Shown piece after piece: positions 1-64,000 of a DNA stretch of 64,000 bases; position 1 is the first letter of the stretch, and each line of letters begins with the position of its first letter. A program made the position numbers and the translations under genes. The notes beneath the pieces are model-generated. The model saw only the letters and a list, made by a program, of their open reading frames with translations, searched no databases and was not told where the DNA came from. Source of the DNA: a virus. The stretch covers positions 7,941 through 71,940 of IMG/VR virus record IMGVR_UViG_3300042389_001427. One strand, 5' to 3'.

Positions 1-12
1 GCGCTGCGGAGC

Positions 13-3000
13 TTGGATAGCAAGGAAGAGCGCAAAAAACTTCAAGTCAGCAACCCTAAAATGTTGGAAGTTGCCCTAAAGGTTCGCGGGCTTCTCGGTA
101 AGGTGGACAACCTCGATGAGGTCGACAGGGCGTTTCTTGAAAACGAATTTGCGCGGGGGGCCGCGTTCATCAACAAATCGAGGTTCGACGACGAGGCAAA
201 AGGCCTGGCAATAGTCGCGCTTCGGCAAAGAGTAATTGAAGAGTTTGCGAAGCGGGCCGGAAGAGATAAAGCCGAAACAAGGGTCGGCAGCTCCCAATAC
301 ACTAGACTCTTTTTGGATTCGCTCGATGAAATCCGAAATGCCCGGATCAAGGACACTACTAAATCCGCAACCAAAAAAGTTGATAAAATTAGGAACACGC
401 CGTCAAAACTTTCTGACGAGGAGCTAGAGAGCGGCAAACTTTCTTCAGAGCGGGAGCGGGCGCTTTTTGCGAGAGAAACAAATCGCGGGCAAAAAGGAAC
501 CGAACAAGACATCGATGCCGCAGTTGCGCGTTCAATAGAAAAACTTCGCCGCAAAAAAGCGTTCAACTGGATGATGACTCCAGAGGAAACCGAACAATTG
601 TTGAAACTTCGGGATCGCGAAAAAGAAGAGGCGGCAAGCCGGAAAAAGAAAGGACTCCGTCCTAAAAAACGGCAAATTTACGATCGAATGCCCGAAGAGG
701 ATGCCAAGGCGGAGTTGGAACTCGTCGCCGAGCGCTACAAAAAACTTGGCAACTACAAAGGCAAAGGGGTTACCGATCAGATTTTCAACCCTATATCCGC
801 CGCCAAAGGCGCGGCACTCAACGCGGCCCGCGCAATACGCCGCAGGGAGCAGGGGAGTATTATTGATCTTGCGCCGGATTTTTTTGAGGACACGACAGAT
901 TTCTCGGATGCCAATCCCCAGATGGCGCAGGAACCTGTCGAAAAGGCTTTTGAGGCCCCCCAAGGAAAACAAGTAGCCCAAGAGGGCGCGGAGCCTGCGG
1001 CGCCGCAGGTTTCTAAAGGCGAGACTCCGATCGACAAGAAGATCAAAACCGGACTTGTAGCGACAACGCCGCAAGAAAGGTTGGAAGTCGTATTCAAGAT
1101 CAACGAAGACTTAACCTCGGAAGATCGTGAAATTGCGCTGGCATCCTTGATGACAAAGACCGATGAGTCGGGCAGGAAAATCAAGGGTCAGAAAAGCGGT
1201 TTAACAACCGAAGAGAAGGCGCGCAGCAAAGTAATCAAAAAATATCTAAACAACGAAATAACATATGAGCAATTATATCCTAACACAGGACGACGAACTG
1301 GAAGACCCGCAGATTCTGGCGGCGGTAATGTTCGACGTGATCCGCAGGGAGGAGCCGAACCGATTCAATCCCGTGGACGCCGATCTCAAGGAGCGGATGC
1401 GGACGGGCGACCTGGACGCGTGGACGGAGGTGCTGCTACAACAACCGGAGATATTCCAACACCCGAGGCTGAAACCAGTGGAGGACGTCCTGTTCGCCCG
1501 ACTCTTGAGCCGGAAGCCGCGAGAAACATCTCCCGAGTAGCTCAAAGAATATTCGTCCAGTCTTTCGCGGGGCTTTCCGATGAAGAAATGTCCCGCCTCA
1601 CCCCCGCAGAAATCGCGGCGGCCTATTCGGCTATCCTTTCAAAAACTGACAGTGAAGCCGCCCTGCGAGGCAAGAACGCCGTTTCGGAAACCGCCGGTTC
1701 AATGGCCGACTTGGCCGGAAAGTCGGGGCAAGAGCTTTTGGAAGGGTTTTCGGTAGAATACCGCGAGGCCCAAAACAATATTGAGAGGGCCAATCAAATT
1801 CGCAAAAACCTCGGAAGACTTTTAAAGTCTCGGGCATTTGCGGGAGTGACGCCTTTCTTGGAGGCTGTCGCCAAAGATCGCTCAAACACGGGGTCCCAGA
1901 GAATCCGCGCGAGAGAGTTTTTAAAACTGATTCGCCGTGGAGTGGAGTTGGACAACTTGGCAGTGCAGGTCGGAAACTATTTCAACGAGTCCGGGGAAGA
2001 AGTTTCGTGGGCGGGCGTATTGGGACAAAGTTCCGATGGGGATTTGAGTATCGTTTTAAACCTGGCCCAAAGGCACGATCGCGCGGATGCCGTGGAAACT
2101 TACCTCCACGAGTTGAGCCATGTCGGGGGGCTCGCAAAAGCCCTGCGGCAAATCAAGCTCAACCCCGCAGAGTCAAGGGCCCTTGATCAACTCACCGCGT
2201 TTAGGGAAGAGGCGATTTTAAAGGCGGCCGAAAAGATCGGAGTCCCGCTACAGCAAGGCGTCCCGCCTGACTTCGCCCAGCTCGCAAAAGCAATTTACGA
2301 CAAGGCGGAATCCGAAAACCGCCAAGATGCCCGCGCTTATGCGGGGCTTTTGGACATTGGAGAATTTGTTGTCGAAATCACGAACAACCCTGAACTCGCG
2401 GCTTTGCTTGCCGATCTCGGGCTTGGGGAGGCTGCGCCGGGACAGAAAAATTCGATACTCGGGGCTATCCGACAAGCGTGGGATGCGTCGGTGAATCTAA
2501 TGGGCGGCGTCAACGCGGATGTGAATAGCCCGCTTGCGGCGGCGTTTAAAAACTCTTGGCTAATCAATTTTGCAAACATGGGGGCGGAGCTTACCGCCCT
2601 ATCGGACTTCACGCTTCCTCGGGTGCGTAGGAGCAAATTGCGCGAAGAAATCGACAATATGCAGCGCGCAGCCAATTTCGTGGAAGGTGAAATTGAGGCC
2701 AGGAACCTCGCCGGGACCACCGAGGAGCGCGCAGAGCTTCTCAAAGAATACAAAAAAGCCAACAAGCGAAACAAAAAACCTACTGCCGAGCCGCAGCCCC
2801 CCGCAGCGCCTTCGGGGTTTTCGACGCAGGGATTCAACGCAGGCATCGTCACGGAGCCTAACTTCGGCGAGTCCCCCCGCCGAGCAACCCCGCCCGCCCC
2901 CGGCGGAAGAGTTGAATCTGTCTTCCGAACCCCGGAGGCGCCAAGGGCTGGAGAAGGTGTGGTCAATATGGGGGCTACCCCCGAACCGACAATTTGGCCC

Positions 3001-6000
3001 CCCAAAGCCCCCGCCGCCCAAGAACCGCCTAAAAAAGTCGTGACAATGTTTCAAGATGTCGTTACGGGGGCGACAGAGGGAGAGGGCTTTAAAATTGGAC
3101 CTGTTGTAGAAGTCCGACCGTTTAAACCTGACGAGCTTAAAAAGCCTGACGAGCTTAAAAAGCCTGATGAATCTCAAGCCGAGCCGCCGACTCCCCCGCC
3201 GCCCGCGCCCCCCAAAGAAAAGCGCGCGCCCGAACAAATCGAAGCCGATCTCAAACGATGGGTCGCGCGGCTACTCGCGGCGGGCAAAGACACAAACCCG
3301 TTTGAAAAAGCAGTCGCGTTTAACGAATCGCGTATCGCGGATCAAACACTGAAGGCCGAAGCGCGATCCGCCGCAGCCAGATACCTTGCGATATTGCTTG
3401 ATGCCTTTGAGGCGGAAAATCTCCAGCGGGACCTTCGATTAATCCCCCGCCTAGAAAGGAAGCCCGCAGTATTTGAAGAAACGGCGCCAGAGCCGCCCGC
3501 CGCGCCTCCCGATGAGGAGCCGAAAAAACAAAGTAAGAAGCCCGCAAAACAAGAGCCCCCCGATGAGGAGCCCCCGAAGCCGCCCAAGCCTCCGAAAAAA
3601 CCGAAGATTGTCCCACCTGCCGTAACTCCCGCAACGCAGAAAGAATCGAAAAACAAAAAAGGCGCCCGGACTGCCAAGGCAGTTAAGTCAGAAAAAACGC
3701 CACAAGTTTCTGACAAAACCGATCCACAGAAGGCGAATCCTCCGACGGAAAAACAGGGTCAAATTTCCATCGAAAACAATGACGAAGTTCCTTCGGCGGA
3801 AGAGCTCATTGCTCTGAACCAGCAAGTGCTTGAAGCCCGGCCGAAAGGCTCTTCTTTTGGTTTTAGGCCTGGATTTGATTTTACAAATCTTGCCCCCGAG
3901 CGAGCGAAGTTTATCCGAAACAACCTGCAAGAGGCATTGAACCAGATTCCGAGATATCAAGCTCCTCAAGAAGAGCCAAGAATGTCCCGCGCTATGTCTC
4001 CAAATACCGAAGTTGAATCTGAGGTAGTAGATATAGAGAATCTTGCTGATGATGCAACATACGAGCAGATTGAGGAAGCCGCTCCAGCGACAATGGTAAA
4101 CCTTAAAGCGTCTACTAAAAATGTCGCTGGATCATTTCAGCAATTCAGCAAAATTTTAGGAGATTCATTTAAGAGCTTAGTCAGATTTGCTCAAACTATC
4201 TGGGAAAAAATAGGAAAGCTAACAATTGCAGCAGCTGCAATATCTGTAGTTACATCCGCGCCAGTTGTTATTGAATATCAAAATCTTAAAGGCCCAGAAG
4301 GAAGGGCAGACCTTAGACCAACTGGTTTAATAAAAGACAAAAATAATTTATTTAAACTATATTTTAAAAAAACAACAATTGAGCAACTATCAAAATCTCT
4401 TGAGACTCCTGCTGAAACTCTTGATCTAATCCGCAATGCAATTAATCAAGCACAGCCATTTGTTGGGAATGTAGATATTGATTTTAACTCTATAGATCAA
4501 TTTGCTGATAGTATAAACCCAGAGGAATTCCCTTCTGGAAATACAAAGAGGTCATACAACTACAATCCTCTATTGGAAATATCAGCAGACGATGTTAAGA
4601 ATGCAGCGCAATCATTAAAGTCTCTCGCCAAAGATAAAGCCAAGATAGAATCTCGGATACGCCAAGTAATGGGCGCAATGGAGTTCTTCACTAAAAGAAA
4701 ATTCACGGATGTAAAAATTATCGTTCGTCAAACAAGTCCATCTGAAGCGGCTACATTCATGGCACTCGGAAGGGCTGGAGGATTCCCAACCTCAAGAGCG
4801 CTATATAATCCAAAAGAAAATACAATCGAGTTACAACCTCAGACATTAATCAGTCTTGCGGAGGATGGCATTGTAGCAACAAGTTCAGCTTCAAATTTAG
4901 CAAACGAACTTACTCACAACCTTCAGTATACCACAAACAATGGTCAACCATTAGGAATTTTAGATATTAAGTTATCCGACTTTGATACTGCATCTACATT
5001 TCTTACGATGCAAACGCCCATTTATTCCAAAAACGGGAAGCTGTTTCAAACGATTAACGCAGAATCAAATTGGGCAGATATATTGGTTGGAAAATATTTT
5101 GGAGCAAAAAATAATATACAACCTAAATCCATTGAATCGATTATTGCAGAGCAACCAAAAATACAAAAAGCTCTACAAGAAAGAGAGACAACAGATTTTG
5201 TGGATGGCATTTCTGATATGTCAGGAATGTCTTCTCAAGAAATTATCCAGCCAGAGAATCCAGATATTCGGATGTCCCGTGCTGCGGGCAAGCGCAGGGT
5301 TGTCCGCCCTATAACGAAAAAGACTGGCGGGGGCAAAACCTATGAAGTGGGCGGCATCTTTGCTCGGGACGAGCTTCTTGATGCGCGGGCCGGGGACTTG
5401 GAGGTGCAGCGCAAGGCGAATGTCAAAGCCGACATAAGCCGAGTGGAAGACTTGTCCCGGATACTCCGAAGCCAGATTCGAAATCTCTACAGAGGCAGGA
5501 CTATCCCATATGACACTCTAAACACCGCGCTCGGCAACTTGGAAAATCCGCTCACAAATGAGCAACTCGACCGAATCGATGCGGTCCTTGAATCGCGGGG
5601 AGAAAGCGCGGCGAGTGCTCTGAAGAAGCAATTTTTGAGCGAAAACCGAGAGGCGTTTAAAAAGATCAAACAACCCCAGGCCCTCGCGAAACTGCCGAAG
5701 GAAATTGCCACCACCATCCGCGAAATGAGCGGTCATGTGGAGTCGTTGTCGCGCCAATTGCTCAACCAAAAGGTTGTTTGGGACGACCTCGCCATGACTG
5801 TGGACGAAGCCTTGGGCATCTACCTAAATCGAAGCTACGCAATTTTCGACGATCCGAATTGGGTTGACCGCGTTAAGAAAAACGAAAAAGTTATCGGAGC
5901 GGCTCGGCGATTTATAAAGAACGCAATTGTAACTCAAGAAGCCCAGCGGCTCATGGGTGAGGGGGTCGCGGCGGGCAAGCCGATTTCATTGATGGATGCT

Positions 6001-8190
6001 CGCGCAAAGGCAGCGAAATCCATACTTCCCGATGAAGTGGAGGAGGTCCTTGAAGGATACCTGTCGATCGCGGAGTCTAGCCCCGACACTTCCATTCTTT
6101 CCGGCCGGGTTTTAGGTCAGAAAAATCTCTCCATTCTAAACAAGCGCGGCAACATCGCTCCTGAAATCCAAGCCTTGTGGGGGCGGTATGAAGACCCCTC
6201 GGTCAATTATGCGAAGACTATCGCGAAGCTGTCGGCTTTGGTGAACAACGATAAGTTTCTTCGCGAATTGGTAGACCTCGGAAAAAACGAGAATTGGATT
6301 TGGGACCCAAGTAATCCGAGCAATAAAACCGCAGCCCCGCCGAGAGGATATGTGAAGTTTGAATCTGGCAACAACAGATCGCTGCAGCCTCTCGGGGGGC
6401 TATACATGATCCCCGAACTCGCGAGAGGATTGAGGGAAACTGATTTGTCAGGCAACCCGGATGAAATGGCGGCGTGGTATAAATTCTTCACAAAAGCGAC
6501 TGCGCTTTCCATGGCCACGAAAACTGTGGGCTCTGCGGCCGGCCAAGTGAGAAACAACTTGAGCCAGATTTTCAGCTTTATCGCTTCGGGCAATTTGGGC
6601 ATCGGGGATATCGCTAGTGGAAGGGTCGCCGGCAACCTCAAATTTGCAGCCCGCTCGGTATTGGCCAAAAATTGGGGGCGGTATGGGAAGTCCATGACCC
6701 GCGATAAATGGCGCCCGATCATTGAAGATATGATTCGGCGCGGACTCATGGGTGAGTCGGTTTCCGTGGGACTCCTGGATGAGTTAATGCAGACAAGCCA
6801 GGCGCACGGGACCTCGGATTTTCAAGACACAATTTTCAAAAAAATTACTGCCCCGGTTGCCGCTACTTGGGACTTCGCCAAGCGGGCGTATGGCGCATCC
6901 GACGAATTGGGCAAAGTATTTATATACCTATCGGAAATGGAGAAATATCGCGAAGCATTTCCTAAATGGTCTGAAGAACAACTCAAGGATCAAGCGGCAC
7001 GGAACGCGCGGAATGTGCATTGGACTTACTCGGAAGCCCCTCAAATCATTCAAGACATTAAAAAATTTCCGTTTATCGCCCCGTTCGTCACTTTCACATC
7101 CGAAGTTATTCGGACTACCGCCCAAACTATCAAGCTGGCTCGAGAAGAAATCGCCGAGGGTCGTCGAACCGGCAACGAGGCTCTCGAAAACATCGGGTGG
7201 CAGCGGGTTCGGGGGATGGCAATTGTTGCGATCGGTCCGACGCTCGTAGGGGCGGGGGCAATGGCAATGGCCGGGATTGATGGCGACGATGAAGAGGCGT
7301 TGAGAAAATTCCTGCCCGACTGGCAGAAAAACAATCAGCTGCTCATGTTCCGCCGCGAGAATGGAGAGGTTTCTTTCTTGGATGTGTCGTTCCTTGACTA
7401 CTCCCAATACTTCAAAAAGCCTTTGGTCGCGCTCTACCGCTCATTTAAAAACGCCGATAACGCATCAGAAATTCTTACCCAGGGCGCGGTTCAGATGGCA
7501 ATGGAGGCCCTTGATCCGTTTACGGGTGAGCAGATTTTCTCGGGGGCAATCACAGATGCGTTGAGAAACCGAGATGCCTCCGGTCGCCAAGTTTACAACC
7601 CGCAAGACTCTCCCGAACGGATTGGGGCCGCGATCGCCAAGAAGATTTTTTGGGACCCGTTTGTTCCGGGGACCGTTACAAGCGGCTCAAGAATTTTGTC
7701 TGCGGCTACCGGGCAAGTTAGCGAAAGCGGCCGTGCCTACGATCTGATGAACGAACTCGGTAGCGTGGTGCTCGGTCAGCGAATTAGCTCTCTTGATGCC
7801 CAACAGAGCCTGCTATTCGCGGCGAACACTTTCTCCCGTCAGATGCGCGATGCGACGATGCTGTTCAACCGAGAGTTTAACGCCCGAGGAAGCCGAACTT
7901 CAGCCGATATAACGAGCGGGTATTCGAGGGCGAACGCCGCTAGAAAGCGGTTGACTGAATGGCTTCGGGATCGGCAAAAGGCGGCGGTGACTTTGGGGCT
8001 CACCCGCCAACAGACGGAATCGATCTTGAAAAAAGGCAATCTCTCAAGCGATGCCGTGAAGTCAATTATGACGGGGGTTTACCCGAGATTCAAAGCAAGC
8101 GATGAATCCCTGTCGGAAGCCAATCCGGCGCGCGCTGCGGCGTATCGGGCAATCTTAAACGACACCCCGGAAACCGAAATACTCCCGTGA
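13..8190 (+). CDS. Giant internal virion / large polyvalent protein (probably begins upstream of the window)
   Basis: 2725-aa ORF; zincin motif YLHELSH followed by EFVVE; Pro/Lys-rich linkers; two RMSRA linker motifs; helical C-terminal region (FPFIAPFVTF, LPDWQKN) resembling phage ejection/LPD-type proteins. Confidence 0.7.
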   Translation: MDSKEERKKLQVSNPKMLEVALKVRGLLGKVDNLDEVDRAFLENEFARGAAFINKSRFDDEAKGLAIVALRQRVIEEFAKRAGRDKAETRVGSSQYTRLFLDSLDEIRNARIKDTTKSATKKVDKIRNTPSKLSDEELESGKLSSERERALFARETNRGQKGTEQDIDAAVARSIEKLRRKKAFNWMMTPEETEQLLKLRDREKEEAASRKKKGLRPKKRQIYDRMPEEDAKAELELVAERYKKLGNYKGKGVTDQIFNPISAAKGAALNAARAIRRREQGSIIDLAPDFFEDTTDFSDANPQMAQEPVEKAFEAPQGKQVAQEGAEPAAPQVSKGETPIDKKIKTGLVATTPQERLEVVFKINEDLTSEDREIALASLMTKTDESGRKIKGQKSGLTTEEKARSKVIKKYLNNEITYEQLYPNTGRRTGRPADSGGGNVRRDPQGGAEPIQSRGRRSQGADADGRPGRVDGGAATTTGDIPTPEAETSGGRPVRPTLEPEAARNISRVAQRIFVQSFAGLSDEEMSRLTPAEIAAAYSAILSKTDSEAALRGKNAVSETAGSMADLAGKSGQELLEGFSVEYREAQNNIERANQIRKNLGRLLKSRAFAGVTPFLEAVAKDRSNTGSQRIRAREFLKLIRRGVELDNLAVQVGNYFNESGEEVSWAGVLGQSSDGDLSIVLNLAQRHDRADAVETYLHELSHVGGLAKALRQIKLNPAESRALDQLTAFREEAILKAAEKIGVPLQQGVPPDFAQLAKAIYDKAESENRQDARAYAGLLDIGEFVVEITNNPELAALLADLGLGEAAPGQKNSILGAIRQAWDASVNLMGGVNADVNSPLAAAFKNSWLINFANMGAELTALSDFTLPRVRRSKLREEIDNMQRAANFVEGEIEARNLAGTTEERAELLKEYKKANKRNKKPTAEPQPPAAPSGFSTQGFNAGIVTEPNFGESPRRATPPAPGGRVESVFRTPEAPRAGEGVVNMGATPEPTIWPPKAPAAQEPPKKVVTMFQDVVTGATEGEGFKIGPVVEVRPFKPDELKKPDELKKPDESQAEPPTPPPPAPPKEKRAPEQIEADLKRWVARLLAAGKDTNPFEKAVAFNESRIADQTLKAEARSAAARYLAILLDAFEAENLQRDLRLIPRLERKPAVFEETAPEPPAAPPDEEPKKQSKKPAKQEPPDEEPPKPPKPPKKPKIVPPAVTPATQKESKNKKGARTAKAVKSEKTPQVSDKTDPQKANPPTEKQGQISIENNDEVPSAEELIALNQQVLEARPKGSSFGFRPGFDFTNLAPERAKFIRNNLQEALNQIPRYQAPQEEPRMSRAMSPNTEVESEVVDIENLADDATYEQIEEAAPATMVNLKASTKNVAGSFQQFSKILGDSFKSLVRFAQTIWEKIGKLTIAAAAISVVTSAPVVIEYQNLKGPEGRADLRPTGLIKDKNNLFKLYFKKTTIEQLSKSLETPAETLDLIRNAINQAQPFVGNVDIDFNSIDQFADSINPEEFPSGNTKRSYNYNPLLEISADDVKNAAQSLKSLAKDKAKIESRIRQVMGAMEFFTKRKFTDVKIIVRQTSPSEAATFMALGRAGGFPTSRALYNPKENTIELQPQTLISLAEDGIVATSSASNLANELTHNLQYTTNNGQPLGILDIKLSDFDTASTFLTMQTPIYSKNGKLFQTINAESNWADILVGKYFGAKNNIQPKSIESIIAEQPKIQKALQERETTDFVDGISDMSGMSSQEIIQPENPDIRMSRAAGKRRVVRPITKKTGGGKTYEVGGIFARDELLDARAGDLEVQRKANVKADISRVEDLSRILRSQIRNLYRGRTIPYDTLNTALGNLENPLTNEQLDRIDAVLESRGESAASALKKQFLSENREAFKKIKQPQALAKLPKEIATTIREMSGHVESLSRQLLNQKVVWDDLAMTVDEALGIYLNRSYAIFDDPNWVDRVKKNEKVIGAARRFIKNAIVTQEAQRLMGEGVAAGKPISLMDARAKAAKSILPDEVEEVLEGYLSIAESSPDTSILSGRVLGQKNLSILNKRGNIAPEIQALWGRYEDPSVNYAKTIAKLSALVNNDKFLRELVDLGKNENWIWDPSNPSNKTAAPPRGYVKFESGNNRSLQPLGGLYMIPELARGLRETDLSGNPDEMAAWYKFFTKATALSMATKTVGSAAGQVRNNLSQIFSFIASGNLGIGDIASGRVAGNLKFAARSVLAKNWGRYGKSMTRDKWRPIIEDMIRRGLMGESVSVGLLDELMQTSQAHGTSDFQDTIFKKITAPVAATWDFAKRAYGASDELGKVFIYLSEMEKYREAFPKWSEEQLKDQAARNARNVHWTYSEAPQIIQDIKKFPFIAPFVTFTSEVIRTTAQTIKLAREEIAEGRRTGNEALENIGWQRVRGMAIVAIGPTLVGAGAMAMAGIDGDDEEALRKFLPDWQKNNQLLMFRRENGEVSFLDVSFLDYSQYFKKPLVALYRSFKNADNASEILTQGAVQMAMEALDPFTGEQIFSGAITDALRNRDASGRQVYNPQDSPERIGAAIAKKIFWDPFVPGTVTSGSRILSAATGQVSESGRAYDLMNELGSVVLGQRISSLDAQQSLLFAANTFSRQMRDATMLFNREFNARGSRTSADITSGYSRANAARKRLTEWLRDRQKAAVTLGLTRQQTESILKKGNLSSDAVKSIMTGVYPRFKASDESLSEANPARAAAYRAILNDTPETEILP
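3124..3168 (+). repeat. 18-bp tandem repeat, about 2.5 copies (KPDELK)
   Basis: aaacctgacgagcttaaa aagcctgacgagcttaaa aagcctgat. Confidence 0.85.
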
Positions 8191-8780
8191 TCAAATACAA
8201 GGTAAACGACTACACAGTTCCGCCATTGGGGGGATGGCGCTACATTCAGCCCGAAACGGGGTTTGTAATCACGGGGCAAAATTACTACGAATTGTTCAAG
8301 CGGATGAAAGATCACCGCGTTGCCAACAATCTTCCAGTGGGGGATGTGCAAGCGGACTTCGAGGACTTCGCGTGTGCCGCGCAACCAATAGGCTCTAAAT
8401 GGTGCTCGCCGATTCTTGAAGGCGATGACATCAACCTCAAGCGGCATTTCACAACCGATGACATGATGAGATTCGCAACCTCCGTGCTGTCGATGCTAAC
8501 GGGCAAAAGCCTTGTAGAGAAAGACGTGGCCGAGAAGCGCGCCGAGATTTGCGCAGTGTGTCCGCTCAACACTCAAATTACCGGATGCTGGTCTTGCATA
8601 GGACTCGCTGAAAAAATCTACAACATCATTGGAACCAGGGCGACTTCCCGCGATGCAAACCTCAATCAATGCGGCGTGTGCGGGTGTTCTTTAAAGGCCA
8701 AGGTGTGGCTGCCTCTTGATGTCGCCAAGAAGACTGTCGAAGGAATGAAATTCCCGTCGTTCTGCTGGCTTAAATCGTAA
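8187..8780 (+). CDS. Cys-rich hypothetical protein (putative metal-binding)
   Basis: GTGA overlap with the upstream stop; RAEICAVCP, CWSC and QCGVCGCSLKAKV motifs. Confidence 0.7.
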   Translation: MIKYKVNDYTVPPLGGWRYIQPETGFVITGQNYYELFKRMKDHRVANNLPVGDVQADFEDFACAAQPIGSKWCSPILEGDDINLKRHFTTDDMMRFATSVLSMLTGKSLVEKDVAEKRAEICAVCPLNTQITGCWSCIGLAEKIYNIIGTRATSRDANLNQCGVCGCSLKAKVWLPLDVAKKTVEGMKFPSFCWLKS

Positions 8781-9999
8781 CGGGGTGCGGCCTGCGCGCG
8801 TCGGATTTGACCGCGGATAGCCAACAATTGGTAACAACAACGCCATCATCCCATGTCGTGTCTTCGTTTCGGAATTCTTGGAACCGGATCGTGGAGTTTC
8901 TAATGTATCGAGCTTTGTCGGCCCGCGTGTAATACCAGAAGCTGTGGCGGTTCCAAAAGCTAACATGGGTCGGGTCTTGCCAAGCCCCGCGCCCGTCCGT
9001 CGAGGGGACTTCTATGAACGCCCACCCACCATCAGCGAGAACCCGATGAATCTCCCGCATAGTTTTTATGGGGTCTTTTAGATGTTCAATTACATGGCTC
9101 GCGTTTACGACTCCAACGCTATTATCTTCAAGGGGAATCCCCACATTCAAATCGCACTGAATGTCCGCGCCTTCGATATCGAGGGTCAAATAGCCGGGTC
9201 GGGGGTCTATTCCGCCGCCTAAATCGACCTTTAAAAGGCCGGCGAGCTCGGCATCTCGCTCCGCAAGCGCATACGCATACTTGTGGAAAAGCCGAACAGT
9301 TTCTGTCTGGATCGCTTGGTTGCGGGCAAGCCAAGTATTCTCCCCGCTAATTCGGTAAACATATAAGGGCTTTTCAATGAACGCCATTTTCGTGGCTAAA
9401 TAAGTTCGGATCATTAAATCGTGATCATCGCAGATTTCTAACTCGGGATCGTGTCCCCCCAATTTCAAATACAAGTCCCGCCGCCACGCTCGGACATGAT
9501 CGGGGGCATACCAGATAAACGCGAGGCTGCGGCTACTCGGCGGGAACCCCCGCATACGGGTCAAGGAAAGACCGTTCCAAGTGTGAAAGTCGTGCTCCCA
9601 TCCGTAAAAAGGATTGTAAGGCTCAAATTTTCCTTGGGTGTGATATTTAAGATTGTCGGAATACGCGAACCCGATTTGCGGATCGTTGAAAGCTCGGTTC
9701 AACTCTTCTAAACAGGTCGGCAAAAGAAAATCATCGTGATCTGCTTCTACTAAAACATCGCCTTCGCCTTGCGAAAACGCGCTTTTCTTATGGAACCCGA
9801 CTGAAGAATTTTTTGCTTCGCTAACGAAATAGCGAACTCTTTCGTCCTCTAAAATTTCTTTGGGGAGATCAGAAGACGCCGCCCCTTGGTTTAACCAGAT
9901 AATCCACTCCCAATTTGGATATGTCTGGTCTTTTATGCTGCCGTAGAGATCGCCAAGGTAACTTGTTTTATTACTCGGCGTAATGATGCTGAATTTCAT
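8770..9999 (-). CDS. GT2 glycosyltransferase fused to a class I SAM-dependent methyltransferase
   Basis: N-terminal FSIITPS, EADHDD (DxD), CDDHDL; C-terminal VDLGGG, ASHVIEHL, EIHRVLADGG, DPTH; start placed at the ATG of MKFSII. Confidence 0.85.
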   Translation of the reverse strand: MKFSIITPSNKTSYLGDLYGSIKDQTYPNWEWIIWLNQGAASSDLPKEILEDERVRYFVSEAKNSSVGFHKKSAFSQGEGDVLVEADHDDFLLPTCLEELNRAFNDPQIGFAYSDNLKYHTQGKFEPYNPFYGWEHDFHTWNGLSLTRMRGFPPSSRSLAFIWYAPDHVRAWRRDLYLKLGGHDPELEICDDHDLMIRTYLATKMAFIEKPLYVYRISGENTWLARNQAIQTETVRLFHKYAYALAERDAELAGLLKVDLGGGIDPRPGYLTLDIEGADIQCDLNVGIPLEDNSVGVVNASHVIEHLKDPIKTMREIHRVLADGGWAFIEVPSTDGRGAWQDPTHVSFWNRHSFWYYTRADKARYIRNSTIRFQEFRNEDTTWDDGVVVTNCWLSAVKSDARRPHPVTI

Positions 10000-10012
10000 T
10001 AAGTAAAAAGTT

Positions 10013-10249
10013 TTATCTAAACCCAAACATTTCCTTCAGACATTGGAGCTTTTCTAGGCTGTCAGCGGTTATTGGGGCGCGACCGTGCGGCTCTTCTTCA
10101 TACCCAGGATACGCCGATGCTTCGGCGTAGTCCCAAGTTTGATCGAATAGTTTTTTCAACCCCCGAGAAGTTAAAGAAACAACCGCATCGGGATCGCCAA
10201 ACTTCGGGTTCTTTTTTACATAGGCTTCCCAAAGCCTCTCCCGAGTCAT
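10013..10249 (-). CDS. Hypothetical protein (paralog of 10919-11191)
   Basis: ATG start, tightly packed operon, LWxxxxxxNP...LT...FDxxW pattern. Confidence 0.65.
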   Translation of the reverse strand: MTRERLWEAYVKKNPKFGDPDAVVSLTSRGLKKLFDQTWDYAEASAYPGYEEEPHGRAPITADSLEKLQCLKEMFGFR

Positions 10250-10458
10250 TTTGTAAATTCCGTTACTGTTTCCTCCAAAGCCTTGGCAGCTTTATCCATC
10301 AATTCGGGCGAAGAGTTCAACGCTTCAAATATCAAGACTTGTTGGAAGAAAAGGCCCTCTAAAAGGGTTTCGGCTTCCGTAAATACTTCGTGCTTTTCGC
10401 GCCTCTTCCCCAAATAAGTGGCGACTTTAGTCAATAAACTTGATTCTTCGTTTTCCAT
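10246..10458 (-). CDS. Hypothetical protein
   Basis: ATGA overlap with the next gene. Confidence 0.6.
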   Translation of the reverse strand: MENEESSLLTKVATYLGKRREKHEVFTEAETLLEGLFFQQVLIFEALNSSPELMDKAAKALEETVTEFTK

Positions 10459-10461
10459 TTT

Positions 10462-10728
10462 TTACCAGAGGTTTTTGCAAGCCCAATAGCCTGCTTTTGT
10501 TTTATCTTTCTTATCCGCGCAATTGTGGCGCGAATGAAAGTTTTTGCGCCGTTTTTCGTTTTTATGCTGCGTGTAGTCGCTCATTGAGGAATCGCCGAAA
10601 TGAACGACCTTCGCCGTTCCGGGCTTTTTACCCGGCACAAAAACGGACTTTTTCTTGCCCGCCGGGGTGACCCCAGCCATCTTGCGAGGTTTATATAGTG
10701 CTACTTTTTTACCTTTGTATGTTGCCAT
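10462..10728 (-). CDS. Small basic viral protein (DUF5754-like)
   Basis: KVVHFGDSSMSDYTQHKNEKRRKNFHSRH...AGYWACKNLW pattern recalled from phage/giant-virus proteins. Confidence 0.6.
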   Translation of the reverse strand: MATYKGKKVALYKPRKMAGVTPAGKKKSVFVPGKKPGTAKVVHFGDSSMSDYTQHKNEKRRKNFHSRHNCADKKDKTKAGYWACKNLW

Positions 10729-10737
10729 ATGATTCTC

Positions 10738-10950
10738 CTATTTTAATCGAAGCAAGTCTCTTCTTTCTGCTTCAAATTTTTCGAACAAGTGATCCGCCAT
10801 TATTTTGGCTTGATCGTAGTTTTTAAGCTCAAGAAGCCCGCAAACTATTTTTAAGCGTTCGTGGGCATCGATCCATTGATCGTAAATGCGCTCAAAGGCT
10901 TCCAACAATTCTACTGATTCACTCTTTCGGGGACTTTTTCTTTTTCTCAT
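10738..10950 (-). CDS. Hypothetical protein
   Basis: ORF in packed minus-strand operon. Confidence 0.55.
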   Translation of the reverse strand: MRKRKSPRKSESVELLEAFERIYDQWIDAHERLKIVCGLLELKNYDQAKIMADHLFEKFEAERRDLLRLK

Positions 10951-11191
10951 TTGATACTTGTTCCGGGGACAGGGTTTCCAAGAGTTCTCCGATTGAGCCG
11001 GCCAACTTGGTCGCTGCTTGCGACCCGATTTCGGAGTAGCGAGCGGCCATGTCGTGAGCCCCCGCCTCGTAAGCGTGATTCCAACTCAAGTCGAAAAAGC
11101 GGCGGACTGCTTCCGGCGTTAATCGGCGGTCTTCTTCAAGGATTTCGGGGTTCGTCGTTATGAGAACCCTCCACAATTTTTCTTTGCTCAT
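10919..11191 (-). CDS. Hypothetical protein (paralog of 10013-10249)
   Basis: MSKEKLWRVLITTNP...LT...FDLSWNHA. Confidence 0.6.
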   Translation of the reverse strand: MSKEKLWRVLITTNPEILEEDRRLTPEAVRRFFDLSWNHAYEAGAHDMAARYSEIGSQAATKLAGSIGELLETLSPEQVSNEKKKKSPKE

Positions 11192-11546
11192 ATTTTTTTA
11201 ATTTGCGGAGAGCGGATCGGTAAAGGTGCTGCACCAAGTGGCATAGCGTTTCCTCTGCTCGATCGGTGTTCTCTCCTATGTGTTTCGTTAAAAACCCGTG
11301 GGCGACATGGACAAGTTCGTGAACGAGCGTTCCAACGACGCCTTCGGATTCGGGCCACTCCATCAACCAAACAAAACTTCTGTTTTGGTGAGTCAGGGCC
11401 CACCCTGCGGCATCATCAAGCGTTTCAAGATTTTCGGGCGCGGCTTTTGTCCAAGACTCACAAGCCTTGGCAGCGGAATGCAAATCGCCTCCGATTTGAA
11501 ATTTTACCGCAAGTCCAAAAGTATGCTCGGTAATCGTAAAACGCAT
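11136..11546 (-). CDS. Small HExxH metallopeptidase-like protein
   Basis: TLVHELVHVA plus downstream EETLC. Confidence 0.65.
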   Translation of the reverse strand: MRFTITEHTFGLAVKFQIGGDLHSAAKACESWTKAAPENLETLDDAAGWALTHQNRSFVWLMEWPESEGVVGTLVHELVHVAHGFLTKHIGENTDRAEETLCHLVQHLYRSALRKLKKYEQRKIVEGSHNDEPRNP

Positions 11547-11571
11547 TGATGAAACCTACAGGGTTATTTTT

Positions 11572-11925
11572 TTATTTCAATGTCCTTCCGATGCTTGGGT
11601 TTCGTTGGACAATTTTGTGGCAATACCACCTCGCGGTCTGCCGTGCCTTTTGCAGTATAAGATCATCGCTTGAACCGGCGGCACACTTCTCAAGGCAGAG
11701 GCGCACCCCGGCGCACACCTCGATTAACGCATCGACTGAAACACGGCTAAACGGATGGTAGCGAGTGTGTCGTGCGACATCGAGAATGTATTGTTTGGCA
11801 AGCGACTGTTTCACAAGACGGCGAAAATCGCCGGCATGGAGCTTGTAATACCGCAAAACCGCGGCCTTGTTGACTAAACAAACCGAAGCATCAATTGGAT
11901 TTGCCTTTTCTTTTTCCAAGGTCAT
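11572..11925 (-). CDS. Hypothetical protein
   Basis: ATGA overlap with the upstream gene; 117 aa. Confidence 0.55.
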   Translation of the reverse strand: MTLEKEKANPIDASVCLVNKAAVLRYYKLHAGDFRRLVKQSLAKQYILDVARHTRYHPFSRVSVDALIEVCAGVRLCLEKCAAGSSDDLILQKARQTARWYCHKIVQRNPSIGRTLK

Positions 11926-12155
11926 ATGACAATTGTTATTTTTTTGCTTGGTTCCTTTTTAGGGCGGTAGATTAAATCATCGGGCGGCTTTTCTTTGCAG
12001 CTTGTTAGCGCAAGCAATAGGAACAAGCGCAGTATGAAACGAAGCCAACGCGGGCCTATGATAGGACTCTTGGTTTTTTTCACGGCTCCAGTTAGTCGGA
12101 GATACGCGGATGGCGGCAGGCAGCTTTGGTTTGGGTTGTAATCTCGGTAGTTCAT
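11922..12155 (-). CDS. Hypothetical protein, possible lipoprotein
   Basis: AAAGGA SD; hydrophobic FILRLFLLLALTSC lipobox-like stretch. Confidence 0.55.
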   Translation of the reverse strand: MNYRDYNPNQSCLPPSAYLRLTGAVKKTKSPIIGPRWLRFILRLFLLLALTSCKEKPPDDLIYRPKKEPSKKITIVI

Positions 12156-12201
12156 TATGTTCCTTTCTTGGGTTATTAAGACAATGCAGGGTTATTATTG
12201 T

Positions 12202-12504
12202 TCAATCTGTTTCTATGGCGAAACGGAGGGTTAACCAACTTGTGCCAACATTGGCATCAAATTGCTTGTATAGCCGATTCGAAATATCGATCCATTGGGG
12301 ATCGCTCCAATCGGCGAGCATGGTATCCGAATCCCAAGGCGACTCGGAGTCATCTTTGTCTTCTCGGATGAACTCAAAGTCATCCGGGGTCCAGGCCTCC
12401 AAGTAAACTTGCGGATACTTGTCCCGCAGTTTTTGCAAATCCCCGAAAAATGAGGATTGGCGTTTTGCTTTGGCGGGTTTCTTTTTACTTATCTTTTTAC
12501 TCAT
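12202..12504 (-). CDS. Hypothetical protein
   Basis: AGAAAGGA SD upstream of ATG. Confidence 0.7.
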   Translation of the reverse strand: MSKKISKKKPAKAKRQSSFFGDLQKLRDKYPQVYLEAWTPDDFEFIREDKDDSESPWDSDTMLADWSDPQWIDISNRLYKQFDANVGTSWLTLRFAIETD

Positions 12505-12516
12505 GGTTTCCTTTCT

Positions 12517-12834
12517 TTAGTTTAGTTCACGGATGATCCGCATCCGCTCGGCGAGTAGCCATTTCCCGCCTTGTGAGGCGGGCCTGGCATACTCGGTGAA
12601 TTGTTCCACCGACACTTCGCACCACACACGGCGCTCGCCGTTTCGTAGCTCCGTCTTGAGGTGTGGCGCTTCGGGGGTTGGGGCGCAATGCCACCCAGGG
12701 CGCACCGCAAAGCCCTTTGTCGGGTGATTCTCTGCCGGGAGCCACTCCCCGTAGGGAATGACTTGCTTGCGGTTGATGAAGAGCGGGCCAAGCGACCCGT
12801 CCCTGCGTTTGCGTAGAAGTTTATAAGCCGTCAT
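12517..12834 (-). CDS. Conserved phage hypothetical protein
   Basis: MTAYKLLRKRRDGSLGPLFIN...RPGWHC...SQGGKW; start moved to the ATG at 12834. Confidence 0.7.
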   Translation of the reverse strand: MTAYKLLRKRRDGSLGPLFINRKQVIPYGEWLPAENHPTKGFAVRPGWHCAPTPEAPHLKTELRNGERRVWCEVSVEQFTEYARPASQGGKWLLAERMRIIRELN

Positions 12835-12847
12835 ATAGGTTGCGGGG

Positions 12848-13555
12848 TTATGACTGCCAAACAACGAAGCCGTCTTGGCGGTCTTTCTTGGCGCGCCCCT
12901 TGGCCCGCAGACCGACGATCACGCCGCGCGGATCAAGGAAACGCAAATCGTGCGCGTCGCCATCCACTACATCCGTTCCAAGGTATTTCTCGGGCAGCCC
13001 GCCGCCGAATACTACCGCTACATTCCCGCCGCCCTCGATGGTCTGGCGCACCGCGCCATCATTGGATTCCGACCTGGAGAAAGTTAGCCGATAGTTTTTG
13101 GGCATTCCTCCCTGCAGGTATCGTGCCATACGATCCGGGTTTTTGGTGTAGTCGTAGAAAACAATGTCACCATGCCGCGACATTAAGTTCACTTTACGAT
13201 AGCCTCCGATAGCCTCCCAAGGGAGATCGCTGGTTCCGTTAAGGCGGATTGCGAGGCTCAATCCTGCGCGCTTCGCCTTGCGCTTTGCGGCCTCAATGCC
13301 CGTGTCGAGGAGTTCCACAAATTCCTTGGGGTCTTTATGGAACAACAGAGTTTTCTGCAAGCGGGCCGCTTGGGTTCGCTTAAAGGCGCCGCGCCCGGCC
13401 CAAAACAGGCAATCCGCCGCGCATCTTTCGGATGCGTGGGGGCATAGGTTGCGCCCCGACAAGTTGTGCGGGGACAGGTATAGAATCCCTGTGAGCCATC
13501 CGAGACTCTCGCCTTTGGTTGTTTTTGCGTTTTGGTATGTGATGAGTTCTTTCAT
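12848..13555 (-). CDS. GP88-family protein (Cys-triad, possible Fe-S)
   Basis: LCPHASERCAADC, IRLNGTSDLPWE, FYDYTK, LTFSRSE, DGDAHDLRFLD, GLRAKG; SD present. Confidence 0.85.
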   Translation of the reverse strand: MKELITYQNAKTTKGESLGWLTGILYLSPHNLSGRNLCPHASERCAADCLFWAGRGAFKRTQAARLQKTLLFHKDPKEFVELLDTGIEAAKRKAKRAGLSLAIRLNGTSDLPWEAIGGYRKVNLMSRHGDIVFYDYTKNPDRMARYLQGGMPKNYRLTFSRSESNDGAVRQTIEGGGNVAVVFGGGLPEKYLGTDVVDGDAHDLRFLDPRGVIVGLRAKGRAKKDRQDGFVVWQS

Positions 13556-13580
13556 AGTATTCCTTTCTTTTGGGTTAATT

Positions 13581-13796
13581 TTACCAGCGTGAATTTACAG
13601 CATCGGCTTGACGATCCGCCCAAACCGACGCGAGGCTTTTAAATTGCTCAAGTGCCGCCTCTTTGGACTCACCGTCTTCGATGTGTTCCATGATTTCAGT
13701 AATCGACCAGCACTCAACAATGACATCCCATCCACCGTCTCCGTAATGCTCCTTGGCGTGGTCATAAATAAAATTAGCGATCTGTTCTTTGTTCAT
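13581..13796 (-). CDS. Hypothetical protein
   Basis: Starts after the conserved leader module (MNKEQIANF). Confidence 0.7.
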   Translation of the reverse strand: MNKEQIANFIYDHAKEHYGDGGWDVIVECWSITEIMEHIEDGESKEAALEQFKSLASVWADRQADAVNSRW

Positions 13797-13866
13797 GTTA
13801 TTTCCTTTCTTGTTTGGGTTAATGTTCCGGGGGGAACAGGTTGTAAGGTTATTAACTAAATAAACT

Positions 13867-14070
13867 TTAGTCAAACCCTAAAACTCTCAAGTTATCTGCG
13901 TTGTTCCAATCGGTGTCCCAATCATTGGCGGTTCGCCAATACGGGGACCCCCATTGCTTGGATTCAATGCTCTTAGCCACCTTTTCATCGGCGGCTGCTT
14001 GGGACTTTGCTTCGACTTCGATTGTGCAATACGAAGACACAGTGACCGCAAGAGTAACCGGGTATTTCAT
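13867..14070 (-). CDS. Hypothetical protein
   Basis: ATGA overlap; GAAAGG SD. Confidence 0.6.
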   Translation of the reverse strand: MKYPVTLAVTVSSYCTIEVEAKSQAAADEKVAKSIESKQWGSPYWRTANDWDTDWNNADNLRVLGFD

Positions 14071-14351
14071 ATGAGTTCATACCTTTCATGTTGCCGCACC
14101 ATGAAATCGAAGTGAGCCCAAATCGCTTGGTTTATTCGCTCAAGCTCATCTTCGCCGGAGAGATACTGCCAAGTTGACAGGAAAAAATCGGTCAACTTCT
14201 CACAGATCGGCAAAGCCTCCATCTCATCAAGAGAAACATCGCTCCCTTGTTGATAATTCAGACCGATAATTTCATCGTCATTCACTTTAACAACGAGCAC
14301 ATATCGGTCGTGTCCTTGGCACCAGTGTATTTCTCTGCTTTGTATTTTCAT
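14067..14351 (-). CDS. Hypothetical protein
   Basis: ATGA overlap at 14348-14351; GGAGG upstream. Confidence 0.6.
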   Translation of the reverse strand: MKIQSREIHWCQGHDRYVLVVKVNDDEIIGLNYQQGSDVSLDEMEALPICEKLTDFFLSTWQYLSGEDELERINQAIWAHFDFMVRQHERYELI

Positions 14352-14617
14352 ACCGATGCCTTCCTCCCTTCTGCCTTGGCAATCGCTTTCTCCGCAATAG
14401 CAATCCAATCTCCATAGAGATTTTCGCCATCACAGTTTTCGCGCATGGCCGCCGCGAGGCGGGACAAAGCGTCGAGCATATCGGGGGCGGCCGAAATTAA
14501 ATCCCCGTTCCATGCGTCTTTGCGGTAAGTCAACATACAAATCGCTTTGTCATCGGGGCCCACTACCTTGCCCCAACCCAAAGCCCACGGGCCTTTTGAG
14601 TGTGTTTGTGTATCCAT
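14348..14617 (-). CDS. Phage early hypothetical protein (HxxGPW...LISAAPDML family)
   Basis: HSKGPW, LISAAPDMLDAL, AIAKAEG; SD. Confidence 0.75.
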   Translation of the reverse strand: MDTQTHSKGPWALGWGKVVGPDDKAICMLTYRKDAWNGDLISAAPDMLDALSRLAAAMRENCDGENLYGDWIAIAEKAIAKAEGRKASV

Positions 14618-14631
14618 AATTTAGTTCCTTT

Positions 14632-14868
14632 CTATTTTGAGTTTCGGGAGCGGACTGATATGCGGGCGATTTCGGCGTCTACCTGCCGAAAGAACGCCGC
14701 AATTTGTTTTTTGGTCGGCGCTGCGACGGCAATTAATATGTGCCGCCCATCCGGGGAATCGTATGCATGAAGTTGGGGGAACTTCCGGGCTGCCAGCATA
14801 AGCACCTCAATGTCGTGCGCCCCGATATCCGATATGGGGATCGCGTCTGCGATAGGGTTTTTTTTCAT
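14632..14868 (-). CDS. Hypothetical protein
   Basis: AAAGGA SD and a degenerate leader module. Confidence 0.6.
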   Translation of the reverse strand: MKKNPIADAIPISDIGAHDIEVLMLAARKFPQLHAYDSPDGRHILIAVAAPTKKQIAAFFRQVDAEIARISVRSRNSK

Positions 14869-14987
14869 TGTGTTTCCTTTCTTTGGTTTGGGTTTACGCC
14901 CTGGGGGAAATTAACTACCGATTTCGCATGAATTGGTAGTTCGTCGGTAGTTCGCAAATCAGATGTATCCGTTGAACGGATTTGCGA

Positions 14988-15506
14988 TTACGCCAACAAA
15001 TCGCTAGCACATCCTAAAAAGCTCCGACCTTTCGCACAGGCGATCATATCGGTTAGTGAATCGAATCGGAAGTCGCTTCGGTTCCGGCGTATGTAGCTCA
15101 ATCTTTCTCGGGTGTTGTAGCAGTCAGACCAGATGCGATCCGCTTCTTCCTGTTCGCGCTGGCAATACTTCTCCTCATCGAGAACCGGGTAATCGGAAAG
15201 GCTAGCGTGTATGCCTTGGGCGATCGGCATTTTGTCAGAACCCTCTCGAACCGAAAGGGCTTCCCACCAACCGCAAGCCCAGTGGCCGAAGCGGTCGATG
15301 GTAACATCCTCGCCCTCCCCTCCGAGTTCCTCCAAGGCTACGCTCCAATTGCTCTCGGTAAGAATGTCGGAGTCGCGGCTTCGTGTCATCACAACCCGCC
15401 AGCAATCCTCGGGGATTTCCCCCGCGTAGTTGCTTAACGAGTCAAACCCGCTGGGGTTTTTTATCACATCGGATAACTTCGGCAGTTCAATTTCATTCAG
15501 GTGCAT
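14988..15506 (-). CDS. Conserved phage hypothetical protein
   Basis: SRDSDILTESNW, RFGHWACGWWE, LSDYPVLDEE; SD before MHLNEI. Confidence 0.75.
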   Translation of the reverse strand: MHLNEIELPKLSDVIKNPSGFDSLSNYAGEIPEDCWRVVMTRSRDSDILTESNWSVALEELGGEGEDVTIDRFGHWACGWWEALSVREGSDKMPIAQGIHASLSDYPVLDEEKYCQREQEEADRIWSDCYNTRERLSYIRRNRSDFRFDSLTDMIACAKGRSFLGCASDLLA

Positions 15507-15696
15507 TTTCTTGGTTCCTTTCTTGTTGGATTTTGTTTTTGCAGACATTCACCAGCATCTCCTGCGTTATCTTGGTTCCGCAGCGAGAGGTGTAGTCCAC
15601 GGGTTCATCGGGGAATTCCGGCGTTGAGACTTTGATGCCATCGAATTGGACATCGAAGACTTCGCCCGCAATGCGTAAGGTTATAATTAGGTTCAT
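15493..15696 (-). CDS. Hypothetical protein
   Basis: ATGA overlap; GGAGG SD. Confidence 0.55.
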   Translation of the reverse strand: MNLIITLRIAGEVFDVQFDGIKVSTPEFPDEPVDYTSRCGTKITQEMLVNVCKNKIQQERNQENAPE

Positions 15697-16265
15697 GGGT
15701 TATTATTCCTCCCGCTCATAATCATCCATGTGTTCAGATCGAAGTCCGCAAAAGTGACGCCCGGATAGAGCTTCTTGATGCGGCGAATCGCTTTGGCTTC
15801 CAGCTGCGAATACAGCTTCGTGGCCTTACCCGGCGTCGTTCGCGGAACGCGCCTCATGCGGCACGATTCGCGCAGCCAACGCAAGAGATGGGTGTCGAGC
15901 ACCACATACTCCTGGGAAGGGCGCGAGTGCAGGAGAAACATCCGCGCCGTCTTGGGCCCCATGCCGGGTATGCAGAGCAACTCGTTGAGCGAGCACTTCT
16001 GCAAATCCAAATCCAAAACAGCGAGTGTCGTCGGGACTGTTCTTTGTTTATACGGGCCTAGCCCGACACGCCGCATCGACACCTCAACGCCGACTTCTTT
16101 GAGCCGCTGGAAGGGGCTCCCGCTGCCTAAATAAGTAAGCAGTTGGTTGATCTTCGCGGCGGCAATGTCGCTGCGCTTCCCGGCTACAGCGATACAGAAG
16201 AGCATGAACTCCTGTAGCTCGTCGTCCGTGCGCTCAAAGTTGGTCACGCTTGTCGGATCAATCAT
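15693..16265 (-). CDS. HhH DNA glycosylase/AP lyase (OGG2-like)
   Basis: HhH LLCIPGMGPKTARMF with catalytic Lys; VVLDTHLLRWL with catalytic Asp. Confidence 0.75.
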   Translation of the reverse strand: MIDPTSVTNFERTDDELQEFMLFCIAVAGKRSDIAAAKINQLLTYLGSGSPFQRLKEVGVEVSMRRVGLGPYKQRTVPTTLAVLDLDLQKCSLNELLCIPGMGPKTARMFLLHSRPSQEYVVLDTHLLRWLRESCRMRRVPRTTPGKATKLYSQLEAKAIRRIKKLYPGVTFADFDLNTWMIMSGRNNNP

Positions 16266-16854
16266 CGGACACCTCCGTCTCTTCAGAGAATTTCTTTCTT
16301 ATAGGAGTCCATTTGAATTTGTCTGAATACTCCCCGTGCCGAAACGATTCTTGCAGGTCTTTCGGCGCCTGCCGCGCCTCTTTGTATACTTTCTCTTGAG
16401 TGCCCTCAATTTTAGCAATTAAGCGCCCGATCCAGAATCCGCCTTCATCGGCGAAATCCAATTGCAAGTCGAAGCCGGTTCGTTCAGCCAATGTTTTAAT
16501 GATGGGGCGAGGGGGCTCCCATGCAGTGAAAAACCGCAACTCGGTCCAGTCTTCCCCTTCCCCGTTCTTATCAACCATGTAGCTATTCCACTTGGTTCCC
16601 CAATGGTGGACCGCCCAGCGATCCGCGCTCTCAAAGCCATACATTTTGAGGTTCTCGGCTAGCCTTTCGTTAAGCTCTGTTTTTCGCCGCTCGTCAAGCT
16701 GTATGTCGAGAGACAGATTTAGAGCATCGGGCAAGGGGACAATTTTGTTGAAGTCTAATATCTCGTTGCCGCCCTCAACAGTCATGTATCTTTGAAGAGG
16801 TCGGAGTGTTCCGCCGTCGAGGCGGGTCAATATGTTTAGCGTATTGTTTGGCAT
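16258..16854 (-). CDS. DUF1281/YubB ferredoxin-like domain protein
   Basis: MPN start, LDFNKIVPLP, WAVHHWGTKWN, FFTAWEPP, FADEG. Confidence 0.8.
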   Translation of the reverse strand: MPNNTLNILTRLDGGTLRPLQRYMTVEGGNEILDFNKIVPLPDALNLSLDIQLDERRKTELNERLAENLKMYGFESADRWAVHHWGTKWNSYMVDKNGEGEDWTELRFFTAWEPPRPIIKTLAERTGFDLQLDFADEGGFWIGRLIAKIEGTQEKVYKEARQAPKDLQESFRHGEYSDKFKWTPIRKKFSEETEVSDD

Positions 16855-16899
16855 AGGTTATTTTTCCTTTCTTGTTGGTTGTTTAGATTCAAACAGCGA

Positions 16900-17310
16900 T
16901 TACTTGGCTAACATCGCAAGGCGCTCGATCAGAGCGTTCTTGGCATCTTCAAGGGTCACATTTTTTCTGTTGTCTCTGCAGCTATACCCATAATCGAGGT
17001 CGAAAGACCCGTCCTCATGGGATGAAACGCGGAGCTTTCCAGAGTAGCGAGCCATAATTTCGACAGAAATAATCGCGTCCCTATGAATCCAAGCGCCAAC
17101 GAGGTATGGGTCTTTCGGCCTAATGCTTATTATAGGCCACTCGGATTTTTCTTTGGCGGGCAAGTCGGCGACCTCCTCGATTAGTTGTTTAATAGGGGCA
17201 AAGACGCGGATACGGGCCTCCTGGTCGGCGCGTTGCTTGGCTTTCTTTAAATCCTCCTCTGCTCGGACTGCGTTTTGTTTTGCTTTGATGAGTTCAATTG
17301 TTGCGTTCAT
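16900..17310 (-). CDS. Hypothetical protein
   Basis: Follows the conserved leader module. Confidence 0.7.
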   Translation of the reverse strand: MNATIELIKAKQNAVRAEEDLKKAKQRADQEARIRVFAPIKQLIEEVADLPAKEKSEWPIISIRPKDPYLVGAWIHRDAIISVEIMARYSGKLRVSSHEDGSFDLDYGYSCRDNRKNVTLEDAKNALIERLAMLAK

Positions 17311-17370
17311 ATGTATTATCCTTTCTTGTTTGGGTTAAGCGTTCCGGGGGGAACGAATGGCAGCTATCCG

Positions 17371-17682
17371 TCACACGACGTCCCCGACATAGACTTGGCG
17401 TCTGTAGAAGTTGGCGTCCCCGAAGAGTTCGCGGTCGCTAATTTTGCCGAGGGCTTCGATCGACTCCGCCAAGCTCTTGGCCAAGCTCTTGTCTTCCTCA
17501 CTCTCGTAACAATCCCAGAGGCTCTCGGCATCGGGTTTTTGTCGTTTGAAGGTTAGGATGTGGATGCAATACGCCTCGTCCTTGCAGCCCCATATCTCGG
17601 GATTGAGCGGATGGATATATACCATCCTGTCTCTCATGCCGCTGCGTTGGATTGCTTCTCGTATTTTGTTTTGTAGTTTCAT
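17371..17682 (-). CDS. Hypothetical protein
   Basis: Follows the conserved leader module. Confidence 0.7.
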   Translation of the reverse strand: MKLQNKIREAIQRSGMRDRMVYIHPLNPEIWGCKDEAYCIHILTFKRQKPDAESLWDCYESEEDKSLAKSLAESIEALGKISDRELFGDANFYRRQVYVGDVV

Positions 17683-17765
17683 TGGTCGGTTTTCCTTTCT
17701 TGTTTGGGTTATGTTCTGGGGGGAACTGGGGGCTATCCGTTTAACGGATTACCCGCTCCGCTACT

Positions 17766-19223
17766 TCATAAACCCGGAAGAATAGTAGGGGGTTGCGGGG
17801 TTATGACACGCGGGCGGCGGTAGCGGGCGAGTCGAATGTCCGATTCGTTGAACATTTGAATATACGCCATCGCCATGTCGTGGGCACGGGCATCGCGCCC
17901 GTGGCGGGCCTTGGCTCGGAACTTCTTGAGAACCCAGCGAAGCACATCGGGGGCCCCGACGGCGGCCCATCGGGCGAAGTCCATCCACGCAAACCGGGAA
18001 TTGTCGTTCCTAATAAGCGGAGGGTTCTGCAACCAATGCGGGACAGGTGGGTTGTCGTATCCTTCGCGGCGGCATTCCGGGTTTGTGAAGCCGCCGGGTG
18101 TCGGGACGGCAACGACTTGCGGGCAGGCCGCTCGGAGTTCAGGCGTAGAGTGGCCGTGATAAGTCTCGGAAAACTCGGCCCAACGGGCCATGGCTTTCAT
18201 AAACTCCGAACGCTGGAACCACTCTTTCGAGTTGCGGGTCGGCCCCCAAAGCCGAATTTCCACAGTCCCGAAGTCATCCCACTTGTTAGCCGATATCGCG
18301 GCAAACTTATGGCGTTTCGCCAATCGCCATTCGCGCTGCGTAGCATCGACAGCGGTGTGACGGTGGTTGCGGCGGGTGTAGGTTTCCAAGTAACGGAACC
18401 AAGACAAGTGGTAGCGGAACGCAAAGTATGTGCGCTGCCCGATCCACTCATCCTTCTTGCAGTTGAGGTGGATGTGCCCACCATTCCGCGACCCAGGCCC
18501 CAAGCGTATAACTCGCTTGCACGCCAAGTTCGGCAAAGTGCCCTTGATTCGGAAACGAATCTCGGGCTGGCCGCCTCCATCATAGCCGCACTTCCAATAC
18601 TCGCGATCGATGCGGGCCACTCGGGTTTGGTAGTTGGCCCGCGAACACTCCAACTCTCCGCTGCACTCATAGAGCGGGAGGCGCAGGTAATACGGCTCCT
18701 CTTCCAAGGGCTTGGGGGCCTTTGTTTCGATGTAAGTCCTCTCCGTATTTCGGAGGAACTCCCCGACTTGCTTCCGCAAATCGAGCGGCTTGGTGCCGGC
18801 AAGCCAACTCCGAAGTTGAACAAATGTGTAGTCGCTCTTGGGGTGCCCCCAACAAGAGGCCATGAACTGATCGAGAAGTTCGCTCAACTTCCAGGATTTT
18901 CCCATGAAGTGGCTTGCGTATCGCCGTCCGCGCGCCGCCGAAACCACCAAGCGGGCCAAGGCCGTTCTGCTTTTGATTTTGCTCGGCTCTTGGGTGTCCC
19001 AACGCGCGCGGTGGCGCTTGACGGCTTTGCCGATGATCGCCCGCTCCTCGCGCTCAAGACCTCTGTAATACGGAATCGCAAAAAGATCGATCTCGTCAGG
19101 GTTGACATGGTTCTTGCTCAAAACCTGCTGCACTTCCCAATAACAGATTTTGAACCGATCGCTCACGCCGGGTATGGGTTGGTTGACAACTTCGATCAAT
19201 GATTTGTTTTGTAATACTGACAT
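17766..19223 (-). CDS. Putative amidoligase (COOH-NH2 ligase family)
   Basis: GELEC, YDGGG..EIR, GGHIHLN, KFAAIS, GTVEIRLWGPT; adjacent to a class-II GATase. Confidence 0.7.
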   Translation of the reverse strand: MSVLQNKSLIEVVNQPIPGVSDRFKICYWEVQQVLSKNHVNPDEIDLFAIPYYRGLEREERAIIGKAVKRHRARWDTQEPSKIKSRTALARLVVSAARGRRYASHFMGKSWKLSELLDQFMASCWGHPKSDYTFVQLRSWLAGTKPLDLRKQVGEFLRNTERTYIETKAPKPLEEEPYYLRLPLYECSGELECSRANYQTRVARIDREYWKCGYDGGGQPEIRFRIKGTLPNLACKRVIRLGPGSRNGGHIHLNCKKDEWIGQRTYFAFRYHLSWFRYLETYTRRNHRHTAVDATQREWRLAKRHKFAAISANKWDDFGTVEIRLWGPTRNSKEWFQRSEFMKAMARWAEFSETYHGHSTPELRAACPQVVAVPTPGGFTNPECRREGYDNPPVPHWLQNPPLIRNDNSRFAWMDFARWAAVGAPDVLRWVLKKFRAKARHGRDARAHDMAMAYIQMFNESDIRLARYRRPRVITPQPPTILPGL

Positions 19224-19295
19224 AGGTTATTTTCCTTTCGTTTGGTTTGGGTTTATGTTCCGAGGGGAACGAAGGGTTGAAATCCGTTGAACGGA

Positions 19296-20306
19296 TTAAT
19301 CAATGATGAGGCCGGAGTGTGACTTGGCTGCGGGATCGTAGTCGGGAAACGACTCGGCGGTTTGCGCGGAGGTTGTTTCGAGAGAGGCGCCGTCCCAATC
19401 GTCATCGAACTCCGCCTGGGTCATCGGACTGGAATGCCACTTGCGCCCGCCGTAAGAGCGAAAGCTGTCCGAGCAGCCCCCACCATTGTGGTTGATCTTG
19501 TAGCCGAGCGAACGCTGGGCGTAGCTTGCCTGCTTTGCGGTTGTTGCGCGGTGTGTCCACACCGAGACATCGGGGTCACCGCCGCGCGGCTTGAACTCCA
19601 ACCAAGTCCAAGCATCGAGCTTGTAAGCAATGAAGTTCTTGCAGCGCCAAGCCTCCCCCACGGCTTCCACAATATGCTCGGTTGTGCCGAACACCCACCG
19701 CCCCTTGGTGGTCACCGCGCCGTATAGCGAAGCGGTGTCATCCACGGCAACGATGAGGCGCCCATCCGGGGCGGCGGCGAGAAACGCGGCGTAGCCCGAG
19801 ATGTTTTCGAGTGCCTCCTTCTGCTGCTCGACGGAGTTGTGATCCGTGAAGCAGTATAAGAGATGTTGAGAGTCACAAGTCGCGGACTTGTGCTCATCGG
19901 TCTGCGCCCCGTTCCAACTCACGACGCCGTTGTGGGCGAGCGTCCATCCCTTGTGCCGGAATGGATGCGTGTTGTGCAGATCGATGCCGCAAGTGGCAGT
20001 CCTGCCGTGTGCGATGAGCGGTTTGTTCTTCGAGTAACGCCCTGTCTGCTCGGCGTGGGACGCCGCGCGGAACGCATCGAAGCCCCCACGGGAAAGGCGG
20101 CGGAGAAGCGGGAGCTCCTCCATGCCCTTGAAGTCATTGGGCTCCACGAAGCGGGCGTGGAGAGCGGATGCGCCGGGTTGCGCGAATCCGAACCCATCCT
20201 GCTGGGTCGGGGTTATTACTTTAGCCGCCGCACAAAGAGCGCGGTTGGCTGCGGGTTTGTTCAGGGGCAGTTGGTTGGACGATGTCCAGGCCATAAGTTT
20301 GCACAT
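19296..20306 (-). CDS. Class II (Ntn) glutamine amidotransferase
   Basis: Cys2 nucleophile (MCKL), QQDGFG, AHGRTAT, NTHPF, LAHNGVV, TCDS. Confidence 0.9.
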   Translation of the reverse strand: MCKLMAWTSSNQLPLNKPAANRALCAAAKVITPTQQDGFGFAQPGASALHARFVEPNDFKGMEELPLLRRLSRGGFDAFRAASHAEQTGRYSKNKPLIAHGRTATCGIDLHNTHPFRHKGWTLAHNGVVSWNGAQTDEHKSATCDSQHLLYCFTDHNSVEQQKEALENISGYAAFLAAAPDGRLIVAVDDTASLYGAVTTKGRWVFGTTEHIVEAVGEAWRCKNFIAYKLDAWTWLEFKPRGGDPDVSVWTHRATTAKQASYAQRSLGYKINHNGGGCSDSFRSYGGRKWHSSPMTQAEFDDDWDGASLETTSAQTAESFPDYDPAAKSHSGLIID

Positions 20307-20372
20307 ATGTATTTTTCCTTTCGTTTTTGTTTTGGTTTATGTTCCGAGGGGGAACAAAGGGTTGTTATCCGT

Positions 20373-20504
20373 TCAACGGATAGCGGCGAGGATTGCCTCA
20401 AGAATTGCGGCGGCCAGCCCTAAAAGGCTGGTCACGAAAATCACTCCAAGCACTGCAAAGAGCGGGAGAATCGCTTCAGCGATGTCGTTGTCGTCGAGTT
20501 TCAT
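20373..20504 (-). CDS. Small membrane peptide (43 aa; not in ORF track)
   Basis: MKLDDNDIAEAILPLFAVLGVIFVTSLLGLAAAILEAILAAIR*; lies between two palindromes, stop TGA inside one. Confidence 0.6.
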   Translation of the reverse strand: MKLDDNDIAEAILPLFAVLGVIFVTSLLGLAAAILEAILAAIR

Positions 20505-20517
20505 AGGTTGTTATCCG

Positions 20518-21078
20518 TTAAACGGATAAGGCGAGTTGCAGTTGATTCGGGTTCTCTTCTGGGGATTCGTAGAGCAGTTCAATCTCGCTCACCTCGTCCC
20601 AAGTCCACGACCCTGCGCCGATGGAGTAGACCTTCACCGGCACACCATCGACGTGGATGATGCTACCTTGCGTCGAGTCTTCCTCCTCGCCGTCGAGAAC
20701 GACCCACGAGAAAGTGTCCGTGGCTTCGTCGTAGCGGTATTTGGCATCGGTCGCCTTGAGGATCTTCTCCGCGTTCTCCTTGTCGAAGACGGGCATCGCC
20801 CATCCGTTCCAGAGAAAGCCCATCGTGTAGCCATCCGCGCAAAAGAACGGATCGTCTTCGTCCATCATCTCGATGGAGAAGCGGCCCTTGCGGTGGGGCG
20901 GGTTGTAGTTGAGTTCTTCTTCCGTCGCGGGACGGAAGTCCTCGTTGAAACGCTTCAAGTCCGCGATGTGGCGGACAAAGCCGCCGCCGGAGCGGTAGAA
21001 GGTTCCTGCTTCAGTATCAACTTCGATGGAGTCTTTGGGATAAGTTCCTCCACGAAGGACGTAGGTTTTTGCTGACAT
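20518..21078 (-). CDS. Hypothetical protein
   Basis: WNGWAMPVF, YSIGAGSWTW; leader module upstream; stop inside the palindrome. Confidence 0.75.
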   Translation of the reverse strand: MSAKTYVLRGGTYPKDSIEVDTEAGTFYRSGGGFVRHIADLKRFNEDFRPATEEELNYNPPHRKGRFSIEMMDEDDPFFCADGYTMGFLWNGWAMPVFDKENAEKILKATDAKYRYDEATDTFSWVVLDGEEEDSTQGSIIHVDGVPVKVYSIGAGSWTWDEVSEIELLYESPEENPNQLQLALSV

Positions 21079-21160
21079 AGGTTATTTCCTTTCTTTTTTG
21101 GGTTGATGTTCTTGGGGGAACAAGGGGTTGAATCCGTTGAACGGATATGTGGTGGCGCGG

Positions 21161-21385
21161 TTATGATAGATGATAGGATTCTACTTCTCCATGCTCCCGC
21201 GCGATGTAGTCGAGGGCGGAGCGGATTGCGGCTTGCGCCTCCGCATCGGACAAGTCGTCGCACGATCCATCGGTCATGCAACACCATCCGTTCTTGTCCG
21301 CAGCCCACAACGCGGCTAGCGGGTCACGAAGCGCGCCGCGATCCCGCAAGGGAATCCGTTGAACGGATTCGGGTAGCCTTTCCAT
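21161..21385 (-). CDS. Hypothetical protein
   Basis: AAAGGAGG SD; contains a palindrome copy near its 5' end. Confidence 0.55.
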   Translation of the reverse strand: MERLPESVQRIPLRDRGALRDPLAALWAADKNGWCCMTDGSCDDLSDAEAQAAIRSALDYIAREHGEVESYHLS

Positions 21386-21566
21386 GTTTTCCTCCTTTCT
21401 GGTTGAACCAATTCGGGAAGTGCCCGAAATCTCGGGGTTCCGTCACATTGGCGTTTTTTCCACAGACACCACACTTCCCGTAGTGCCAACAGGAAACCGC
21501 GCGGCGGAAGCCCGTTCCATGCTTCACGCCGCACGGATCACAAGTCCACGATGGGTATGCACTCAT
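21324..21566 (-). CDS. Small zinc-finger protein
   Basis: CDPCG...CGVCG, VTEPRDFG; ATGA overlap. Confidence 0.6.
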   Translation of the reverse strand: MSAYPSWTCDPCGVKHGTGFRRAVSCWHYGKCGVCGKNANVTEPRDFGHFPNWFNQKGGKHGKATRIRSTDSLAGSRRAS

Positions 21567-21820
21567 GTTGAGATGTATCGATTCCATAGATCGGGGTGCT
21601 TATCGAACAACTCCCAAGGGTTACACGCCGCCCATAGCTCCTCATGGAGCCGCGCCATGTGGGAGGTAGCCTCCTCACTCAAAGGGGAGCCCTCCCAAAC
21701 GATGTCTCTCGGATCGTCGTCCAAGTGATACTGCCTTTGGCGCTCCGCAAGCCAATACAGGTAAGCAACCGCGTCATCCTCGGATTGAACCCGAAGACTC
21801 GCCAATGTTTGATCGCTCAT
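21563..21820 (-). CDS. Hypothetical protein
   Basis: ATGA overlap; YHLDDDP. Confidence 0.6.
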   Translation of the reverse strand: MSDQTLASLRVQSEDDAVAYLYWLAERQRQYHLDDDPRDIVWEGSPLSEEATSHMARLHEELWAACNPWELFDKHPDLWNRYIST

Positions 21821-22119
21821 CCCAATTTCACGCGGCATGGCGCATCGTTTGAGTTGGTGAGCCATTTCTTGAACTCCCAAGCGGAGAGTTTAAGTGTGAA
21901 CTTCGTCCCCCCATCGGGTTCAAGCAGGGACAGCTTCACGCCACATTCCACGCCGCTGAACCCGGTGTGAACCATCTTCGCTTCGATGGTTCCGTATTGC
22001 TCCCCTCGGGGATCATCCGCCACCCACTTTTGGGTGAAGTATTTTTGGAGTAGCGCCTCTATATCTGCCTTCTGGCATTCCTGTCGGGTTTGGACAGGGG
22101 TTTTCTCTAATTGGATCAT
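21817..22119 (-). CDS. Hypothetical protein
   Basis: Leader module then MIQLEK. Confidence 0.65.
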   Translation of the reverse strand: MIQLEKTPVQTRQECQKADIEALLQKYFTQKWVADDPRGEQYGTIEAKMVHTGFSGVECGVKLSLLEPDGGTKFTLKLSAWEFKKWLTNSNDAPCRVKLG

Positions 22120-22173
22120 GGTTATTTTTCCTTTCTTTTTTGCTGGGTTATGTTCTGGAGGGAACAAATCCGT

Positions 22174-22389
22174 TCAACGGATACCGACAACCTGGATTCG
22201 GGTTGGCGACCACTCGCTCTCATGGGCGGCTTGGATTCCGCCGATGCGAACGAGGGCTTCCGACATGGTTCGGTAGTATTCCTTCCGCCCTTTGTTCGGG
22301 GCGGAATGAGTTCCATACACAAGAACCCAACCGAGCCGATCGGAGGGTTCGACTTGCGCCCAAAAATTGGGCAAGTTTATTTTAAACAT
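22174..22389 (-). CDS. Hypothetical protein
   Basis: Leader module; stop TGA inside the palindrome. Confidence 0.65.
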   Translation of the reverse strand: MFKINLPNFWAQVEPSDRLGWVLVYGTHSAPNKGRKEYYRTMSEALVRIGGIQAAHESEWSPTRIQVVGIR

Positions 22390-22440
22390 GGGTTATTTCC
22401 TTTCTTGTTTGGGTTGGTGTTCCGGGGGGAACGAATCCGT

Positions 22441-22563
22441 TCAACGGATATCGCAAATCCAATTGGTGATGAGCACCACATTGAGCGTGATGAGCACCGA
22501 GAGGATGAACAGGAGGACGAAGAACTTCTCCTTCTCCTCCTCAAGATTGAGTTTCTTTTTCAT
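22441..22563 (-). CDS. Small membrane peptide (40 aa; not in ORF track)
   Basis: MKKKLNLEEEKEKFFVLLFILSVLITLNVVLITNWICDIR*; stop inside the palindrome. Confidence 0.6.
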   Translation of the reverse strand: MKKKLNLEEEKEKFFVLLFILSVLITLNVVLITNWICDIR

Positions 22564-22580
22564 ACGGGGTTGCAAGGTTA

Positions 22581-22811
22581 TTATCTGTCGAAATCCGCAA
22601 GCGCAAGAGCAAACGGATTGTGTGTCAATGCGGCGGGCTGCGGGGTTCGCGGAGCGGGCGTGTCAAGTAGATTGACAACCTCGCCGCGCCCGCGCCAATT
22701 GCGGGGATCGCCCTCGAACTTGTAGCCGAGCATTGCTTCGCGGCTCAAGTCCTCATTGAGCCTGTTTGTGATCACCACATGGAGGTGGCGGATTTTCTGT
22801 GGGTTTTTCAT
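22581..22811 (-). CDS. Hypothetical protein
   Basis: Leader module upstream. Confidence 0.55.
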   Translation of the reverse strand: MKNPQKIRHLHVVITNRLNEDLSREAMLGYKFEGDPRNWRGRGEVVNLLDTPAPRTPQPAALTHNPFALALADFDR

Positions 22812-22879
22812 TTGTCTTTTTCCTTTCGTTTTTTGTTTCGGGTTATGTTCCGGGGGGAACGAATCCGTTCAACGGATAA

Positions 22880-23266
22880 TCAATAAATGTTGTGGTGGTT
22901 GTAGCACATCTTCTGAAGCGCACGGAGAGCCGAGGGGAGCGACGATCCATTATTAAACGCGAAGTCGAACTTCTCCTCTTCACTCATAGTGTCAAAGATC
23001 GCCCTTGCGGCGCGGGAGCCTTCCTCCTCATCGATGAGTTTGGGATCGCAAACCCTCTCTTGAATCTCTTCTTTTGTGGAAGGCGCAAGAAGCCCATCGA
23101 AGGCTTTGATCTTATCGAAATCCCGAAGGATGGAATCCAATGCGGGCTTGTGTTCCTCCCAAATTCCATCCCTACAAAGCTCAATTGTCGTAACAATTCG
23201 AGCGACCGCGTTGAGAGTTTGGGAGGCGTTTCTTAAAGCTGCCCGTAGTTCTGTCGTAGTAGTCAT
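22880..23266 (-). CDS. Hypothetical protein
   Basis: Bounded by palindromes at 23275 and 22863. Confidence 0.65.
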   Translation of the reverse strand: MTTTTELRAALRNASQTLNAVARIVTTIELCRDGIWEEHKPALDSILRDFDKIKAFDGLLAPSTKEEIQERVCDPKLIDEEEGSRAARAIFDTMSEEEKFDFAFNNGSSLPSALRALQKMCYNHHNIY

Positions 23267-23375
23267 ATGAAGTTATCCGTTTAACGGATTCGATTGTGAT
23301 ATGGATTGAAGTGGCGTGGTGCGCGAAGCGGGTAGGACGCCTCACGCATCACTTGGTTTTTATCCGTTCAACGGA

Positions 23376-23885
23376 TTACTTGCGGCTCGCGGCGTTATCG
23401 GCGCGGAGTTGCTTGAGAGCGCGATGGAGAACGGCGATTGCCATGTCCTTGGACATATTCGGGAGGGTGATCCCCTTGCCTTTCTTCACCTGTGCAACAA
23501 GTGATTCGGCGTGTTTCTGTGCCGCCTTGCTTTTGGCGGAGGAGTCCTTCTCCTTACGGCGCAATCCGTATTTGAGGAACAGATCGCTAATCCGTTGTGG
23601 CGTGAAGCCCGCATCTTCCAAGGCTTTCTGGATGTTCTCAATCTTTGCGCCCTGTTCAATCGCCTTAACGGCTTCCGCCTTGATCACGCCGATCTCTTCG
23701 TATGCCGCTTGAAGGATGTTTTCGTTCATCGCGATGCGATCGGCAATCCTCATTTCCGCCTTGGAAATGCCTTTGCTCTTCTTCGGGGTGAATTGAAGAT
23801 TCGGAACGGCGATTCCGTATGCTTCCTTTGTCTCGAAGAGAGAAGTGGCGATTGCGATTGCGTTGGTTTGTGCTGTCTTTTTCAT
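23376..23885 (-). CDS. Basic Lys/Ala-rich hypothetical protein, first gene of the early operon
   Basis: Bounded by palindromes at 23903 and 23362; possible DNA-binding protein. Confidence 0.7.
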   Translation of the reverse strand: MKKTAQTNAIAIATSLFETKEAYGIAVPNLQFTPKKSKGISKAEMRIADRIAMNENILQAAYEEIGVIKAEAVKAIEQGAKIENIQKALEDAGFTPQRISDLFLKYGLRRKEKDSSAKSKAAQKHAESLVAQVKKGKGITLPNMSKDMAIAVLHRALKQLRADNAASRK

Positions 23886-24030
23886 TGTTGTTTACTTTCT
23901 AAATCCGTTGAACGGATACCTGCATTTTTGTTTTGTTGTCGGCGGGCATGATTCCCGCTTCCAAAAATAAAGTGTCCGCCTTGCCTGTTTCCCTTGTGAA
24001 AATAGGTTTTGCGGTTATTATTTTTTCATC

Positions 24031-24540
24031 ATGGGAAGACTCGAAATTGCGGCGGATTGGCAAGCTATTCGTTCACTCTACTTGGATGGGGCAACCTATA
24101 GGGAATTGGGGGAAAAATTCGGAGTGAAGGAAGGCACGATAAAGGCAAGGGCGAATCGCGAAGGGTGGAGTAAAATCCCCGTAAGGCACAGAAACGCAAC
24201 GATTAGAAGCGTGAACAAGGAAAGTGCGGGAATAGCTCAAGAACTATGGTCAGATCGTAGGGAAAAGGTTAGGAATCAAGAGTTTGCGATAGCTTCCAAG
24301 ATATTGACATATGCCGAACAAATGAATGAAGATCAACTACTTGCGAAAGTAGACAAGATCAAAGTGGGAGCGGACATGGCAAGGCGGGCAAGTGGCTTGG
24401 ATAAAGAGGATAGCAACAAAAATGCTGTGAACATTGCGATCCTCTCGGATATTGATGGAATGTCAACGCCGGGAATAGTTTACGAAAAACAACCGAACCA
24501 AGGAGATTTGGAACAAACAGGTGACAAACTCGGTTTGTGA
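24031..24540 (+). CDS. terS: Terminase small subunit-like HTH protein
   Basis: DWQAIRSLYLDGATYRELGEKFGVKEGTIKARANREGW N-terminal HTH typical of TerS. Confidence 0.7.
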   Translation: MGRLEIAADWQAIRSLYLDGATYRELGEKFGVKEGTIKARANREGWSKIPVRHRNATIRSVNKESAGIAQELWSDRREKVRNQEFAIASKILTYAEQMNEDQLLAKVDKIKVGADMARRASGLDKEDSNKNAVNIAILSDIDGMSTPGIVYEKQPNQGDLEQTGDKLGL

Positions 24541-24678
24541 GGGTAAAACTACGGGTTTTGAATCTGTAAGCCCTACCACCCCATCCACTACTGTCCCCTC
24601 CCACCAACAACCTGACCAGCCAGAATTATAATATCATGCATTACAAATTTTTTTTCCTTTTTTGGGGGTTAATAACGA

Positions 24679-24903
24679 ATGACTCTATGGCTTGGCTCCG
24701 CTGAAGGAAGGCGTCCATACCGGAAGTGCTTTAAGAGGGCGTATAAAACTCTGGAATCCGCTAGAAAGTTTTGCGCCAGTTTCTGGCTGCGGGAGGGTCG
24801 CAATCAATGGGTGTATCGCTGCCCCAGGTGTGGGGCCTGGCACACAACTTCCAAGTCGATAGATGAGCAAATCAAAAAAGGATTGAGCACGACATTGAAG
24901 TAG
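24679..24903 (+). CDS. Small zinc-finger protein
   Basis: KCFKRAYKT...VYRCPRCGAWHTTS. Confidence 0.6.
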   Translation: MTLWLGSAEGRRPYRKCFKRAYKTLESARKFCASFWLREGRNQWVYRCPRCGAWHTTSKSIDEQIKKGLSTTLK

Positions 24904-24918
24904 GTTATTATAATTCGC

Positions 24919-24989
24919 TGCGGGGAGGAGACGGCTCTCCGGTCTGTCTCATAAGCAGACTTTTGAGGGTTCGACTCCCTCCCCCGCTA
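24919..24989 (+). tRNA. tRNA-Met(CAT), atypical, CCA not encoded
   Basis: Acceptor TGCGGGG/CCCCGCT; anticodon arm TCTGT-CTCATAA-GCAGA; T arm GAGGG-TTCGACT-CCCTC; short D arm. Confidence 0.8.
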
Positions 24990-25002
24990 AAGCAAGTAGC
25001 AC

Positions 25003-25197
25003 ATGAGTCTTCGATACGAGCAATACTGGGCCTTGAGGAAAACGAGAACTCTACTCTACGAGTTGCTCGACCCTAAGAAGCGCCCTAAAACAATCAAAGA
25101 GTTGCGCCAGCGGGTTAGGAGTTGCACCAAACACTTCCCCCTACTAATGCCCAACGGAAGACCGATCTGGTCGCAAGATGAATTTACCGAAGATTGA
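25003..25197 (+). CDS. Conserved phage hypothetical protein
   Basis: MSLRYEQYWAL...RSCTKHFP. Confidence 0.65.
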   Translation: MSLRYEQYWALRKTRTLLYELLDPKKRPKTIKELRQRVRSCTKHFPLLMPNGRPIWSQDEFTED

Positions 25198-25222
25198 CCG
25201 GTGTTGCTGGGCATTAAAATTT

Positions 25223-25395
25223 CCGCATTGAGCAGGTAGGATTACCAGATGACTCCGTATGGAGCACATCGAGGTCGGGAGGCGGTCTACAGAACCGGGC
25301 GCGACCCGGGGAGCCGAGTCCCAACGCGGGGCGTAAACCTTGGAAACCCGATACCTGAAAAGGCAGCGCGCAGCCGTCCTCAATGCGGCTTTTTT
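25223..25395 (+). ncRNA. Candidate structured ncRNA
   Basis: Nested helices CCGCATTGAG/CTCAATGCGG, CAGGTA/TACCTG, GACTC/GAGTC, GGTCG/CGACC; followed by a T6 run. Confidence 0.45.
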
Positions 25396-25404
25396 ATTGC
25401 TGCG

Positions 25405-25820
25405 ACGGGAACTTCCCTGTTTTATAAGTTCCCATACAAGTTCCCACAAACTAAACACATGAATTGGAGTCACTAAACCCTTGAAGGGAACTTGGGAACT
25501 TCCCCCTGTGTTCCTTTCTTCAATAGAAAAAATATATATATAGGAGTAGCGCACAATACCGGACACAAGCGATTCCCCGAATTCCCAGTTCCCAAGTTCC
25601 CGTTTAAAAGTAAAATATTCAGCGTCATTTGTTTAACATGGGGGAATTGCCCCGAAAACGCCAGTTCCGCAGAATGCTAGTTCCTCTCGGGCAGTTCCTG
25701 CGGGCAGGGATGACGCGGGCGCCAATAATTAACTCGCCCGTTAGTTTACTTGCGCCCTCTCCGATTTATACCCGATTTATGCCGGTTTATACTAATTTAT
25801 GCCGGTTTATACCCTAACTC
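25405..25820. other. Candidate replication origin or packaging-site region
   Basis: Clustered GTTCCC/GGGAAC repeats in both orientations, AT tract aaaaatatatatata, ~10-bp TTTATRCC tandem repeats. Confidence 0.5.
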
Positions 25821-26082
25821 GCCGTTTTCGGGTTCGTATTGTCGATGTAGAGGGGGTTGCTGACTGAAATCGGGGGGCAACTGTCGGATTTCGACACTTG
25901 AGCACAAATCCACTGGCGCGATTCGTGATTCGCGAATGGCGTTTCAAGAGGTAGGACTTTTTGTAGGATGTCCTGCGATGTGTGCAACTATAGTTGGCAG
26001 ATTTGCGGGAAAAACGCCAATCTGGAAACTATAGTGAGTTTAGCCTAAACTCGGATAAACTTGTTATAATTGGGGGGTGAGC

Positions 26083-26397
26083 TTATAACTCAAAGCCCCC
26101 CGGCTCGATTTGATAGGCTTTTCGAACTTTATCCCACGCTTGTCGATCGCAAGGATCGCCTAAAGGTTTACTTCCAGGGATTCTTTCAGCCTCTCGATAC
26201 GCCTCCTCCAACTCGCGCCTGATCGCGGCCTTTGAATGGCCGTCCAAAATAGGGTATATTTTAGCCAACCGTCTAGCGAAGTCGGGGGTCGCTGCGGTTC
26301 TGCGCCCAAGGAAGTATCTAAAGCTCCAGAACACGAGATCGGACACTCCGTTGAACTGGTCCAGTATTAGTTTGTCGTCTCTAGTTATTTTCTTCAT
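26083..26397 (-). CDS. Hypothetical protein
   Basis: WSFRYFLGRRT, LGDPCD..W; start at MKKITRDD. Confidence 0.65.
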   Translation of the reverse strand: MKKITRDDKLILDQFNGVSDLVFWSFRYFLGRRTAATPDFARRLAKIYPILDGHSKAAIRRELEEAYREAERIPGSKPLGDPCDRQAWDKVRKAYQIEPGGFEL

Positions 26398-26414
26398 AGT
26401 TATTTTCTTCGTGG

Positions 26415-26600
26415 TTATTTTTTGTAGGGAGGTTGTTCCGGGTGTGGCGTTGAAACCGGCCCCGAAGCAGTCCACCGCGTCGAAGACAATTCATCAAATC
26501 GGCGACTCCACTCGTCGCGATCGATTTTTCCGCTGGCGTAAAGCCAGTCGATTTTCGACTGTTCTTCCATTCTTACTGTCTTAGGTTTGTCGTTTTGCAT
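26415..26600 (-). CDS. Hypothetical protein
   Basis: ORF in operon context. Confidence 0.5.
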   Translation of the reverse strand: MQNDKPKTVRMEEQSKIDWLYASGKIDRDEWSRRFDELSSTRWTASGPVSTPHPEQPPYKK

Positions 26601-26606
26601 TGGTTT

Positions 26607-27035
26607 TTATTTTGTTGCGGTAAGTGTGCGCCTCTTTTTGGGTAAGGGCATTTGTATCAACTCTATGCCCAGTAGGGTTGCCACCTCCAAAGAGGAGCAG
26701 TCCTTTCGGTATGTTTCCTTGTAGACGACTCTCTTTATTTGGTGGGCGGCGATGCTCTTCAGGCAGTCGTTGCACGGGAGGAGTGTTGAGTAGAGTGCAA
26801 CTCCCTCCCCTGGTTTGGTATATCTCAGGGCGTTTTGTTCCGCGTGGATGACGAACAGCCTTCTTTTTGCGCGGGATCGCCAGCTTTCGGCAACTCCTTG
26901 CGGGAATCCGTTATACCCGACAGAGGCTACCGAGTTGTCATTTCTTAGAATGACCGCACCTACTTTTTGCCACGGGTCTTTGCTCTTTTTCGCAACCGCC
27001 TCCGCGATGGACATGGCATATTCATCCCAGCTCAT
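26607..27035 (-). CDS. dCMP deaminase
   Basis: SKDPWQKVGA, GYNGFP, HAEQNA, PCNDC zinc motifs; start MSWDEY. Confidence 0.92.
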   Translation of the reverse strand: MSWDEYAMSIAEAVAKKSKDPWQKVGAVILRNDNSVASVGYNGFPQGVAESWRSRAKRRLFVIHAEQNALRYTKPGEGVALYSTLLPCNDCLKSIAAHQIKRVVYKETYRKDCSSLEVATLLGIELIQMPLPKKRRTLTATK

Positions 27036-27292
27036 ATCAACGGCGGCCGGTTGAGAATGTCGTTGAGTCTGTCGAGCAGATCGGCTTCCCTTTTCGCGCT
27101 CATGCTCAGTAAGCGGGCTTGCCTGCTGCACTCTCTCCGCGCCTCGTTGAGCTCGCGTTCCAGGCGGCGGCAAAGATCGACGAGGGGACTGTCGTAGGTA
27201 ACTCCTTCACTTGTCTCCGATAAAAACGGACGCCTCCATTTTTTCATTTCGGCGATAGCCGCGTCCGTCTTCGAATTGTGCGATTCAATCAC
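27032..27292 (-). CDS. Hypothetical coiled-coil protein
   Basis: CRRLERELNEAR; GTG start overlapping the upstream stop (start uncertain). Confidence 0.5.
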   Translation of the reverse strand: MIESHNSKTDAAIAEMKKWRRPFLSETSEGVTYDSPLVDLCRRLERELNEARRECSRQARLLSMSAKREADLLDRLNDILNRPPLI

Positions 27293-27485
27293 GACCCGAT
27301 TCCTTCTCTTTTTGGAGTTTTTCCACCAAGTCCCAAGCTGCGCCCTCCTCCCCACATAGGGGACACAGTTGAAAATTCGGCTCGTTTCTTTCAACAGCCA
27401 CCATCACCGCCACCGCAATGTAGACTACCGCGATCACGGCTATAATAATCCAATTTCTAACTTTATTTTGTGTGTTGTCTTTCAT
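27285..27485 (-). CDS. Small membrane protein with CxxC
   Basis: Hydrophobic helix; LCPLCG. Confidence 0.55.
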   Translation of the reverse strand: MKDNTQNKVRNWIIIAVIAVVYIAVAVMVAVERNEPNFQLCPLCGEEGAAWDLVEKLQKEKESGRD

Positions 27486-27820
27486 AGTGTTCTATCCCAT
27501 AGTTTTTTAACCCACATTGGAGTTTCGTCGGTTATTTTCAACCCCGTCCATTTGCGCGCTTCCTGCGGTCTCTCGGGCGTTTTAATCTTCTTCGGGGCGG
27601 CCGGTTTTTTAGGTTTTACCTCTTTTTTCTTTGGCGTTTTTGTCAGCGGCTTGCGCCGATATCTGCCCGAGCGCCTGTCGATGTAGTCCCATTTTTCGAC
27701 AATCACTTCTTTCGTGTAAGTGATGTGTCCATTACTACAGCGGCGCTTTCGCTCGCGACCCCCACTCACCTTTCTTGTATCTGCAACAATTGTATAGTTA
27801 TGGCACTTCGGACATTTCAT
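27482..27820 (-). CDS. Zinc-ribbon (NrdR-N/Ogr-like) putative regulator
   Basis: MKCPKC...DTR...RKRRCSNGH..T.E. Confidence 0.7.
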   Translation of the reverse strand: MKCPKCHNYTIVADTRKVSGGRERKRRCSNGHITYTKEVIVEKWDYIDRRSGRYRRKPLTKTPKKKEVKPKKPAAPKKIKTPERPQEARKWTGLKITDETPMWVKKLWDRTL

Positions 27821-29259
27821 AACAAAGGCTCGATTTTATACCGATGAATTTTCTTGGGGCCGCTTCTCTTCCTAACGAGTGAGATGCCAGTGCCTGGGCG
27901 GTTTGAAAGTTGCGCCAATTGTTGCCCGATGTTCCTGACGGACCACTCCCTTGTGAGGGAAGAGTTGTCGAACACATCATGCAAAGACTGGTGCAGATCG
28001 ACAGCAGTCCCCTCCCAAGCCACTTTTTGAACTTCAGAGGCTCGGCGTTTCCACCATGTGTCGAGCACGGACAAGAGTTGCGCCCCCGATGAAGAAGCAT
28101 CATTCAACTCGCGTATCTCCGGGGACACGAAGCTCTTGATGCCATACCGAGATTTCTTGTCCTGCACTTCGTCCGGCACGGTCCACGATTTGAGCCACGC
28201 CAAAAAGTGCGAAAGCTCTTCTTGTTCGAGCCCGATAAATTCCTCCGGGGCGGGGGCCCCCTCCCACCGCTTCATCGCAAGGATGATCATCTTGTCCTCG
28301 TTGGATAGATCGCGCTGCGGGATGACTTGGATCGAGACGGGGTCGTCGTTTGTGGCGATCACCACTCGCCCCGCCCATTCCACCACAGTCGGGGTTAGGA
28401 ATTTTTCGTGGTAGGTATGCTTGGCGTGAGCCGCCAGCTTTTTAATCGTCGCGGAATACCTTGTGCGTTGCGTTTCGTTGGCAAGCCCTTTGGAGTCATC
28501 CACAATGGCGAGCGGCGATGAGAACACCTCCGCGTTGAATCCATTGTTCTCCCCCGCCGCCATTGAGGACAGGTCCGCGTAGCCCCCCATTGCCGGGGTT
28601 AGGAGCCGCTCAATTGTGAAGGATTTGTAGCATTGCACCGGTCCGCAGAGGACCATGGTTTGCCCGAGAAGGGGTTTGCCGTTTTCGGCACTCTCATAGA
28701 ATCTCTTTAGCCACGCCAAGAGGTAGTGGAGGTATTCTTGAGTCGCAAAAACATTGTCCAAGACCTTCGCGTATCTTGGGAATAAAACCCCCCACGCCTG
28801 CGCTGCCGGGGCGGCGGGCCAGAGTTTGGCGGTTGCGATGTTCAGAAACTTCTTACCCCCGTGTTCCCATATGGGGCGGGGGTGGTAGAGAGCGGGACCT
28901 GCTCCATCCACCCTTCGGTGTGTCCGAATGAACGACTTCACCCGATCCATCGGCGACGCCGAGGCCCCCTTGGGAACTTTCTCGGAGAAACCCCTTTCCT
29001 TTAGGGTCGCGGTTGCAAACGATGCCGCCTCGTATCTCCAGACTCCGTCTCCCCCGCGCATGAAGACATTTCGCCCATCGTAATAGAGGTCATCTACGAG
29101 CATCGGATCGATGTCTCGTTCCGGGAACGCGGCCGCGGCAGCCTCCCTTAATTGCTCTAAATTGACCGGGGTCGAAAAGTCCGGCGATGCGGCATTCACT
29201 TCTATCGGGTCTTGAAGAATTTCTGGATTGGAGTCGTTGATGGGTTCGGGTTCAGCCAT
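27817..29259 (-). CDS. Primase-associated P-loop helicase (SF3/DUF5906-like)
   Basis: Degenerate Walker A LCGPVQCYKS, Walker B AIVDD, sensor VIATND. Confidence 0.7.
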   Translation of the reverse strand: MAEPEPINDSNPEILQDPIEVNAASPDFSTPVNLEQLREAAAAAFPERDIDPMLVDDLYYDGRNVFMRGGDGVWRYEAASFATATLKERGFSEKVPKGASASPMDRVKSFIRTHRRVDGAGPALYHPRPIWEHGGKKFLNIATAKLWPAAPAAQAWGVLFPRYAKVLDNVFATQEYLHYLLAWLKRFYESAENGKPLLGQTMVLCGPVQCYKSFTIERLLTPAMGGYADLSSMAAGENNGFNAEVFSSPLAIVDDSKGLANETQRTRYSATIKKLAAHAKHTYHEKFLTPTVVEWAGRVVIATNDDPVSIQVIPQRDLSNEDKMIILAMKRWEGAPAPEEFIGLEQEELSHFLAWLKSWTVPDEVQDKKSRYGIKSFVSPEIRELNDASSSGAQLLSVLDTWWKRRASEVQKVAWEGTAVDLHQSLHDVFDNSSLTREWSVRNIGQQLAQLSNRPGTGISLVRKRSGPKKIHRYKIEPLL

Positions 29260-30128
29260 ATAAGTTTTTGTTCCTGTTCGGTGTCGGCGCGGACAACTTT
29301 CGGGAGTCGGGAGAGGCGGACGGCGGTAAGCGCGCCGGGGCAGGCTCCGAGCGGAACAACCATGTCAGCAATGGCTTCCGCCGCTTTTACCCAATGATCC
29401 CGCGATTTGCTGTTCACTCGAACGAGCGCGTGTGCGGACTCGTTTCCAGAGAGCGTTACCGAAACGATTGGCAGAGGGAGGGTTTTGAGGATCGAAAGCC
29501 AGCTCTCAAGTTTGATCGCATCGCTCTCGATGAGAATGTGTCGGTAGCTGGTCGTGTTCTCTTCGCTCCTCCGAGAGAATCTCCCAAGCCGCTCAATTTT
29601 CTCGAACTTCCCTGATACGGGGTTGATGAGAAACCAAGCCCCGTGCTGATTTCCTAAAATTGCTTTTCCGATCGCGAGATCGGGGACCCCGTGATGCCAT
29701 ATAAGTTGCCCTTGGCTTCTCTCTTCGGTGAAAATGATTGTCCGCTCGTCATGTGCAAACAGAGTTCGGAGAACCCCGCCGGCACTGATAGTGCGGCAAT
29801 CAACTGGGCTCCTCCCGAGGAACTCCCCGATTTCGGTCGGCTCGGCGGAGAGGGTTTCTATTAGCTTGCCATTAAGGGGTCGGTTTCGGCTAAAGCCCCT
29901 CGGCGGAACGACATTGTTATATTCCTCATACCGCGCCTTCCTTATGGTGCTTTTGATTTCCCCCGGCGTTTCCGGTCGGCTCATCCAATGGGCCGCCCAC
30001 TTTTCTATGAACTCGTCTTCGTTGCCGGCTTTGACCCATAGCTTGACTACTTTGTAGAGCCAGATATGGCAGCCCTGCCCCGACTCGGGACACCGGGGCA
30101 TCGATACTTCTTCAGGTGCGGGAGCCAT
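29202..30128 (-). CDS. Primase (AEP/RepB-type primpol-like)
   Basis: ILIESD, TLSGNESAHALV, RLSRLP; upstream of the helicase. Confidence 0.65.
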   Translation of the reverse strand: MAPAPEEVSMPRCPESGQGCHIWLYKVVKLWVKAGNEDEFIEKWAAHWMSRPETPGEIKSTIRKARYEEYNNVVPPRGFSRNRPLNGKLIETLSAEPTEIGEFLGRSPVDCRTISAGGVLRTLFAHDERTIIFTEERSQGQLIWHHGVPDLAIGKAILGNQHGAWFLINPVSGKFEKIERLGRFSRRSEENTTSYRHILIESDAIKLESWLSILKTLPLPIVSVTLSGNESAHALVRVNSKSRDHWVKAAEAIADMVVPLGACPGALTAVRLSRLPKVVRADTEQEQKLIWLNPNPSTTPIQKFFKTR

Positions 30129-30131
30129 GAT

Positions 30132-31940
30132 TTAGGTTATGGGGTTATTATTAGAGGTCAACAACTCATTGAACAGGGTTCGGAACGCAACTTCGCAAGT
30201 TTGTGCAACCACTCCGTTTCCGAGAAGTCTCAATTCATCGTTTCGATTTGTGTTCAGAACCATCCATTGATGAATCTCAACCAATTCCTCGTGACGGAGG
30301 CGGGGCAGTTCGGAGACGCCCACCCCAGCGGGAGCCCCATCAATGTCTCTACCCAGCGAGGCGAGAGCCGCGATTTCGGAGTTTTCCCGACCATCTCCAC
30401 CTGTTGATTGATTGTCTGCGATTGCAGCACCATCTCCCCGGTCGGGGTTTTTCGGTATGCCCGCTCCCCCGGCCGCGCAGGTTGGCCATCCTTGGTGTAG
30501 AGGGTTTCCACTTTCGCACCCGCTTCCTGCGCTTGGGGCGTCCTCCAATCCACTTTGACTTGTGTTGCCAAAGGCATCGTCGCCACATCGCCCTTCTCCT
30601 GCCGCTTCTTCCATACCTCGGGGTTTTCCTCCGTCGTCTCCCCCGAGCGCGGAGTTGCCCATTGCTTCTCCATCTGCCACGCAAGGTTCGGCTGCCCCCC
30701 ATCTTTCCGCTCCGGGTGGTGTATGGTTGGCTGGCCATCCCCCGTTTTCGGAGTCAACCACTCGCGGCGGCTCCCACCAGAATTGCGCGAATCCGGGGCG
30801 GGATGGCCAAAACCAGGCACTTGAACAAGTCTCGCCAACCCCAACGATGCCGAATGCCCCGACTGAACTATTCTCCGAGGGAGTTGCCCCGTCCAATAGA
30901 CTTGATCCTTCTCCCCCCAAATCTCCATGATGGAGGCTTCCGGGGTCGGCCAATTCAAGTTCTTGTTGACCTGGGACACGAGCGTCTCCCTGCGGCTGTC
31001 CTTCGGGTTCACATTGCTTGAGTCGTCCTCCTGCGGCGTTAGCCAGTTCCCCTCCTTGGCCACCGCCTCCCGAAGTTGATACCCCTTGCCCCCGTTCGGG
31101 CCCACCTTGACTCTCTGCATTGAGGGGGAGTTGGAGTCCGTGCTTCTCGCGGTCGGCCAGTTCGCCACTGCATTGGGCAGCGTGTCCGGGGGGTTCCCCT
31201 TGCGCTCCTGCCTGCCCGCACCGCTCTCGCCTTTGTAATCCCGCGCTGCAACTGTCGGCCAATTTCTCTCCTCCTTGATCGCCGCAATATGCAGCAGACC
31301 AGTGTGCCCCGCCCCCTCTATTTCTTGCGAGGGCGTTATCCCACCTTGTTTCCCATCCTGGCTCGTCGCGGTGGGCCAAGATAAAAATTCGTTTCCTCTG
31401 GTGGGGGGCCCCGACCTCGCTCGCGCTAAAAATGCCTGCCGTCGCGCGGTAACCCACTCTTTCCAATTCTCGAAGGACATGGAGCAAAACTGGAGTCCCC
31501 GGCGGATCGTTCCAGCCGTCGCCTGCGAGCTTTGCACTGACAATGCCCTCGACATTTTCCAAGAAAACAAGGGAAGGTCCGCAACGCTTGATTCCATCAA
31601 GGATGGCGGGGAAGAGGTGTCGTCCATCGGCATCGGCTGCTCTACGGCCAGCGGCTGAAAAGGGCTGACATGGAAAGCCTCCCGAAACCAAACTGACGCC
31701 TTGAAATTCCTCCCAAGGGAATGTGCGTAGATCAGTCCAGATCGGAGCCGCAGGAAGGAGCCCGCCTTCCATTTTCGCAAGAGCATTTTCCAAGCTAAAG
31801 GACTCGATCTCGCATACAGCGGCGAGTCGTAATAGCCTTCCAAAGACTCTATCAAGTCCGAGGTCAATTCCCCCGTATCCGAAGCACAGGCTGATGTGCG
31901 AGAGTTCGGGTTTCCAAGCAGGTTTTTCGGTAATATCCAC
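30132..31940 (-). CDS. C5-cytosine DNA methyltransferase, catalytic (alpha) frame
   Basis: Motif I SLCFGYGG, IV GGFPCQPFS, VI LENVEG, VIII PHQRKRIF, X LRLLGNGVV; GTG start. Confidence 0.85.
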   Translation of the reverse strand: MDITEKPAWKPELSHISLCFGYGGIDLGLDRVFGRLLRLAAVCEIESFSLENALAKMEGGLLPAAPIWTDLRTFPWEEFQGVSLVSGGFPCQPFSAAGRRAADADGRHLFPAILDGIKRCGPSLVFLENVEGIVSAKLAGDGWNDPPGTPVLLHVLRELERVGYRATAGIFSASEVGAPHQRKRIFILAHRDEPGWETRWDNALARNRGGGAHWSAAYCGDQGGEKLADSCSAGLQRRERCGQAGAQGEPPGHAAQCSGELADREKHGLQLPLNAESQGGPERGQGVSTSGGGGQGGELANAAGGRLKQCEPEGQPQGDARVPGQQELELADPGSLHHGDLGGEGSSLLDGATPSENSSVGAFGIVGVGETCSSAWFWPSRPGFAQFWWEPPRVVDSENGGWPANHTPPGAERWGAAEPCVADGEAMGNSALGGDDGGKPRGMEEAAGEGRCGDDAFGNTSQSGLEDAPSAGSGCESGNPLHQGWPTCAAGGAGIPKNPDRGDGAAIADNQSTGGDGRENSEIAALASLGRDIDGAPAGVGVSELPRLRHEELVEIHQWMVLNTNRNDELRLLGNGVVAQTCEVAFRTLFNELLTSNNNPIT

Positions 31941-31942
31941 AT
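30254..31942 (-). CDS. Overlapping alternative-frame MTase polypeptide (beta-like) with W-x-T repeats and motif IX
   Basis: 562-aa ORF with ATG directly after the polymerase stop; 8 W[P/L/A/R]T repeats; RLSPRWVETLMGLPLGW. Confidence 0.75.
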   Translation of the reverse strand: MWILPKNLLGNPNSRTSACASDTGELTSDLIESLEGYYDSPLYARSSPLAWKMLLRKWKAGSFLRLRSGLIYAHSLGRNFKASVWFREAFHVSPFQPLAVEQPMPMDDTSSPPSLMESSVADLPLFSWKMSRALSVQSSQATAGTIRRGLQFCSMSFENWKEWVTARRQAFLARARSGPPTRGNEFLSWPTATSQDGKQGGITPSQEIEGAGHTGLLHIAAIKEERNWPTVAARDYKGESGAGRQERKGNPPDTLPNAVANWPTARSTDSNSPSMQRVKVGPNGGKGYQLREAVAKEGNWLTPQEDDSSNVNPKDSRRETLVSQVNKNLNWPTPEASIMEIWGEKDQVYWTGQLPRRIVQSGHSASLGLARLVQVPGFGHPAPDSRNSGGSRREWLTPKTGDGQPTIHHPERKDGGQPNLAWQMEKQWATPRSGETTEENPEVWKKRQEKGDVATMPLATQVKVDWRTPQAQEAGAKVETLYTKDGQPARPGERAYRKTPTGEMVLQSQTINQQVEMVGKTPKSRLSPRWVETLMGLPLGWASPNCPASVTRNWLRFINGWF

Positions 31943-33754
31943 TTATGCCTTCCTATAGATTTTTGAGATGTGGGCATCCGCCCCAAGCGGTAGCCCCCGA
32001 CACCACGACGGGGGATTGCCCATGATTGAGAGCAGCTGTTCTTTCTTTGCGGCGGCCTCCTGCTCATCGACCAGCACAACGACTTCGTCATGCACCCGCA
32101 AAATTATCTCAAATCCCTGCGACTCAAGTTCGTAGCAGCGATCCATAAAAACATCCCGAGCAAAGCCTTGCGTGAGGTTTTCTGTTAGCAGCCCCCCGTA
32201 AAGTTTGCAGCGCATCATCTTGCCGTCCTTCGGAAGGAGCCCACTAAAGCCCCCGTCCCTAACCACATCGTAATATCGTAGCGTTCTACTACTTGGTAAG
32301 GTTATTTCTAATAGACGATCGACGAGGCTATCCTTCAACGCACCCTCCAAAAACCTCCAAAGGTTTATAATTTTCGGGTTCTGTCTGCGGTAATCCCGCA
32401 CAATCTTTTCGGACTCTTCATCGCTAATTTCGAGCCCTGCCATGAGTTTGGCTACGAGCTTGAACTTCGCGGGGCCGCACCCGTAGCCGAGCCCGAGAAC
32501 CCTCGCCTTTGCGAGTTGACGCATCTTTGGATCGACATCTTTGAGAGAGCGCGGGTCATCATACCCCATCGTCGCGCGGGCGTGGGCTTCATAAACATCC
32601 GCGCCACCTTCCATTAGCTTTAGCGAGTCGGTGTCTTTGGCGAGGTAGCAAATGCACCGGGCTTCAATTTGCGCGAGATCGGCAATGATCAAAGTCTTGC
32701 CCTCCGGGGCCTCAATGAGGCTCCTCAAATCCACGCCGGCAACAGTGCCTCTCGGGATGTTTTGACAGTTCCACCCTCCCCCTCCGCTATCCCGCCCTGT
32801 AGCGGCCCCGAAATATCGTAATTCATACGGCATTCGCGCAATCTCGCCTCCCGACTCAATTGTCCTTGTAAGCATGGTATTCACTGTCTTTAGGTGCTTG
32901 TTGGCTTTCCTAAAGTCGCGCACAGCGGTCACCCAAGGATACACGCCCGAAAATTCCTCCTCCCACCGAAGCCCCTCCGGGTCTTTCTCCGCAAAAGACG
33001 CAGGCGCCCAAATCCCCTCAACTTCACATTGGTTGCGGATTGCTTGTAGCGAAAGAGGCGGTAAGTCTCCTCCGATCCACGGCAGCTTTTGCAAGGCCAC
33101 CTCGCACTCTTCTTGAAGTTTTTTCTGGGACTCTTTTAGCCGATCCCAATTCACGGGAACGCCGCGCATCCCCATTTCCCGCGTCATTTGGGAAATTGAT
33201 CTTTCAAACCCCGGCCACTTCCCCCCGTGCTTTTGCCACAAATTCAGAGTGTTCTTTGTGTCCAAGAAAGCGTATTCGCAAACTTCGCGTTTGAAGTCAT
33301 CCGTCATCTCCTCCCACTTTTTGCCGTTCATTTGATCGCGAGTCGTCTTTTTTACCTCAACCCCGAGAAGGTGCTTGGAAGCCTCTTTAAGTGAGCGGGG
33401 GTATCCCAAATAAGCCGCGAGATCGGCGGTATCGAAAATTCGCGCGGGCGAGACTCCGGGGATGGCCCCCGTTTCTACGAGGCAATTGAAAAGCGTGAGA
33501 TCGAAGCCCGCGTTGTGCATGATCCAATCGCGCCCGTTTACACGATCCCACGGGGCGGTTTTAGGATGCCCGACGAATGACCATTCGCCGCTGCACATAG
33601 CCACTAAATAAATATCAGTCGCCCTGGCGTATTTGTAGGCCCCCAAAGTGACGACAGAAGTGTGCTTGTCGTAATACGCTTCGAAATCGATGGCGACTGT
33701 GTGTGTCACAGGAAAAAAATCCTCGGCGGCGACCAAGGGCAGCGGGGAACCCAT
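31943..33754 (-). CDS. polA: Family A DNA polymerase with 3'-5' exonuclease
   Basis: ExoI AIDFEAY, ExoII HNAGFD, TGRDSG, motif A ADLAQIEAR, motif B RQLAKARVLGLGYG, motif C VHDE; true start may be GTG at 33709. Confidence 0.93.
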   Translation of the reverse strand: MGSPLPLVAAEDFFPVTHTVAIDFEAYYDKHTSVVTLGAYKYARATDIYLVAMCSGEWSFVGHPKTAPWDRVNGRDWIMHNAGFDLTLFNCLVETGAIPGVSPARIFDTADLAAYLGYPRSLKEASKHLLGVEVKKTTRDQMNGKKWEEMTDDFKREVCEYAFLDTKNTLNLWQKHGGKWPGFERSISQMTREMGMRGVPVNWDRLKESQKKLQEECEVALQKLPWIGGDLPPLSLQAIRNQCEVEGIWAPASFAEKDPEGLRWEEEFSGVYPWVTAVRDFRKANKHLKTVNTMLTRTIESGGEIARMPYELRYFGAATGRDSGGGGWNCQNIPRGTVAGVDLRSLIEAPEGKTLIIADLAQIEARCICYLAKDTDSLKLMEGGADVYEAHARATMGYDDPRSLKDVDPKMRQLAKARVLGLGYGCGPAKFKLVAKLMAGLEISDEESEKIVRDYRRQNPKIINLWRFLEGALKDSLVDRLLEITLPSSRTLRYYDVVRDGGFSGLLPKDGKMMRCKLYGGLLTENLTQGFARDVFMDRCYELESQGFEIILRVHDEVVVLVDEQEAAAKKEQLLSIMGNPPSWCRGLPLGADAHISKIYRKA

Positions 33755-33806
33755 ACTCCCGCTACCACGGCGAAAGGAAACCGCGCCGCCGCCGAGGAAA
33801 CTTGTT

Positions 33807-34553
33807 TTAGAGAACTCCTTTGATTTGCTGGATTACACTCGGCTCAATGCGGGCTGCGGAGCGAAGCGTCGGCTTCCACCAGCTATTTTTAGAGTCCTTG
33901 ACGAGTGTGGAGCCTAGCGACCAGCTTCCGCCGATCAATCCCGATTCCATCAAATAAGTTTTCAAGGCGCTCGCCATAGTAACCGCAACCGCGCTAAACG
34001 CGCCTCCGCTTGCGGTGTATACAAACCGGCCGTATTTCTTTCCCCCGAACTCGTAGAAGAACAGACCCGCTGCTTCCTCGGACAGGTTCTCCGGGCTTTC
34101 GACGAAAAGCTCAATGTGAGCAAGTTCGCTAAAATTCCCGTCCCCTTTTTCTCGGCTGACGCGCCCTCCGAGCTCCCGAACTTCCTGCGCGGTGTTCGCC
34201 ATTTTGCGCGGAGTAGAGGGATCGAACTCGGTGTTCTCCTGATATTGCTTTGAAAGTGTCGCCGCAATGACTGTGAGAGCGTTCCCAACATTTTTATTTT
34301 CGCTGTTAACGGTCGTAATTGCGTGCTCGCGGTTCACAACCCAAGTGCCGGGGGTGAAATTGTCGGCGAGTTCGCCGCTTTTGTTGACGAGATTGAGGCG
34401 CGGCAGCCGCAAGTCTTCTGAAGTCCATTCTCCGATAAGCCCTTTATCGGGGTCGGATATAACGGGCGCGGCAACTACGATTGCCGTCTCCCTGATTGCG
34501 AGTTGTTTTTCGGGTTGTTTTGTTTCGATTTCTTCGAACGATACTTTAGCCAT
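33807..34553 (-). CDS. Putative ssDNA-binding protein
   Basis: Directly upstream of the polymerase; EDLRLPRLNLV pattern; unstructured repeat leader. Confidence 0.5.
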   Translation of the reverse strand: MAKVSFEEIETKQPEKQLAIRETAIVVAAPVISDPDKGLIGEWTSEDLRLPRLNLVNKSGELADNFTPGTWVVNREHAITTVNSENKNVGNALTVIAATLSKQYQENTEFDPSTPRKMANTAQEVRELGGRVSREKGDGNFSELAHIELFVESPENLSEEAAGLFFYEFGGKKYGRFVYTASGGAFSAVAVTMASALKTYLMESGLIGGSWSLGSTLVKDSKNSWWKPTLRSAARIEPSVIQQIKGVL

Positions 34554-34554
34554 A

Positions 34555-34589
34555 TTTAGTTTAGTTTAGTTTAGTTTAGTAGTTAGTTT
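34555..34589. repeat. (TTTAG)5 plus degenerate copies directly upstream of the SSB start
   Basis: tttagtttagtttagtttagtttagtagttagttt. Confidence 0.9.
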
Positions 34590-34650
34590 GCCGAGTGCCG
34601 CTCGGCGCGGGCGGGTTACGGGGTTAATAACCCCGACGGCTCGCAAGATT

Positions 34651-35277
34651 TTAATGCGCGATATTAAAGAAGAATAGCTGGACGAGCCTTTCAGTCTGGG
34701 TGGAATACTCGCTCGCGGAGTGGATTAGCTTGGCATCCCATAGCACGAGTCTATTGTAGACAGCCCCGATTTTATCAACAAGTTCCCAATACGAGGGAGA
34801 AACCAAAGATTCTTTGGTGAAAATCTCCTCTGTAGGAGACTCCGTTTCGAGTGGGTGCCCCGGCTGTCTTCGGCAGCCCGACATCTTGTGCCTCCACATC
34901 GAAGTCCCCATAGAAGGGGGAAGATCGGGGGTTAAATACACCGCCCCCGCAAAATCCTGGTTGTCTGTGTGAAATACTAATGGATCGGCTTTGGAAGTTT
35001 TTTGAAAAATTCCATTGGCGCTCTGCTGAAGCCAGTCAACTATTTGAACGCCGAGCAGCCGCTCAAACTCTTCTTTGACATACGGCAATAGGAGAGTGTC
35101 ATGGGACCTTAAACCTTTATAGAATTTTAAGTCTTCCCTATATGGTTGCTGTAATGCGTGTTCTCTAATTTTGTCGGGCTCTTTATAGAAGTTGTCTACA
35201 ATCAGAATGCTCGGCTGGTCTTGTGTAAATGTGACTTCAGTATTGCTATTTATGCTAGGTAGTTCGTATTGAATCAT
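34651..35277 (-). CDS. 2OG-Fe(II) oxygenase (DUF6445-like)
   Basis: IVDNFYKEPD, HTD, YNRLVLWDAKLIHSA, RLVQLFFF. Confidence 0.8.
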   Translation of the reverse strand: MIQYELPSINSNTEVTFTQDQPSILIVDNFYKEPDKIREHALQQPYREDLKFYKGLRSHDTLLLPYVKEEFERLLGVQIVDWLQQSANGIFQKTSKADPLVFHTDNQDFAGAVYLTPDLPPSMGTSMWRHKMSGCRRQPGHPLETESPTEEIFTKESLVSPSYWELVDKIGAVYNRLVLWDAKLIHSASEYSTQTERLVQLFFFNIAH

Positions 35278-35278
35278 A

Positions 35279-37654
35279 TTAAGAGATTTTTTTTAGGTAT
35301 TGAACCTTGCCTTCGACCTTCGCGGCATCCGCGTCTATGAGAGCATCTCGGAGAGCCGCTTTGGCTTTTGCCATTTGCCCCCGCTCCGCCGTCCGAGCAA
35401 TCGCTTTTTCGAGATCGCCGATCGAAATGTCCGCGCAAGCAGCAAATGCTTCGGGCGTAATTCTGTCTTTTACAACTTCCCACGCCGATTGAGCATTTGT
35501 AATCTTGAATGGCGCGTTTTTCTCCGCGAGTTCAAACCCCGGTATTTCAATGCCCTCATCACGCCGCATTTCCAAGGCGCGGCGTTCGACTTTTTCAGCC
35601 CAGGATTTCATAATCGGAGAGAGTCTCTTTGCCAGAGACATTTTCTCTGGATCGGTTATCAGCGCGGGGTCATAATGCGCGGGGATTGTAAGTTCCTCTG
35701 GCTTGTATTCCTTCGCGATAGACAAGGCGATTTCTCGAAGTTTCGGGCATTCCGCTCGCCGCAAGCACCAGCTACAGTGCGCTCCGGTCGCGTAATCTTC
35801 CACACGATCGCGTTCCGCAGCCGCGATTATCGCGGACACTTTGCCCGCCAAGCGATCGTAGTCATCGCGGGTCCAAGTCTCCAAGTCGATTACGCCTTGA
35901 AAGGGAAGGAGCACATGGACATTTATGGTGGCGACTTGGGGGTGCGCGTCGAAAATTCCAATAGCGTAAGCCCAAAACTGCGGGCTATCCGCTGTGTATT
36001 TGCCCCAAGCAAATTTGTAGTCCACCAACTCTGCGGAGTCGCCATGCAAAATGATGTGGTCGATGTGCCCGAATTGATCGAGCACCTGGTATCGTCGTTC
36101 GCGAATTTCCTCAAAATTGGAAAGGATGCGCCCGCGAAGTTTAGCCAGATACTTTAAGCAAAGTTCCACGGCTTCGCGGAGCTTTGGATCGTCGGATGGA
36201 ACAATGTCGAGGTTTTCCTTTTCGACCGCCGCGTGACCGAGAGTCCCTCGGTCTGCCGCACTTTGATCGCGTGTGTTGTCATTTCTCCACCCGCAGCATT
36301 TGGCTTTTTCCTTTAACGAGGAAGGCGAGTGTTTGCTGTGCTCCCGCTCGGGTTGCGGGGTTATTATTTGGGTCATCGGCCGTGAGACAACCTCACCCGC
36401 TCCTTCGTTCAAAAATTTTACATTTTCTCTTTTTTGGGAAGTCATCTCTAGCGCGCGCTCCTCTACGCCCCCCGGCACAAAAAGTCTGACCGCAACAGCC
36501 CGCCCCTTTGCTCCGACCCGAGCTATCCTCCCAAGAGCTTGCTCTTCTACGAGCCCCGAAAACTGCGGGCATATTAGCGCGACGCGGGGGTTTTTCCCGC
36601 TTGTGTCGTGCAGATCGATGCTTTGTCCGCCCGCCGCGATTTGAACGATGATCATTTTTAATTCACCGCTTTGAAATTTTTCCTGCGCGGCGATTCGATT
36701 TTCGCTGCTAACGCGCCCATCGAGAACCCCTGCCTCGGGGTTTAGTTTTTGAAGTTCGTCGATGCTCGCGTGAAAGTTCAAAAAAACGACAGCCGATCCG
36801 CCGGCTTCAACTACTTCTTTCGCTCGATCGCTCAAAGCGCGCACTTTTACAAGCTCGATGGCCTGGCGCTGACGCAGGTTTTTTACTCCTCCCGGATCGT
36901 CGGGCTCGGTCATGTTTTTATAGAGTTCTCGTATTTCGGAAAAGTCATCTTTCGTAAGGCAGAGCGGCTCGTCCGAAGTCATTAGTTCCGGCAATTGCTC
37001 TCTCAAAACCCGCTCCGGGACTCGATGCCCCCGAGAAGTAAAAATGCTATCGTGGATTTTTTTCATCTGTTCTTTGTTTGCGGGATCGCTCGCGTCCCAG
37101 GCTAAACCGCCCCAATCCCCGTCGGTAGCCCCCATTTTACGGGCCCAGGTCCAGAAGCCGCGAGGGTGGAACATCCTTAATTGGCCCCCGATATTTTTCA
37201 TCCGCAACGGGGACTCCGCTGCGGTCGCCGAAAGCATCAATGTTGGGATTCCTATGGCACACTCAAGGAGTTTGCCGTTCTGGGAGTCGTGCGCTCCGAA
37301 GCAGTGGGCCTCATCAAAAATCAAGAGAGTGCCTTTTGGAACCGCCCACTCAAATTTTGGCCGGCCGTTTGTCGGTATTTTTTTAACCCAGCCGCTCCCC
37401 CCGGTTCGAAGTTTTTCTGGGTTCAAGACAAAAAGCGGAGAAACGCCGAAAGCCGCGAGCGTTTTTCCCCATTTTGCAATGACTGACTTCGGGCATACAA
37501 CGCCAACTCGTAGACCATATCGCGCAGCCACAGCGGATGCGATAACAGTCTTCCCTCCGCCGCACCCGGTTCCATCTAAAGAAGCCCCAACAGAGTCTAA
37601 AATTTTTAAGTGGCGCTCAACAGCCTCTTTTTGGTATGGAAATAAAGTGAACAT
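35279..37654 (-). CDS. SF2 helicase fused to a Cas4-like PD-(D/E)XK nuclease (DUF2800-like)
   Basis: LFPYQ, GGGKT, DEAH, SAT, QALGRIAR; then SPSS..C, ADRGTLGH, GHID, VDYKF, CSWC....C. Confidence 0.85.
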   Translation of the reverse strand: MFTLFPYQKEAVERHLKILDSVGASLDGTGCGGGKTVIASAVAARYGLRVGVVCPKSVIAKWGKTLAAFGVSPLFVLNPEKLRTGGSGWVKKIPTNGRPKFEWAVPKGTLLIFDEAHCFGAHDSQNGKLLECAIGIPTLMLSATAAESPLRMKNIGGQLRMFHPRGFWTWARKMGATDGDWGGLAWDASDPANKEQMKKIHDSIFTSRGHRVPERVLREQLPELMTSDEPLCLTKDDFSEIRELYKNMTEPDDPGGVKNLRQRQAIELVKVRALSDRAKEVVEAGGSAVVFLNFHASIDELQKLNPEAGVLDGRVSSENRIAAQEKFQSGELKMIIVQIAAGGQSIDLHDTSGKNPRVALICPQFSGLVEEQALGRIARVGAKGRAVAVRLFVPGGVEERALEMTSQKRENVKFLNEGAGEVVSRPMTQIITPQPEREHSKHSPSSLKEKAKCCGWRNDNTRDQSAADRGTLGHAAVEKENLDIVPSDDPKLREAVELCLKYLAKLRGRILSNFEEIRERRYQVLDQFGHIDHIILHGDSAELVDYKFAWGKYTADSPQFWAYAIGIFDAHPQVATINVHVLLPFQGVIDLETWTRDDYDRLAGKVSAIIAAAERDRVEDYATGAHCSWCLRRAECPKLREIALSIAKEYKPEELTIPAHYDPALITDPEKMSLAKRLSPIMKSWAEKVERRALEMRRDEGIEIPGFELAEKNAPFKITNAQSAWEVVKDRITPEAFAACADISIGDLEKAIARTAERGQMAKAKAALRDALIDADAAKVEGKVQYLKKIS

Positions 37655-37682
37655 TAGATTTCAAAAAGTGTCATTATATGTG

Positions 37683-37934
37683 ATGAAAGCAGCATTATTG
37701 TGTTTGTTGATCCCTGCGGCGGTCGTAGCCCAAGACAAAGTTTTTTATTTGAGCGGCGGCGGCTCGGTGATCATGCAGCCGATGGGCCCGAACTCTTACT
37801 ATGTCTACAAGCTCGATCCGTATGTTAAATACCCGGAGTCGAAACAAGTCATCGCAGAGCCTAAACCCCGCGACTTGATCTCTGAAGTGGATGCCTTTAT
37901 AGAAGGTCTTCGCGAAACCCATCAAAGGCGATAG
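37683..37934 (+). CDS. Small secreted protein, antisense to the replication operon
   Basis: MKAALLCLLIPAAVVA-Q signal peptide; fills the gap between helicase and resolvase. Confidence 0.5.
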   Translation: MKAALLCLLIPAAVVAQDKVFYLSGGGSVIMQPMGPNSYYVYKLDPYVKYPESKQVIAEPKPRDLISEVDAFIEGLRETHQRR

Positions 37935-38256
37935 AATTGGACTCTTTTACAAGCGCGAGCCAATCGCTTGCTCGCATGGTGACCAAAAATTCTTCCCCGT
38001 TGACTTTGTGCGCGACTATCGGCTTTCGCCCACTTTTTGAAGAGTCGGCGATCGCCTGCTTCATGGCGGCACGAAGATTGAGTTTTTGGACCCCTTTGAC
38101 TTCGAAGTGATACCCCGGCAATTCGGGGCATACAACATCCGCATCGCCAGAAGCTCCGCAGTATTGTTGCCCTCGAAATGCTTTTAGAAACCCAGCTTCT
38201 CGCAATTCGTCGCGCCAGAGCCTTTCAATGCGCTTGCCTTTTTGTCTTGAATTCAT
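37897..38256 (-). CDS. Holliday junction resolvase (Hjc-like)
   Basis: SRQKGKRIER, ADV, HFEVK, MKQA. Confidence 0.85.
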   Translation of the reverse strand: MNSRQKGKRIERLWRDELREAGFLKAFRGQQYCGASGDADVVCPELPGYHFEVKGVQKLNLRAAMKQAIADSSKSGRKPIVAHKVNGEEFLVTMRASDWLALVKESNSIAFDGFREDLL

Positions 38257-38543
38257 GGTAGGGTTGTAGTGAAGCGCCCTCGGGCCCAGTTTGTAATTTC
38301 ATCTTCATTGTAGATGATCTTTTTATCCCCGATTTTTGTAAACGGGAGCCCTTGCTTTCTCCAGTAAGCTAAAGAATTGCGATGCATTGGGCGCCCGAAT
38401 ATTTCGCTTAATCTCTCAATGGCTTCGGTTGACCCGAAAGCCGCTTTTTTAGGTGCGATTGGCTCGCTAATTTCCAATCGCACCCGACCTTCTCCAATTG
38501 GGAACGCCGAGAATGACCGGCATTCAATTGTTAATTTTGTCAT
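38253..38543 (-). CDS. Winged-helix excisionase-like protein
   Basis: MHRNSLAYWRKQGLPFTKIG..IIYNEDEITNW. Confidence 0.65.
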   Translation of the reverse strand: MTKLTIECRSFSAFPIGEGRVRLEISEPIAPKKAAFGSTEAIERLSEIFGRPMHRNSLAYWRKQGLPFTKIGDKKIIYNEDEITNWARGRFTTTLP

Positions 38544-38746
38544 TAGGTGGTGGGGTTATGATTTTCGAGAAATTTTTCTATAGCCTCTCGAATAACATAA
38601 CTTACGCTACGCCCAATTTTTGCCGAGGCTTGTTTTAATTTCTCTTCGAGCTCCGGGCTGGAAGGAAAACTACGAATTAGCTTCGGGTTGCGAGTCGAGG
38701 TTGACTTCGGGAATGATTGTTGTTCGGAACTCATCAGGGCAGTCAT
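38543..38746 (-). CDS. Ribbon-helix-helix (CopG-like) regulator
   Basis: RSFPSSPELEEKLKQASAKIGRSVSYVIREAIEKFL. Confidence 0.7.
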   Translation of the reverse strand: MTALMSSEQQSFPKSTSTRNPKLIRSFPSSPELEEKLKQASAKIGRSVSYVIREAIEKFLENHNPTT

Positions 38747-38864
38747 TATACAACGACAGCCCGTCTTTTACAAATATTTCAATTAATGCCGCAGGTTTTA
38801 TTTTTAAAACATCTGAAGCAACTTGGATTTGATTTTCTAATTCATAGGGCAATTTAATGTGCAT
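38670..38864 (-). CDS. Small RHH-like protein
   Basis: MHIKLPYELENQIQVASDVLKIKPAALI. Confidence 0.45.
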   Translation of the reverse strand: MHIKLPYELENQIQVASDVLKIKPAALIEIFVKDGLSLYNDCPDEFRTTIIPEVNLDSQPEANS

Positions 38865-38956
38865 ATTTCGGTTTGTTATTATGTTGCAGGGTTATTTTTT
38901 GGGGAGCAGCCGCGCCTGCGCATCGGTTGCTTTCATTGGGTTTGTGTGCGGGGAAA

Positions 38957-39247
38957 TTACTTTTTAAATCTTTTGACGATCTTTGCGAGAGCCTCCATTG
39001 TCTCTTCGTCAAAAGAGTGTCCGGCTCGCCGAGAGCTTTCATCGGGCAGTTGCGTAACGAGTTCTTTGGCGACTTTTGTCAATTCTCTATTCGGGTCTTC
39101 TTGAGATAAGTATCGTTTCGTGGCTTCGCGTATCACCGCTGACAGGTTGGTTCCTCTCGCTGCTGCCAAGATGTCGAGGGATTTGGCAATTTCATTCTCT
39201 TCAATATAAGAGAGGCGGCGGGTTCCATGTTTGAGTTGGTTTGGCAT
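38957..39247 (-). CDS. Ribbon-helix-helix regulator (candidate repressor)
   Basis: RRLSYIE...LDILAAARGTNLSAVIREATKRYL; GAAAGGA SD; downstream of the integrase. Confidence 0.7.
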   Translation of the reverse strand: MPNQLKHGTRRLSYIEENEIAKSLDILAAARGTNLSAVIREATKRYLSQEDPNRELTKVAKELVTQLPDESSRRAGHSFDEETMEALAKIVKRFKK

Positions 39248-39300
39248 ATGTATCCTTTCATTGCGTTTTAGGGGGGGGGAGTGTTGGGCGGGTTCAGTTT

Positions 39301-40512
39301 TCACCAAGTTAATAACCGAGTCAAATCTTTTTTTGCTGCGTATTCCCGCACTGACTGCGGGGTTATGTTGAACCAATCGGTCGCAGCGGTCGGAGCCACT
39401 AAAGACTTGTAATGCTCTTTGAGCATTTGAGGAGAGTTTCCGGCGAGTTCTGATGTCAAATCGGCGTTGCGATGTAGGGCCAAATGGTAGGAGCAAAAGG
39501 AGTGCCGCAGCACATTTTGTTTCCACTCCAATCCAACGGAAGAGAGGCGGTCTTTCCTACTTGAAATGTTGGCGACCTTTTTAGTGGTTGTCAAACTGCC
39601 TTTAGAAGGCAGGTCTACGATTTGTAGCCATTGCTTCAAGTTGTCCGGCAGCTCAATTACTCGCGCAGTCCCTTTTTTGGCAATCTCCGCATCGATGCGA
39701 GCGAAGTTTTCTGATGGATCGATTTTTTGAGCCTCTAGTCTTTCCAGTTCCGCTCGCCGAGAACCCGCAAACGCCATTGTCGCTACATACGCGAGTTCGT
39801 CTTTGTCGAGGACAACGAATAAGCGCATCAATTCTTCGGGAGTAAAAACCGAGTAGGTTTTTTTGCGAGCCGCTGGAATCGAAACTCGGTCGGATGCGGC
39901 ATCGAAATCGCGCGGGAGGTATCTCTTTTTTGCCGCAAAAATTTCCAGGGCCTTGAGAGTGCGCAGCAGATTTCTTTTGGTGACCGGCCCATACCCGCAA
40001 TCATCGAAAAACGCATCGATCTCCTCTGTAGTTAGGGATTGGAGAGTTCGGCTGCCCGCCCAATTTTTCCACACTTTGGTTTCGTATCGGATCGACTGGT
40101 AGTATCGGTTGGAGAGAACCCGGCGTTTGCGATCTTCAATGAATTCGTCGATAATCGTAGCGAGCGTCTTTCTCGGCGCATCGACATTATGGAATTTCAA
40201 ATAAAACGCGACCGCCTCGTGAAGCGGCACAGACCCGAGGCGCTTCTGGCATTCGCGGTAGTAAACAACATCTTCGCTTCGGACCAGAGTCTTCTCTCCT
40301 TCTGCTCTCGCAAGATTCTTGACAATGTTGCGCGCTTCCTCGACCGCCTTCTCCGCATCGGAAATGGATCGGCGCTGCGCTCGAGCCCCAACCTTCCAGT
40401 CAAGCCTAAAATTTTTGTAGGCTCCGTTTCGGACTTGTCGAATTGTCACCTTCGCCCCGCCACAGGTTACTTCCATTTTGTGCCTGCCGATTGTGAGAAG
40501 CTGGATTTTCAT
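39301..40512 (-). CDS. int: Tyrosine integrase
   Basis: AGSRRAEL (R), AKK (K), NVLRHSF, LAGNS, HY (Tyr nucleophile). Confidence 0.9.
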   Translation of the reverse strand: MKIQLLTIGRHKMEVTCGGAKVTIRQVRNGAYKNFRLDWKVGARAQRRSISDAEKAVEEARNIVKNLARAEGEKTLVRSEDVVYYRECQKRLGSVPLHEAVAFYLKFHNVDAPRKTLATIIDEFIEDRKRRVLSNRYYQSIRYETKVWKNWAGSRTLQSLTTEEIDAFFDDCGYGPVTKRNLLRTLKALEIFAAKKRYLPRDFDAASDRVSIPAARKKTYSVFTPEELMRLFVVLDKDELAYVATMAFAGSRRAELERLEAQKIDPSENFARIDAEIAKKGTARVIELPDNLKQWLQIVDLPSKGSLTTTKKVANISSRKDRLSSVGLEWKQNVLRHSFCSYHLALHRNADLTSELAGNSPQMLKEHYKSLVAPTAATDWFNITPQSVREYAAKKDLTRLLTW

Positions 40513-40644
40513 GTTGGGGCTGTAGACAAAAGTTTGTTCCAAATCGTTCAAAAAATGTCATATTGTAGTATAAAAATAATAACCCATTGGACACGCAACC
40601 CCTTGAAAGTGAATGTTTTTACCTGTGGCCAAAAAAACGATTTT

Positions 40645-40667
40645 TGGCAGCGCCTACGGGATTCGAA
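40645..40667 (-). other. attP core: 3' end of a tRNA (Glu-like)
   Basis: Minus strand TTCGAATCCCGTAGGCGCTGCCA = T loop, T stem, acceptor strand and CCA, next to the integrase. Confidence 0.8.
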
Positions 40668-40785
40668 GCGGTATGCCGAAACGCGCACTAAATTCCACCG
40701 CAGTTGCTTGCCGAAAGCCTATTTTCCTTGTTCCAGCCTGTTTCTCCAACCCGTGTAACAATGACAAAAAACAACGACAGATTTT

Positions 40786-42561
40786 ATGTTCAAACCTACT
40801 CTTGCTTCTGAAATCAAGGATGCGCCTCGCGGGGCGATTGAGCGATACGGAATCGTTTTCCCGCCCGAAACTGCCGACTGGACCATCGAACTATTTGCGT
40901 ATCGGCATTCCAAAAAACTTGTAGGCAAGGCGGATTTTTCTCCCCCCGATGAACACTTCAAGCGGGCCGCAAAAATGTTTTGGCACAAGAAAACCGAGAA
41001 TTTCATTTGGCATCCCTGGGCCGAAGAAATGCTGCATGAGTGCTGCCACAATCAATTTGTCGGGTTTGCGGGCTGCGGCTCTTCCGGCAAGTCGGACTTT
41101 ATGGCGGTCTGGGCGTTGTTGAATTGGCTGGCCGCGCCTTTTCACACTTTGTCGTTGGTAACTTCAACTTCGATACGAGACGCCAAGAAGCGAGTCTGGG
41201 GCGCGATCCAAAGGTATTGGCCCGCACTAAAGCCGATCGCGCCGGCAAAGCTCACGGACACTCCGACGCCCGCGATCTACGCTATTCGCGGGGAGCAGAG
41301 AATGGAGCAGGCGGGAGTCTATTTGATCCCTGCCGAAGCAAAAAAGACAAACGAAGTCACGGGAAAAATGCGGGGCATGAAGGCGGCCCGCGTCATTGTT
41401 GCAGCGGACGAGTTGTCAGAGTTGGGGCACGCTTTGATCGATACCGCGATCTCGAACCTTTCAAACAACGCGGAACTCCACATTAGCGCGGCGGCAAATC
41501 CTGTTAGCTACTACGATCCTTTTGGAAAATTTGTAGAGCCAAAAAACGGCTGGGGCTCCGTCTCGGTCAACGATGAAAGATGGGAGACAAAACTTGGCGG
41601 AATCTGCCTGCACTTCGATGCGCTAAAAAATCCGAACTACCTCGCGAAAGAAAATCTTTGGCCAATTCAAAAGTGGGAGAAAATCGAAGAAGCCCGCGAG
41701 CGGCTAGGCGAAGACAGCCCGATGTTCTGGCGCGATTATCGCGGCTTCTGGCCGCCGCAAGCAGTTTCGAAGGCGATATATTCCGAGGCGGAGATTGTGA
41801 GATTCATGGCGGATCGCCCCGCTCTGTGGATGTCCCCTCCGACCCGCGTAGTGGGCATCGATCCATCTTTTGTGAGCGGCGGCGATCGGTGCGTTTTATA
41901 TTTGGGCAGTTTCGGGACCAACAAGGACGGCGCGGATCAAGTTAGCTTCGATAAGTTTTATTACCTCGAAGAGGACGCCACTGATTCGGAGCCCAGAACT
42001 TTTCAGATCGCTCGCAAAATTTCTGAAATCGTGTCAGCAGAAGGAATCGATTGGTATCATGTAGGAGTCGATGTGACGGGCGGCGGCGTCCCGTTCTGCG
42101 ATGCCTTGGCTACTGTTTGCCGCTCAAACGAATTTTTGAGAGTCCACTTCGGAGGGGCCCCCTCGACAAGGACTTTGTCCGCTTACGACTCGACTTTGGC
42201 GAGTGACAAATATTGCAACCGAGTCACGGAACTTTGGTTTGGCGCAAAAGAGCTTCTCCAAAACAGTCAATTACGCGGGATCGGAGTTGATCTGGCTAAA
42301 GAAATGACCGCTCGAAATTATGAAACCCGGAAAAGCGGCGCCATGAAAGTCCTAGTTGAGTCTAAATCTGATATGAAAGCTAGGACGGGCAAGTCTCCTG
42401 ACATAGCCGATGCAGCGTTTGTGATGTTGGAGGTTGTTCGCGAAAGGCTCGGAATCCAGACTCCGCAAGAAAGTGGCAGCGGGCCTCGCGGCGAAACTCG
42501 ATGGAAAGCGCAGATTAAATCGAGATATTCGCCCCGGTTGGCGGGAAGTTTGACTTATTGA
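40786..42561 (+). CDS. terL: Terminase large subunit
   Basis: Walker A GCGSSGKS, Walker B VAADE, AANP, nuclease VGIDPS, KSPDIADA. Confidence 0.92.
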   Translation: MFKPTLASEIKDAPRGAIERYGIVFPPETADWTIELFAYRHSKKLVGKADFSPPDEHFKRAAKMFWHKKTENFIWHPWAEEMLHECCHNQFVGFAGCGSSGKSDFMAVWALLNWLAAPFHTLSLVTSTSIRDAKKRVWGAIQRYWPALKPIAPAKLTDTPTPAIYAIRGEQRMEQAGVYLIPAEAKKTNEVTGKMRGMKAARVIVAADELSELGHALIDTAISNLSNNAELHISAAANPVSYYDPFGKFVEPKNGWGSVSVNDERWETKLGGICLHFDALKNPNYLAKENLWPIQKWEKIEEARERLGEDSPMFWRDYRGFWPPQAVSKAIYSEAEIVRFMADRPALWMSPPTRVVGIDPSFVSGGDRCVLYLGSFGTNKDGADQVSFDKFYYLEEDATDSEPRTFQIARKISEIVSAEGIDWYHVGVDVTGGGVPFCDALATVCRSNEFLRVHFGGAPSTRTLSAYDSTLASDKYCNRVTELWFGAKELLQNSQLRGIGVDLAKEMTARNYETRKSGAMKVLVESKSDMKARTGKSPDIADAAFVMLEVVRERLGIQTPQESGSGPRGETRWKAQIKSRYSPRLAGSLTY

Positions 42562-42577
42562 CAACTTGTAATATAAT
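42550..42577 (+). promoter_or_regulatory. Sigma70-like promoter
   Basis: TTGACT-16bp-TATAAT upstream of 42597. Confidence 0.5.
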
Positions 42578-42596
42578 AACCCGCTAAAATATTATA

Positions 42597-43409
42597 ATGT
42601 CAAAAAAACAAAAACGCTCAAATAAAATTGTCGGCGCGGTGGTTGTCTCGGATTTGCATTGCGGTTCTTCGGTTGGGCTGTGGCCGGACGGGTTTCAAGT
42701 GAGCTACGGAAATACCATCGGACTTGGGAACAACTTGCACCAAAAATGGTTGTGGTCTTGCTGGTTGGATGCTATCGGCAAGGCTATAGAGCATTTTGGG
42801 GACTCTCCTTGGGCGTTGATTGTCAATGGAGACTGCATCGAAGGCCGGCATCATGGGACTACTGAAATTGTGGCGGCAAAAAACCGCGATCATGCCGCCG
42901 CCGCAATTGAATGCTTGGCCCCCCTGGCAAGCGCGGCAGCTAAAAGTTTTTGCATCGCCGGAACTGAATGCCACACAGGAGATTGGGAGGAGTTGATCGC
43001 CAAAGAGATCGGGGCCAAATGGTGTGGCGACAAAGCTCTTTTAGAGTTAAACGGGATGCTAATTGATGTAGCCCACCATATGCCGACGAGTAGCCGCGCT
43101 TACTTGGAAGCCGGGGCGATGAGCATTGTTATGGGCAACGCTCGATTGAATTATGCGCGCGCCGGACACAGCATCCCGAAAGTTTTTTTACGCGCGCATC
43201 GACACTGCGGGGGGTTTTACTCGGATGCACACGCGCTTTTTGTCGTAACGGGCGCGTGGCAGCTGCTAACCCGATACGGCTTTAAAGTCGTCACAGACTC
43301 TATTTCTCGGCCCTCAATTGCAATACTCGACTGGCGCGGCGGTCAGAGATTGCCGGCGGTTAAATTAGTTACTTATGACCCAGATCAAACGCCTCAAATC
43401 CCACTTTAA
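42597..43409 (+). CDS. Calcineurin-like metallophosphoesterase
   Basis: SDLHCG, NGDCIEG, GTECH, AHH, RAHRH. Confidence 0.8.
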   Translation: MSKKQKRSNKIVGAVVVSDLHCGSSVGLWPDGFQVSYGNTIGLGNNLHQKWLWSCWLDAIGKAIEHFGDSPWALIVNGDCIEGRHHGTTEIVAAKNRDHAAAAIECLAPLASAAAKSFCIAGTECHTGDWEELIAKEIGAKWCGDKALLELNGMLIDVAHHMPTSSRAYLEAGAMSIVMGNARLNYARAGHSIPKVFLRAHRHCGGFYSDAHALFVVTGAWQLLTRYGFKVVTDSISRPSIAILDWRGGQRLPAVKLVTYDPDQTPQIPL

Positions 43410-43656
43410 TCGTAAAGATTTGTATGAAAGCGCGTGGGAAGCTATTCAAAAAGAGTCTGAAGTATACGATTTAAGCCACTGGAAGTCAGAGGGCTGGAAG
43501 CCGGTTACTGATTTTCCTATTTCTATCCGTCGCAGAATGCGGGATCGCTTAAACCGAAATTTAAAATTTGAAAGCACTAAACAAAAAGTCCGATTGTCAT
43601 ACGGCATCCGAGAGATTACTCTTTTTAGACCGGTCATAACCAATAAGTCACGATGA
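43375..43656 (+). CDS. Hypothetical protein
   Basis: ATGA overlap with the portal gene. Confidence 0.55.
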   Translation: MTQIKRLKSHFNRKDLYESAWEAIQKESEVYDLSHWKSEGWKPVTDFPISIRRRMRDRLNRNLKFESTKQKVRLSYGIREITLFRPVITNKSR

Positions 43657-45989
43657 ATTCTTACGATAACAACGCCGCCCCTTTTGAGTTGCTTGGACTT
43701 AACCCTGATACCGGGAGGGCCCCTAAATGCCGAGTCGGCAGCGTCGATGCAGCCCGCGCAATATACAAAACAATTAAAGATTCCGATGCGGCATCTTCTC
43801 GAAATCGAGCCCTGATTGATGCCATGTTCAACGGGGCGCCCCCTTTTAATCAAAACGATTTACTTGAATTGGGCCAGGGGGAGAGAACTAATTTAGATTT
43901 TGGGGATGCGGCATCTCTTAAAGAACAGGCGTTGGCGAGTTATTACGACTTAACAAGTTCTGTTGATGTTTTAGCCCGAGTAAAAATTGACTACGGAACC
44001 GCAGAGCAGCGCGCCGAATGGAGCCAAATCGTTTCCGAAGAGTTTCATAATACTTTGAAAGAGTGGCAGGAATTTGAAATTAATCATCAAATGCTCGCGG
44101 ACAACTTTGTATCCCACGGAGTTGGGATTTCTTATTTTGAAGACGAGACAGATTGGAGATGGAAAGTCGCGGGGCTTTCGGAGTTTAGAATCCCACGAGG
44201 AACCAAGGCCAACGAGTGGGATATTGAAGTGGCAACTGTGGAGCGCGAGTTTATGGCTCACGAACTCTATGCATTCATTAAAGACCCAAAGGTGGCTGCG
44301 GAGTTGGGGTGGAATGTCAAAATGGTTCGCCTTGCGTTAATCCATTCTTGTCGAGACGAAACTTTAGAGATGAGTGATTGGGAAAAGTTGGAGGAGCAGC
44401 TAAAAAACAACGACATTCTGTATGGGAATTCAAGAAGCAAAAAAATTCATGTCGTCCATCAATGGGTCCGAGAGTTTTCAGGGAAAGTAACGCATCTAAT
44501 TTTCTTGAAAGAATCTCTTTTTGAGGATGATAGCGACGAGGAACAATTTCTTTTTGAGAGAATAAATCGTTTTGACGCCCCTACTAACTGTTTTGTGACC
44601 TTCTGTTATGGGATCGGGAACGGGACTTACCATAGCATCCGAGGGCTTGGATTTAAAATCTACCCGTTTGTCCAGCTTCTGAACCGAATTCGATGTGGCA
44701 TGGTTGACGGGGCGTTGCTCGCATCGGCTTTGGTCGTTCAACCAAGCGATAGCGGGGCCCGCGCATTGGAAGACTTGACCCTGTCTTATTACGGGCCGTA
44801 TGCGCTATTTCCGCCGGGATTAAAAATTGTTGAGAAGGCGGTGCCCGATTATCGCCAGAATGTCCTCCCCGTGCTAGGGGATTTGAGTGTGAATCTTCAA
44901 AATCGCACTGTGGGATTTCAAGCATACGCTTCGAATTCCGAAGGCAAAGCCCGCACCGCGTATGAAGTTAGGGCCCAGCTGCAAAGAGAGGCGGTCCTAT
45001 CTAGCGCGAGCGTCAATCTTTTCTACCACCCCTGGAAACGCCTTTTGAAAGAAGTTTACCGCAGGATTTCTTCCAGAGACTATAACGCACTGCTACCGGG
45101 GGGGCGCGAAGCGGTTGAGTTTAGACGGCGTTGTTTGGCGCGCGGGGTTCCCTCCGAAGCGATCCATCGGTTTGCGAGCGTTGAACCGGTTCGCTCCATT
45201 GGATTCGGCTCGCCGGGGCTGCGGCAACTAGCGGTAGATGAGACGATGCAAGTTTTTGGCGCCCTCGACGAAGCGGGAAGAGTGAATTTGTTGCGGGATC
45301 GGATCGCAGCTCGGTTTGGGCAGGAAGTTGTGGACCGGTATCTACCCAAACCTTCGACTACTCTCCGACCGCCAATTGATGACAAAGTTGCGGTTTTGGA
45401 GAACGCTACTATGTCCACCGGAAGCCCAATTCCGGTCACCCCCGGCGAAAACCACTTTATCCACGCTGGCCGCCACCTCCAAGCGTTGGAGCAGCTTCAA
45501 GAGGGCCTTGCAAGCGGCGTTAACCCGCAAGCCGCGCTCGCGGCCCTAAATATCTTTTTGCCGCATTTGGCGGAGCATTTAGAGCGACTCGGTCCTGATG
45601 AAGTCCGCAAGGATCAAGTCGCGTTGATGCGGCAGCGCCTCCAGCAAATGGCGGCATCGAGGGACCGCCTCCAAAACGAGCTTATGGCAGCCCAAAAGAA
45701 ACAGCAGGAGGCCGAACAAGCCGAGATGACCCGAGCGATGCAGGCGGAACAAGCTCGGATTGGAGAGATGGAGCGCGAACTCGAAGCCGCCAGGGCCTTA
45801 TCCCCAGAAGCACAGCAGAAAATCTTGCAGGAAAAAGCGCGATTCGAAATGGAAGTTGAGCGCCATCAAGCAAAACTCGCCCTACAACAAGCCGAAGTAG
45901 CGCAGAAACTTCAATTGAAGGACGCCGAAACCGCCGCAAAAATCCGAAACGCGGGGCGGGCCGCAGTCCCCGAAGTTGGGAGCATATGA
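43653..45989 (+). CDS. Portal protein
   Basis: 778 aa downstream of terL; RTAYEV motif; ENHFIH; C-terminal Q/E/A coiled coil like the P22 portal barrel. Confidence 0.8.
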   Translation: MNSYDNNAAPFELLGLNPDTGRAPKCRVGSVDAARAIYKTIKDSDAASSRNRALIDAMFNGAPPFNQNDLLELGQGERTNLDFGDAASLKEQALASYYDLTSSVDVLARVKIDYGTAEQRAEWSQIVSEEFHNTLKEWQEFEINHQMLADNFVSHGVGISYFEDETDWRWKVAGLSEFRIPRGTKANEWDIEVATVEREFMAHELYAFIKDPKVAAELGWNVKMVRLALIHSCRDETLEMSDWEKLEEQLKNNDILYGNSRSKKIHVVHQWVREFSGKVTHLIFLKESLFEDDSDEEQFLFERINRFDAPTNCFVTFCYGIGNGTYHSIRGLGFKIYPFVQLLNRIRCGMVDGALLASALVVQPSDSGARALEDLTLSYYGPYALFPPGLKIVEKAVPDYRQNVLPVLGDLSVNLQNRTVGFQAYASNSEGKARTAYEVRAQLQREAVLSSASVNLFYHPWKRLLKEVYRRISSRDYNALLPGGREAVEFRRRCLARGVPSEAIHRFASVEPVRSIGFGSPGLRQLAVDETMQVFGALDEAGRVNLLRDRIAARFGQEVVDRYLPKPSTTLRPPIDDKVAVLENATMSTGSPIPVTPGENHFIHAGRHLQALEQLQEGLASGVNPQAALAALNIFLPHLAEHLERLGPDEVRKDQVALMRQRLQQMAASRDRLQNELMAAQKKQQEAEQAEMTRAMQAEQARIGEMERELEAARALSPEAQQKILQEKARFEMEVERHQAKLALQQAEVAQKLQLKDAETAAKIRNAGRAAVPEVGSI

Positions 45990-46204
45990 GAAAAAGAAAT
46001 TACGCCCGCGAGTATGCCCAATACCACGCGAAACCAGAGCAAAAGAAGCGCCGTGCAACGCGAAACGCCGCCCGAAGGAAAATGGCCCGCAAAGGCAAGG
46101 TTCGCAAAGGGGACGGGAAAGATGTCCACCATATTTCCGGGATGCACAACAAATCAAGCAACTTGCGGGTGATGCCGAGGAGTTTGAATCGCAGCATTCA
46201 ATGA
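45986..46204 (+). CDS. Small HNH endonuclease
   Basis: GDGKDVHH...N..SNLRVM...NRS. Confidence 0.8.
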   Translation: MRKRNYAREYAQYHAKPEQKKRRATRNAARRKMARKGKVRKGDGKDVHHISGMHNKSSNLRVMPRSLNRSIQ

Positions 46205-46207
46205 TTT

Positions 46208-46573
46208 ATGCTCGCGAGCTATAAGTTTAACCCATTCAACGGGGAGTTATACCCAGTCCCTAACTATGATGAGATCGGGGCGGCCCCTTTCAATGTCCCT
46301 ATTCGGAGATTGCCCACTGCTGCGGCAGCTTCTACATGGGGGCTAATCTTGGAAGATGCGGGGAGCCTTATTCTGACAAACACGAATTGGACTGTCAATG
46401 TTCCAAGTAACACTTCTGTGGATTTCCCTATAGGGACCCAAATATTGATATTGCCGGTGGACGATAATAGCGTGAAGATTTCGGCATCCTCTGGGGTTAC
46501 TTTAATAGAAGTCCCCGGCACGAATAATCAGGTTTTGATAAAAATATCATCATCTGAATGGATTGTTGCTTAA
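46208..46573 (+). CDS. Putative virion/fibre accessory protein
   Basis: YKFNPFNG; VPSNTSVDFPIGTQI; LIKISSSEWIV beta-rich module. Confidence 0.6.
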   Translation: MLASYKFNPFNGELYPVPNYDEIGAAPFNVPIRRLPTAAAASTWGLILEDAGSLILTNTNWTVNVPSNTSVDFPIGTQILILPVDDNSVKISASSGVTLIEVPGTNNQVLIKISSSEWIVA

Positions 46574-46574
46574 T

Positions 46575-48803
46575 ATGTTATCCATTAGAGGGAACTTAAA
46601 TCAAAAAAACCTTAACAAGGTGGCGCTTCAATTCGCCTCAAATGGAGCTTCAGTAATCACAGTAGAACCTTTTTTAATTTATAACTGGGCCGACGACCAA
46701 GAAATAGTCGATTTTTTTTACGGCGACGTGGAGATACTTGCCGAAGGTTGGAGGTTCCCCACTGGTGTTGAGATTAAAATGAATTATTTTGATCCAAAAT
46801 TTTATTATGAAGTCGACGGCGCTACATTTCACTCCCTGTCTACTTTTTATTTAACCGATTCAAATTTGCAAAAACTTTATTTGCAAGGAACTTCTTTTGT
46901 TGATATAGACATATCAAGAAATTCTTTAGACTATGTTGATGTTACTGGGTGCGAGTGGGTTGAATATTTTCGTGCTTCCAGTAATTTTTTAAATCACCAA
47001 AGGTTTTTGGGGCTGGATTCGCTAGGCCGCTCTGAATACACAAGCCCTGTAACTGGTTTGCCAATAAGAAGTATGAGTGTTTTGGATTTGCAGGCAAACC
47101 TTTTCTCTGAAATCCCGTATTTAGATTTACCAAATCATATGATTTGGGTTGAATATAACATTTCTGACAACAATCTTTCTGGCGCGTTTGCGCCGCCAGG
47201 ATTCGCACAAGGTTTGATTATCCCTCGGTTTTTAAATATATCGTTTAATAATTTTAATAGTGTGGATTTTGGCGCGTATTATTACGAGGATTTCGGAATT
47301 GAGCGGCCCAAGGTTTTCGACTGCTCATTTAACCCAAACCTCACTACTTTGGACGAAAATTTTTTAAACGGGGATTGGATCAACACTGTCGAAATTAAAT
47401 GCAATCATTGCCAGATCGATTCGATTGATTTCCCGCCAAGTGTAAGCGGCGCCCCGTATCAAATAAAATATTTAGATGTTTCTTATAATAACCTTAATAC
47501 GCTCGATGTTTCGTCTTTAGTAGACTTGAGATATTTGTATGCAAATAATAACTCTATTACCTCACTGGCTTACCCCGGTGAATACCCTAGAAGTTTTACG
47601 GCGACCCCCAACGCGGAACAGCCGTTAGACCCGGCGGGCAACTACGCACTTGATCAAAACGGCAATCCTTTTTGGGTCTATCTAAATACATATCGTTTGA
47701 CGGAATGCGATATTTCAACAAACTTGTTTACACAAAATCCTTTCTCTGATGGTTTCGAATGGCAAGGAGCGAACGGGTTGAGATATTTCAATATTTCAGG
47801 CAACCCGATAAGTGTTCTGGGGTTGTCTACGACTTCGTCAAACTATATTGCGAACAAAGCTAGACTCGTATCCGCCACTTTTAACAACTCTACTCGTTTA
47901 TTTAGGGCCGCAAACGGGGGCGGCTTCAGAATTAAACCTGGGGATATTGTTGTTTTTACAGGCGCTACGCTTTTAAATAATGGGTATACGCAACCGCAGA
48001 ATACGCCTTATATTGTCAATAATTACAATTATTTGGACTGGGGCAGCACGACTAGCTCTTCTACAGATTTTGTTATTGCTGACAGAATCGATGCCGTTCC
48101 TACAGATCCTAAATCTCATGCATTGAAAAACCCGGATAAATTAGATATTACGTCGGTTAATTATAGCGGCTTTAGTTTTACGATGGCTCACTACCCAGGC
48201 AGCTCTTGGAGAAGCACTCCTTTTCTTTCTAAACTTATATGCACCGATTGCCCGAACCTAACGCGAGTTTCTTTGTGGGGATTGACCGGGCTTGATTACT
48301 GCGATGTGTCCAATAACCCTAATTTGACGCAGCTATGGACGGGTCTGACCGCGGAGCACGGCGCCCCGGTTCGCCCAGCGCTCCCGATTGCGAGCGTAGC
48401 AAATTACCCGGCCTGGGAGTTCGGACCGGTGTGGCTTAAAACACTACTGGCAATTAATTGCCCAAGTTTAAGTTTGGACCGAAATCTGACGCTTTCTTTT
48501 GTGAACAAGCCTAATCCGCGATGGGATAATTTAAGTTTGCTGGACTGCAATTTGAGCAATTTGTTTTTAAACTTTAACGCGGTTTGCAGAAAAGGTTTTA
48601 ATTTTAGTTTAAACAACTTCAACTCTTCGGCATTAGGGCTAGTATTGTCTCGTTTAGGGACCCGCAGTATAGTCCCATCAACCGATCCCGGCGATACCAA
48701 CATTGTTGATGTTTCTGGCAACCCCGGCCCCTACTCTGGGTCTACTTACACTTTTGGCAAAAACCAAGCGATTAGCCGAGGCTGGCAGATTGTAGAAAAT
48801 TAA
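46575..48803 (+). CDS. Leucine-rich-repeat protein
   Basis: Multiple LxxLxxxNNxL units (YLDVSYNNLNTLDVSSLVDLRYLYANNNSIT); AT-rich. Confidence 0.8.
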   Translation: MLSIRGNLNQKNLNKVALQFASNGASVITVEPFLIYNWADDQEIVDFFYGDVEILAEGWRFPTGVEIKMNYFDPKFYYEVDGATFHSLSTFYLTDSNLQKLYLQGTSFVDIDISRNSLDYVDVTGCEWVEYFRASSNFLNHQRFLGLDSLGRSEYTSPVTGLPIRSMSVLDLQANLFSEIPYLDLPNHMIWVEYNISDNNLSGAFAPPGFAQGLIIPRFLNISFNNFNSVDFGAYYYEDFGIERPKVFDCSFNPNLTTLDENFLNGDWINTVEIKCNHCQIDSIDFPPSVSGAPYQIKYLDVSYNNLNTLDVSSLVDLRYLYANNNSITSLAYPGEYPRSFTATPNAEQPLDPAGNYALDQNGNPFWVYLNTYRLTECDISTNLFTQNPFSDGFEWQGANGLRYFNISGNPISVLGLSTTSSNYIANKARLVSATFNNSTRLFRAANGGGFRIKPGDIVVFTGATLLNNGYTQPQNTPYIVNNYNYLDWGSTTSSSTDFVIADRIDAVPTDPKSHALKNPDKLDITSVNYSGFSFTMAHYPGSSWRSTPFLSKLICTDCPNLTRVSLWGLTGLDYCDVSNNPNLTQLWTGLTAEHGAPVRPALPIASVANYPAWEFGPVWLKTLLAINCPSLSLDRNLTLSFVNKPNPRWDNLSLLDCNLSNLFLNFNAVCRKGFNFSLNNFNSSALGLVLSRLGTRSIVPSTDPGDTNIVDVSGNPGPYSGSTYTFGKNQAISRGWQIVEN

Positions 48804-48841
48804 TTTGACAGGTTACCTCAAACGCATAACCTCATAACCAT

Positions 48842-49219
48842 ATGCCCTCGTATTACACTGAAAACAACACCCCGGCGCAGATGGATACGCCGGAAAGATC
48901 GCTTCAAAAAATCAACTCTATTTTGAATGAGGCGATTCCTGTTTCGGCTTCTACTACTTCGGCAACTTCCGCTAGCCCCGCCACCGCTACTGTTGTCTTC
49001 CCTGCTAAAGCAGATAGGAAATTTTTGCTCGTCCAAAATCTGTCCGACACCGATATGTATTTAGGCATCGGAAGCACCCCCAACGCCGGCACTCCTCAAG
49101 GTATTCTTTTAGCTAAAGGCGGCGGCGGTTTTGTAGCCGAGTCTTCGATTGTTCCTAGTAGTGAAGTCCAGATTGTTTGTTCTGTGGCGAGCAAGCGGTT
49201 TCACGCAATTCAAGGATAA
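48842..49219 (+). CDS. Small beta-rich virion (spike/decoration-like) protein
   Basis: RKFLLVQNLSDTDMYLG...GILL pattern. Confidence 0.6.
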   Translation: MPSYYTENNTPAQMDTPERSLQKINSILNEAIPVSASTTSATSASPATATVVFPAKADRKFLLVQNLSDTDMYLGIGSTPNAGTPQGILLAKGGGGFVAESSIVPSSEVQIVCSVASKRFHAIQG

Positions 49220-49223
49220 TTTT

Positions 49224-51767
49224 ATGGGACTATTTTTCGGAGGAAGCGGTGGCGCGGGGAGTCAAGGAACTGGAAGCCAGGGGGCGCAGGGTTTCCAAGG
49301 AGTAGTCGGCAACCAAGGTTTCCAAGGCGCAGCCGGGACCGGAAGCCAGGGGGCGCAGGGTTTCCAAGGAGCAGTCGGCAACCAAGGTAACCAAGGTAAC
49401 CAAGGAGCGGTCGGCAACCAAGGTTTTCAAGGAAATGCCGGGACTGGAAGTCAGGGAGCGCAAGGTTTCCAAGGAAATGCCGGGACCGGAAGTCAGGGAG
49501 CGCAGGGTTTCCAAGGAAATGCCGGGACCGGAAGTCAGGGAGCGCAGGGTTTCCAAGGCGCAGTTGGCAACCAAGGTTTCCAAGGAGCGGTCGGCAACCA
49601 AGGTTTTCAAGGAAATGCCGGGACTGGAAGTCAGGGAGCGCAGGGTTTCCAAGGAGCCACCGGGGGCGGAAGCCAAGCCCCTGCCGGGGCCGGGGTAGTA
49701 ACAGTGAGCAGCGGCAGCTTTCAGACGCCGATCCCCTTCCATCATTCTCAAAGCATTGTTTATGCTATTAGCGGTGGCCCGCCGTATCAAATAAGCAATG
49801 CCTATAATGTTAGATTAAATGTCACATCAAGTGTATTTGGATCGGACGGCCCGGAAATTACTCTTTCTGATTCTGCCCCAAATGGCGCGCGCGCTCAAAT
49901 TGTAATCGGGGCTTTAAACCCAAATAATACAGTTAGGGTCACTGGCTTCGAAACTATCGTTAATAATAATAATTCGCAGGTTTCTCACGCAGGTAGTAGT
50001 TACCATTTTTTACGCTCGGGGGGAATGTGGCAGAATGTAACTTTTGAGGCTAGAGGCCCCCAAGGTAGCCAAGGTTTCCAAGGAGCCGCCGGGACCGGAA
50101 GCCAGGGGGCGCAGGGTTTCCAAGGAGCGGCCGGAACCGGAGATCAGGGAGCGCAAGGTTTCCAAGGAAATGCCGGGACCGGAAGCCAGGGGGCGCAGGG
50201 TTTCCAAGGCGCAGTTGGCAACCAAGGTTTCCAAGGAAATGCCGGGACCGGAAGCCAGGGGGCGCAGGGTTTCCAAGGCGCAGTTGGCAACCAAGGTTTC
50301 CAAGGAAATGCCGGGACCGGAAGTCAGGGAGCGCAGGGTTTCCAAGGCGCAGTTGGCAACCAAGGTTTTCAAGGAAATGCCGGGACCGGAAGTCAGGGAG
50401 CGCAGGGTTTCCAAGGCGCAGTTGGCAACCAAGGTTTCCAAGGAAATGCCGGGACTGGAAGTCAGGGAGCGCAGGGTTTCCAAGGAGCCGCCGGGACCGG
50501 AAGTCAGGGAGCGCAGGGTTTTCAGGGCGCAGTTGGCAACCAAGGTTTCCAAGGCTCTATTGGGTCGGGGAGCCAAGGTTTCCAAGGAGCCGACGGGACT
50601 GGAAGTCAGGGAGCGCAAGGTTTCCAAGGAGCCCAAGGAGCCGGCATGGCTTCTCACACTAGCACAAGTTCCATTACCCCAAGTGTAGGCAGCCGACTTT
50701 GGGTTGTGTCGGGGCCCTCTACTACATTGGCGGTTAACGACTTTGTTAGGTGTAACTGGAATGACGGCGCGGGTAGAGTGGGCTTTTTAGAGGGGCAAAT
50801 TACCACAATTAATTTTTTAAGTATAACTGTAAATTGCCTTTCTAGGACAGTAGTAAGCGGCACTACTTTCGGGAATGTTAGCAATTGGACTATCCGCCAG
50901 ATCAACCCCGCTGTAGGCGCAGAAATGATTACTTCTGGGACTTTCCCATTAGCAAGGATTCCTACGGGGTTAGCGGCGTCAACTTTTTCTAACACCGAAC
51001 CTATTACGGGGTCTACAGCTGCATCTGAACAAGCCCGAATTATTTTTAGGGACTTGGCGCCCTCCGAAACTACTTCCATTCGCCACAGATACTTCTGGTC
51101 TGACTCCGAGGGGACTGTAGATGAAGCCAACCCTGACGTGCTTGATATCAAGCCACTGCGAGGCCTAAGTTTTGCTTCGAACTATGGGTTATCGATATCT
51201 GCGAGTGAAGTTAGGGCCAGTTGGCGCACTAGTTTGGGGCTCGGCGGCGCCGCTATTGCAAATATAGGCTCCGGTGCGAGCGAGGTTTCTGCGGGCAACC
51301 ACACGCACTCTATTTATACGCGAAGAGTCGGGCCGGGGCAGATACAACATAGAGTTAACGCGACTTTCAATGCTAGCGGCTATGTTTCAGGAATAACAGC
51401 CACTTCTACACCATCAAATTTTGGGTTCTATCAAATCGCGCAAACAGGAAACTTTTTATTCAACCCGGCTGAAGTTTTCGGCGTGAACACGACATTTAGG
51501 ATTCGGCTTATGGTCCGCCGCTCCCCCGGCGCGAACGCGACTCTTCGCGTCTCTCTACGATCGAACCGAGTGGGGCGCGGAGAAGAGGGCGTTCCGGGGC
51601 TACTTGATAACGCAATAACAGGGACCAATGAGGTTGGTTCGTGGGTTTCATCAGACATCTCAACCGGAAATGGATTTTACGAAACTTACGAAATCTTTTA
51701 CTCGGTCCCCTCTGGCAATGGCGGCAGCAATATTCAAGATGCAACTTTGTGGTTTGAACAAGTTTAA
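49224..51767 (+). CDS. Collagen-like fibre protein
   Basis: Two Gly-X-Gln triplet blocks; LGLGGAA...AGNHTH fibre motif. Confidence 0.85.
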   Translation: MGLFFGGSGGAGSQGTGSQGAQGFQGVVGNQGFQGAAGTGSQGAQGFQGAVGNQGNQGNQGAVGNQGFQGNAGTGSQGAQGFQGNAGTGSQGAQGFQGNAGTGSQGAQGFQGAVGNQGFQGAVGNQGFQGNAGTGSQGAQGFQGATGGGSQAPAGAGVVTVSSGSFQTPIPFHHSQSIVYAISGGPPYQISNAYNVRLNVTSSVFGSDGPEITLSDSAPNGARAQIVIGALNPNNTVRVTGFETIVNNNNSQVSHAGSSYHFLRSGGMWQNVTFEARGPQGSQGFQGAAGTGSQGAQGFQGAAGTGDQGAQGFQGNAGTGSQGAQGFQGAVGNQGFQGNAGTGSQGAQGFQGAVGNQGFQGNAGTGSQGAQGFQGAVGNQGFQGNAGTGSQGAQGFQGAVGNQGFQGNAGTGSQGAQGFQGAAGTGSQGAQGFQGAVGNQGFQGSIGSGSQGFQGADGTGSQGAQGFQGAQGAGMASHTSTSSITPSVGSRLWVVSGPSTTLAVNDFVRCNWNDGAGRVGFLEGQITTINFLSITVNCLSRTVVSGTTFGNVSNWTIRQINPAVGAEMITSGTFPLARIPTGLAASTFSNTEPITGSTAASEQARIIFRDLAPSETTSIRHRYFWSDSEGTVDEANPDVLDIKPLRGLSFASNYGLSISASEVRASWRTSLGLGGAAIANIGSGASEVSAGNHTHSIYTRRVGPGQIQHRVNATFNASGYVSGITATSTPSNFGFYQIAQTGNFLFNPAEVFGVNTTFRIRLMVRRSPGANATLRVSLRSNRVGRGEEGVPGLLDNAITGTNEVGSWVSSDISTGNGFYETYEIFYSVPSGNGGSNIQDATLWFEQV
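49257..50645 (+). repeat. Two blocks of near-identical collagen-coding repeats (about 49257-49660 and 50054-50645)
   Basis: Recurring ggtttccaagg, ggaaatgccgggaccggaag and ggcaaccaa units. Confidence 0.9.
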
Positions 51768-51771
51768 TATT

Positions 51772-52383
51772 ATGAGTGATGACCAAATAATTGAGCAACT
51801 TGAGCCGAGTTCAGAGGAGACGCCGCAGGTTCGCTCGCAAATTTTGTATACCGACTGCCGAGAAATTTACATAGTTCGCGGAGAGGAGTTGCTTCCATCT
51901 TCTACGATTCCGATTTCAGGGGATCGTATTGTTATATACCGCCGCGTAAACGGCAAGTCATCGATTGAAGACTACCCCGCCGCCACGCTTATTTCTCGCG
52001 GATCAACTTGGGGGCCCGCAGAGGATTTTAGTGTTTCCTATGGGGATCGCATTTTTTCTTACGATCCTAGCACGGGCATTTCCGAGATTGCGATTTACTC
52101 GCCGCCCTCCGATCCGACGCCGATCGATGAAAAGCTCTTCGGAGCCGAAGAATGGCTCGCGAACCAAGGCTACTCTTCGGTGCGTCTTGTCACGCTTCTT
52201 GATCTTGAGAACCAACTTGCATCGATACTTGGAAACTCGCCAAAGCTCACGGCTGTCCGAGCTTGGATCAACGGAATCCTGGCGGCTTTTATCCAGACCC
52301 CCGCACCGAAAAACGACTGGCCGAGCGCGCCGTTTTCTTTTGAGGAAACCACCGCAGAAGCCTTTGCAGCACTTTTACAGTAA
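51772..52383 (+). CDS. Hypothetical protein (possible fibre chaperone)
   Basis: Directly downstream of the fibre gene. Confidence 0.6.
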   Translation: MSDDQIIEQLEPSSEETPQVRSQILYTDCREIYIVRGEELLPSSTIPISGDRIVIYRRVNGKSSIEDYPAATLISRGSTWGPAEDFSVSYGDRIFSYDPSTGISEIAIYSPPSDPTPIDEKLFGAEEWLANQGYSSVRLVTLLDLENQLASILGNSPKLTAVRAWINGILAAFIQTPAPKNDWPSAPFSFEETTAEAFAALLQ

Positions 52384-52398
52384 ACCTTTAGATTGATT

Positions 52399-52713
52399 AT
52401 GGACTCGGAGAGTTTTGTAGAGACAGTTTCTTTTGTTTCGAATCAGTCGGATCGATGGATGTTTGTCGCGCTGCTTGTGATCGGGTTAGTCTTTGTCTTT
52501 ATTTTGATTCGGTTTTTTATGAGCCGCTTCGATGATTTGCAGCGCCGAATCGATGACAGCCAACTCAAGTTTGATGCACAGAACGCCGAATTTATTCGGC
52601 ATCTTAAACAAAACAACGCCGAGCTATTGGAAGTCATCGCTACCGCCCATCAGACCATCTCAAAAAACACCATGATTATGGAGAGGGTCGAAAGAAAACT
52701 TGAGTCGATATGA
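52399..52713 (+). CDS. Membrane protein (holin/antiholin-like)
   Basis: One TM helix plus coiled coil in the lysis cluster. Confidence 0.6.
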   Translation: MDSESFVETVSFVSNQSDRWMFVALLVIGLVFVFILIRFFMSRFDDLQRRIDDSQLKFDAQNAEFIRHLKQNNAELLEVIATAHQTISKNTMIMERVERKLESI

Positions 52714-52928
52714 AAATATTAACCTTGCTTTTTCCTTTTTTAATGCTAGGTTGTGTCACGATCCCCATCCCGCCTTTCGGTGAAAGCCGAGGCGAGCTAG
52801 GCGATCTGCAACTAAAAGTTAGCGTGAATTATGTGCCGAAATCTCTCATTAGGAATGCTGATTCTTCTGAATTGTATGCCTGGGAGAAATTCAAACTAAC
52901 GAAACCAAAACTACTCAAAGACAAATGA
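52710..52928 (+). CDS. Lipoprotein (possible spanin component)
   Basis: MKILTLLFPFLMLGC lipobox. Confidence 0.6.
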   Translation: MKILTLLFPFLMLGCVTIPIPPFGESRGELGDLQLKVSVNYVPKSLIRNADSSELYAWEKFKLTKPKLLKDK

Positions 52929-53098
52929 AAATTCTAAACCTCCTTTTTGAAAGGCTTTCAGAGAACTCAACCTGGCGCGGGCTAATTTTGGTCGCGACAG
53001 CTCTTGGCTTGAGGATCGAGCCCGCCCTGCAGGAGCAGATTCTTGTTGCGGGGCTAGGCCTTATCGGAGTGATTAACATTCTTCGGAAGGGTAAATGA
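52925..53098 (+). CDS. Holin (57 aa; not in ORF track)
   Basis: MKILNLLFERLSENSTWRGLILVATALG...LGLIGVINILRKGK; two TM helices; ATGA overlaps on both sides. Confidence 0.75.
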   Translation: MKILNLLFERLSENSTWRGLILVATALGLRIEPALQEQILVAGLGLIGVINILRKGK

Positions 53099-53688
53099 CC
53101 CTAGAACAAATCCAAAGAATCCAGCGAAGGATCGGCGTCGTGCCGGATGGCTTCTGGGGGCCTCGGAGTCAGTCAAGGTGTCGGGAGCATTTGCTCTCCC
53201 TAATGCCCTCTCCGAATCCGTGGCCTTTTTCAACACAGGAGGGTCTTCGAGATTTTTACGGCGAGCCGGGGGATGAGACAAATTTAGTTTCGATTAATTT
53301 TCCGTTCCCGGTTTATTACGGGAGCCAGCTAGTAACGAAAAGCCGCTGCCACAAAAAGGTGGCGGGCTCTTTGCTTCGCATCCTCAAGAACTTGGGGAAC
53401 TTTGAGGGAGGGACACGAGAAATCCTTGAGCCAGTGTCTGATTTTTCGGGCATCTACAATTTCCGCAATAAGCGCGGCGGGACTCGCCTTTCGGTTCATG
53501 CTTGGGGGGCGGCAATCGATCTCGATGCGGATGACAACTCTTTTAAAGACCCGTGGCCCATCAAAGCGGATATGCCGTTTGAAGTCATGGAGGAGTTTGC
53601 CAAAGAAGGCTGGACGAGTGCCGGCGCGTTTTGGGGGTATGATGCAATGCATTTCGAAGCGTGTCGCCCGAGGACTTTTCAAAAATGA
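53095..53688 (+). CDS. Endolysin, M15 peptidase with a short peptidoglycan-binding N-terminus
   Basis: IQRRIGVVPDGFWGP; YNFR, SVHAWGAAIDL, DAMHFE. Confidence 0.88.
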   Translation: MTLEQIQRIQRRIGVVPDGFWGPRSQSRCREHLLSLMPSPNPWPFSTQEGLRDFYGEPGDETNLVSINFPFPVYYGSQLVTKSRCHKKVAGSLLRILKNLGNFEGGTREILEPVSDFSGIYNFRNKRGGTRLSVHAWGAAIDLDADDNSFKDPWPIKADMPFEVMEEFAKEGWTSAGAFWGYDAMHFEACRPRTFQK

Positions 53689-53978
53689 ACCATACAGTTG
53701 AAACTTTTAGGAAGAACGAACTTCTGCAAACCGCGCTGCAACGCACTTTGGCAGAGCCGCACATGGAAATTGCTTTGGGGCTTGTCTCCGAATTAGGGCT
53801 GCCCCGAGAGCTTGAAGCCCCGAATGGGATCGATTTCATTCACTTCAACGCCCTGCAAAACGCGCGGCGGGAGGGGTATTTTCATGCTTTGACCGCTCTC
53901 AAAAACCTTTCCATGCCGATAACAAAAGTTCCCACAACCCGCGAGCTAATGCCGAATCTCGAAGAAGAGCAGGATTAA
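53685..53978 (+). CDS. Hypothetical protein
   Basis: ATGA overlap; precedes the scaffold gene. Confidence 0.6.
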   Translation: MNHTVETFRKNELLQTALQRTLAEPHMEIALGLVSELGLPRELEAPNGIDFIHFNALQNARREGYFHALTALKNLSMPITKVPTTRELMPNLEEEQD

Positions 53979-53982
53979 ATTT

Positions 53983-55194
53983 ATGACACAACAAACACCG
54001 TCTGACGAAAACACCGCCGTAACAACCCCTGAATTGGAAGAGACAGGAGGGACCCTTTCATTTGATTCAGCGCGGAGCCTCCGAAGTGCGTTTGAGTCCG
54101 CTTCTTCAGAGCCGCCGCCCGCAGAGTCTAAAGAAGCCGCGCCTGCGCAGCCTAAAGAGGATGCTTCAAAGCAGGAGTCTTCACCGAAGGCAAAAGCGGC
54201 CCCCGCCGAAGTAAAAGCCCCCACCGCAGATGATTTGGCGCAAATTTTAGGCAAGAAAAAAGATGCCCCCGTTGAGTCGGACGACACTCCCCCCGAATTA
54301 AAACAAGCCACTGAACCGGCGCAAAAAGCCTTTGGTAAGTTGAACAAAGCCTATAAAGAAGAGAAGCGCCGCCGCGAAGAGTTGGAAGCCAAGCTCTCGG
54401 ATTTGGAGAAAACTCCCGTTGTTGACAGCACAGAAGTCGCAACTCTTAAAAAGCAAAACGAAGAATACGAACGGGAACTACAAGTAGCGCGCGTTGAGGC
54501 GACGCGAGAGTATAAAGATGCGGTTGTTGAGCCGATGAATTTGATCCGCAAGAATGTTGAAGTTTATGTTTCCAAGTATGATTTGAATGAGTCGGAAATC
54601 CTGTCTGCCTTTGGGGAATCCAACCTCGACACTCAAGCAGAAAAATTGAGTGACTTGGCTTCTGGCATGAATGATCGCGATCGAAACATTTTCTATAAAA
54701 TGGCGGATCGGTGGCTTGAGATTCAAGGCGTCCGCGAAAAAGTCACGACAAACGCCAAATTGGCTTTGGAGAAGTTAGAGGCGCACCGAAAAGAGGAGGG
54801 CCAAAAGCAGTCGGAGGAGCGCTCCAAGAAATATGCGGCTGCAATTGATTCCGCTTGGAGGGATTTGTCCGAAAAAGTTCCGATCTTTTCCCGCCGCGAT
54901 GGGGATGACGAATGGAACTCCGGGCTTGATCAAGCCTACCAATACTCAAAATCTCTTGATTTCGATCAGATGCAGGAGGCACAAAAATCGGATGTCGCAA
55001 TCCGGGCTTCCGCTGCGACTTTCTTATACGGAAACCTCATTGCTCTCTACGAAAAATACCAAGAAGCAGTGGGCGCGCTATCAAAATATCAATCTGCAAA
55101 ACCTGGAGCCGGAGGGGGTAGTTCTATCCCTGCAAAAGATGAGGGCCCGCAGCACGAAGATTTTATTGCGGCAATTAAAGCCGGTATTTCTTAA
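53983..55194 (+). CDS. Capsid scaffolding protein
   Basis: Acidic, disordered plus coiled-coil protein immediately upstream of the capsid gene. Confidence 0.7.
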   Translation: MTQQTPSDENTAVTTPELEETGGTLSFDSARSLRSAFESASSEPPPAESKEAAPAQPKEDASKQESSPKAKAAPAEVKAPTADDLAQILGKKKDAPVESDDTPPELKQATEPAQKAFGKLNKAYKEEKRRREELEAKLSDLEKTPVVDSTEVATLKKQNEEYERELQVARVEATREYKDAVVEPMNLIRKNVEVYVSKYDLNESEILSAFGESNLDTQAEKLSDLASGMNDRDRNIFYKMADRWLEIQGVREKVTTNAKLALEKLEAHRKEEGQKQSEERSKKYAAAIDSAWRDLSEKVPIFSRRDGDDEWNSGLDQAYQYSKSLDFDQMQEAQKSDVAIRASAATFLYGNLIALYEKYQEAVGALSKYQSAKPGAGGGSSIPAKDEGPQHEDFIAAIKAGIS

Positions 55195-55202
55195 AAAAAT
55201 AT

Positions 55203-55230
55203 TTGACAGATTTTTTTCTTCGTATAAATA
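55203..55230 (+). promoter_or_regulatory. Putative promoter for the capsid gene
   Basis: TTGACA at 55203 followed by an AT-rich TATAAATA; spacing imperfect. Confidence 0.4.
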
Positions 55231-55387
55231 AGTCTCTATAACGCTGACTGAAAGCGGTAAATTTCAGGATACAGTCTGAACTGCGTAAGGCCCTTTGGTT
55301 CGCAGGAAGGGGAAAGAAGCTAAGATCGTCTTCGTTACGCGAAGCACGATGTAGTTAAAACCACAACCTCAAAAGAAAACCAAAATT

Positions 55388-56620
55388 ATGCCTTGTAACA
55401 ATATCGAACAGCTGTTCATTGAACACGCTGGACTTATCCGAAACAATGTTTCCAAAAACATTATCAATAGCGACTTCTACCTTAAATACCTCCCCCGCGA
55501 CAAGTGGTTGGATGGTCAAGGGACAGTCTACCAATACCCTATCTACGAGCGTTCGCTTCCGACTAACCCAGTAAGTTTTACAAACTGGACTTCTTCGAAC
55601 GGCGAAGCTGGTGGGGCTTGCCAAATCACGGGACAGAAAATCGATAACTTCGGTATTTCCACCCGTTCCACTCAACTCAAGAAAGCGGCTCTTAACTCGC
55701 CCGACATCTGCTTGGACGATCTCCGCTTTGCTTGGCAAGTTGAAGACCAGATCAAAAATGTTGTCCGAGTCCTCTCGGAGAACTCAAAATATGTCTGGAC
55801 CAACGCTTATCAAGATGAGTATATCGCGGCCTGCGGCAACAAACTTGTGCCCCGCGCAGCGACTACTGGCGCAACCCCGACTCCTGCAAGCATCATCACA
55901 GGTTCTACTTTCGCGAACGGAGCCAATCTCAACGCGACTAGCAAGCTAACCTGGGGCACTCTGGAACACATCTACGAGCAGCTCGGATACTTCGGCGGCA
56001 GCCTTAATCCGTTTGCCCGAGTAGATGAAATGACTCCAATCTATGCTGCAGTCGGCGACCGCTTCACTTTCCACGATTTGAAGCGTCAAGACGGCAACAC
56101 CCGCGATGACTTCCGCTACGCCTACGAAGGTTCTGAGCGCGGATCAGCCATGCTTGAGGCTCCAGGGCTTAATGGCGTATATCGCGGGTTCCGGTTCTTT
56201 ACTGTGGAGTTCCCTCCTCGGTATGACTGGGTGGGTAACGCTTGGGTCCGCCGCCTTCCTTTCGACGGCACTGATCCTACCTCCCGCATCCTGACAAACA
56301 AAGAGGGTCACGGGTGGGAAGTTAGTGCTGCCTATAAAAATGCGGCATACACCGACACGACCATCTACCATGCTGATGTGATGAAAATCCTCGTGCCTAA
56401 ACCAGTTGGTGTCGGCGGCGGGATGTCCTACAACCCACAGCATTCTTGGACTGGTGAGTTCGTCTGGCGCAACATCCCAGATCGCGAATGCAACATCGAC
56501 AACAACACCGGGTTCTTCCGCGCTCTGTTCGCGTATGGTCCGAAAATCGAACGCCCTGACTTGGGCTTCGTCGTTCGTCACCTGCGCTGCCAACGCGCGC
56601 TTGATCTGGTTGCTTGCTAA
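55388..56620 (+). CDS. Major capsid protein
   Basis: 410 aa; strongly biased C-ending codons; after the scaffold gene; long leader and downstream terminator. Confidence 0.8.
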   Translation: MPCNNIEQLFIEHAGLIRNNVSKNIINSDFYLKYLPRDKWLDGQGTVYQYPIYERSLPTNPVSFTNWTSSNGEAGGACQITGQKIDNFGISTRSTQLKKAALNSPDICLDDLRFAWQVEDQIKNVVRVLSENSKYVWTNAYQDEYIAACGNKLVPRAATTGATPTPASIITGSTFANGANLNATSKLTWGTLEHIYEQLGYFGGSLNPFARVDEMTPIYAAVGDRFTFHDLKRQDGNTRDDFRYAYEGSERGSAMLEAPGLNGVYRGFRFFTVEFPPRYDWVGNAWVRRLPFDGTDPTSRILTNKEGHGWEVSAAYKNAAYTDTTIYHADVMKILVPKPVGVGGGMSYNPQHSWTGEFVWRNIPDRECNIDNNTGFFRALFAYGPKIERPDLGFVVRHLRCQRALDLVAC

Positions 56621-56635
56621 CCCCTAGCTAAAACT

Positions 56636-56683
56636 CGGAGCCCCCTTGGTAAATTCTCCAAGGGGGCCCGACTTTAATTTTTT
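56636..56683 (+). terminator. Rho-independent terminator after the capsid gene
   Basis: GCCCCCTTGG-loop-CCAAGGGGGC followed by a T-rich tract. Confidence 0.8.
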
Positions 56684-56688
56684 ATATT

Positions 56689-56940
56689 ATGACCGACATC
56701 ACTTTTCCAATTCCCGATGGCATGGTTCCCCCAGAGGGAGCTTCGGAAGGCTCGACTTTTGAAGCTCTCGCCACTCTCAAGTTGATGGATGGCGCGCTTG
56801 TTTTGCTTGAGATCGACGGTCTGCCAGTTGGCGGAGAGCCGCCCGAAAAGCCAATTGCTTCTACAAACGATGAAGATTTTATTTCTGTGATCGGGAATAA
56901 ATTCCAACCCGCCCAACCGCCCGCCGCCCCGGAGGAGTGA
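56689..56940 (+). CDS. Hypothetical protein
   Basis: ATG ORF between capsid and tail genes. Confidence 0.65.
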   Translation: MTDITFPIPDGMVPPEGASEGSTFEALATLKLMDGALVLLEIDGLPVGGEPPEKPIASTNDEDFISVIGNKFQPAQPPAAPEE

Positions 56941-56945
56941 TCTAA

Positions 56946-59030
56946 ATGATCGTCGACCCTGAACGATTGGTCGATGGATTCCGAGGGATGCTCGGAATGG
57001 ATGGTAGCCGTGACCCTTCGCAGATTAATGTGAAGGCGGCGTCTTACGCTGTGAATTGCACCTTTCGCGGCGGCGGCGGCCCCCGGACTCGCCCTGGGTT
57101 CAAAGAAATTCCGTATAACTATTGGAGAAACCCGACGAATACTTCGGACGCCGAGTATTATTTAGATTTGGCCCACGAAGGTTCGACTTCGAGATCGAGG
57201 TTTCAAACTTACATTCGCGGCGGAAAGTTCTTTCAAGGGGCACTTGTATACAACGACCCGCGCCAAGGAAACCCCACTCAAATCATTTTAGTTGTTGATG
57301 GGTGGATTATGTCACTTAATTTTGCGGAAAGTTCTTGTTTTCTTTTAAATCCGGGGCAGAGGCTCGCTAACAACCTTAAATGTTATTTGTGCCAAGCCGA
57401 GAGATTTTTGATCATTCAAGATGGCGTTAGCCATCCGCTGGTCTTTGATGGGTATTCAATCCGCAGAGCCGATTCTTTTGGGAGTCCTTGCGTTCCAACA
57501 GGAAAACAGATGGCGTATGGACACGGAAGATTGTTTGTTGCAGTAAATGATGGCACTGAAATTGTAGCGGGGGATATTATTTACGGCGGCAGCACTGAAA
57601 GCCTCGAGATTACTACAAGCTCGGTGGATTTTCCGACGACTTTGACGACCCCCGAAGATCACGGGTTTCAACCCGGCGATTTAGTCACAATTTCCGGGCA
57701 TAGTAGTGTTCCGAGGATTGATGGAACATATTATATTTCAGCAACCCCCGCCTCAAACAAATTAACGATCCCTGCTGCGGTGGCGTCTCCGGGGCTAGGC
57801 GGGTTTGTTTACAAATTCAATGGGGGTAGCGACGAGGATTTGCTGCTCACTAACGAAACAACATACTTGGCCGAGGGCGGGTCGTTTTCACTTCCGGGAG
57901 AGATGGGGCGGGTCAAAACTTTGCAGTTTATCCCTGTGCAAGATGATACGACCGGCCAAGGGGACCTAATTGCTTTTTGCGAACGCGGCGCGGCATCTTA
58001 TCAAGTAAACCTAAATCGCGTAGATTGGAAAAACACACGCGGGTTCCAACGAGTTATGTTTTTAGGCATCGGATCGGCAGCAGAATCCGCCGTCGCGATA
58101 AATGGGGACATATTCTTTAGAAGCCTAGAGGGCAATGGGATTCGCACTTACAGGAGTGCAAGAGCCGAATTTGATAGCTACGGGCAAACCCCGTTGTCCG
58201 CAGAAATTGATCCCGTTTTAAATCAGGACACGGATTGGATGCTAGAAAATGTTAGTTTTTTATATTTTGATGATAGGTTGTTAATGACTTGTCACCCGAA
58301 AGGAGTTGTTACAGCGCAGCCTAATAGCGCTCTTGAAGAAGAAGCCGCTAAAACCCCCATACCCATCACTTATTCAGGAATCGCGGTGTTAGACTTCCGA
58401 AGCGTCTCCTCTATTGATGGGAAGGCGGCGGCTGCTTACGATGGCCTTTGGGAGGGGCTAAATATTTTGTCCTTGGTAGGAGGACAGATTGACGGAGTCC
58501 ATAGAGCGTTTGCGGTTGTTCTGAACAACGGCTTCCATGAGTTCTGGGAAATCTCATCTAACGATGAGTTTGATTCTTTCAACTCGGTTTCTGACGCCGG
58601 CGTTAGACCTATCGTAGCCTCCATCACAACTAAACATTTTAATTTTGACTCTGAAATGAGCCAGAAAAAGCTCATCCGAGGCGATGCTTGGTTCGATGAT
58701 TTGGGTGGGGGCCCCTCGCAAGAATTCTCGGCAAAAGTGTGGTATCGACCGGACAATCACCCCAACTGGGTTTATTGGACTGATTTTTCAAAATGCTTTA
58801 TTACCGAGCAAACAATCGCGGCGGGCGGCTCCCTACAAACTCTGTCTCGGGGGTATTCACCTCAAATTAGGTTTCCCACCCCTGGGCTTCAAAAAAACCC
58901 CTCCACGGACTTGCCTCTATACTTGGGATACGAGTTTGGAATAAAAATCGAATGGCGCGGGCGGGCGAGGCTTAACAAATTTTTGCTTCATGCCTTGAAA
59001 CAAATAGAATCTGTAGGGGGTGCGATATAA
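56946..59030 (+). CDS. Tail nozzle/hub (tubular B or P22 gp10-like) with an inserted beta domain
   Basis: Beta-propeller-like (YGHGRLFVA, NGDIFFRS, FDDRLL); insertion TTPEDHGFQPGDLVTISG. Confidence 0.65.
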   Translation: MIVDPERLVDGFRGMLGMDGSRDPSQINVKAASYAVNCTFRGGGGPRTRPGFKEIPYNYWRNPTNTSDAEYYLDLAHEGSTSRSRFQTYIRGGKFFQGALVYNDPRQGNPTQIILVVDGWIMSLNFAESSCFLLNPGQRLANNLKCYLCQAERFLIIQDGVSHPLVFDGYSIRRADSFGSPCVPTGKQMAYGHGRLFVAVNDGTEIVAGDIIYGGSTESLEITTSSVDFPTTLTTPEDHGFQPGDLVTISGHSSVPRIDGTYYISATPASNKLTIPAAVASPGLGGFVYKFNGGSDEDLLLTNETTYLAEGGSFSLPGEMGRVKTLQFIPVQDDTTGQGDLIAFCERGAASYQVNLNRVDWKNTRGFQRVMFLGIGSAAESAVAINGDIFFRSLEGNGIRTYRSARAEFDSYGQTPLSAEIDPVLNQDTDWMLENVSFLYFDDRLLMTCHPKGVVTAQPNSALEEEAAKTPIPITYSGIAVLDFRSVSSIDGKAAAAYDGLWEGLNILSLVGGQIDGVHRAFAVVLNNGFHEFWEISSNDEFDSFNSVSDAGVRPIVASITTKHFNFDSEMSQKKLIRGDAWFDDLGGGPSQEFSAKVWYRPDNHPNWVYWTDFSKCFITEQTIAAGGSLQTLSRGYSPQIRFPTPGLQKNPSTDLPLYLGYEFGIKIEWRGRARLNKFLLHALKQIESVGGAI

Positions 59031-59227
59031 TGTCGTGCGTAACTTTGCCGATTTTACCAACCGATCCGGGCTATGTCCAATATAGCTCCGGGGCTGCGCC
59101 CATTGAGTCGGGCTTCAATCTTGTTATTAACGACAGCACCCAAGCTGCGACTCCTCAATATTTTTTGTGTATCGATGATTCAGATGTTGCGGACAACTTA
59201 AAAAATCGTAAACTCATTATTGTTTAA
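59030..59227 (+). CDS. Hypothetical protein
   Basis: TAATG coupling. Confidence 0.55.
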   Translation: MSCVTLPILPTDPGYVQYSSGAAPIESGFNLVINDSTQAATPQYFLCIDDSDVADNLKNRKLIIV

Positions 59228-59228
59228 A

Positions 59229-61022
59229 ATGCCGTATTCAACAAACAAAACTATCGAAGGGCTAGACTCTATAACGGGCGATGTCGCAGCCACTGATCAT
59301 TCTATAATTAGTCGTGCCGGGGCGACATACCGAGCAACTTACGATAAGGTATTAAATTTTATTTTCGGCGCAAAAACCGAACAAACCACTACAAATATAT
59401 CTGATGTAGTGCTTTTTAGGCGGGGCACTGCAGTTAATCAAGCCACGCTCGCCAATCTGCTCCCGGCAAGTTCAGTCGTAACCGATAAGATAAACAACGG
59501 CGCGATCACCGCCGCAAAGCTAGCGTCATCCGCCAACTCGGGGGACCGAGCGGTAGGGTCATTGCACATTCAAGATTCGGCTGTTGAAAATTCCCGTATC
59601 GCCAGCGGAGCGGTCACAGAAACTAAAATGGCTTCGGATTCCATCAATACCGCCGCCTTAAAAGCTAATTGTGTTACTAATGAAAAAATTGAGGCAAACA
59701 CAATATTGAGCACAAAATTATCGCAAACCGCTACTGACACTGTGCCTACCGGAAACTTTCGTAGAACACTTTATTTTTTGAATCCCCCGGCGTTTAATGA
59801 ATGGGAGACTTATTCAAGCGCAACAAATCTTCCCGTCTCTTCCTTGCTACATTATAGAACTTTTAATCGAAACCTGGGGCGGCCGCTGCTCAACATAACT
59901 ACTCCAAAAACAACATTCCCCGGAGGGACCGGATCAGTAACAACCTTTGGCGGGGCTTTTAGCGGCAGCGTTCTCTTACCAGACGGGCGCATTTTTTTAG
60001 TTCCTTTCAACCACAATGAAGTTTGGATTTATGATCCCGAAAAAGATTCGGTAACGATTCCATCGCAGCCGAGCCCGGCGCTTACCCCGACGGCTCAACT
60101 TTTTATGGGCGGCATTTTGATGCCGCCAGCAGCTAACAATACTCACACCGCGAATAGTTATCGAGTCTTATGTATTCCGTATAATAGAAAACGAGTTTTG
60201 ATATACGATTGTGCGTCCAATAGTTTGTCTTGGGGCGGCTCTGGAGACACTTCGGCTTTAGTAAACAAAGCCTTTTGCGGCGGAGTTCTGCTTCCAATAG
60301 AAAGCGGCAGCGGGACCCAAAGAAGGGCGCTTTTAGCTCCTTACGACAACAATCAAGCATACACGATGACTTACGCGGGTGAACTTGCGGTTGTTTCTGG
60401 GATAAATCTTACAACCCCTCGGGCGCACGGAGCGGTTTTGACTTCGAGTGGGAACGCGGTATTTTTTACGAGCACCGGAAGGGGCGTTTATAACACCACT
60501 AACAATTCCGCCACTCATTCCACACTCACCAGCGGGTTTAATTGCTACCCAGTCGCGACTGCCGATGGGCAGCAAATTCTAATCCCTATTTCTGGCGGCA
60601 ATATTTTGCGGGTAAACGATTCAACTGGGTCTTCGCTTTTTACCCACGGAGCTACTCTACAGGGCTCTAACAATTGTTGTTTTGGAGCGATTAGGTTTCC
60701 CTGTGGGACTATCTTGGCACTCGGAATGGGAGCGCAACTTGGAGGATTTTTGATTGATGAAACCGACACCTCCAACTCTACAGGGGTTGTAACATTTCTT
60801 CCGGCGTCAGCGTTTAATTCGCCTGCTTGGAGTGGGGGCGCAAATTCCGGCGTGGGGGCAGATTTGGGGCGATCCCCGTTTAGCGGCGGCGTTCTTCTCC
60901 CCGATGGGCGGGCGTTCATTACGCCCTGCACTAGCACAACCGCCCGAATAGTTTCACTCCGAACCTCCGTGTGCCCGCCGGATTGGAATGTAATTTTAGG
61001 CCCAAACAACAATAAACTTTAA
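59229..61022 (+). CDS. Tail fibre/spike protein
   Basis: AVTxxKI repeats followed by propeller repeats (GxVLLPDGR.F..P). Confidence 0.75.
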   Translation: MPYSTNKTIEGLDSITGDVAATDHSIISRAGATYRATYDKVLNFIFGAKTEQTTTNISDVVLFRRGTAVNQATLANLLPASSVVTDKINNGAITAAKLASSANSGDRAVGSLHIQDSAVENSRIASGAVTETKMASDSINTAALKANCVTNEKIEANTILSTKLSQTATDTVPTGNFRRTLYFLNPPAFNEWETYSSATNLPVSSLLHYRTFNRNLGRPLLNITTPKTTFPGGTGSVTTFGGAFSGSVLLPDGRIFLVPFNHNEVWIYDPEKDSVTIPSQPSPALTPTAQLFMGGILMPPAANNTHTANSYRVLCIPYNRKRVLIYDCASNSLSWGGSGDTSALVNKAFCGGVLLPIESGSGTQRRALLAPYDNNQAYTMTYAGELAVVSGINLTTPRAHGAVLTSSGNAVFFTSTGRGVYNTTNNSATHSTLTSGFNCYPVATADGQQILIPISGGNILRVNDSTGSSLFTHGATLQGSNNCCFGAIRFPCGTILALGMGAQLGGFLIDETDTSNSTGVVTFLPASAFNSPAWSGGANSGVGADLGRSPFSGGVLLPDGRAFITPCTSTTARIVSLRTSVCPPDWNVILGPNNNKL

Positions 61023-61023
61023 T

Positions 61024-61743
61024 ATGGCACTCGTCCCAGGAACTCTCACAACGGCTGAAAATATTTACCCGGCCGCTCCGCAAACTTTACTAAATACTTT
61101 TGCGAGCAAGCTAACCGCACCGCCATCTAAAAAGGCGCTATTTTCTCAAAGTTCTTCTACGAATATCCCCATTGACGGAAGCGCGCTATGGCACAACACG
61201 CTTGATAACACCATACGGGCTTTTTCTTCTAGCCAGTGGAGGAGTTTATTGGGGCAAAATCTTGTATCAAATGAATATAATAATACGGCGACTATTGATG
61301 GCTCGACTGCCTCGAATCGTTATGCGGCGGGTTCAGCCCCCACCTCTCCTAATGGCGCTGTATTGGTTTCATCGATTATTAGAATGAGTTCGACTACAAA
61401 TCGTGTTGAGGGCCGAATTAGCATACCTATTGTCGCCGGCCGCGTTGGGAGCAGCGCTGGAAATGCGGTTATGGTAGTGGCTATTTTCAAAGACTCCGAC
61501 ACAACGGCGTTTCAAACCGGGGTCCTTACGATCCCCGCACACACTGAATTCTCCTCTTTTGCGATGTCCTTTTCACACGCGCCAGTTGCTTTGGGCAATG
61601 TTACTTATACTGTGCGCGTAGGCGTAGGCGGAGCCAATGCCTCAACTACTATTTTAGGCATCAACAGGACGATTGATAGCGCGAGCGCGGTTTACGCCGC
61701 GACCGGCAAAGTTAGCCTGCAACTTGAAGAAAGACACATATGA
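61024..61743 (+). CDS. Tail fibre-related protein
   Basis: GSALWHNT..W motif; beta-sandwich C-terminus. Confidence 0.6.
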   Translation: MALVPGTLTTAENIYPAAPQTLLNTFASKLTAPPSKKALFSQSSSTNIPIDGSALWHNTLDNTIRAFSSSQWRSLLGQNLVSNEYNNTATIDGSTASNRYAAGSAPTSPNGAVLVSSIIRMSSTTNRVEGRISIPIVAGRVGSSAGNAVMVVAIFKDSDTTAFQTGVLTIPAHTEFSSFAMSFSHAPVALGNVTYTVRVGVGGANASTTILGINRTIDSASAVYAATGKVSLQLEERHI

Positions 61744-61922
61744 ACTTTGAAATTGAGTCCGCTACTTTTTCGAACCCGGATAACACCGCTATTTTAGCGC
61801 AAACAACAATTGGGGCAGTTGTGATTCAGTTGCCGCCGGCAAAAGAAAATGTTGTAGGCAGCCACGCTGCATACGCTCGATGGGTCGCTTCCGGGAATAA
61901 ACCTCAACCCTTTGAAAACTAA
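61740..61922 (+). CDS. Small fibre-associated protein
   Basis: YARWVASGNKPQP. Confidence 0.55.
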   Translation: MNFEIESATFSNPDNTAILAQTTIGAVVIQLPPAKENVVGSHAAYARWVASGNKPQPFEN

Positions 61923-64000
61923 TGCCTGTTAGCTTCATAGCCGCCCGAAACTATTTAGCCCCGTATGTCGATAACGGAGTGGCCGCGGACAATGTTGCCC
62001 GTATTGATTCGCGCATCAATGAAGCGCAACGCCGATTGATCGACCACCATAATTTTATTTCGCGAACGGAAGAATACGAAAAAGCCGCGCTCGCCTGGCA
62101 GGAAGGCGGGACGACCGCAAACCCCGCAACCGGGTTTTTAATTTTAGACAATATCGACGCCACGAAAAATATGATTCTCTCCTTGTGGCGGGAAGAGAAC
62201 AATAGTTTAGAAAACGCGGATACTCTTCAAAAAAGAGCTTTCGATTATGTTGAGAAAGTCCTCTACAACGAAATTGACCGCGCCCGAAAGTCGGAGTTCC
62301 AAACTTTAGCGGGAGCATCCCAAAACACCTTCGGGGGGCTTTGCGGAAGAATCGGGCTTGAAGTGATGCCCCGTTATCGCATCCCGCAGAGCCGCATAAA
62401 GTCTTACATTAATCAGGCGTATCAACAGGCAATCGATCACCATAATTTCGTATCGCGAGCCGAGGAGCTTGCCAAAACCTCCATAGTTTTTTCCGCGCTT
62501 ACTTCGGATTCACAACAATTCGATCCTTCAATCCCCTCTGAAATTGTCCGCTTGCTCGCAGTCGGGATAATCATGCTTGATAACGGGGCGGATGGCTCCG
62601 GGTTAAAAAAACAGGCTTTCGATCTATTGGAACGGAATGTGATGTCAATCGTAGAGAGGACCCGCAAAGACTCCTCTGGGGAGATTGGCAGGTTGCACAA
62701 CGAAATTTTAGGCGGCACTCTTTATTCATCCGCGCGCCTGCAGACCTTTTTAGATCAAGCCGCCGCCGAAGCCGCCGCTCACTGGAGATTTTTAGCCCGG
62801 CGCGAAGACAATTCTTCGGGCGAACTCCCAAGCCCGTTTTCTTTTGAAGTTCGAAAAAAACTTGTCGAATCATATTGCGCGATTTCAAAGGGAACCCCGG
62901 AAGTGGCGGCGAGCCTCAAAGCAGAAGCGTTTTCATTAATCGAGCGAGATTTAATCGCATCAGTCGAGGCGGATCGAAAAGTTAAACCTGGGTTAGTTGG
63001 GAGATTGCATAATGAATTATTCGAAGGGATTAAAATTGCCTCGGACAGATTAATTACATTAATCGCCGAAGCTAAAGCCGATGCGCTTCAATTTGCGGCT
63101 TTTATCGGCCGCCGCGAAGACTTTTTCGACGGGCTAGCCCTTTTTGAAAGTCATCTTACAGATGAAGAGGCATCTTCAGAAATCGTTAAAAAATTTGTAG
63201 AGTCTTTTTTGGCAACTTCTCGAAACGAGGTTGAGTTTGCGACAAAAATAAAAGAGGAGGCGCTATCTTTAGTTGAGAGATTTATAGTTACAAAAGCAGA
63301 AAACGCAAGAAGGACTGCCGCAGGGGAAGAAGGCAAACTCCACAACGAGCTTCCCAACGGTCTTTCGTATCCTACCACTCGGTTGACTGCTTTTCTCTCC
63401 CAAGCCAACACGGAGGCTGGAGCGCACTATGACTTCCTTGCCCGCAAGGAAGAATACGCCGGGGCGACAAAGCCCGCGTCTTTCTCTTACGAAATTCGGA
63501 AGAAACTTGTGGAGTCCTACATTGCCACTTCCCAAGCGGCGGCGGAAGTTGCCAGCAAGCTCAAGGAAGAAGCCTTCGCCCTTGTCGAAAGGGATTTGAT
63601 GTTTGCGGTGGAAAACGCAAGAAGGACTGCCGCAGGGGAAGAAGGCAAACTCCACAACGAGCTTCCCAACGGTCTTTCGTATCCTACCACTCGGTTGACT
63701 GCTTTTCTCTCCCAAGCCAACACGGAAGCTGGAGCGCACTATGACTTCCTTGCCCGCAAGGAAGAATACGCCGGGGCGACAAAGCCCGCGTCTTTCTCTT
63801 ATGAAATTCGGAAGAAACTTGTGGAGTCCTACATTGCCACTTCCCAAGCGGCGGCGGAAGTTGCCAGCAAGCTCAAGGAAGAAGCCTTCGCCCTTGTCGA
63901 AAGGGATTTGATGTTTGCGGTGGAAAACGCAAGAAGGACTGCCGCAGGGGAAGAAGGCAAACTCCACAACGAGCTTCCCAACGGTCTTTCGTATCCTACC
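61922..64000 (+). CDS. Virion protein of tandem ~100-aa helical units (adaptor/tubular A-like); runs off the window, not in ORF track
   Basis: TAATG-coupled start MPVSFIAARNYLAPYVD...RINEAQRRL; no in-frame stop seen before the window end. Confidence 0.75.
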   Translation, partial: MPVSFIAARNYLAPYVDNGVAADNVARIDSRINEAQRRLIDHHNFISRTEEYEKAALAWQEGGTTANPATGFLILDNIDATKNMILSLWREENNSLENADTLQKRAFDYVEKVLYNEIDRARKSEFQTLAGASQNTFGGLCGRIGLEVMPRYRIPQSRIKSYINQAYQQAIDHHNFVSRAEELAKTSIVFSALTSDSQQFDPSIPSEIVRLLAVGIIMLDNGADGSGLKKQAFDLLERNVMSIVERTRKDSSGEIGRLHNEILGGTLYSSARLQTFLDQAAAEAAAHWRFLARREDNSSGELPSPFSFEVRKKLVESYCAISKGTPEVAASLKAEAFSLIERDLIASVEADRKVKPGLVGRLHNELFEGIKIASDRLITLIAEAKADALQFAAFIGRREDFFDGLALFESHLTDEEASSEIVKKFVESFLATSRNEVEFATKIKEEALSLVERFIVTKAENARRTAAGEEGKLHNELPNGLSYPTTRLTAFLSQANTEAGAHYDFLARKEEYAGATKPASFSYEIRKKLVESYIATSQAAAEVASKLKEEAFALVERDLMFAVENARRTAAGEEGKLHNELPNGLSYPTTRLTAFLSQANTEAGAHYDFLARKEEYAGATKPASFSYEIRKKLVESYIATSQAAAEVASKLKEEAFALVERDLMFAVENARRTAAGEEGKLHNELPNGLSYPT
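63299..64000 (+). repeat. 312-bp near-perfect tandem repeat (at least 2.2 copies)
   Basis: gaaaacgcaagaaggactgccgcagg at 63299, 63611 and 63923. Confidence 0.95.

Follow-up and report, generated by a model that had tools for sequence, protein, structure and literature searches.

The accessory region of an uncultured lake phage carries 13 exact copies of a 15-bp palindrome, ATCCGTT-N-AACGGAT, at the junctions of its minus-strand genes, and this array is one case of a phage-family trait. Judged from sequence comparison and structure modelling, there is about an even chance that the palindrome is a double-stranded DNA operator for a homodimer of the protein encoded at 23376-23885 (gene1), with multi-site control of the accessory block.

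Palindromes and leaders at gene junctions

The window analysed here is a 64,000-nucleotide stretch that corresponds to positions 7941-71940 of a virus record 71,940 bp long. The array extends over a 9-kb block (14967-23917). None of the copies has an arm mismatch, while the centre takes all four bases (read on the minus strand in ascending coordinate: C, A, C, G, T, C, C, G, G, G, A, G, C). The motif did not occur in 100 dinucleotide-preserving shuffles. A scan that allowed up to two mismatches gained one site only, at 9600 (two mismatches; chance expectation 0.28), and there are thus no degenerate copies. The invariant arms, the free centre and the confinement to the 9-kb region had been reported in an earlier, sequence-only reading; exact matching recovered the same copies, and a motif scan of the whole 71,940-bp genome found these 13 and zero beyond the window. 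The palindromes (listed without strand) and the two genes next to the head of the array are as follows.

24031-24540, plus strand: divergent HTH gene "YjcR", 169 aa, sigma-70 region-4-like or terminase-small-subunit-like
23903-23917: P13, which heads the array; 17 nt before the ATG of gene1, in the divergent interval between gene1 and the HTH gene (24031)
23376-23885, minus strand: gene1, 169 aa, helical and of no known family, its core AGFTPQRISDLFLKYG resembling a helix-turn-helix; candidate palindrome-binding dimer
23362-23376: P12, first A is the final base of the gene1 TAA stop
23275-23289: P11, a 22-codon mini-ORF ends within it (ATC CGT TAA); ATG of a 128-aa gene 8 nt downstream
22863-22877: P10, 2 nt past the stop of the 128-aa gene, then a hairpin-leader module
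22435-22449: P9, contains the TGA of a 44-aa hydrophobic ORF, then a hairpin-leader module
22168-22182: P8, contains the TGA of a 71-aa ORF, then a hairpin-leader module
21354-21368: P7, within the overlap of an 87-codon Zn-finger ORF (21324-21587) and a 74-codon ORF (21161-21385)
21132-21146: P6, 14 nt past a stop, then a hairpin-leader module
20513-20527: P5, contains the TAA of a 186-aa ORF; next ATG 8 nt downstream
20367-20381: P4, contains the TGA of a 43-aa hydrophobic ORF, then a hairpin-leader module
19282-19296: P3, shares its first A with the end of the TAA of a 336-aa amidotransferase-like gene; hairpin-leader module downstream
17735-17749: P2, 16 nt past the stop of a 485-aa gene, then a hairpin-leader module
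14967-14981: P1, last palindrome, 6 nt past the stop of a 186-aa gene (14988-15548)

For 10 of the 13 copies, an ORF of 40 codons or more has its stop inside the palindrome or no more than 14 nt upstream of it. The stops that had been placed inside the palindrome were all confirmed (ORF ends 20373, 22174 and 22441 with ATC CGT TGA; 20518 with GTT TAA), as was the edge overlap at 19296 and 23376, where the TAA and the palindrome share one A. The copy at 21354 has C at its centre and so supplies no stop in either overlapping frame. A simple terminator was ruled out, as the palindrome is not followed by a terminator-like U-tract. A host promoter was rejected because some copies lie only 8-13 nt before an ATG and the sequence differs between lineages; neither sigma-70-like promoters nor terminators were found in excess.

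A second repeated element, which the earlier reading missed, consists of a GTTCC-N4-5-GGAACA hairpin and a CA-rich leader with AAGAAAGGAA, followed by an ATG. It lies 2-11 nt downstream of seven palindrome copies, and an eighth module has no palindrome upstream.

22846-22860, minus strand: hairpin GTTCCCCCCGGAACA with the CA-rich leader, then ATG
22418-22432, minus strand: hairpin-leader module
22151-22165, minus strand: hairpin-leader module GTTCCCTCCAGAACA, identical in sequence in the relative G001
21107-21121, minus strand: hairpin-leader module
20340-20355, minus strand: hairpin-leader module
19256-19270, minus strand: hairpin-leader module
17712-17726, minus strand: hairpin-leader module
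13823-13837, minus strand: eighth hairpin-leader module

These modules vary while the arms of the adjoining palindromes do not, which indicates a much stricter sequence constraint on the palindrome than on its neighbours.

The position next to stop codons would also suit a signal in polycistronic mRNA, in which a hairpin with a 6-bp stem and a 3-nt loop directs processing, stabilisation or translational control, possibly through a lineage-specific RNA-binding protein and conceivably the gene1 protein itself. The hairpin formed in 10 of 10 folds, and with a second hairpin and leader downstream, a cut between the two would give mRNAs that are hairpin-capped at both ends. However, the RNA hairpin is weak (about -5.5 kcal/mol alone, with z-scores mostly 0 to -2.6), compensatory or G-U changes were not seen in the arms, and positions 7 and 9, which fall in the loop of the RNA hairpin, are still invariant and complementary. 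An Rfam search of 10000-27000 matched no family except a tRNA. We regard this RNA-level role as rather unlikely, and the relatives described below add to the evidence against it.

The early-promoter hairpin of N4 has a 6-bp stem and a 3-nt loop. The palindrome has the same geometry and might be a phage-specific promoter, used either by an injected virion RNA polymerase (an N4-type hairpin) or by an activator that the phage encodes. The structural operon ends with the gene for a 3,761-aa virion protein, and a palindrome lies ahead of the first gene, a place where the promoter search gave no sigma-70-like match. However, the 3,761-aa protein had no Pfam match and no PDB sequence match, either alone or as a three-sequence profile, and it carries HExxH instead of the Rx3Kx6-7YG motif. 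Moreover, the loop centre accepts any base, some palindromes in relatives are loopless or have 5-6-nt centres, and several copies here lie only 8-13 nt before an ATG. This was the least probable of the readings considered.

Palindromes and gene1 alleles across the phage family

With a DUF5906-helicase profile, 37 related loci were fetched, and in 24 of them the sequence continues for about 4 kb or more downstream. A locus was counted if it held at least three perfect palindromes of one family. By this measure, 15 of the 37 loci, all among the 24 with enough flank, have their own repeated palindrome, always downstream of the helicase; the other 9 of the 24 have no repeated perfect palindrome. 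The palindromes of the relatives occupy the same hypervariable arm and include GTCCG-N4-6-CGGAC, ATCAGA-N4-TCTGAT and CTCAAC-N4-GTTGAG, with centres of 0-6 nt; some have A/T-rich arms (GTTTAAG) or no centre, which counts against the RNA reading. In all seven complete or near-complete genomes examined, the copies are confined to 2-9 kb, and each genome has almost exclusively its own type (13 copies in G000, 4+3 in G001, 8 each in G005, G006 and G009, 8 plus 1 outlier in G007, and 4 in G008; shuffle expectation 0-0.4).

Asymmetric or imperfect versions are found in either orientation along a single transcribed strand. The version in G004 is identical at 19 of 20 positions when reversed, and both orientations of the centre occur in L208 (ATCAC and GTGAT) and in L212 (ATCT/AGAT and ATTC/GAAT). 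Such variants would give different RNAs, and their occurrence in both orientations argues for recognition of double-stranded DNA and not of RNA.

The palindrome of the lineage follows gene1 in 14 loci and in most also precedes it. Two consecutive palindromes enclose an ORF of 126-169 aa in G000, L204, L208, L230, L199, L210, L212, L218, L221 and L223, and also in G004. In L205, L215 and L229 the palindrome of the lineage is 3' of the gene1 stop, and L205 has no palindrome upstream of gene1. The half-site co-varies with a helix of the gene1 protein: QRIS(D/E)L occurs with TCCG (G000, L204, L208) and KQD(V/I)xR with TCGC (L215, L229). One pair counts against the gene1 reading, since G001 and L210 have similar helices and different half-sites.

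A natural allele swap was found between G005 and G006, which are mosaic (74-97% identical where alignable). In the comparison of L210/G005 with L212/G006, identity is 94-97% upstream, is lost altogether over the gene1 cassette and returns at 86% beyond it. The two gene1 alleles are unrelated, and the palindrome type switches with them: G005 has 8 ATCAGA and 1 CTCAAC palindromes, and G006 has 8 CTCAAC and 2 ATCAGA. At orthologous junctions each genome carries its own type, the non-cognate palindromes being absent or truncated by clean 15-22-nt indels, so that from their sequence they look like decaying relics. The alignment covers only about 42 of 72 kb, and hence another gene could be the true determinant.

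Other phage proteins may bind these sites, which would make gene1 merely the first regulated gene. The sequence-only reading had named the RHH genes at 38543-39247 as candidate binders in a multi-operator system. Pfam matches bear out the genes (38543-38746 and 38957-39247; RHH_3, E = 1.4e-5, and RHH_1, E = 8e-6), and RHH proteins bind short repeats. The HTH gene at 24031-24540 diverges from the array and adjoins the first palindrome in G000, G004, G007, G008 and G009, with only 24 nt between a palindrome and its start codon in G004. Between G005 and G006, however, the palindrome type changes completely and these proteins hardly do: RHH_B is identical at 93 of 96 residues and the RHH_A domain nearly throughout, while the YjcR-like HTH proteins share 151 of 175 residues (86%) and differ at two positions of the recognition helix. 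In G001, G002, G005 and G006 the HTH gene is far from the array. Operators for an RHH or YjcR-like protein are therefore unlikely, and the latter is a weaker candidate binder than the gene1 protein. The multi-operator idea remains the best-supported reading, with the comparative evidence pointing, in place of the RHH proteins, to the 23376-23885 protein, which the sequence-only reading had named just among those to be assayed for binding.

The gene1 protein and its proposed mode of action

The helix-turn-helix of gene1 was read solely from the sequence pattern and the helices of the model, whose confidence is moderate (pLDDT 64.5 and 70). Pfam gave no credible match for 10 gene1 proteins or for 10 homologues. 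The model had no Foldseek match at E <= 0.001, with no DNA-binding fold matched, and the best VIA Z of 6.7 was on generic helices, again with no DNA-binding fold. The homodimer model passed, with a score of 0.76 against 0.00 for the best control; of the proteins solved as one-chain pairs 20 of 30 attained this mark, and of those solved as single chains 1 of 23. At least 66% of contacts agreed between runs, and the partner pLDDT was at least 71. In the model, helix 96-105 lies mostly outside the dimer interface. FTPQRISDLFLKYGLRR is invariant in seven of seven close homologues, at an overall identity of 79-92%. The proteins at the gene1 position form at least two groups with weak homology between them (hhalign probability 22%).

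If the gene1 homodimer reads the palindrome as an operator, its sites would comprise one 17 nt upstream of the gene1 start, one over its stop and eleven at downstream junctions. As the protein accumulates, it would fill all sites and limit transcription into and through the accessory block, with autoregulation at the first site and roadblocks at the junctions. The outcome would be early shut-off or prophage silencing; repression rather than activation is our guess. Silencing in the lysogen had been proposed before. The integrase-like gene is real (phrog_1, E = 1.5e-21), but no prophage copy was found.

Cassette exchange and comparison with known systems

The 13 palindromes and 8 modules provide short identical sequences at the junctions, and these are also places where homologous or illegitimate recombination would insert, delete and exchange cassettes. 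A metagenomic contig from another sample (run X7) skips exactly P4 to P6 (767 bp), a second (run X6) bridges 5,532 bp by a joint between two shared leaders, and a third, likewise from run X6, breaks within P10; each joint is a single contig with 30-43 nt on its shorter side. The comparison of G005 with G006 shows a swapped cassette with palindromes at its borders, and the gain or loss of palindromes as clean 15-22-nt units. These breakpoints, together with the position of each palindrome at a cassette 3' end and the single "head" site, would suit dedicated recombination sites or mobile units (attC-, REP- or MITE-like) that move single-gene cassettes, for example via the tyrosine recombinase. 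Tyrosine-recombinase cores have a 6-8-bp overlap region, and attC sites form a long imperfect structure. A perfect 15-bp palindrome whose centre is a single nucleotide (0-6 nt in relatives) has neither anatomy. The integrase-like gene is 15 kb away with no recombinase beside the array, its protein is identical at 359 of 430 residues between G005 and G006 despite their different palindromes, and no transposase or HUH domain was found among the cassette ORFs. Ordinary recombination also gives breakpoints at short repeats, and hairpin-prone palindromes are deletion-prone. The earlier suggestion of recombination joints thus holds weakly for where indels and swaps end (at palindromes or shared leaders) and fails for site-specific anatomy. 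Dedicated sites are very unlikely, and cassette gain and loss at the repeats is probably ordinary recombination and not integrase-driven capture.

The operator reading resembles the stoperators of cluster A mycobacteriophages (L5 gp71) in pairing a phage regulator, here a candidate, with many copies of one short site. Stoperators are many short sites, some at promoters and most in short intergenic spaces (PMC9283540, PMC4557955), that block initiation and elongation and whose specificities diversify between related phages (PMC9283540, PMC4557955, PMC6550527). They are asymmetric 13-mers, bound by a monomer, active in a single orientation and distributed genome-wide; here, the sites are perfect dyads, occur in both orientations in relatives and stay within a single 9-kb block, and no Pfam family shows detectable similarity to the candidate regulator. 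PhiC31 and L5 are described as having 18-30 dispersed repressor sites (PMC4557955). Like the present array, the Streptomyces temperate phage phiC31 has many intergenic inverted-repeat sites. Its conserved inverted repeats ("CIR") are 17 bp. The phiC31 repressor differs from the gene1 protein: it is larger, has isoforms, and its gene lies in another part of that phage's genome.

In T4-type phages, PeSLs are short conserved regulatory repeats on either side of ORFans in hyperplastic regions; their sequence changes from one phage lineage to another, and the breakpoints of indels and replacements fall at them (PMC4122927, PMC2839356). They combine an early promoter with a terminator stem-loop whose stem varies; here, no host-type promoter was found, and the palindrome is invariant in sequence and co-varies with the adjacent gene. 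In cluster K mycobacteriophages, a conserved start-associated sequence (SAS) reaches past the ribosome-binding site at 13-19 genes, some of which have an inverted repeat upstream as well (ESAS), and the role of these elements is described as still unclear (PMC11373665). The AAGAAAGGAA leader resembles the SAS and the palindrome the ESAS repeat. The ESAS spans some 50 bp and includes a putative SigA promoter, and its 17-bp repeats are imperfect and separated by 12-14 bp; the palindrome here is perfect, measures 15 bp, abuts stops and has no fixed spacing to the leader.

In integrons, an attC site closes each cassette at its 3' end and can include the stop codon, and the array starts with a first site of a different kind. 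The palindromes are likewise at cassette 3' ends, some with a stop codon, with one head site. Unlike an integron, the array has no integron integrase beside it, and the defining features of attC, long imperfect palindromes recombined as folded single strands, are absent. If the operator reading is true, the array would follow a stoperator-like logic with symmetric sites and a new regulator family, and related phages would each pair their own palindrome with their own version of gene1.

Palindrome array and its genomic setting

Exact counting found the palindrome ATCCGTT-N-AACGGAT, a perfect 7-N-7 dyad of 15 bp, in 13 copies in the window, as against 0 in 100 shuffles. A scan of the whole 71,940-bp record, whose ends overlap by 127 bp, returned exactly the same 13 copies, and allowing up to two mismatches added one extra site that is probably due to chance. 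The sequence-only reading had claimed 13 copies with invariant arms and any base at the centre, their confinement to a region of about 9 kb, and the placement of 12 of them at gene boundaries, with stop codons inside four copies and overlapping the edge of two. All of this was borne out.

Features of the window
1-8190, plus: last 2,729 codons of the 3,761-aa virion protein (phrog_22602; genome 4845-16130)
10462-10728, minus: 88-aa DUF5754 protein
14967-23917, minus-strand genes: palindrome block, copies P1 (14967) to P13 (23903), including P4 (20367), P6 (21132), P10 (22863), P11 (23275) and P12 (23362)
23376-23885, minus: gene1, first gene of the array, 169 aa
24031-24540, plus: HTH (YjcR-like) gene
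24919-24989, plus: tRNA-Met, anticodon CAT
30132-31940: C5 cytosine methylase
38543-39247: two RHH genes
39301-40551: integrase-like gene
13823-13837, 17712-17726, 19256-19270, 20340-20355, 21107-21121, 22151-22165, 22418-22432 and 22846-22860, minus: GTTCC-N4-5-GGAACA hairpin, then ATAACCCAAACAAGAAAGGAAA, then ATG

The genes of the block lie on the minus strand, and the palindromes are read on that strand. Twelve copies are intergenic or overlap a stop codon, and the remaining one lies upstream of the first gene. At 10 of the 13 copies, an ORF of at least 40 codons has its stop inside the palindrome or up to 14 nt upstream of it. Four of these genes end within a copy, three with ATC CGT TGA and one with GTT TAA; at two copies the last A of a TAA stop is a base of the palindrome, and a mini-ORF of 22 codons terminates within the copy at 23275. 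The copy at 21354 is located inside the overlap of two ORFs, and with C at its centre there is no stop in either frame. The centre, where all four bases occur, thus varies freely and serves the coding sequence. The ATG lies 8-98 nt from the palindrome, and for some copies the gap is no more than 8-13 nt.

Isolated half-sites (ATCCGTT or AACGGAT) were also counted, and 5 of the genome's 11 lie within the 9-kb block (20802, 20846, 21286, 22612 and 23590) compared to about 1.4 expected from the block's share of the genome; they could be remnants of sites since lost. Hydrophobic, membrane-like peptides that both end in -IR* within a palindrome are encoded by two 43-44-aa ORFs (20373-20504 and 22441-22575, minus strand). 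Downstream of the last palindrome, the stretch 14900-14966 contains direct repeats of GAACTACC and an 8-bp inverted repeat, ACTACCGA...TCGGTAGT, and metagenomic contigs from one sequencing run (X3) diverge from the window at 14912 and 14955.

The plus-strand arm of the genome runs from the large terminase through the structural genes to the 3,761-aa virion protein. The minus-strand arm contains, in order, the integrase-like gene and the two RHH genes; a helicase with DUF2800, a family-A DNA polymerase, the C5 methylase and a primase; a DUF5906 helicase and a dCMP deaminase; a small plus-strand island (HTH gene, Zn-ribbon ORF and tRNA-Met) between the replication genes and the palindromes; the palindrome block; and further small genes. 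The phage family, with genomes of about 72 kb from lake and freshwater metagenomes and a virion protein of 3,700-4,000 aa, is without a cultured relative. No close phage was found in GenBank, by nucleotide match or by match to the capsid candidate, and the nearest DNA polymerase of cultured phages, that of Rhizobium phages, is only 27% identical. The public sequencing runs in which the stretch occurs come for the most part from lake or freshwater metagenomes. The virion protein is conserved at 32-36% identity in relatives, where it reaches 3,800-4,000 aa, and has an invariant LHELxH (HExxH) motif near residue 1735; it had no Pfam match and, searched singly or as a profile, no PDB match. The 88-aa DUF5754 gene is the most conserved gene seen in the family, its protein being 83-90% identical across relatives compared to 40-75% for other proteins. 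CCTAGG has zero copies in this 72-kb genome. In three related genomes (G001, G002 and G004), CCCTAGGG occurs in 28, 16 and 8 copies, respectively, versus about 1 expected, and the C5 methylase is without a counterpart in these three.

Lineage-specific palindromes and the candidate binder

Relatives were recovered from IMG/VR and metagenomes using profiles of the HTH protein and the DUF5906 helicase. Their core proteins are 40-75% identical, and the stretch from the helicase to the 88-aa gene is hypervariable. The motif scan proposed in the sequence-only reading, which gave 13 copies in the full genome, gave a palindrome of the lineage's own in the relatives: at least three perfect palindromes of one family were present in 15 of 37 helicase loci, in every case on the downstream side of the helicase, and 13 of the 22 loci scored as negative had less than 3.3 kb of downstream sequence. 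The palindrome sequence is specific to each lineage, with centres of 0-6 nt, and the TCCG...CGGA core of the window motif is common to several.

Palindromes of related loci (L) and genomes (G); L210 is genome G005 and L212 is G006
L199: GTCAGA-N3-TCTGAC
L204: GTCCGTTAACGGAC
L205: GTCCGGAATTCCGGAC
L208: GTCCG-N5-6-CGGAC
L209: GTCGGAATTCCGAC
L210: ATCAGA-N4-TCTGAT
L212: CTCAAC-N4-GTTGAG
L215, L229: AGTCGCAAACGCGACT
L218: GTTCG-N4-CGAAC
G001: GTTTAAG-N5-CTTAAAC and CTGTTA-N5-TAACAG
G004: TAGTCCGTA-R-ACCGACTA

In seven genomes that are complete or nearly so, the copies are restricted to a few kb, and types other than the genome's own are almost absent. Of 80 palindromes in 13 loci, 48 have an ORF stop from 40 nt upstream to inside, and only 6 lie solely inside a long mechanical ORF. 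Scans of IMG/VR with the palindrome alone gave only single chance copies among the matches listed, and with palindrome plus GTTCC, 3 chance hits. The species genomes gave 55 single hits, approximately the chance number and several of them in conserved coding sequences (Acidobacteriota and other phyla), and no prophage copy was found in the genomes scanned by motif. The G004 palindrome had no match beyond G004, and single-protein locus searches with a 485-aa protein and with the HTH protein found nothing. The metagenome scan gave relatives at 42-44% identity only, among the matches listed. A 69-kb metagenome contig encodes an HTH and a gene1 protein, each 85% identical to its counterpart here, and smaller contigs encode gene1 proteins at 79-92% identity.

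Selection by a dimeric DNA-binding protein would produce invariant, fully symmetric arms with a free centre between them, and the palindrome is likely a protein-binding DNA site. The sequence-only reading had proposed a multi-operator system that silences the early region, with the RHH proteins as candidate binders; the operator reading is favoured, while the RHH proteins are almost identical in G005 and G006 despite the different palindromes of these two genomes. Their HTH proteins are changed at two recognition-helix positions. Upstream of gene1 the two genomes are 94-97% identical, they have nothing in common across the gene1 cassette, and they are 86% identical after it. G005 contains 8 ATCAGA sites and 1 CTCAAC site, G006 contains 8 CTCAAC and 2 ATCAGA sites, and orthologous junctions have the genome's own type in each. 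Within flanks of about 94% identity, the non-cognate palindrome is absent or truncated via clean indels of 15-22 nt. One would expect this outcome if a site persists only as long as its binder does, in a pair of genomes that also differ at many places outside gene1.

A palindrome lies 17 nt upstream of the gene1 ATG, and another overlaps the stop of the gene. An ORF of 126-169 aa lies between two copies of the lineage's own palindrome in 11 loci, and in 3 further loci a palindrome follows the gene1 stop. The gene1 group that includes the window has a conserved core, L-x3-G-[FYW]-x-[PK]-Q-x-[IV]-S-x-L-x3-YG, which looks like a helix-turn-helix and is invariant in close homologues that are 79-92% identical elsewhere. 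Within this group, QRIS(D/E)L pairs with TCCG half-sites, and KQD(V/I)xR with TCGC. The two gene1 groups are barely alignable and of weak homology to one another. The two-copy model of the gene1 protein passed its controls, scoring 0.76 compared to 0.00 for the best of them. Among proteins of solved structure, the pass mark was attained by 20 of 30 that are pairs of one chain, as against 1 of 23 that are single chains. Runs agreed in at least 66% of contacts with a pLDDT of at least 71, and helix 96-105 was mostly free; the protein is thus a predicted homodimer. The two models of the gene1 fold had pLDDT values of 64.5 (first) and 70.0 (second), and searches of the fold by Foldseek and VIA gave only generic helical matches, none convincing. 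Searches for a Pfam or PHROG family of gene1 found none, and out of 1.84 billion cluster representatives only 51 matched its profile at E<=0.001. Together, the sequence and model evidence tips slightly towards gene1 as the gene for a putative palindrome binder. For the complete statement, that gene1 binds the palindromes and represses the block, we consider the case to be evenly poised.

Recombination, promoter and RNA readings

Cassette shuffling, possibly by the tyrosine recombinase, with the palindromes as recombination joints, had been offered as the other explanation. Contigs from other samples were compared over 10000-28000, and joints were read where the contigs cover. One contig (run X7) skips the 767 bp between the P4 edge and the P6 edge, another (run X6) skips 5,532 bp and joins two copies of the shared leader, and a rearrangement in run X6 has its break inside P10; each of these three large joints in the block is seen in one contig with a shorter side of 30-43 nt. 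Together with the G005/G006 cassette swap, which is bounded by palindromes, they support cassette turnover at repeats. A fourth event, at 13890-14113, is away from any repeat. The site geometry is wrong for a tyrosine-recombinase or attC site, the integrase-like gene does not co-vary with the palindrome, and nothing points to a dedicated recombination enzyme.

A host promoter was rejected: the palindrome differs between lineages, some copies are too near the ATG (8-13 nt), and there is no promoter-like excess. Promoter-like sites numbered 11 versus 12.2 expected and terminator-like sites 29 versus 26.8, with a promoter consensus that may not be the host's. A sigma-70 reading of TTGAAC in the palindrome centre was also rejected, the spacing to -10-like hexamers varying by 2-11 nt and the -10 candidates being poor. 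The palindrome RNA hairpins are weak, there is no U-tract 3' of the palindrome, and Rfam found nothing within the block. Imperfect or asymmetric palindromes recur in both orientations on the same transcribed strand in G004, L208 (ATCAC/GTGAT) and L212 (ATCT/AGAT, ATTC/GAAT), which fits a protein that reads double-stranded DNA and does not fit an RNA signal. Early promoters of the N4 type are few hairpins with a 5-7-bp stem and a 3-nt loop with a purine at its centre, in contrast to the 13 copies with any base at the centre here and the 0-6-nt centres in relatives. Searches for a virion RNA polymerase (N4-like) in the 3,761-aa virion protein gave no support, though a distant relationship may exist.

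A second repeat had been overlooked in the sequence-only reading. This hairpin-leader module consists of the GTTCC-N4-5-GGAACA hairpin and a CA-rich leader with AAGAAAGGAA, followed by ATG, and lies 2-11 nt downstream of seven palindromes, with an eighth copy at 13823 without a palindrome. The module differs from copy to copy, whereas the palindrome arms never vary. Its hairpin sequence is also present in distant relatives with other palindromes (one copy in G001, two in G002 and one in several loci), and is therefore independent of the gene1 allele. The hairpin resembles the palindrome of G009, TGTTCG-N4-CGAACA. Between palindromes 2 and 3, many relatives contain tandem GAACCAT heptads and a conserved non-coding stretch (...GTTCCATCCGCTTGCGTTG...CTTGCC-N6-GGCAAG...).

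GAACCAT heptads and non-coding stretch
L204: 7317-7360
L205: 14821-14945
L208: ~14230-14374
L215: 9223-9336
L229: 14254-14374
G004: ~10790-10830

Since the similarity survives a 1-nt indel, conservation is at the nucleotide level, and a role as small RNA, promoter or origin-like element is possible. The window's 72 nt from P12 to P11 are a diverged counterpart.

Significance and comparison with known systems

If the gene1 protein binds the sites, it represents a new small phage-regulator family without a Pfam family, and the relatives would provide a natural series of more than 10 protein-operator pairs of common architecture that differ in half-site and spacing. Such a series would make the evolution of DNA-binding specificity easy to test, and would allow one to probe single control over a whole accessory-gene block and the influence of regulatory repeats on cassette exchange. 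Orthogonal repressor-operator parts might also be drawn from the pairs. A bolder reading, which we regard as unlikely, is that the gene1-palindrome pair is a fast-evolving "barcode" with more than 10 specificities in one lake-phage family that separate regulatory or immunity groups blind to one another and at the same time mark cassette-exchange joints. After a gene1 swap, cognate sites would be gained as discrete 17-22-bp units and non-cognate sites excised, so that the regulator would itself be behind the spread of its sites and, with that, the array's modular evolution.

The array is similar to the stoperators of cluster A mycobacteriophages in that many copies of one short site lie in short intergenic spaces, with a further site at a promoter in the stoperator system and before the first gene here. 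The L5 repressor of that system, gp71, combines an HTH with a stoperator domain; gene1 matched no Pfam or PHROG family. The stoperator, as outlined in PMC9283540, is a 13-mer without symmetry to which a monomer binds, and its orientation follows the direction of transcription; here, in contrast, the site is a perfect dyad, asymmetric variants occur in both orientations, and the candidate binder is a predicted homodimer. For the PeSLs of T4-type phages, cassette turnover at repeats is described in PMC4122927, and like them the palindromes flank variable ORFans and mark indel or replacement breakpoints between close relatives. The PeSL combines an early sigma-70 promoter with a terminator stem-loop, unlike the array, where there is no promoter or terminator excess by a weak test whose consensus may not be the host's. 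In cluster K, 13-bp SAS lie 3-9 bp upstream of starts, and the ESAS of about 50 bp has 17-bp imperfect repeats 12-14 bp apart and a SigA-like promoter (PMC11373665). The shared leader is a likeness to the SAS, whereas the palindrome differs from the ESAS in being 15 bp, perfect, without a promoter and 8-98 nt from the ATG. Unlike in an integron, the gene beside the array encodes an HTH protein and not an integron-type tyrosine recombinase, and the sites are 15 bp and perfect compared to the long imperfect attC. By analogy, the closest systems are the multi-site repressor systems of cluster A mycobacteriophages and phiC31 in function, PeSLs in evolutionary role, and cluster K SAS/ESAS in layout. 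Because its sites are symmetric, orientation-independent, confined to one block and without a promoter, and its candidate regulator is new, the system appears to be of the multi-operator kind, outside any named family.
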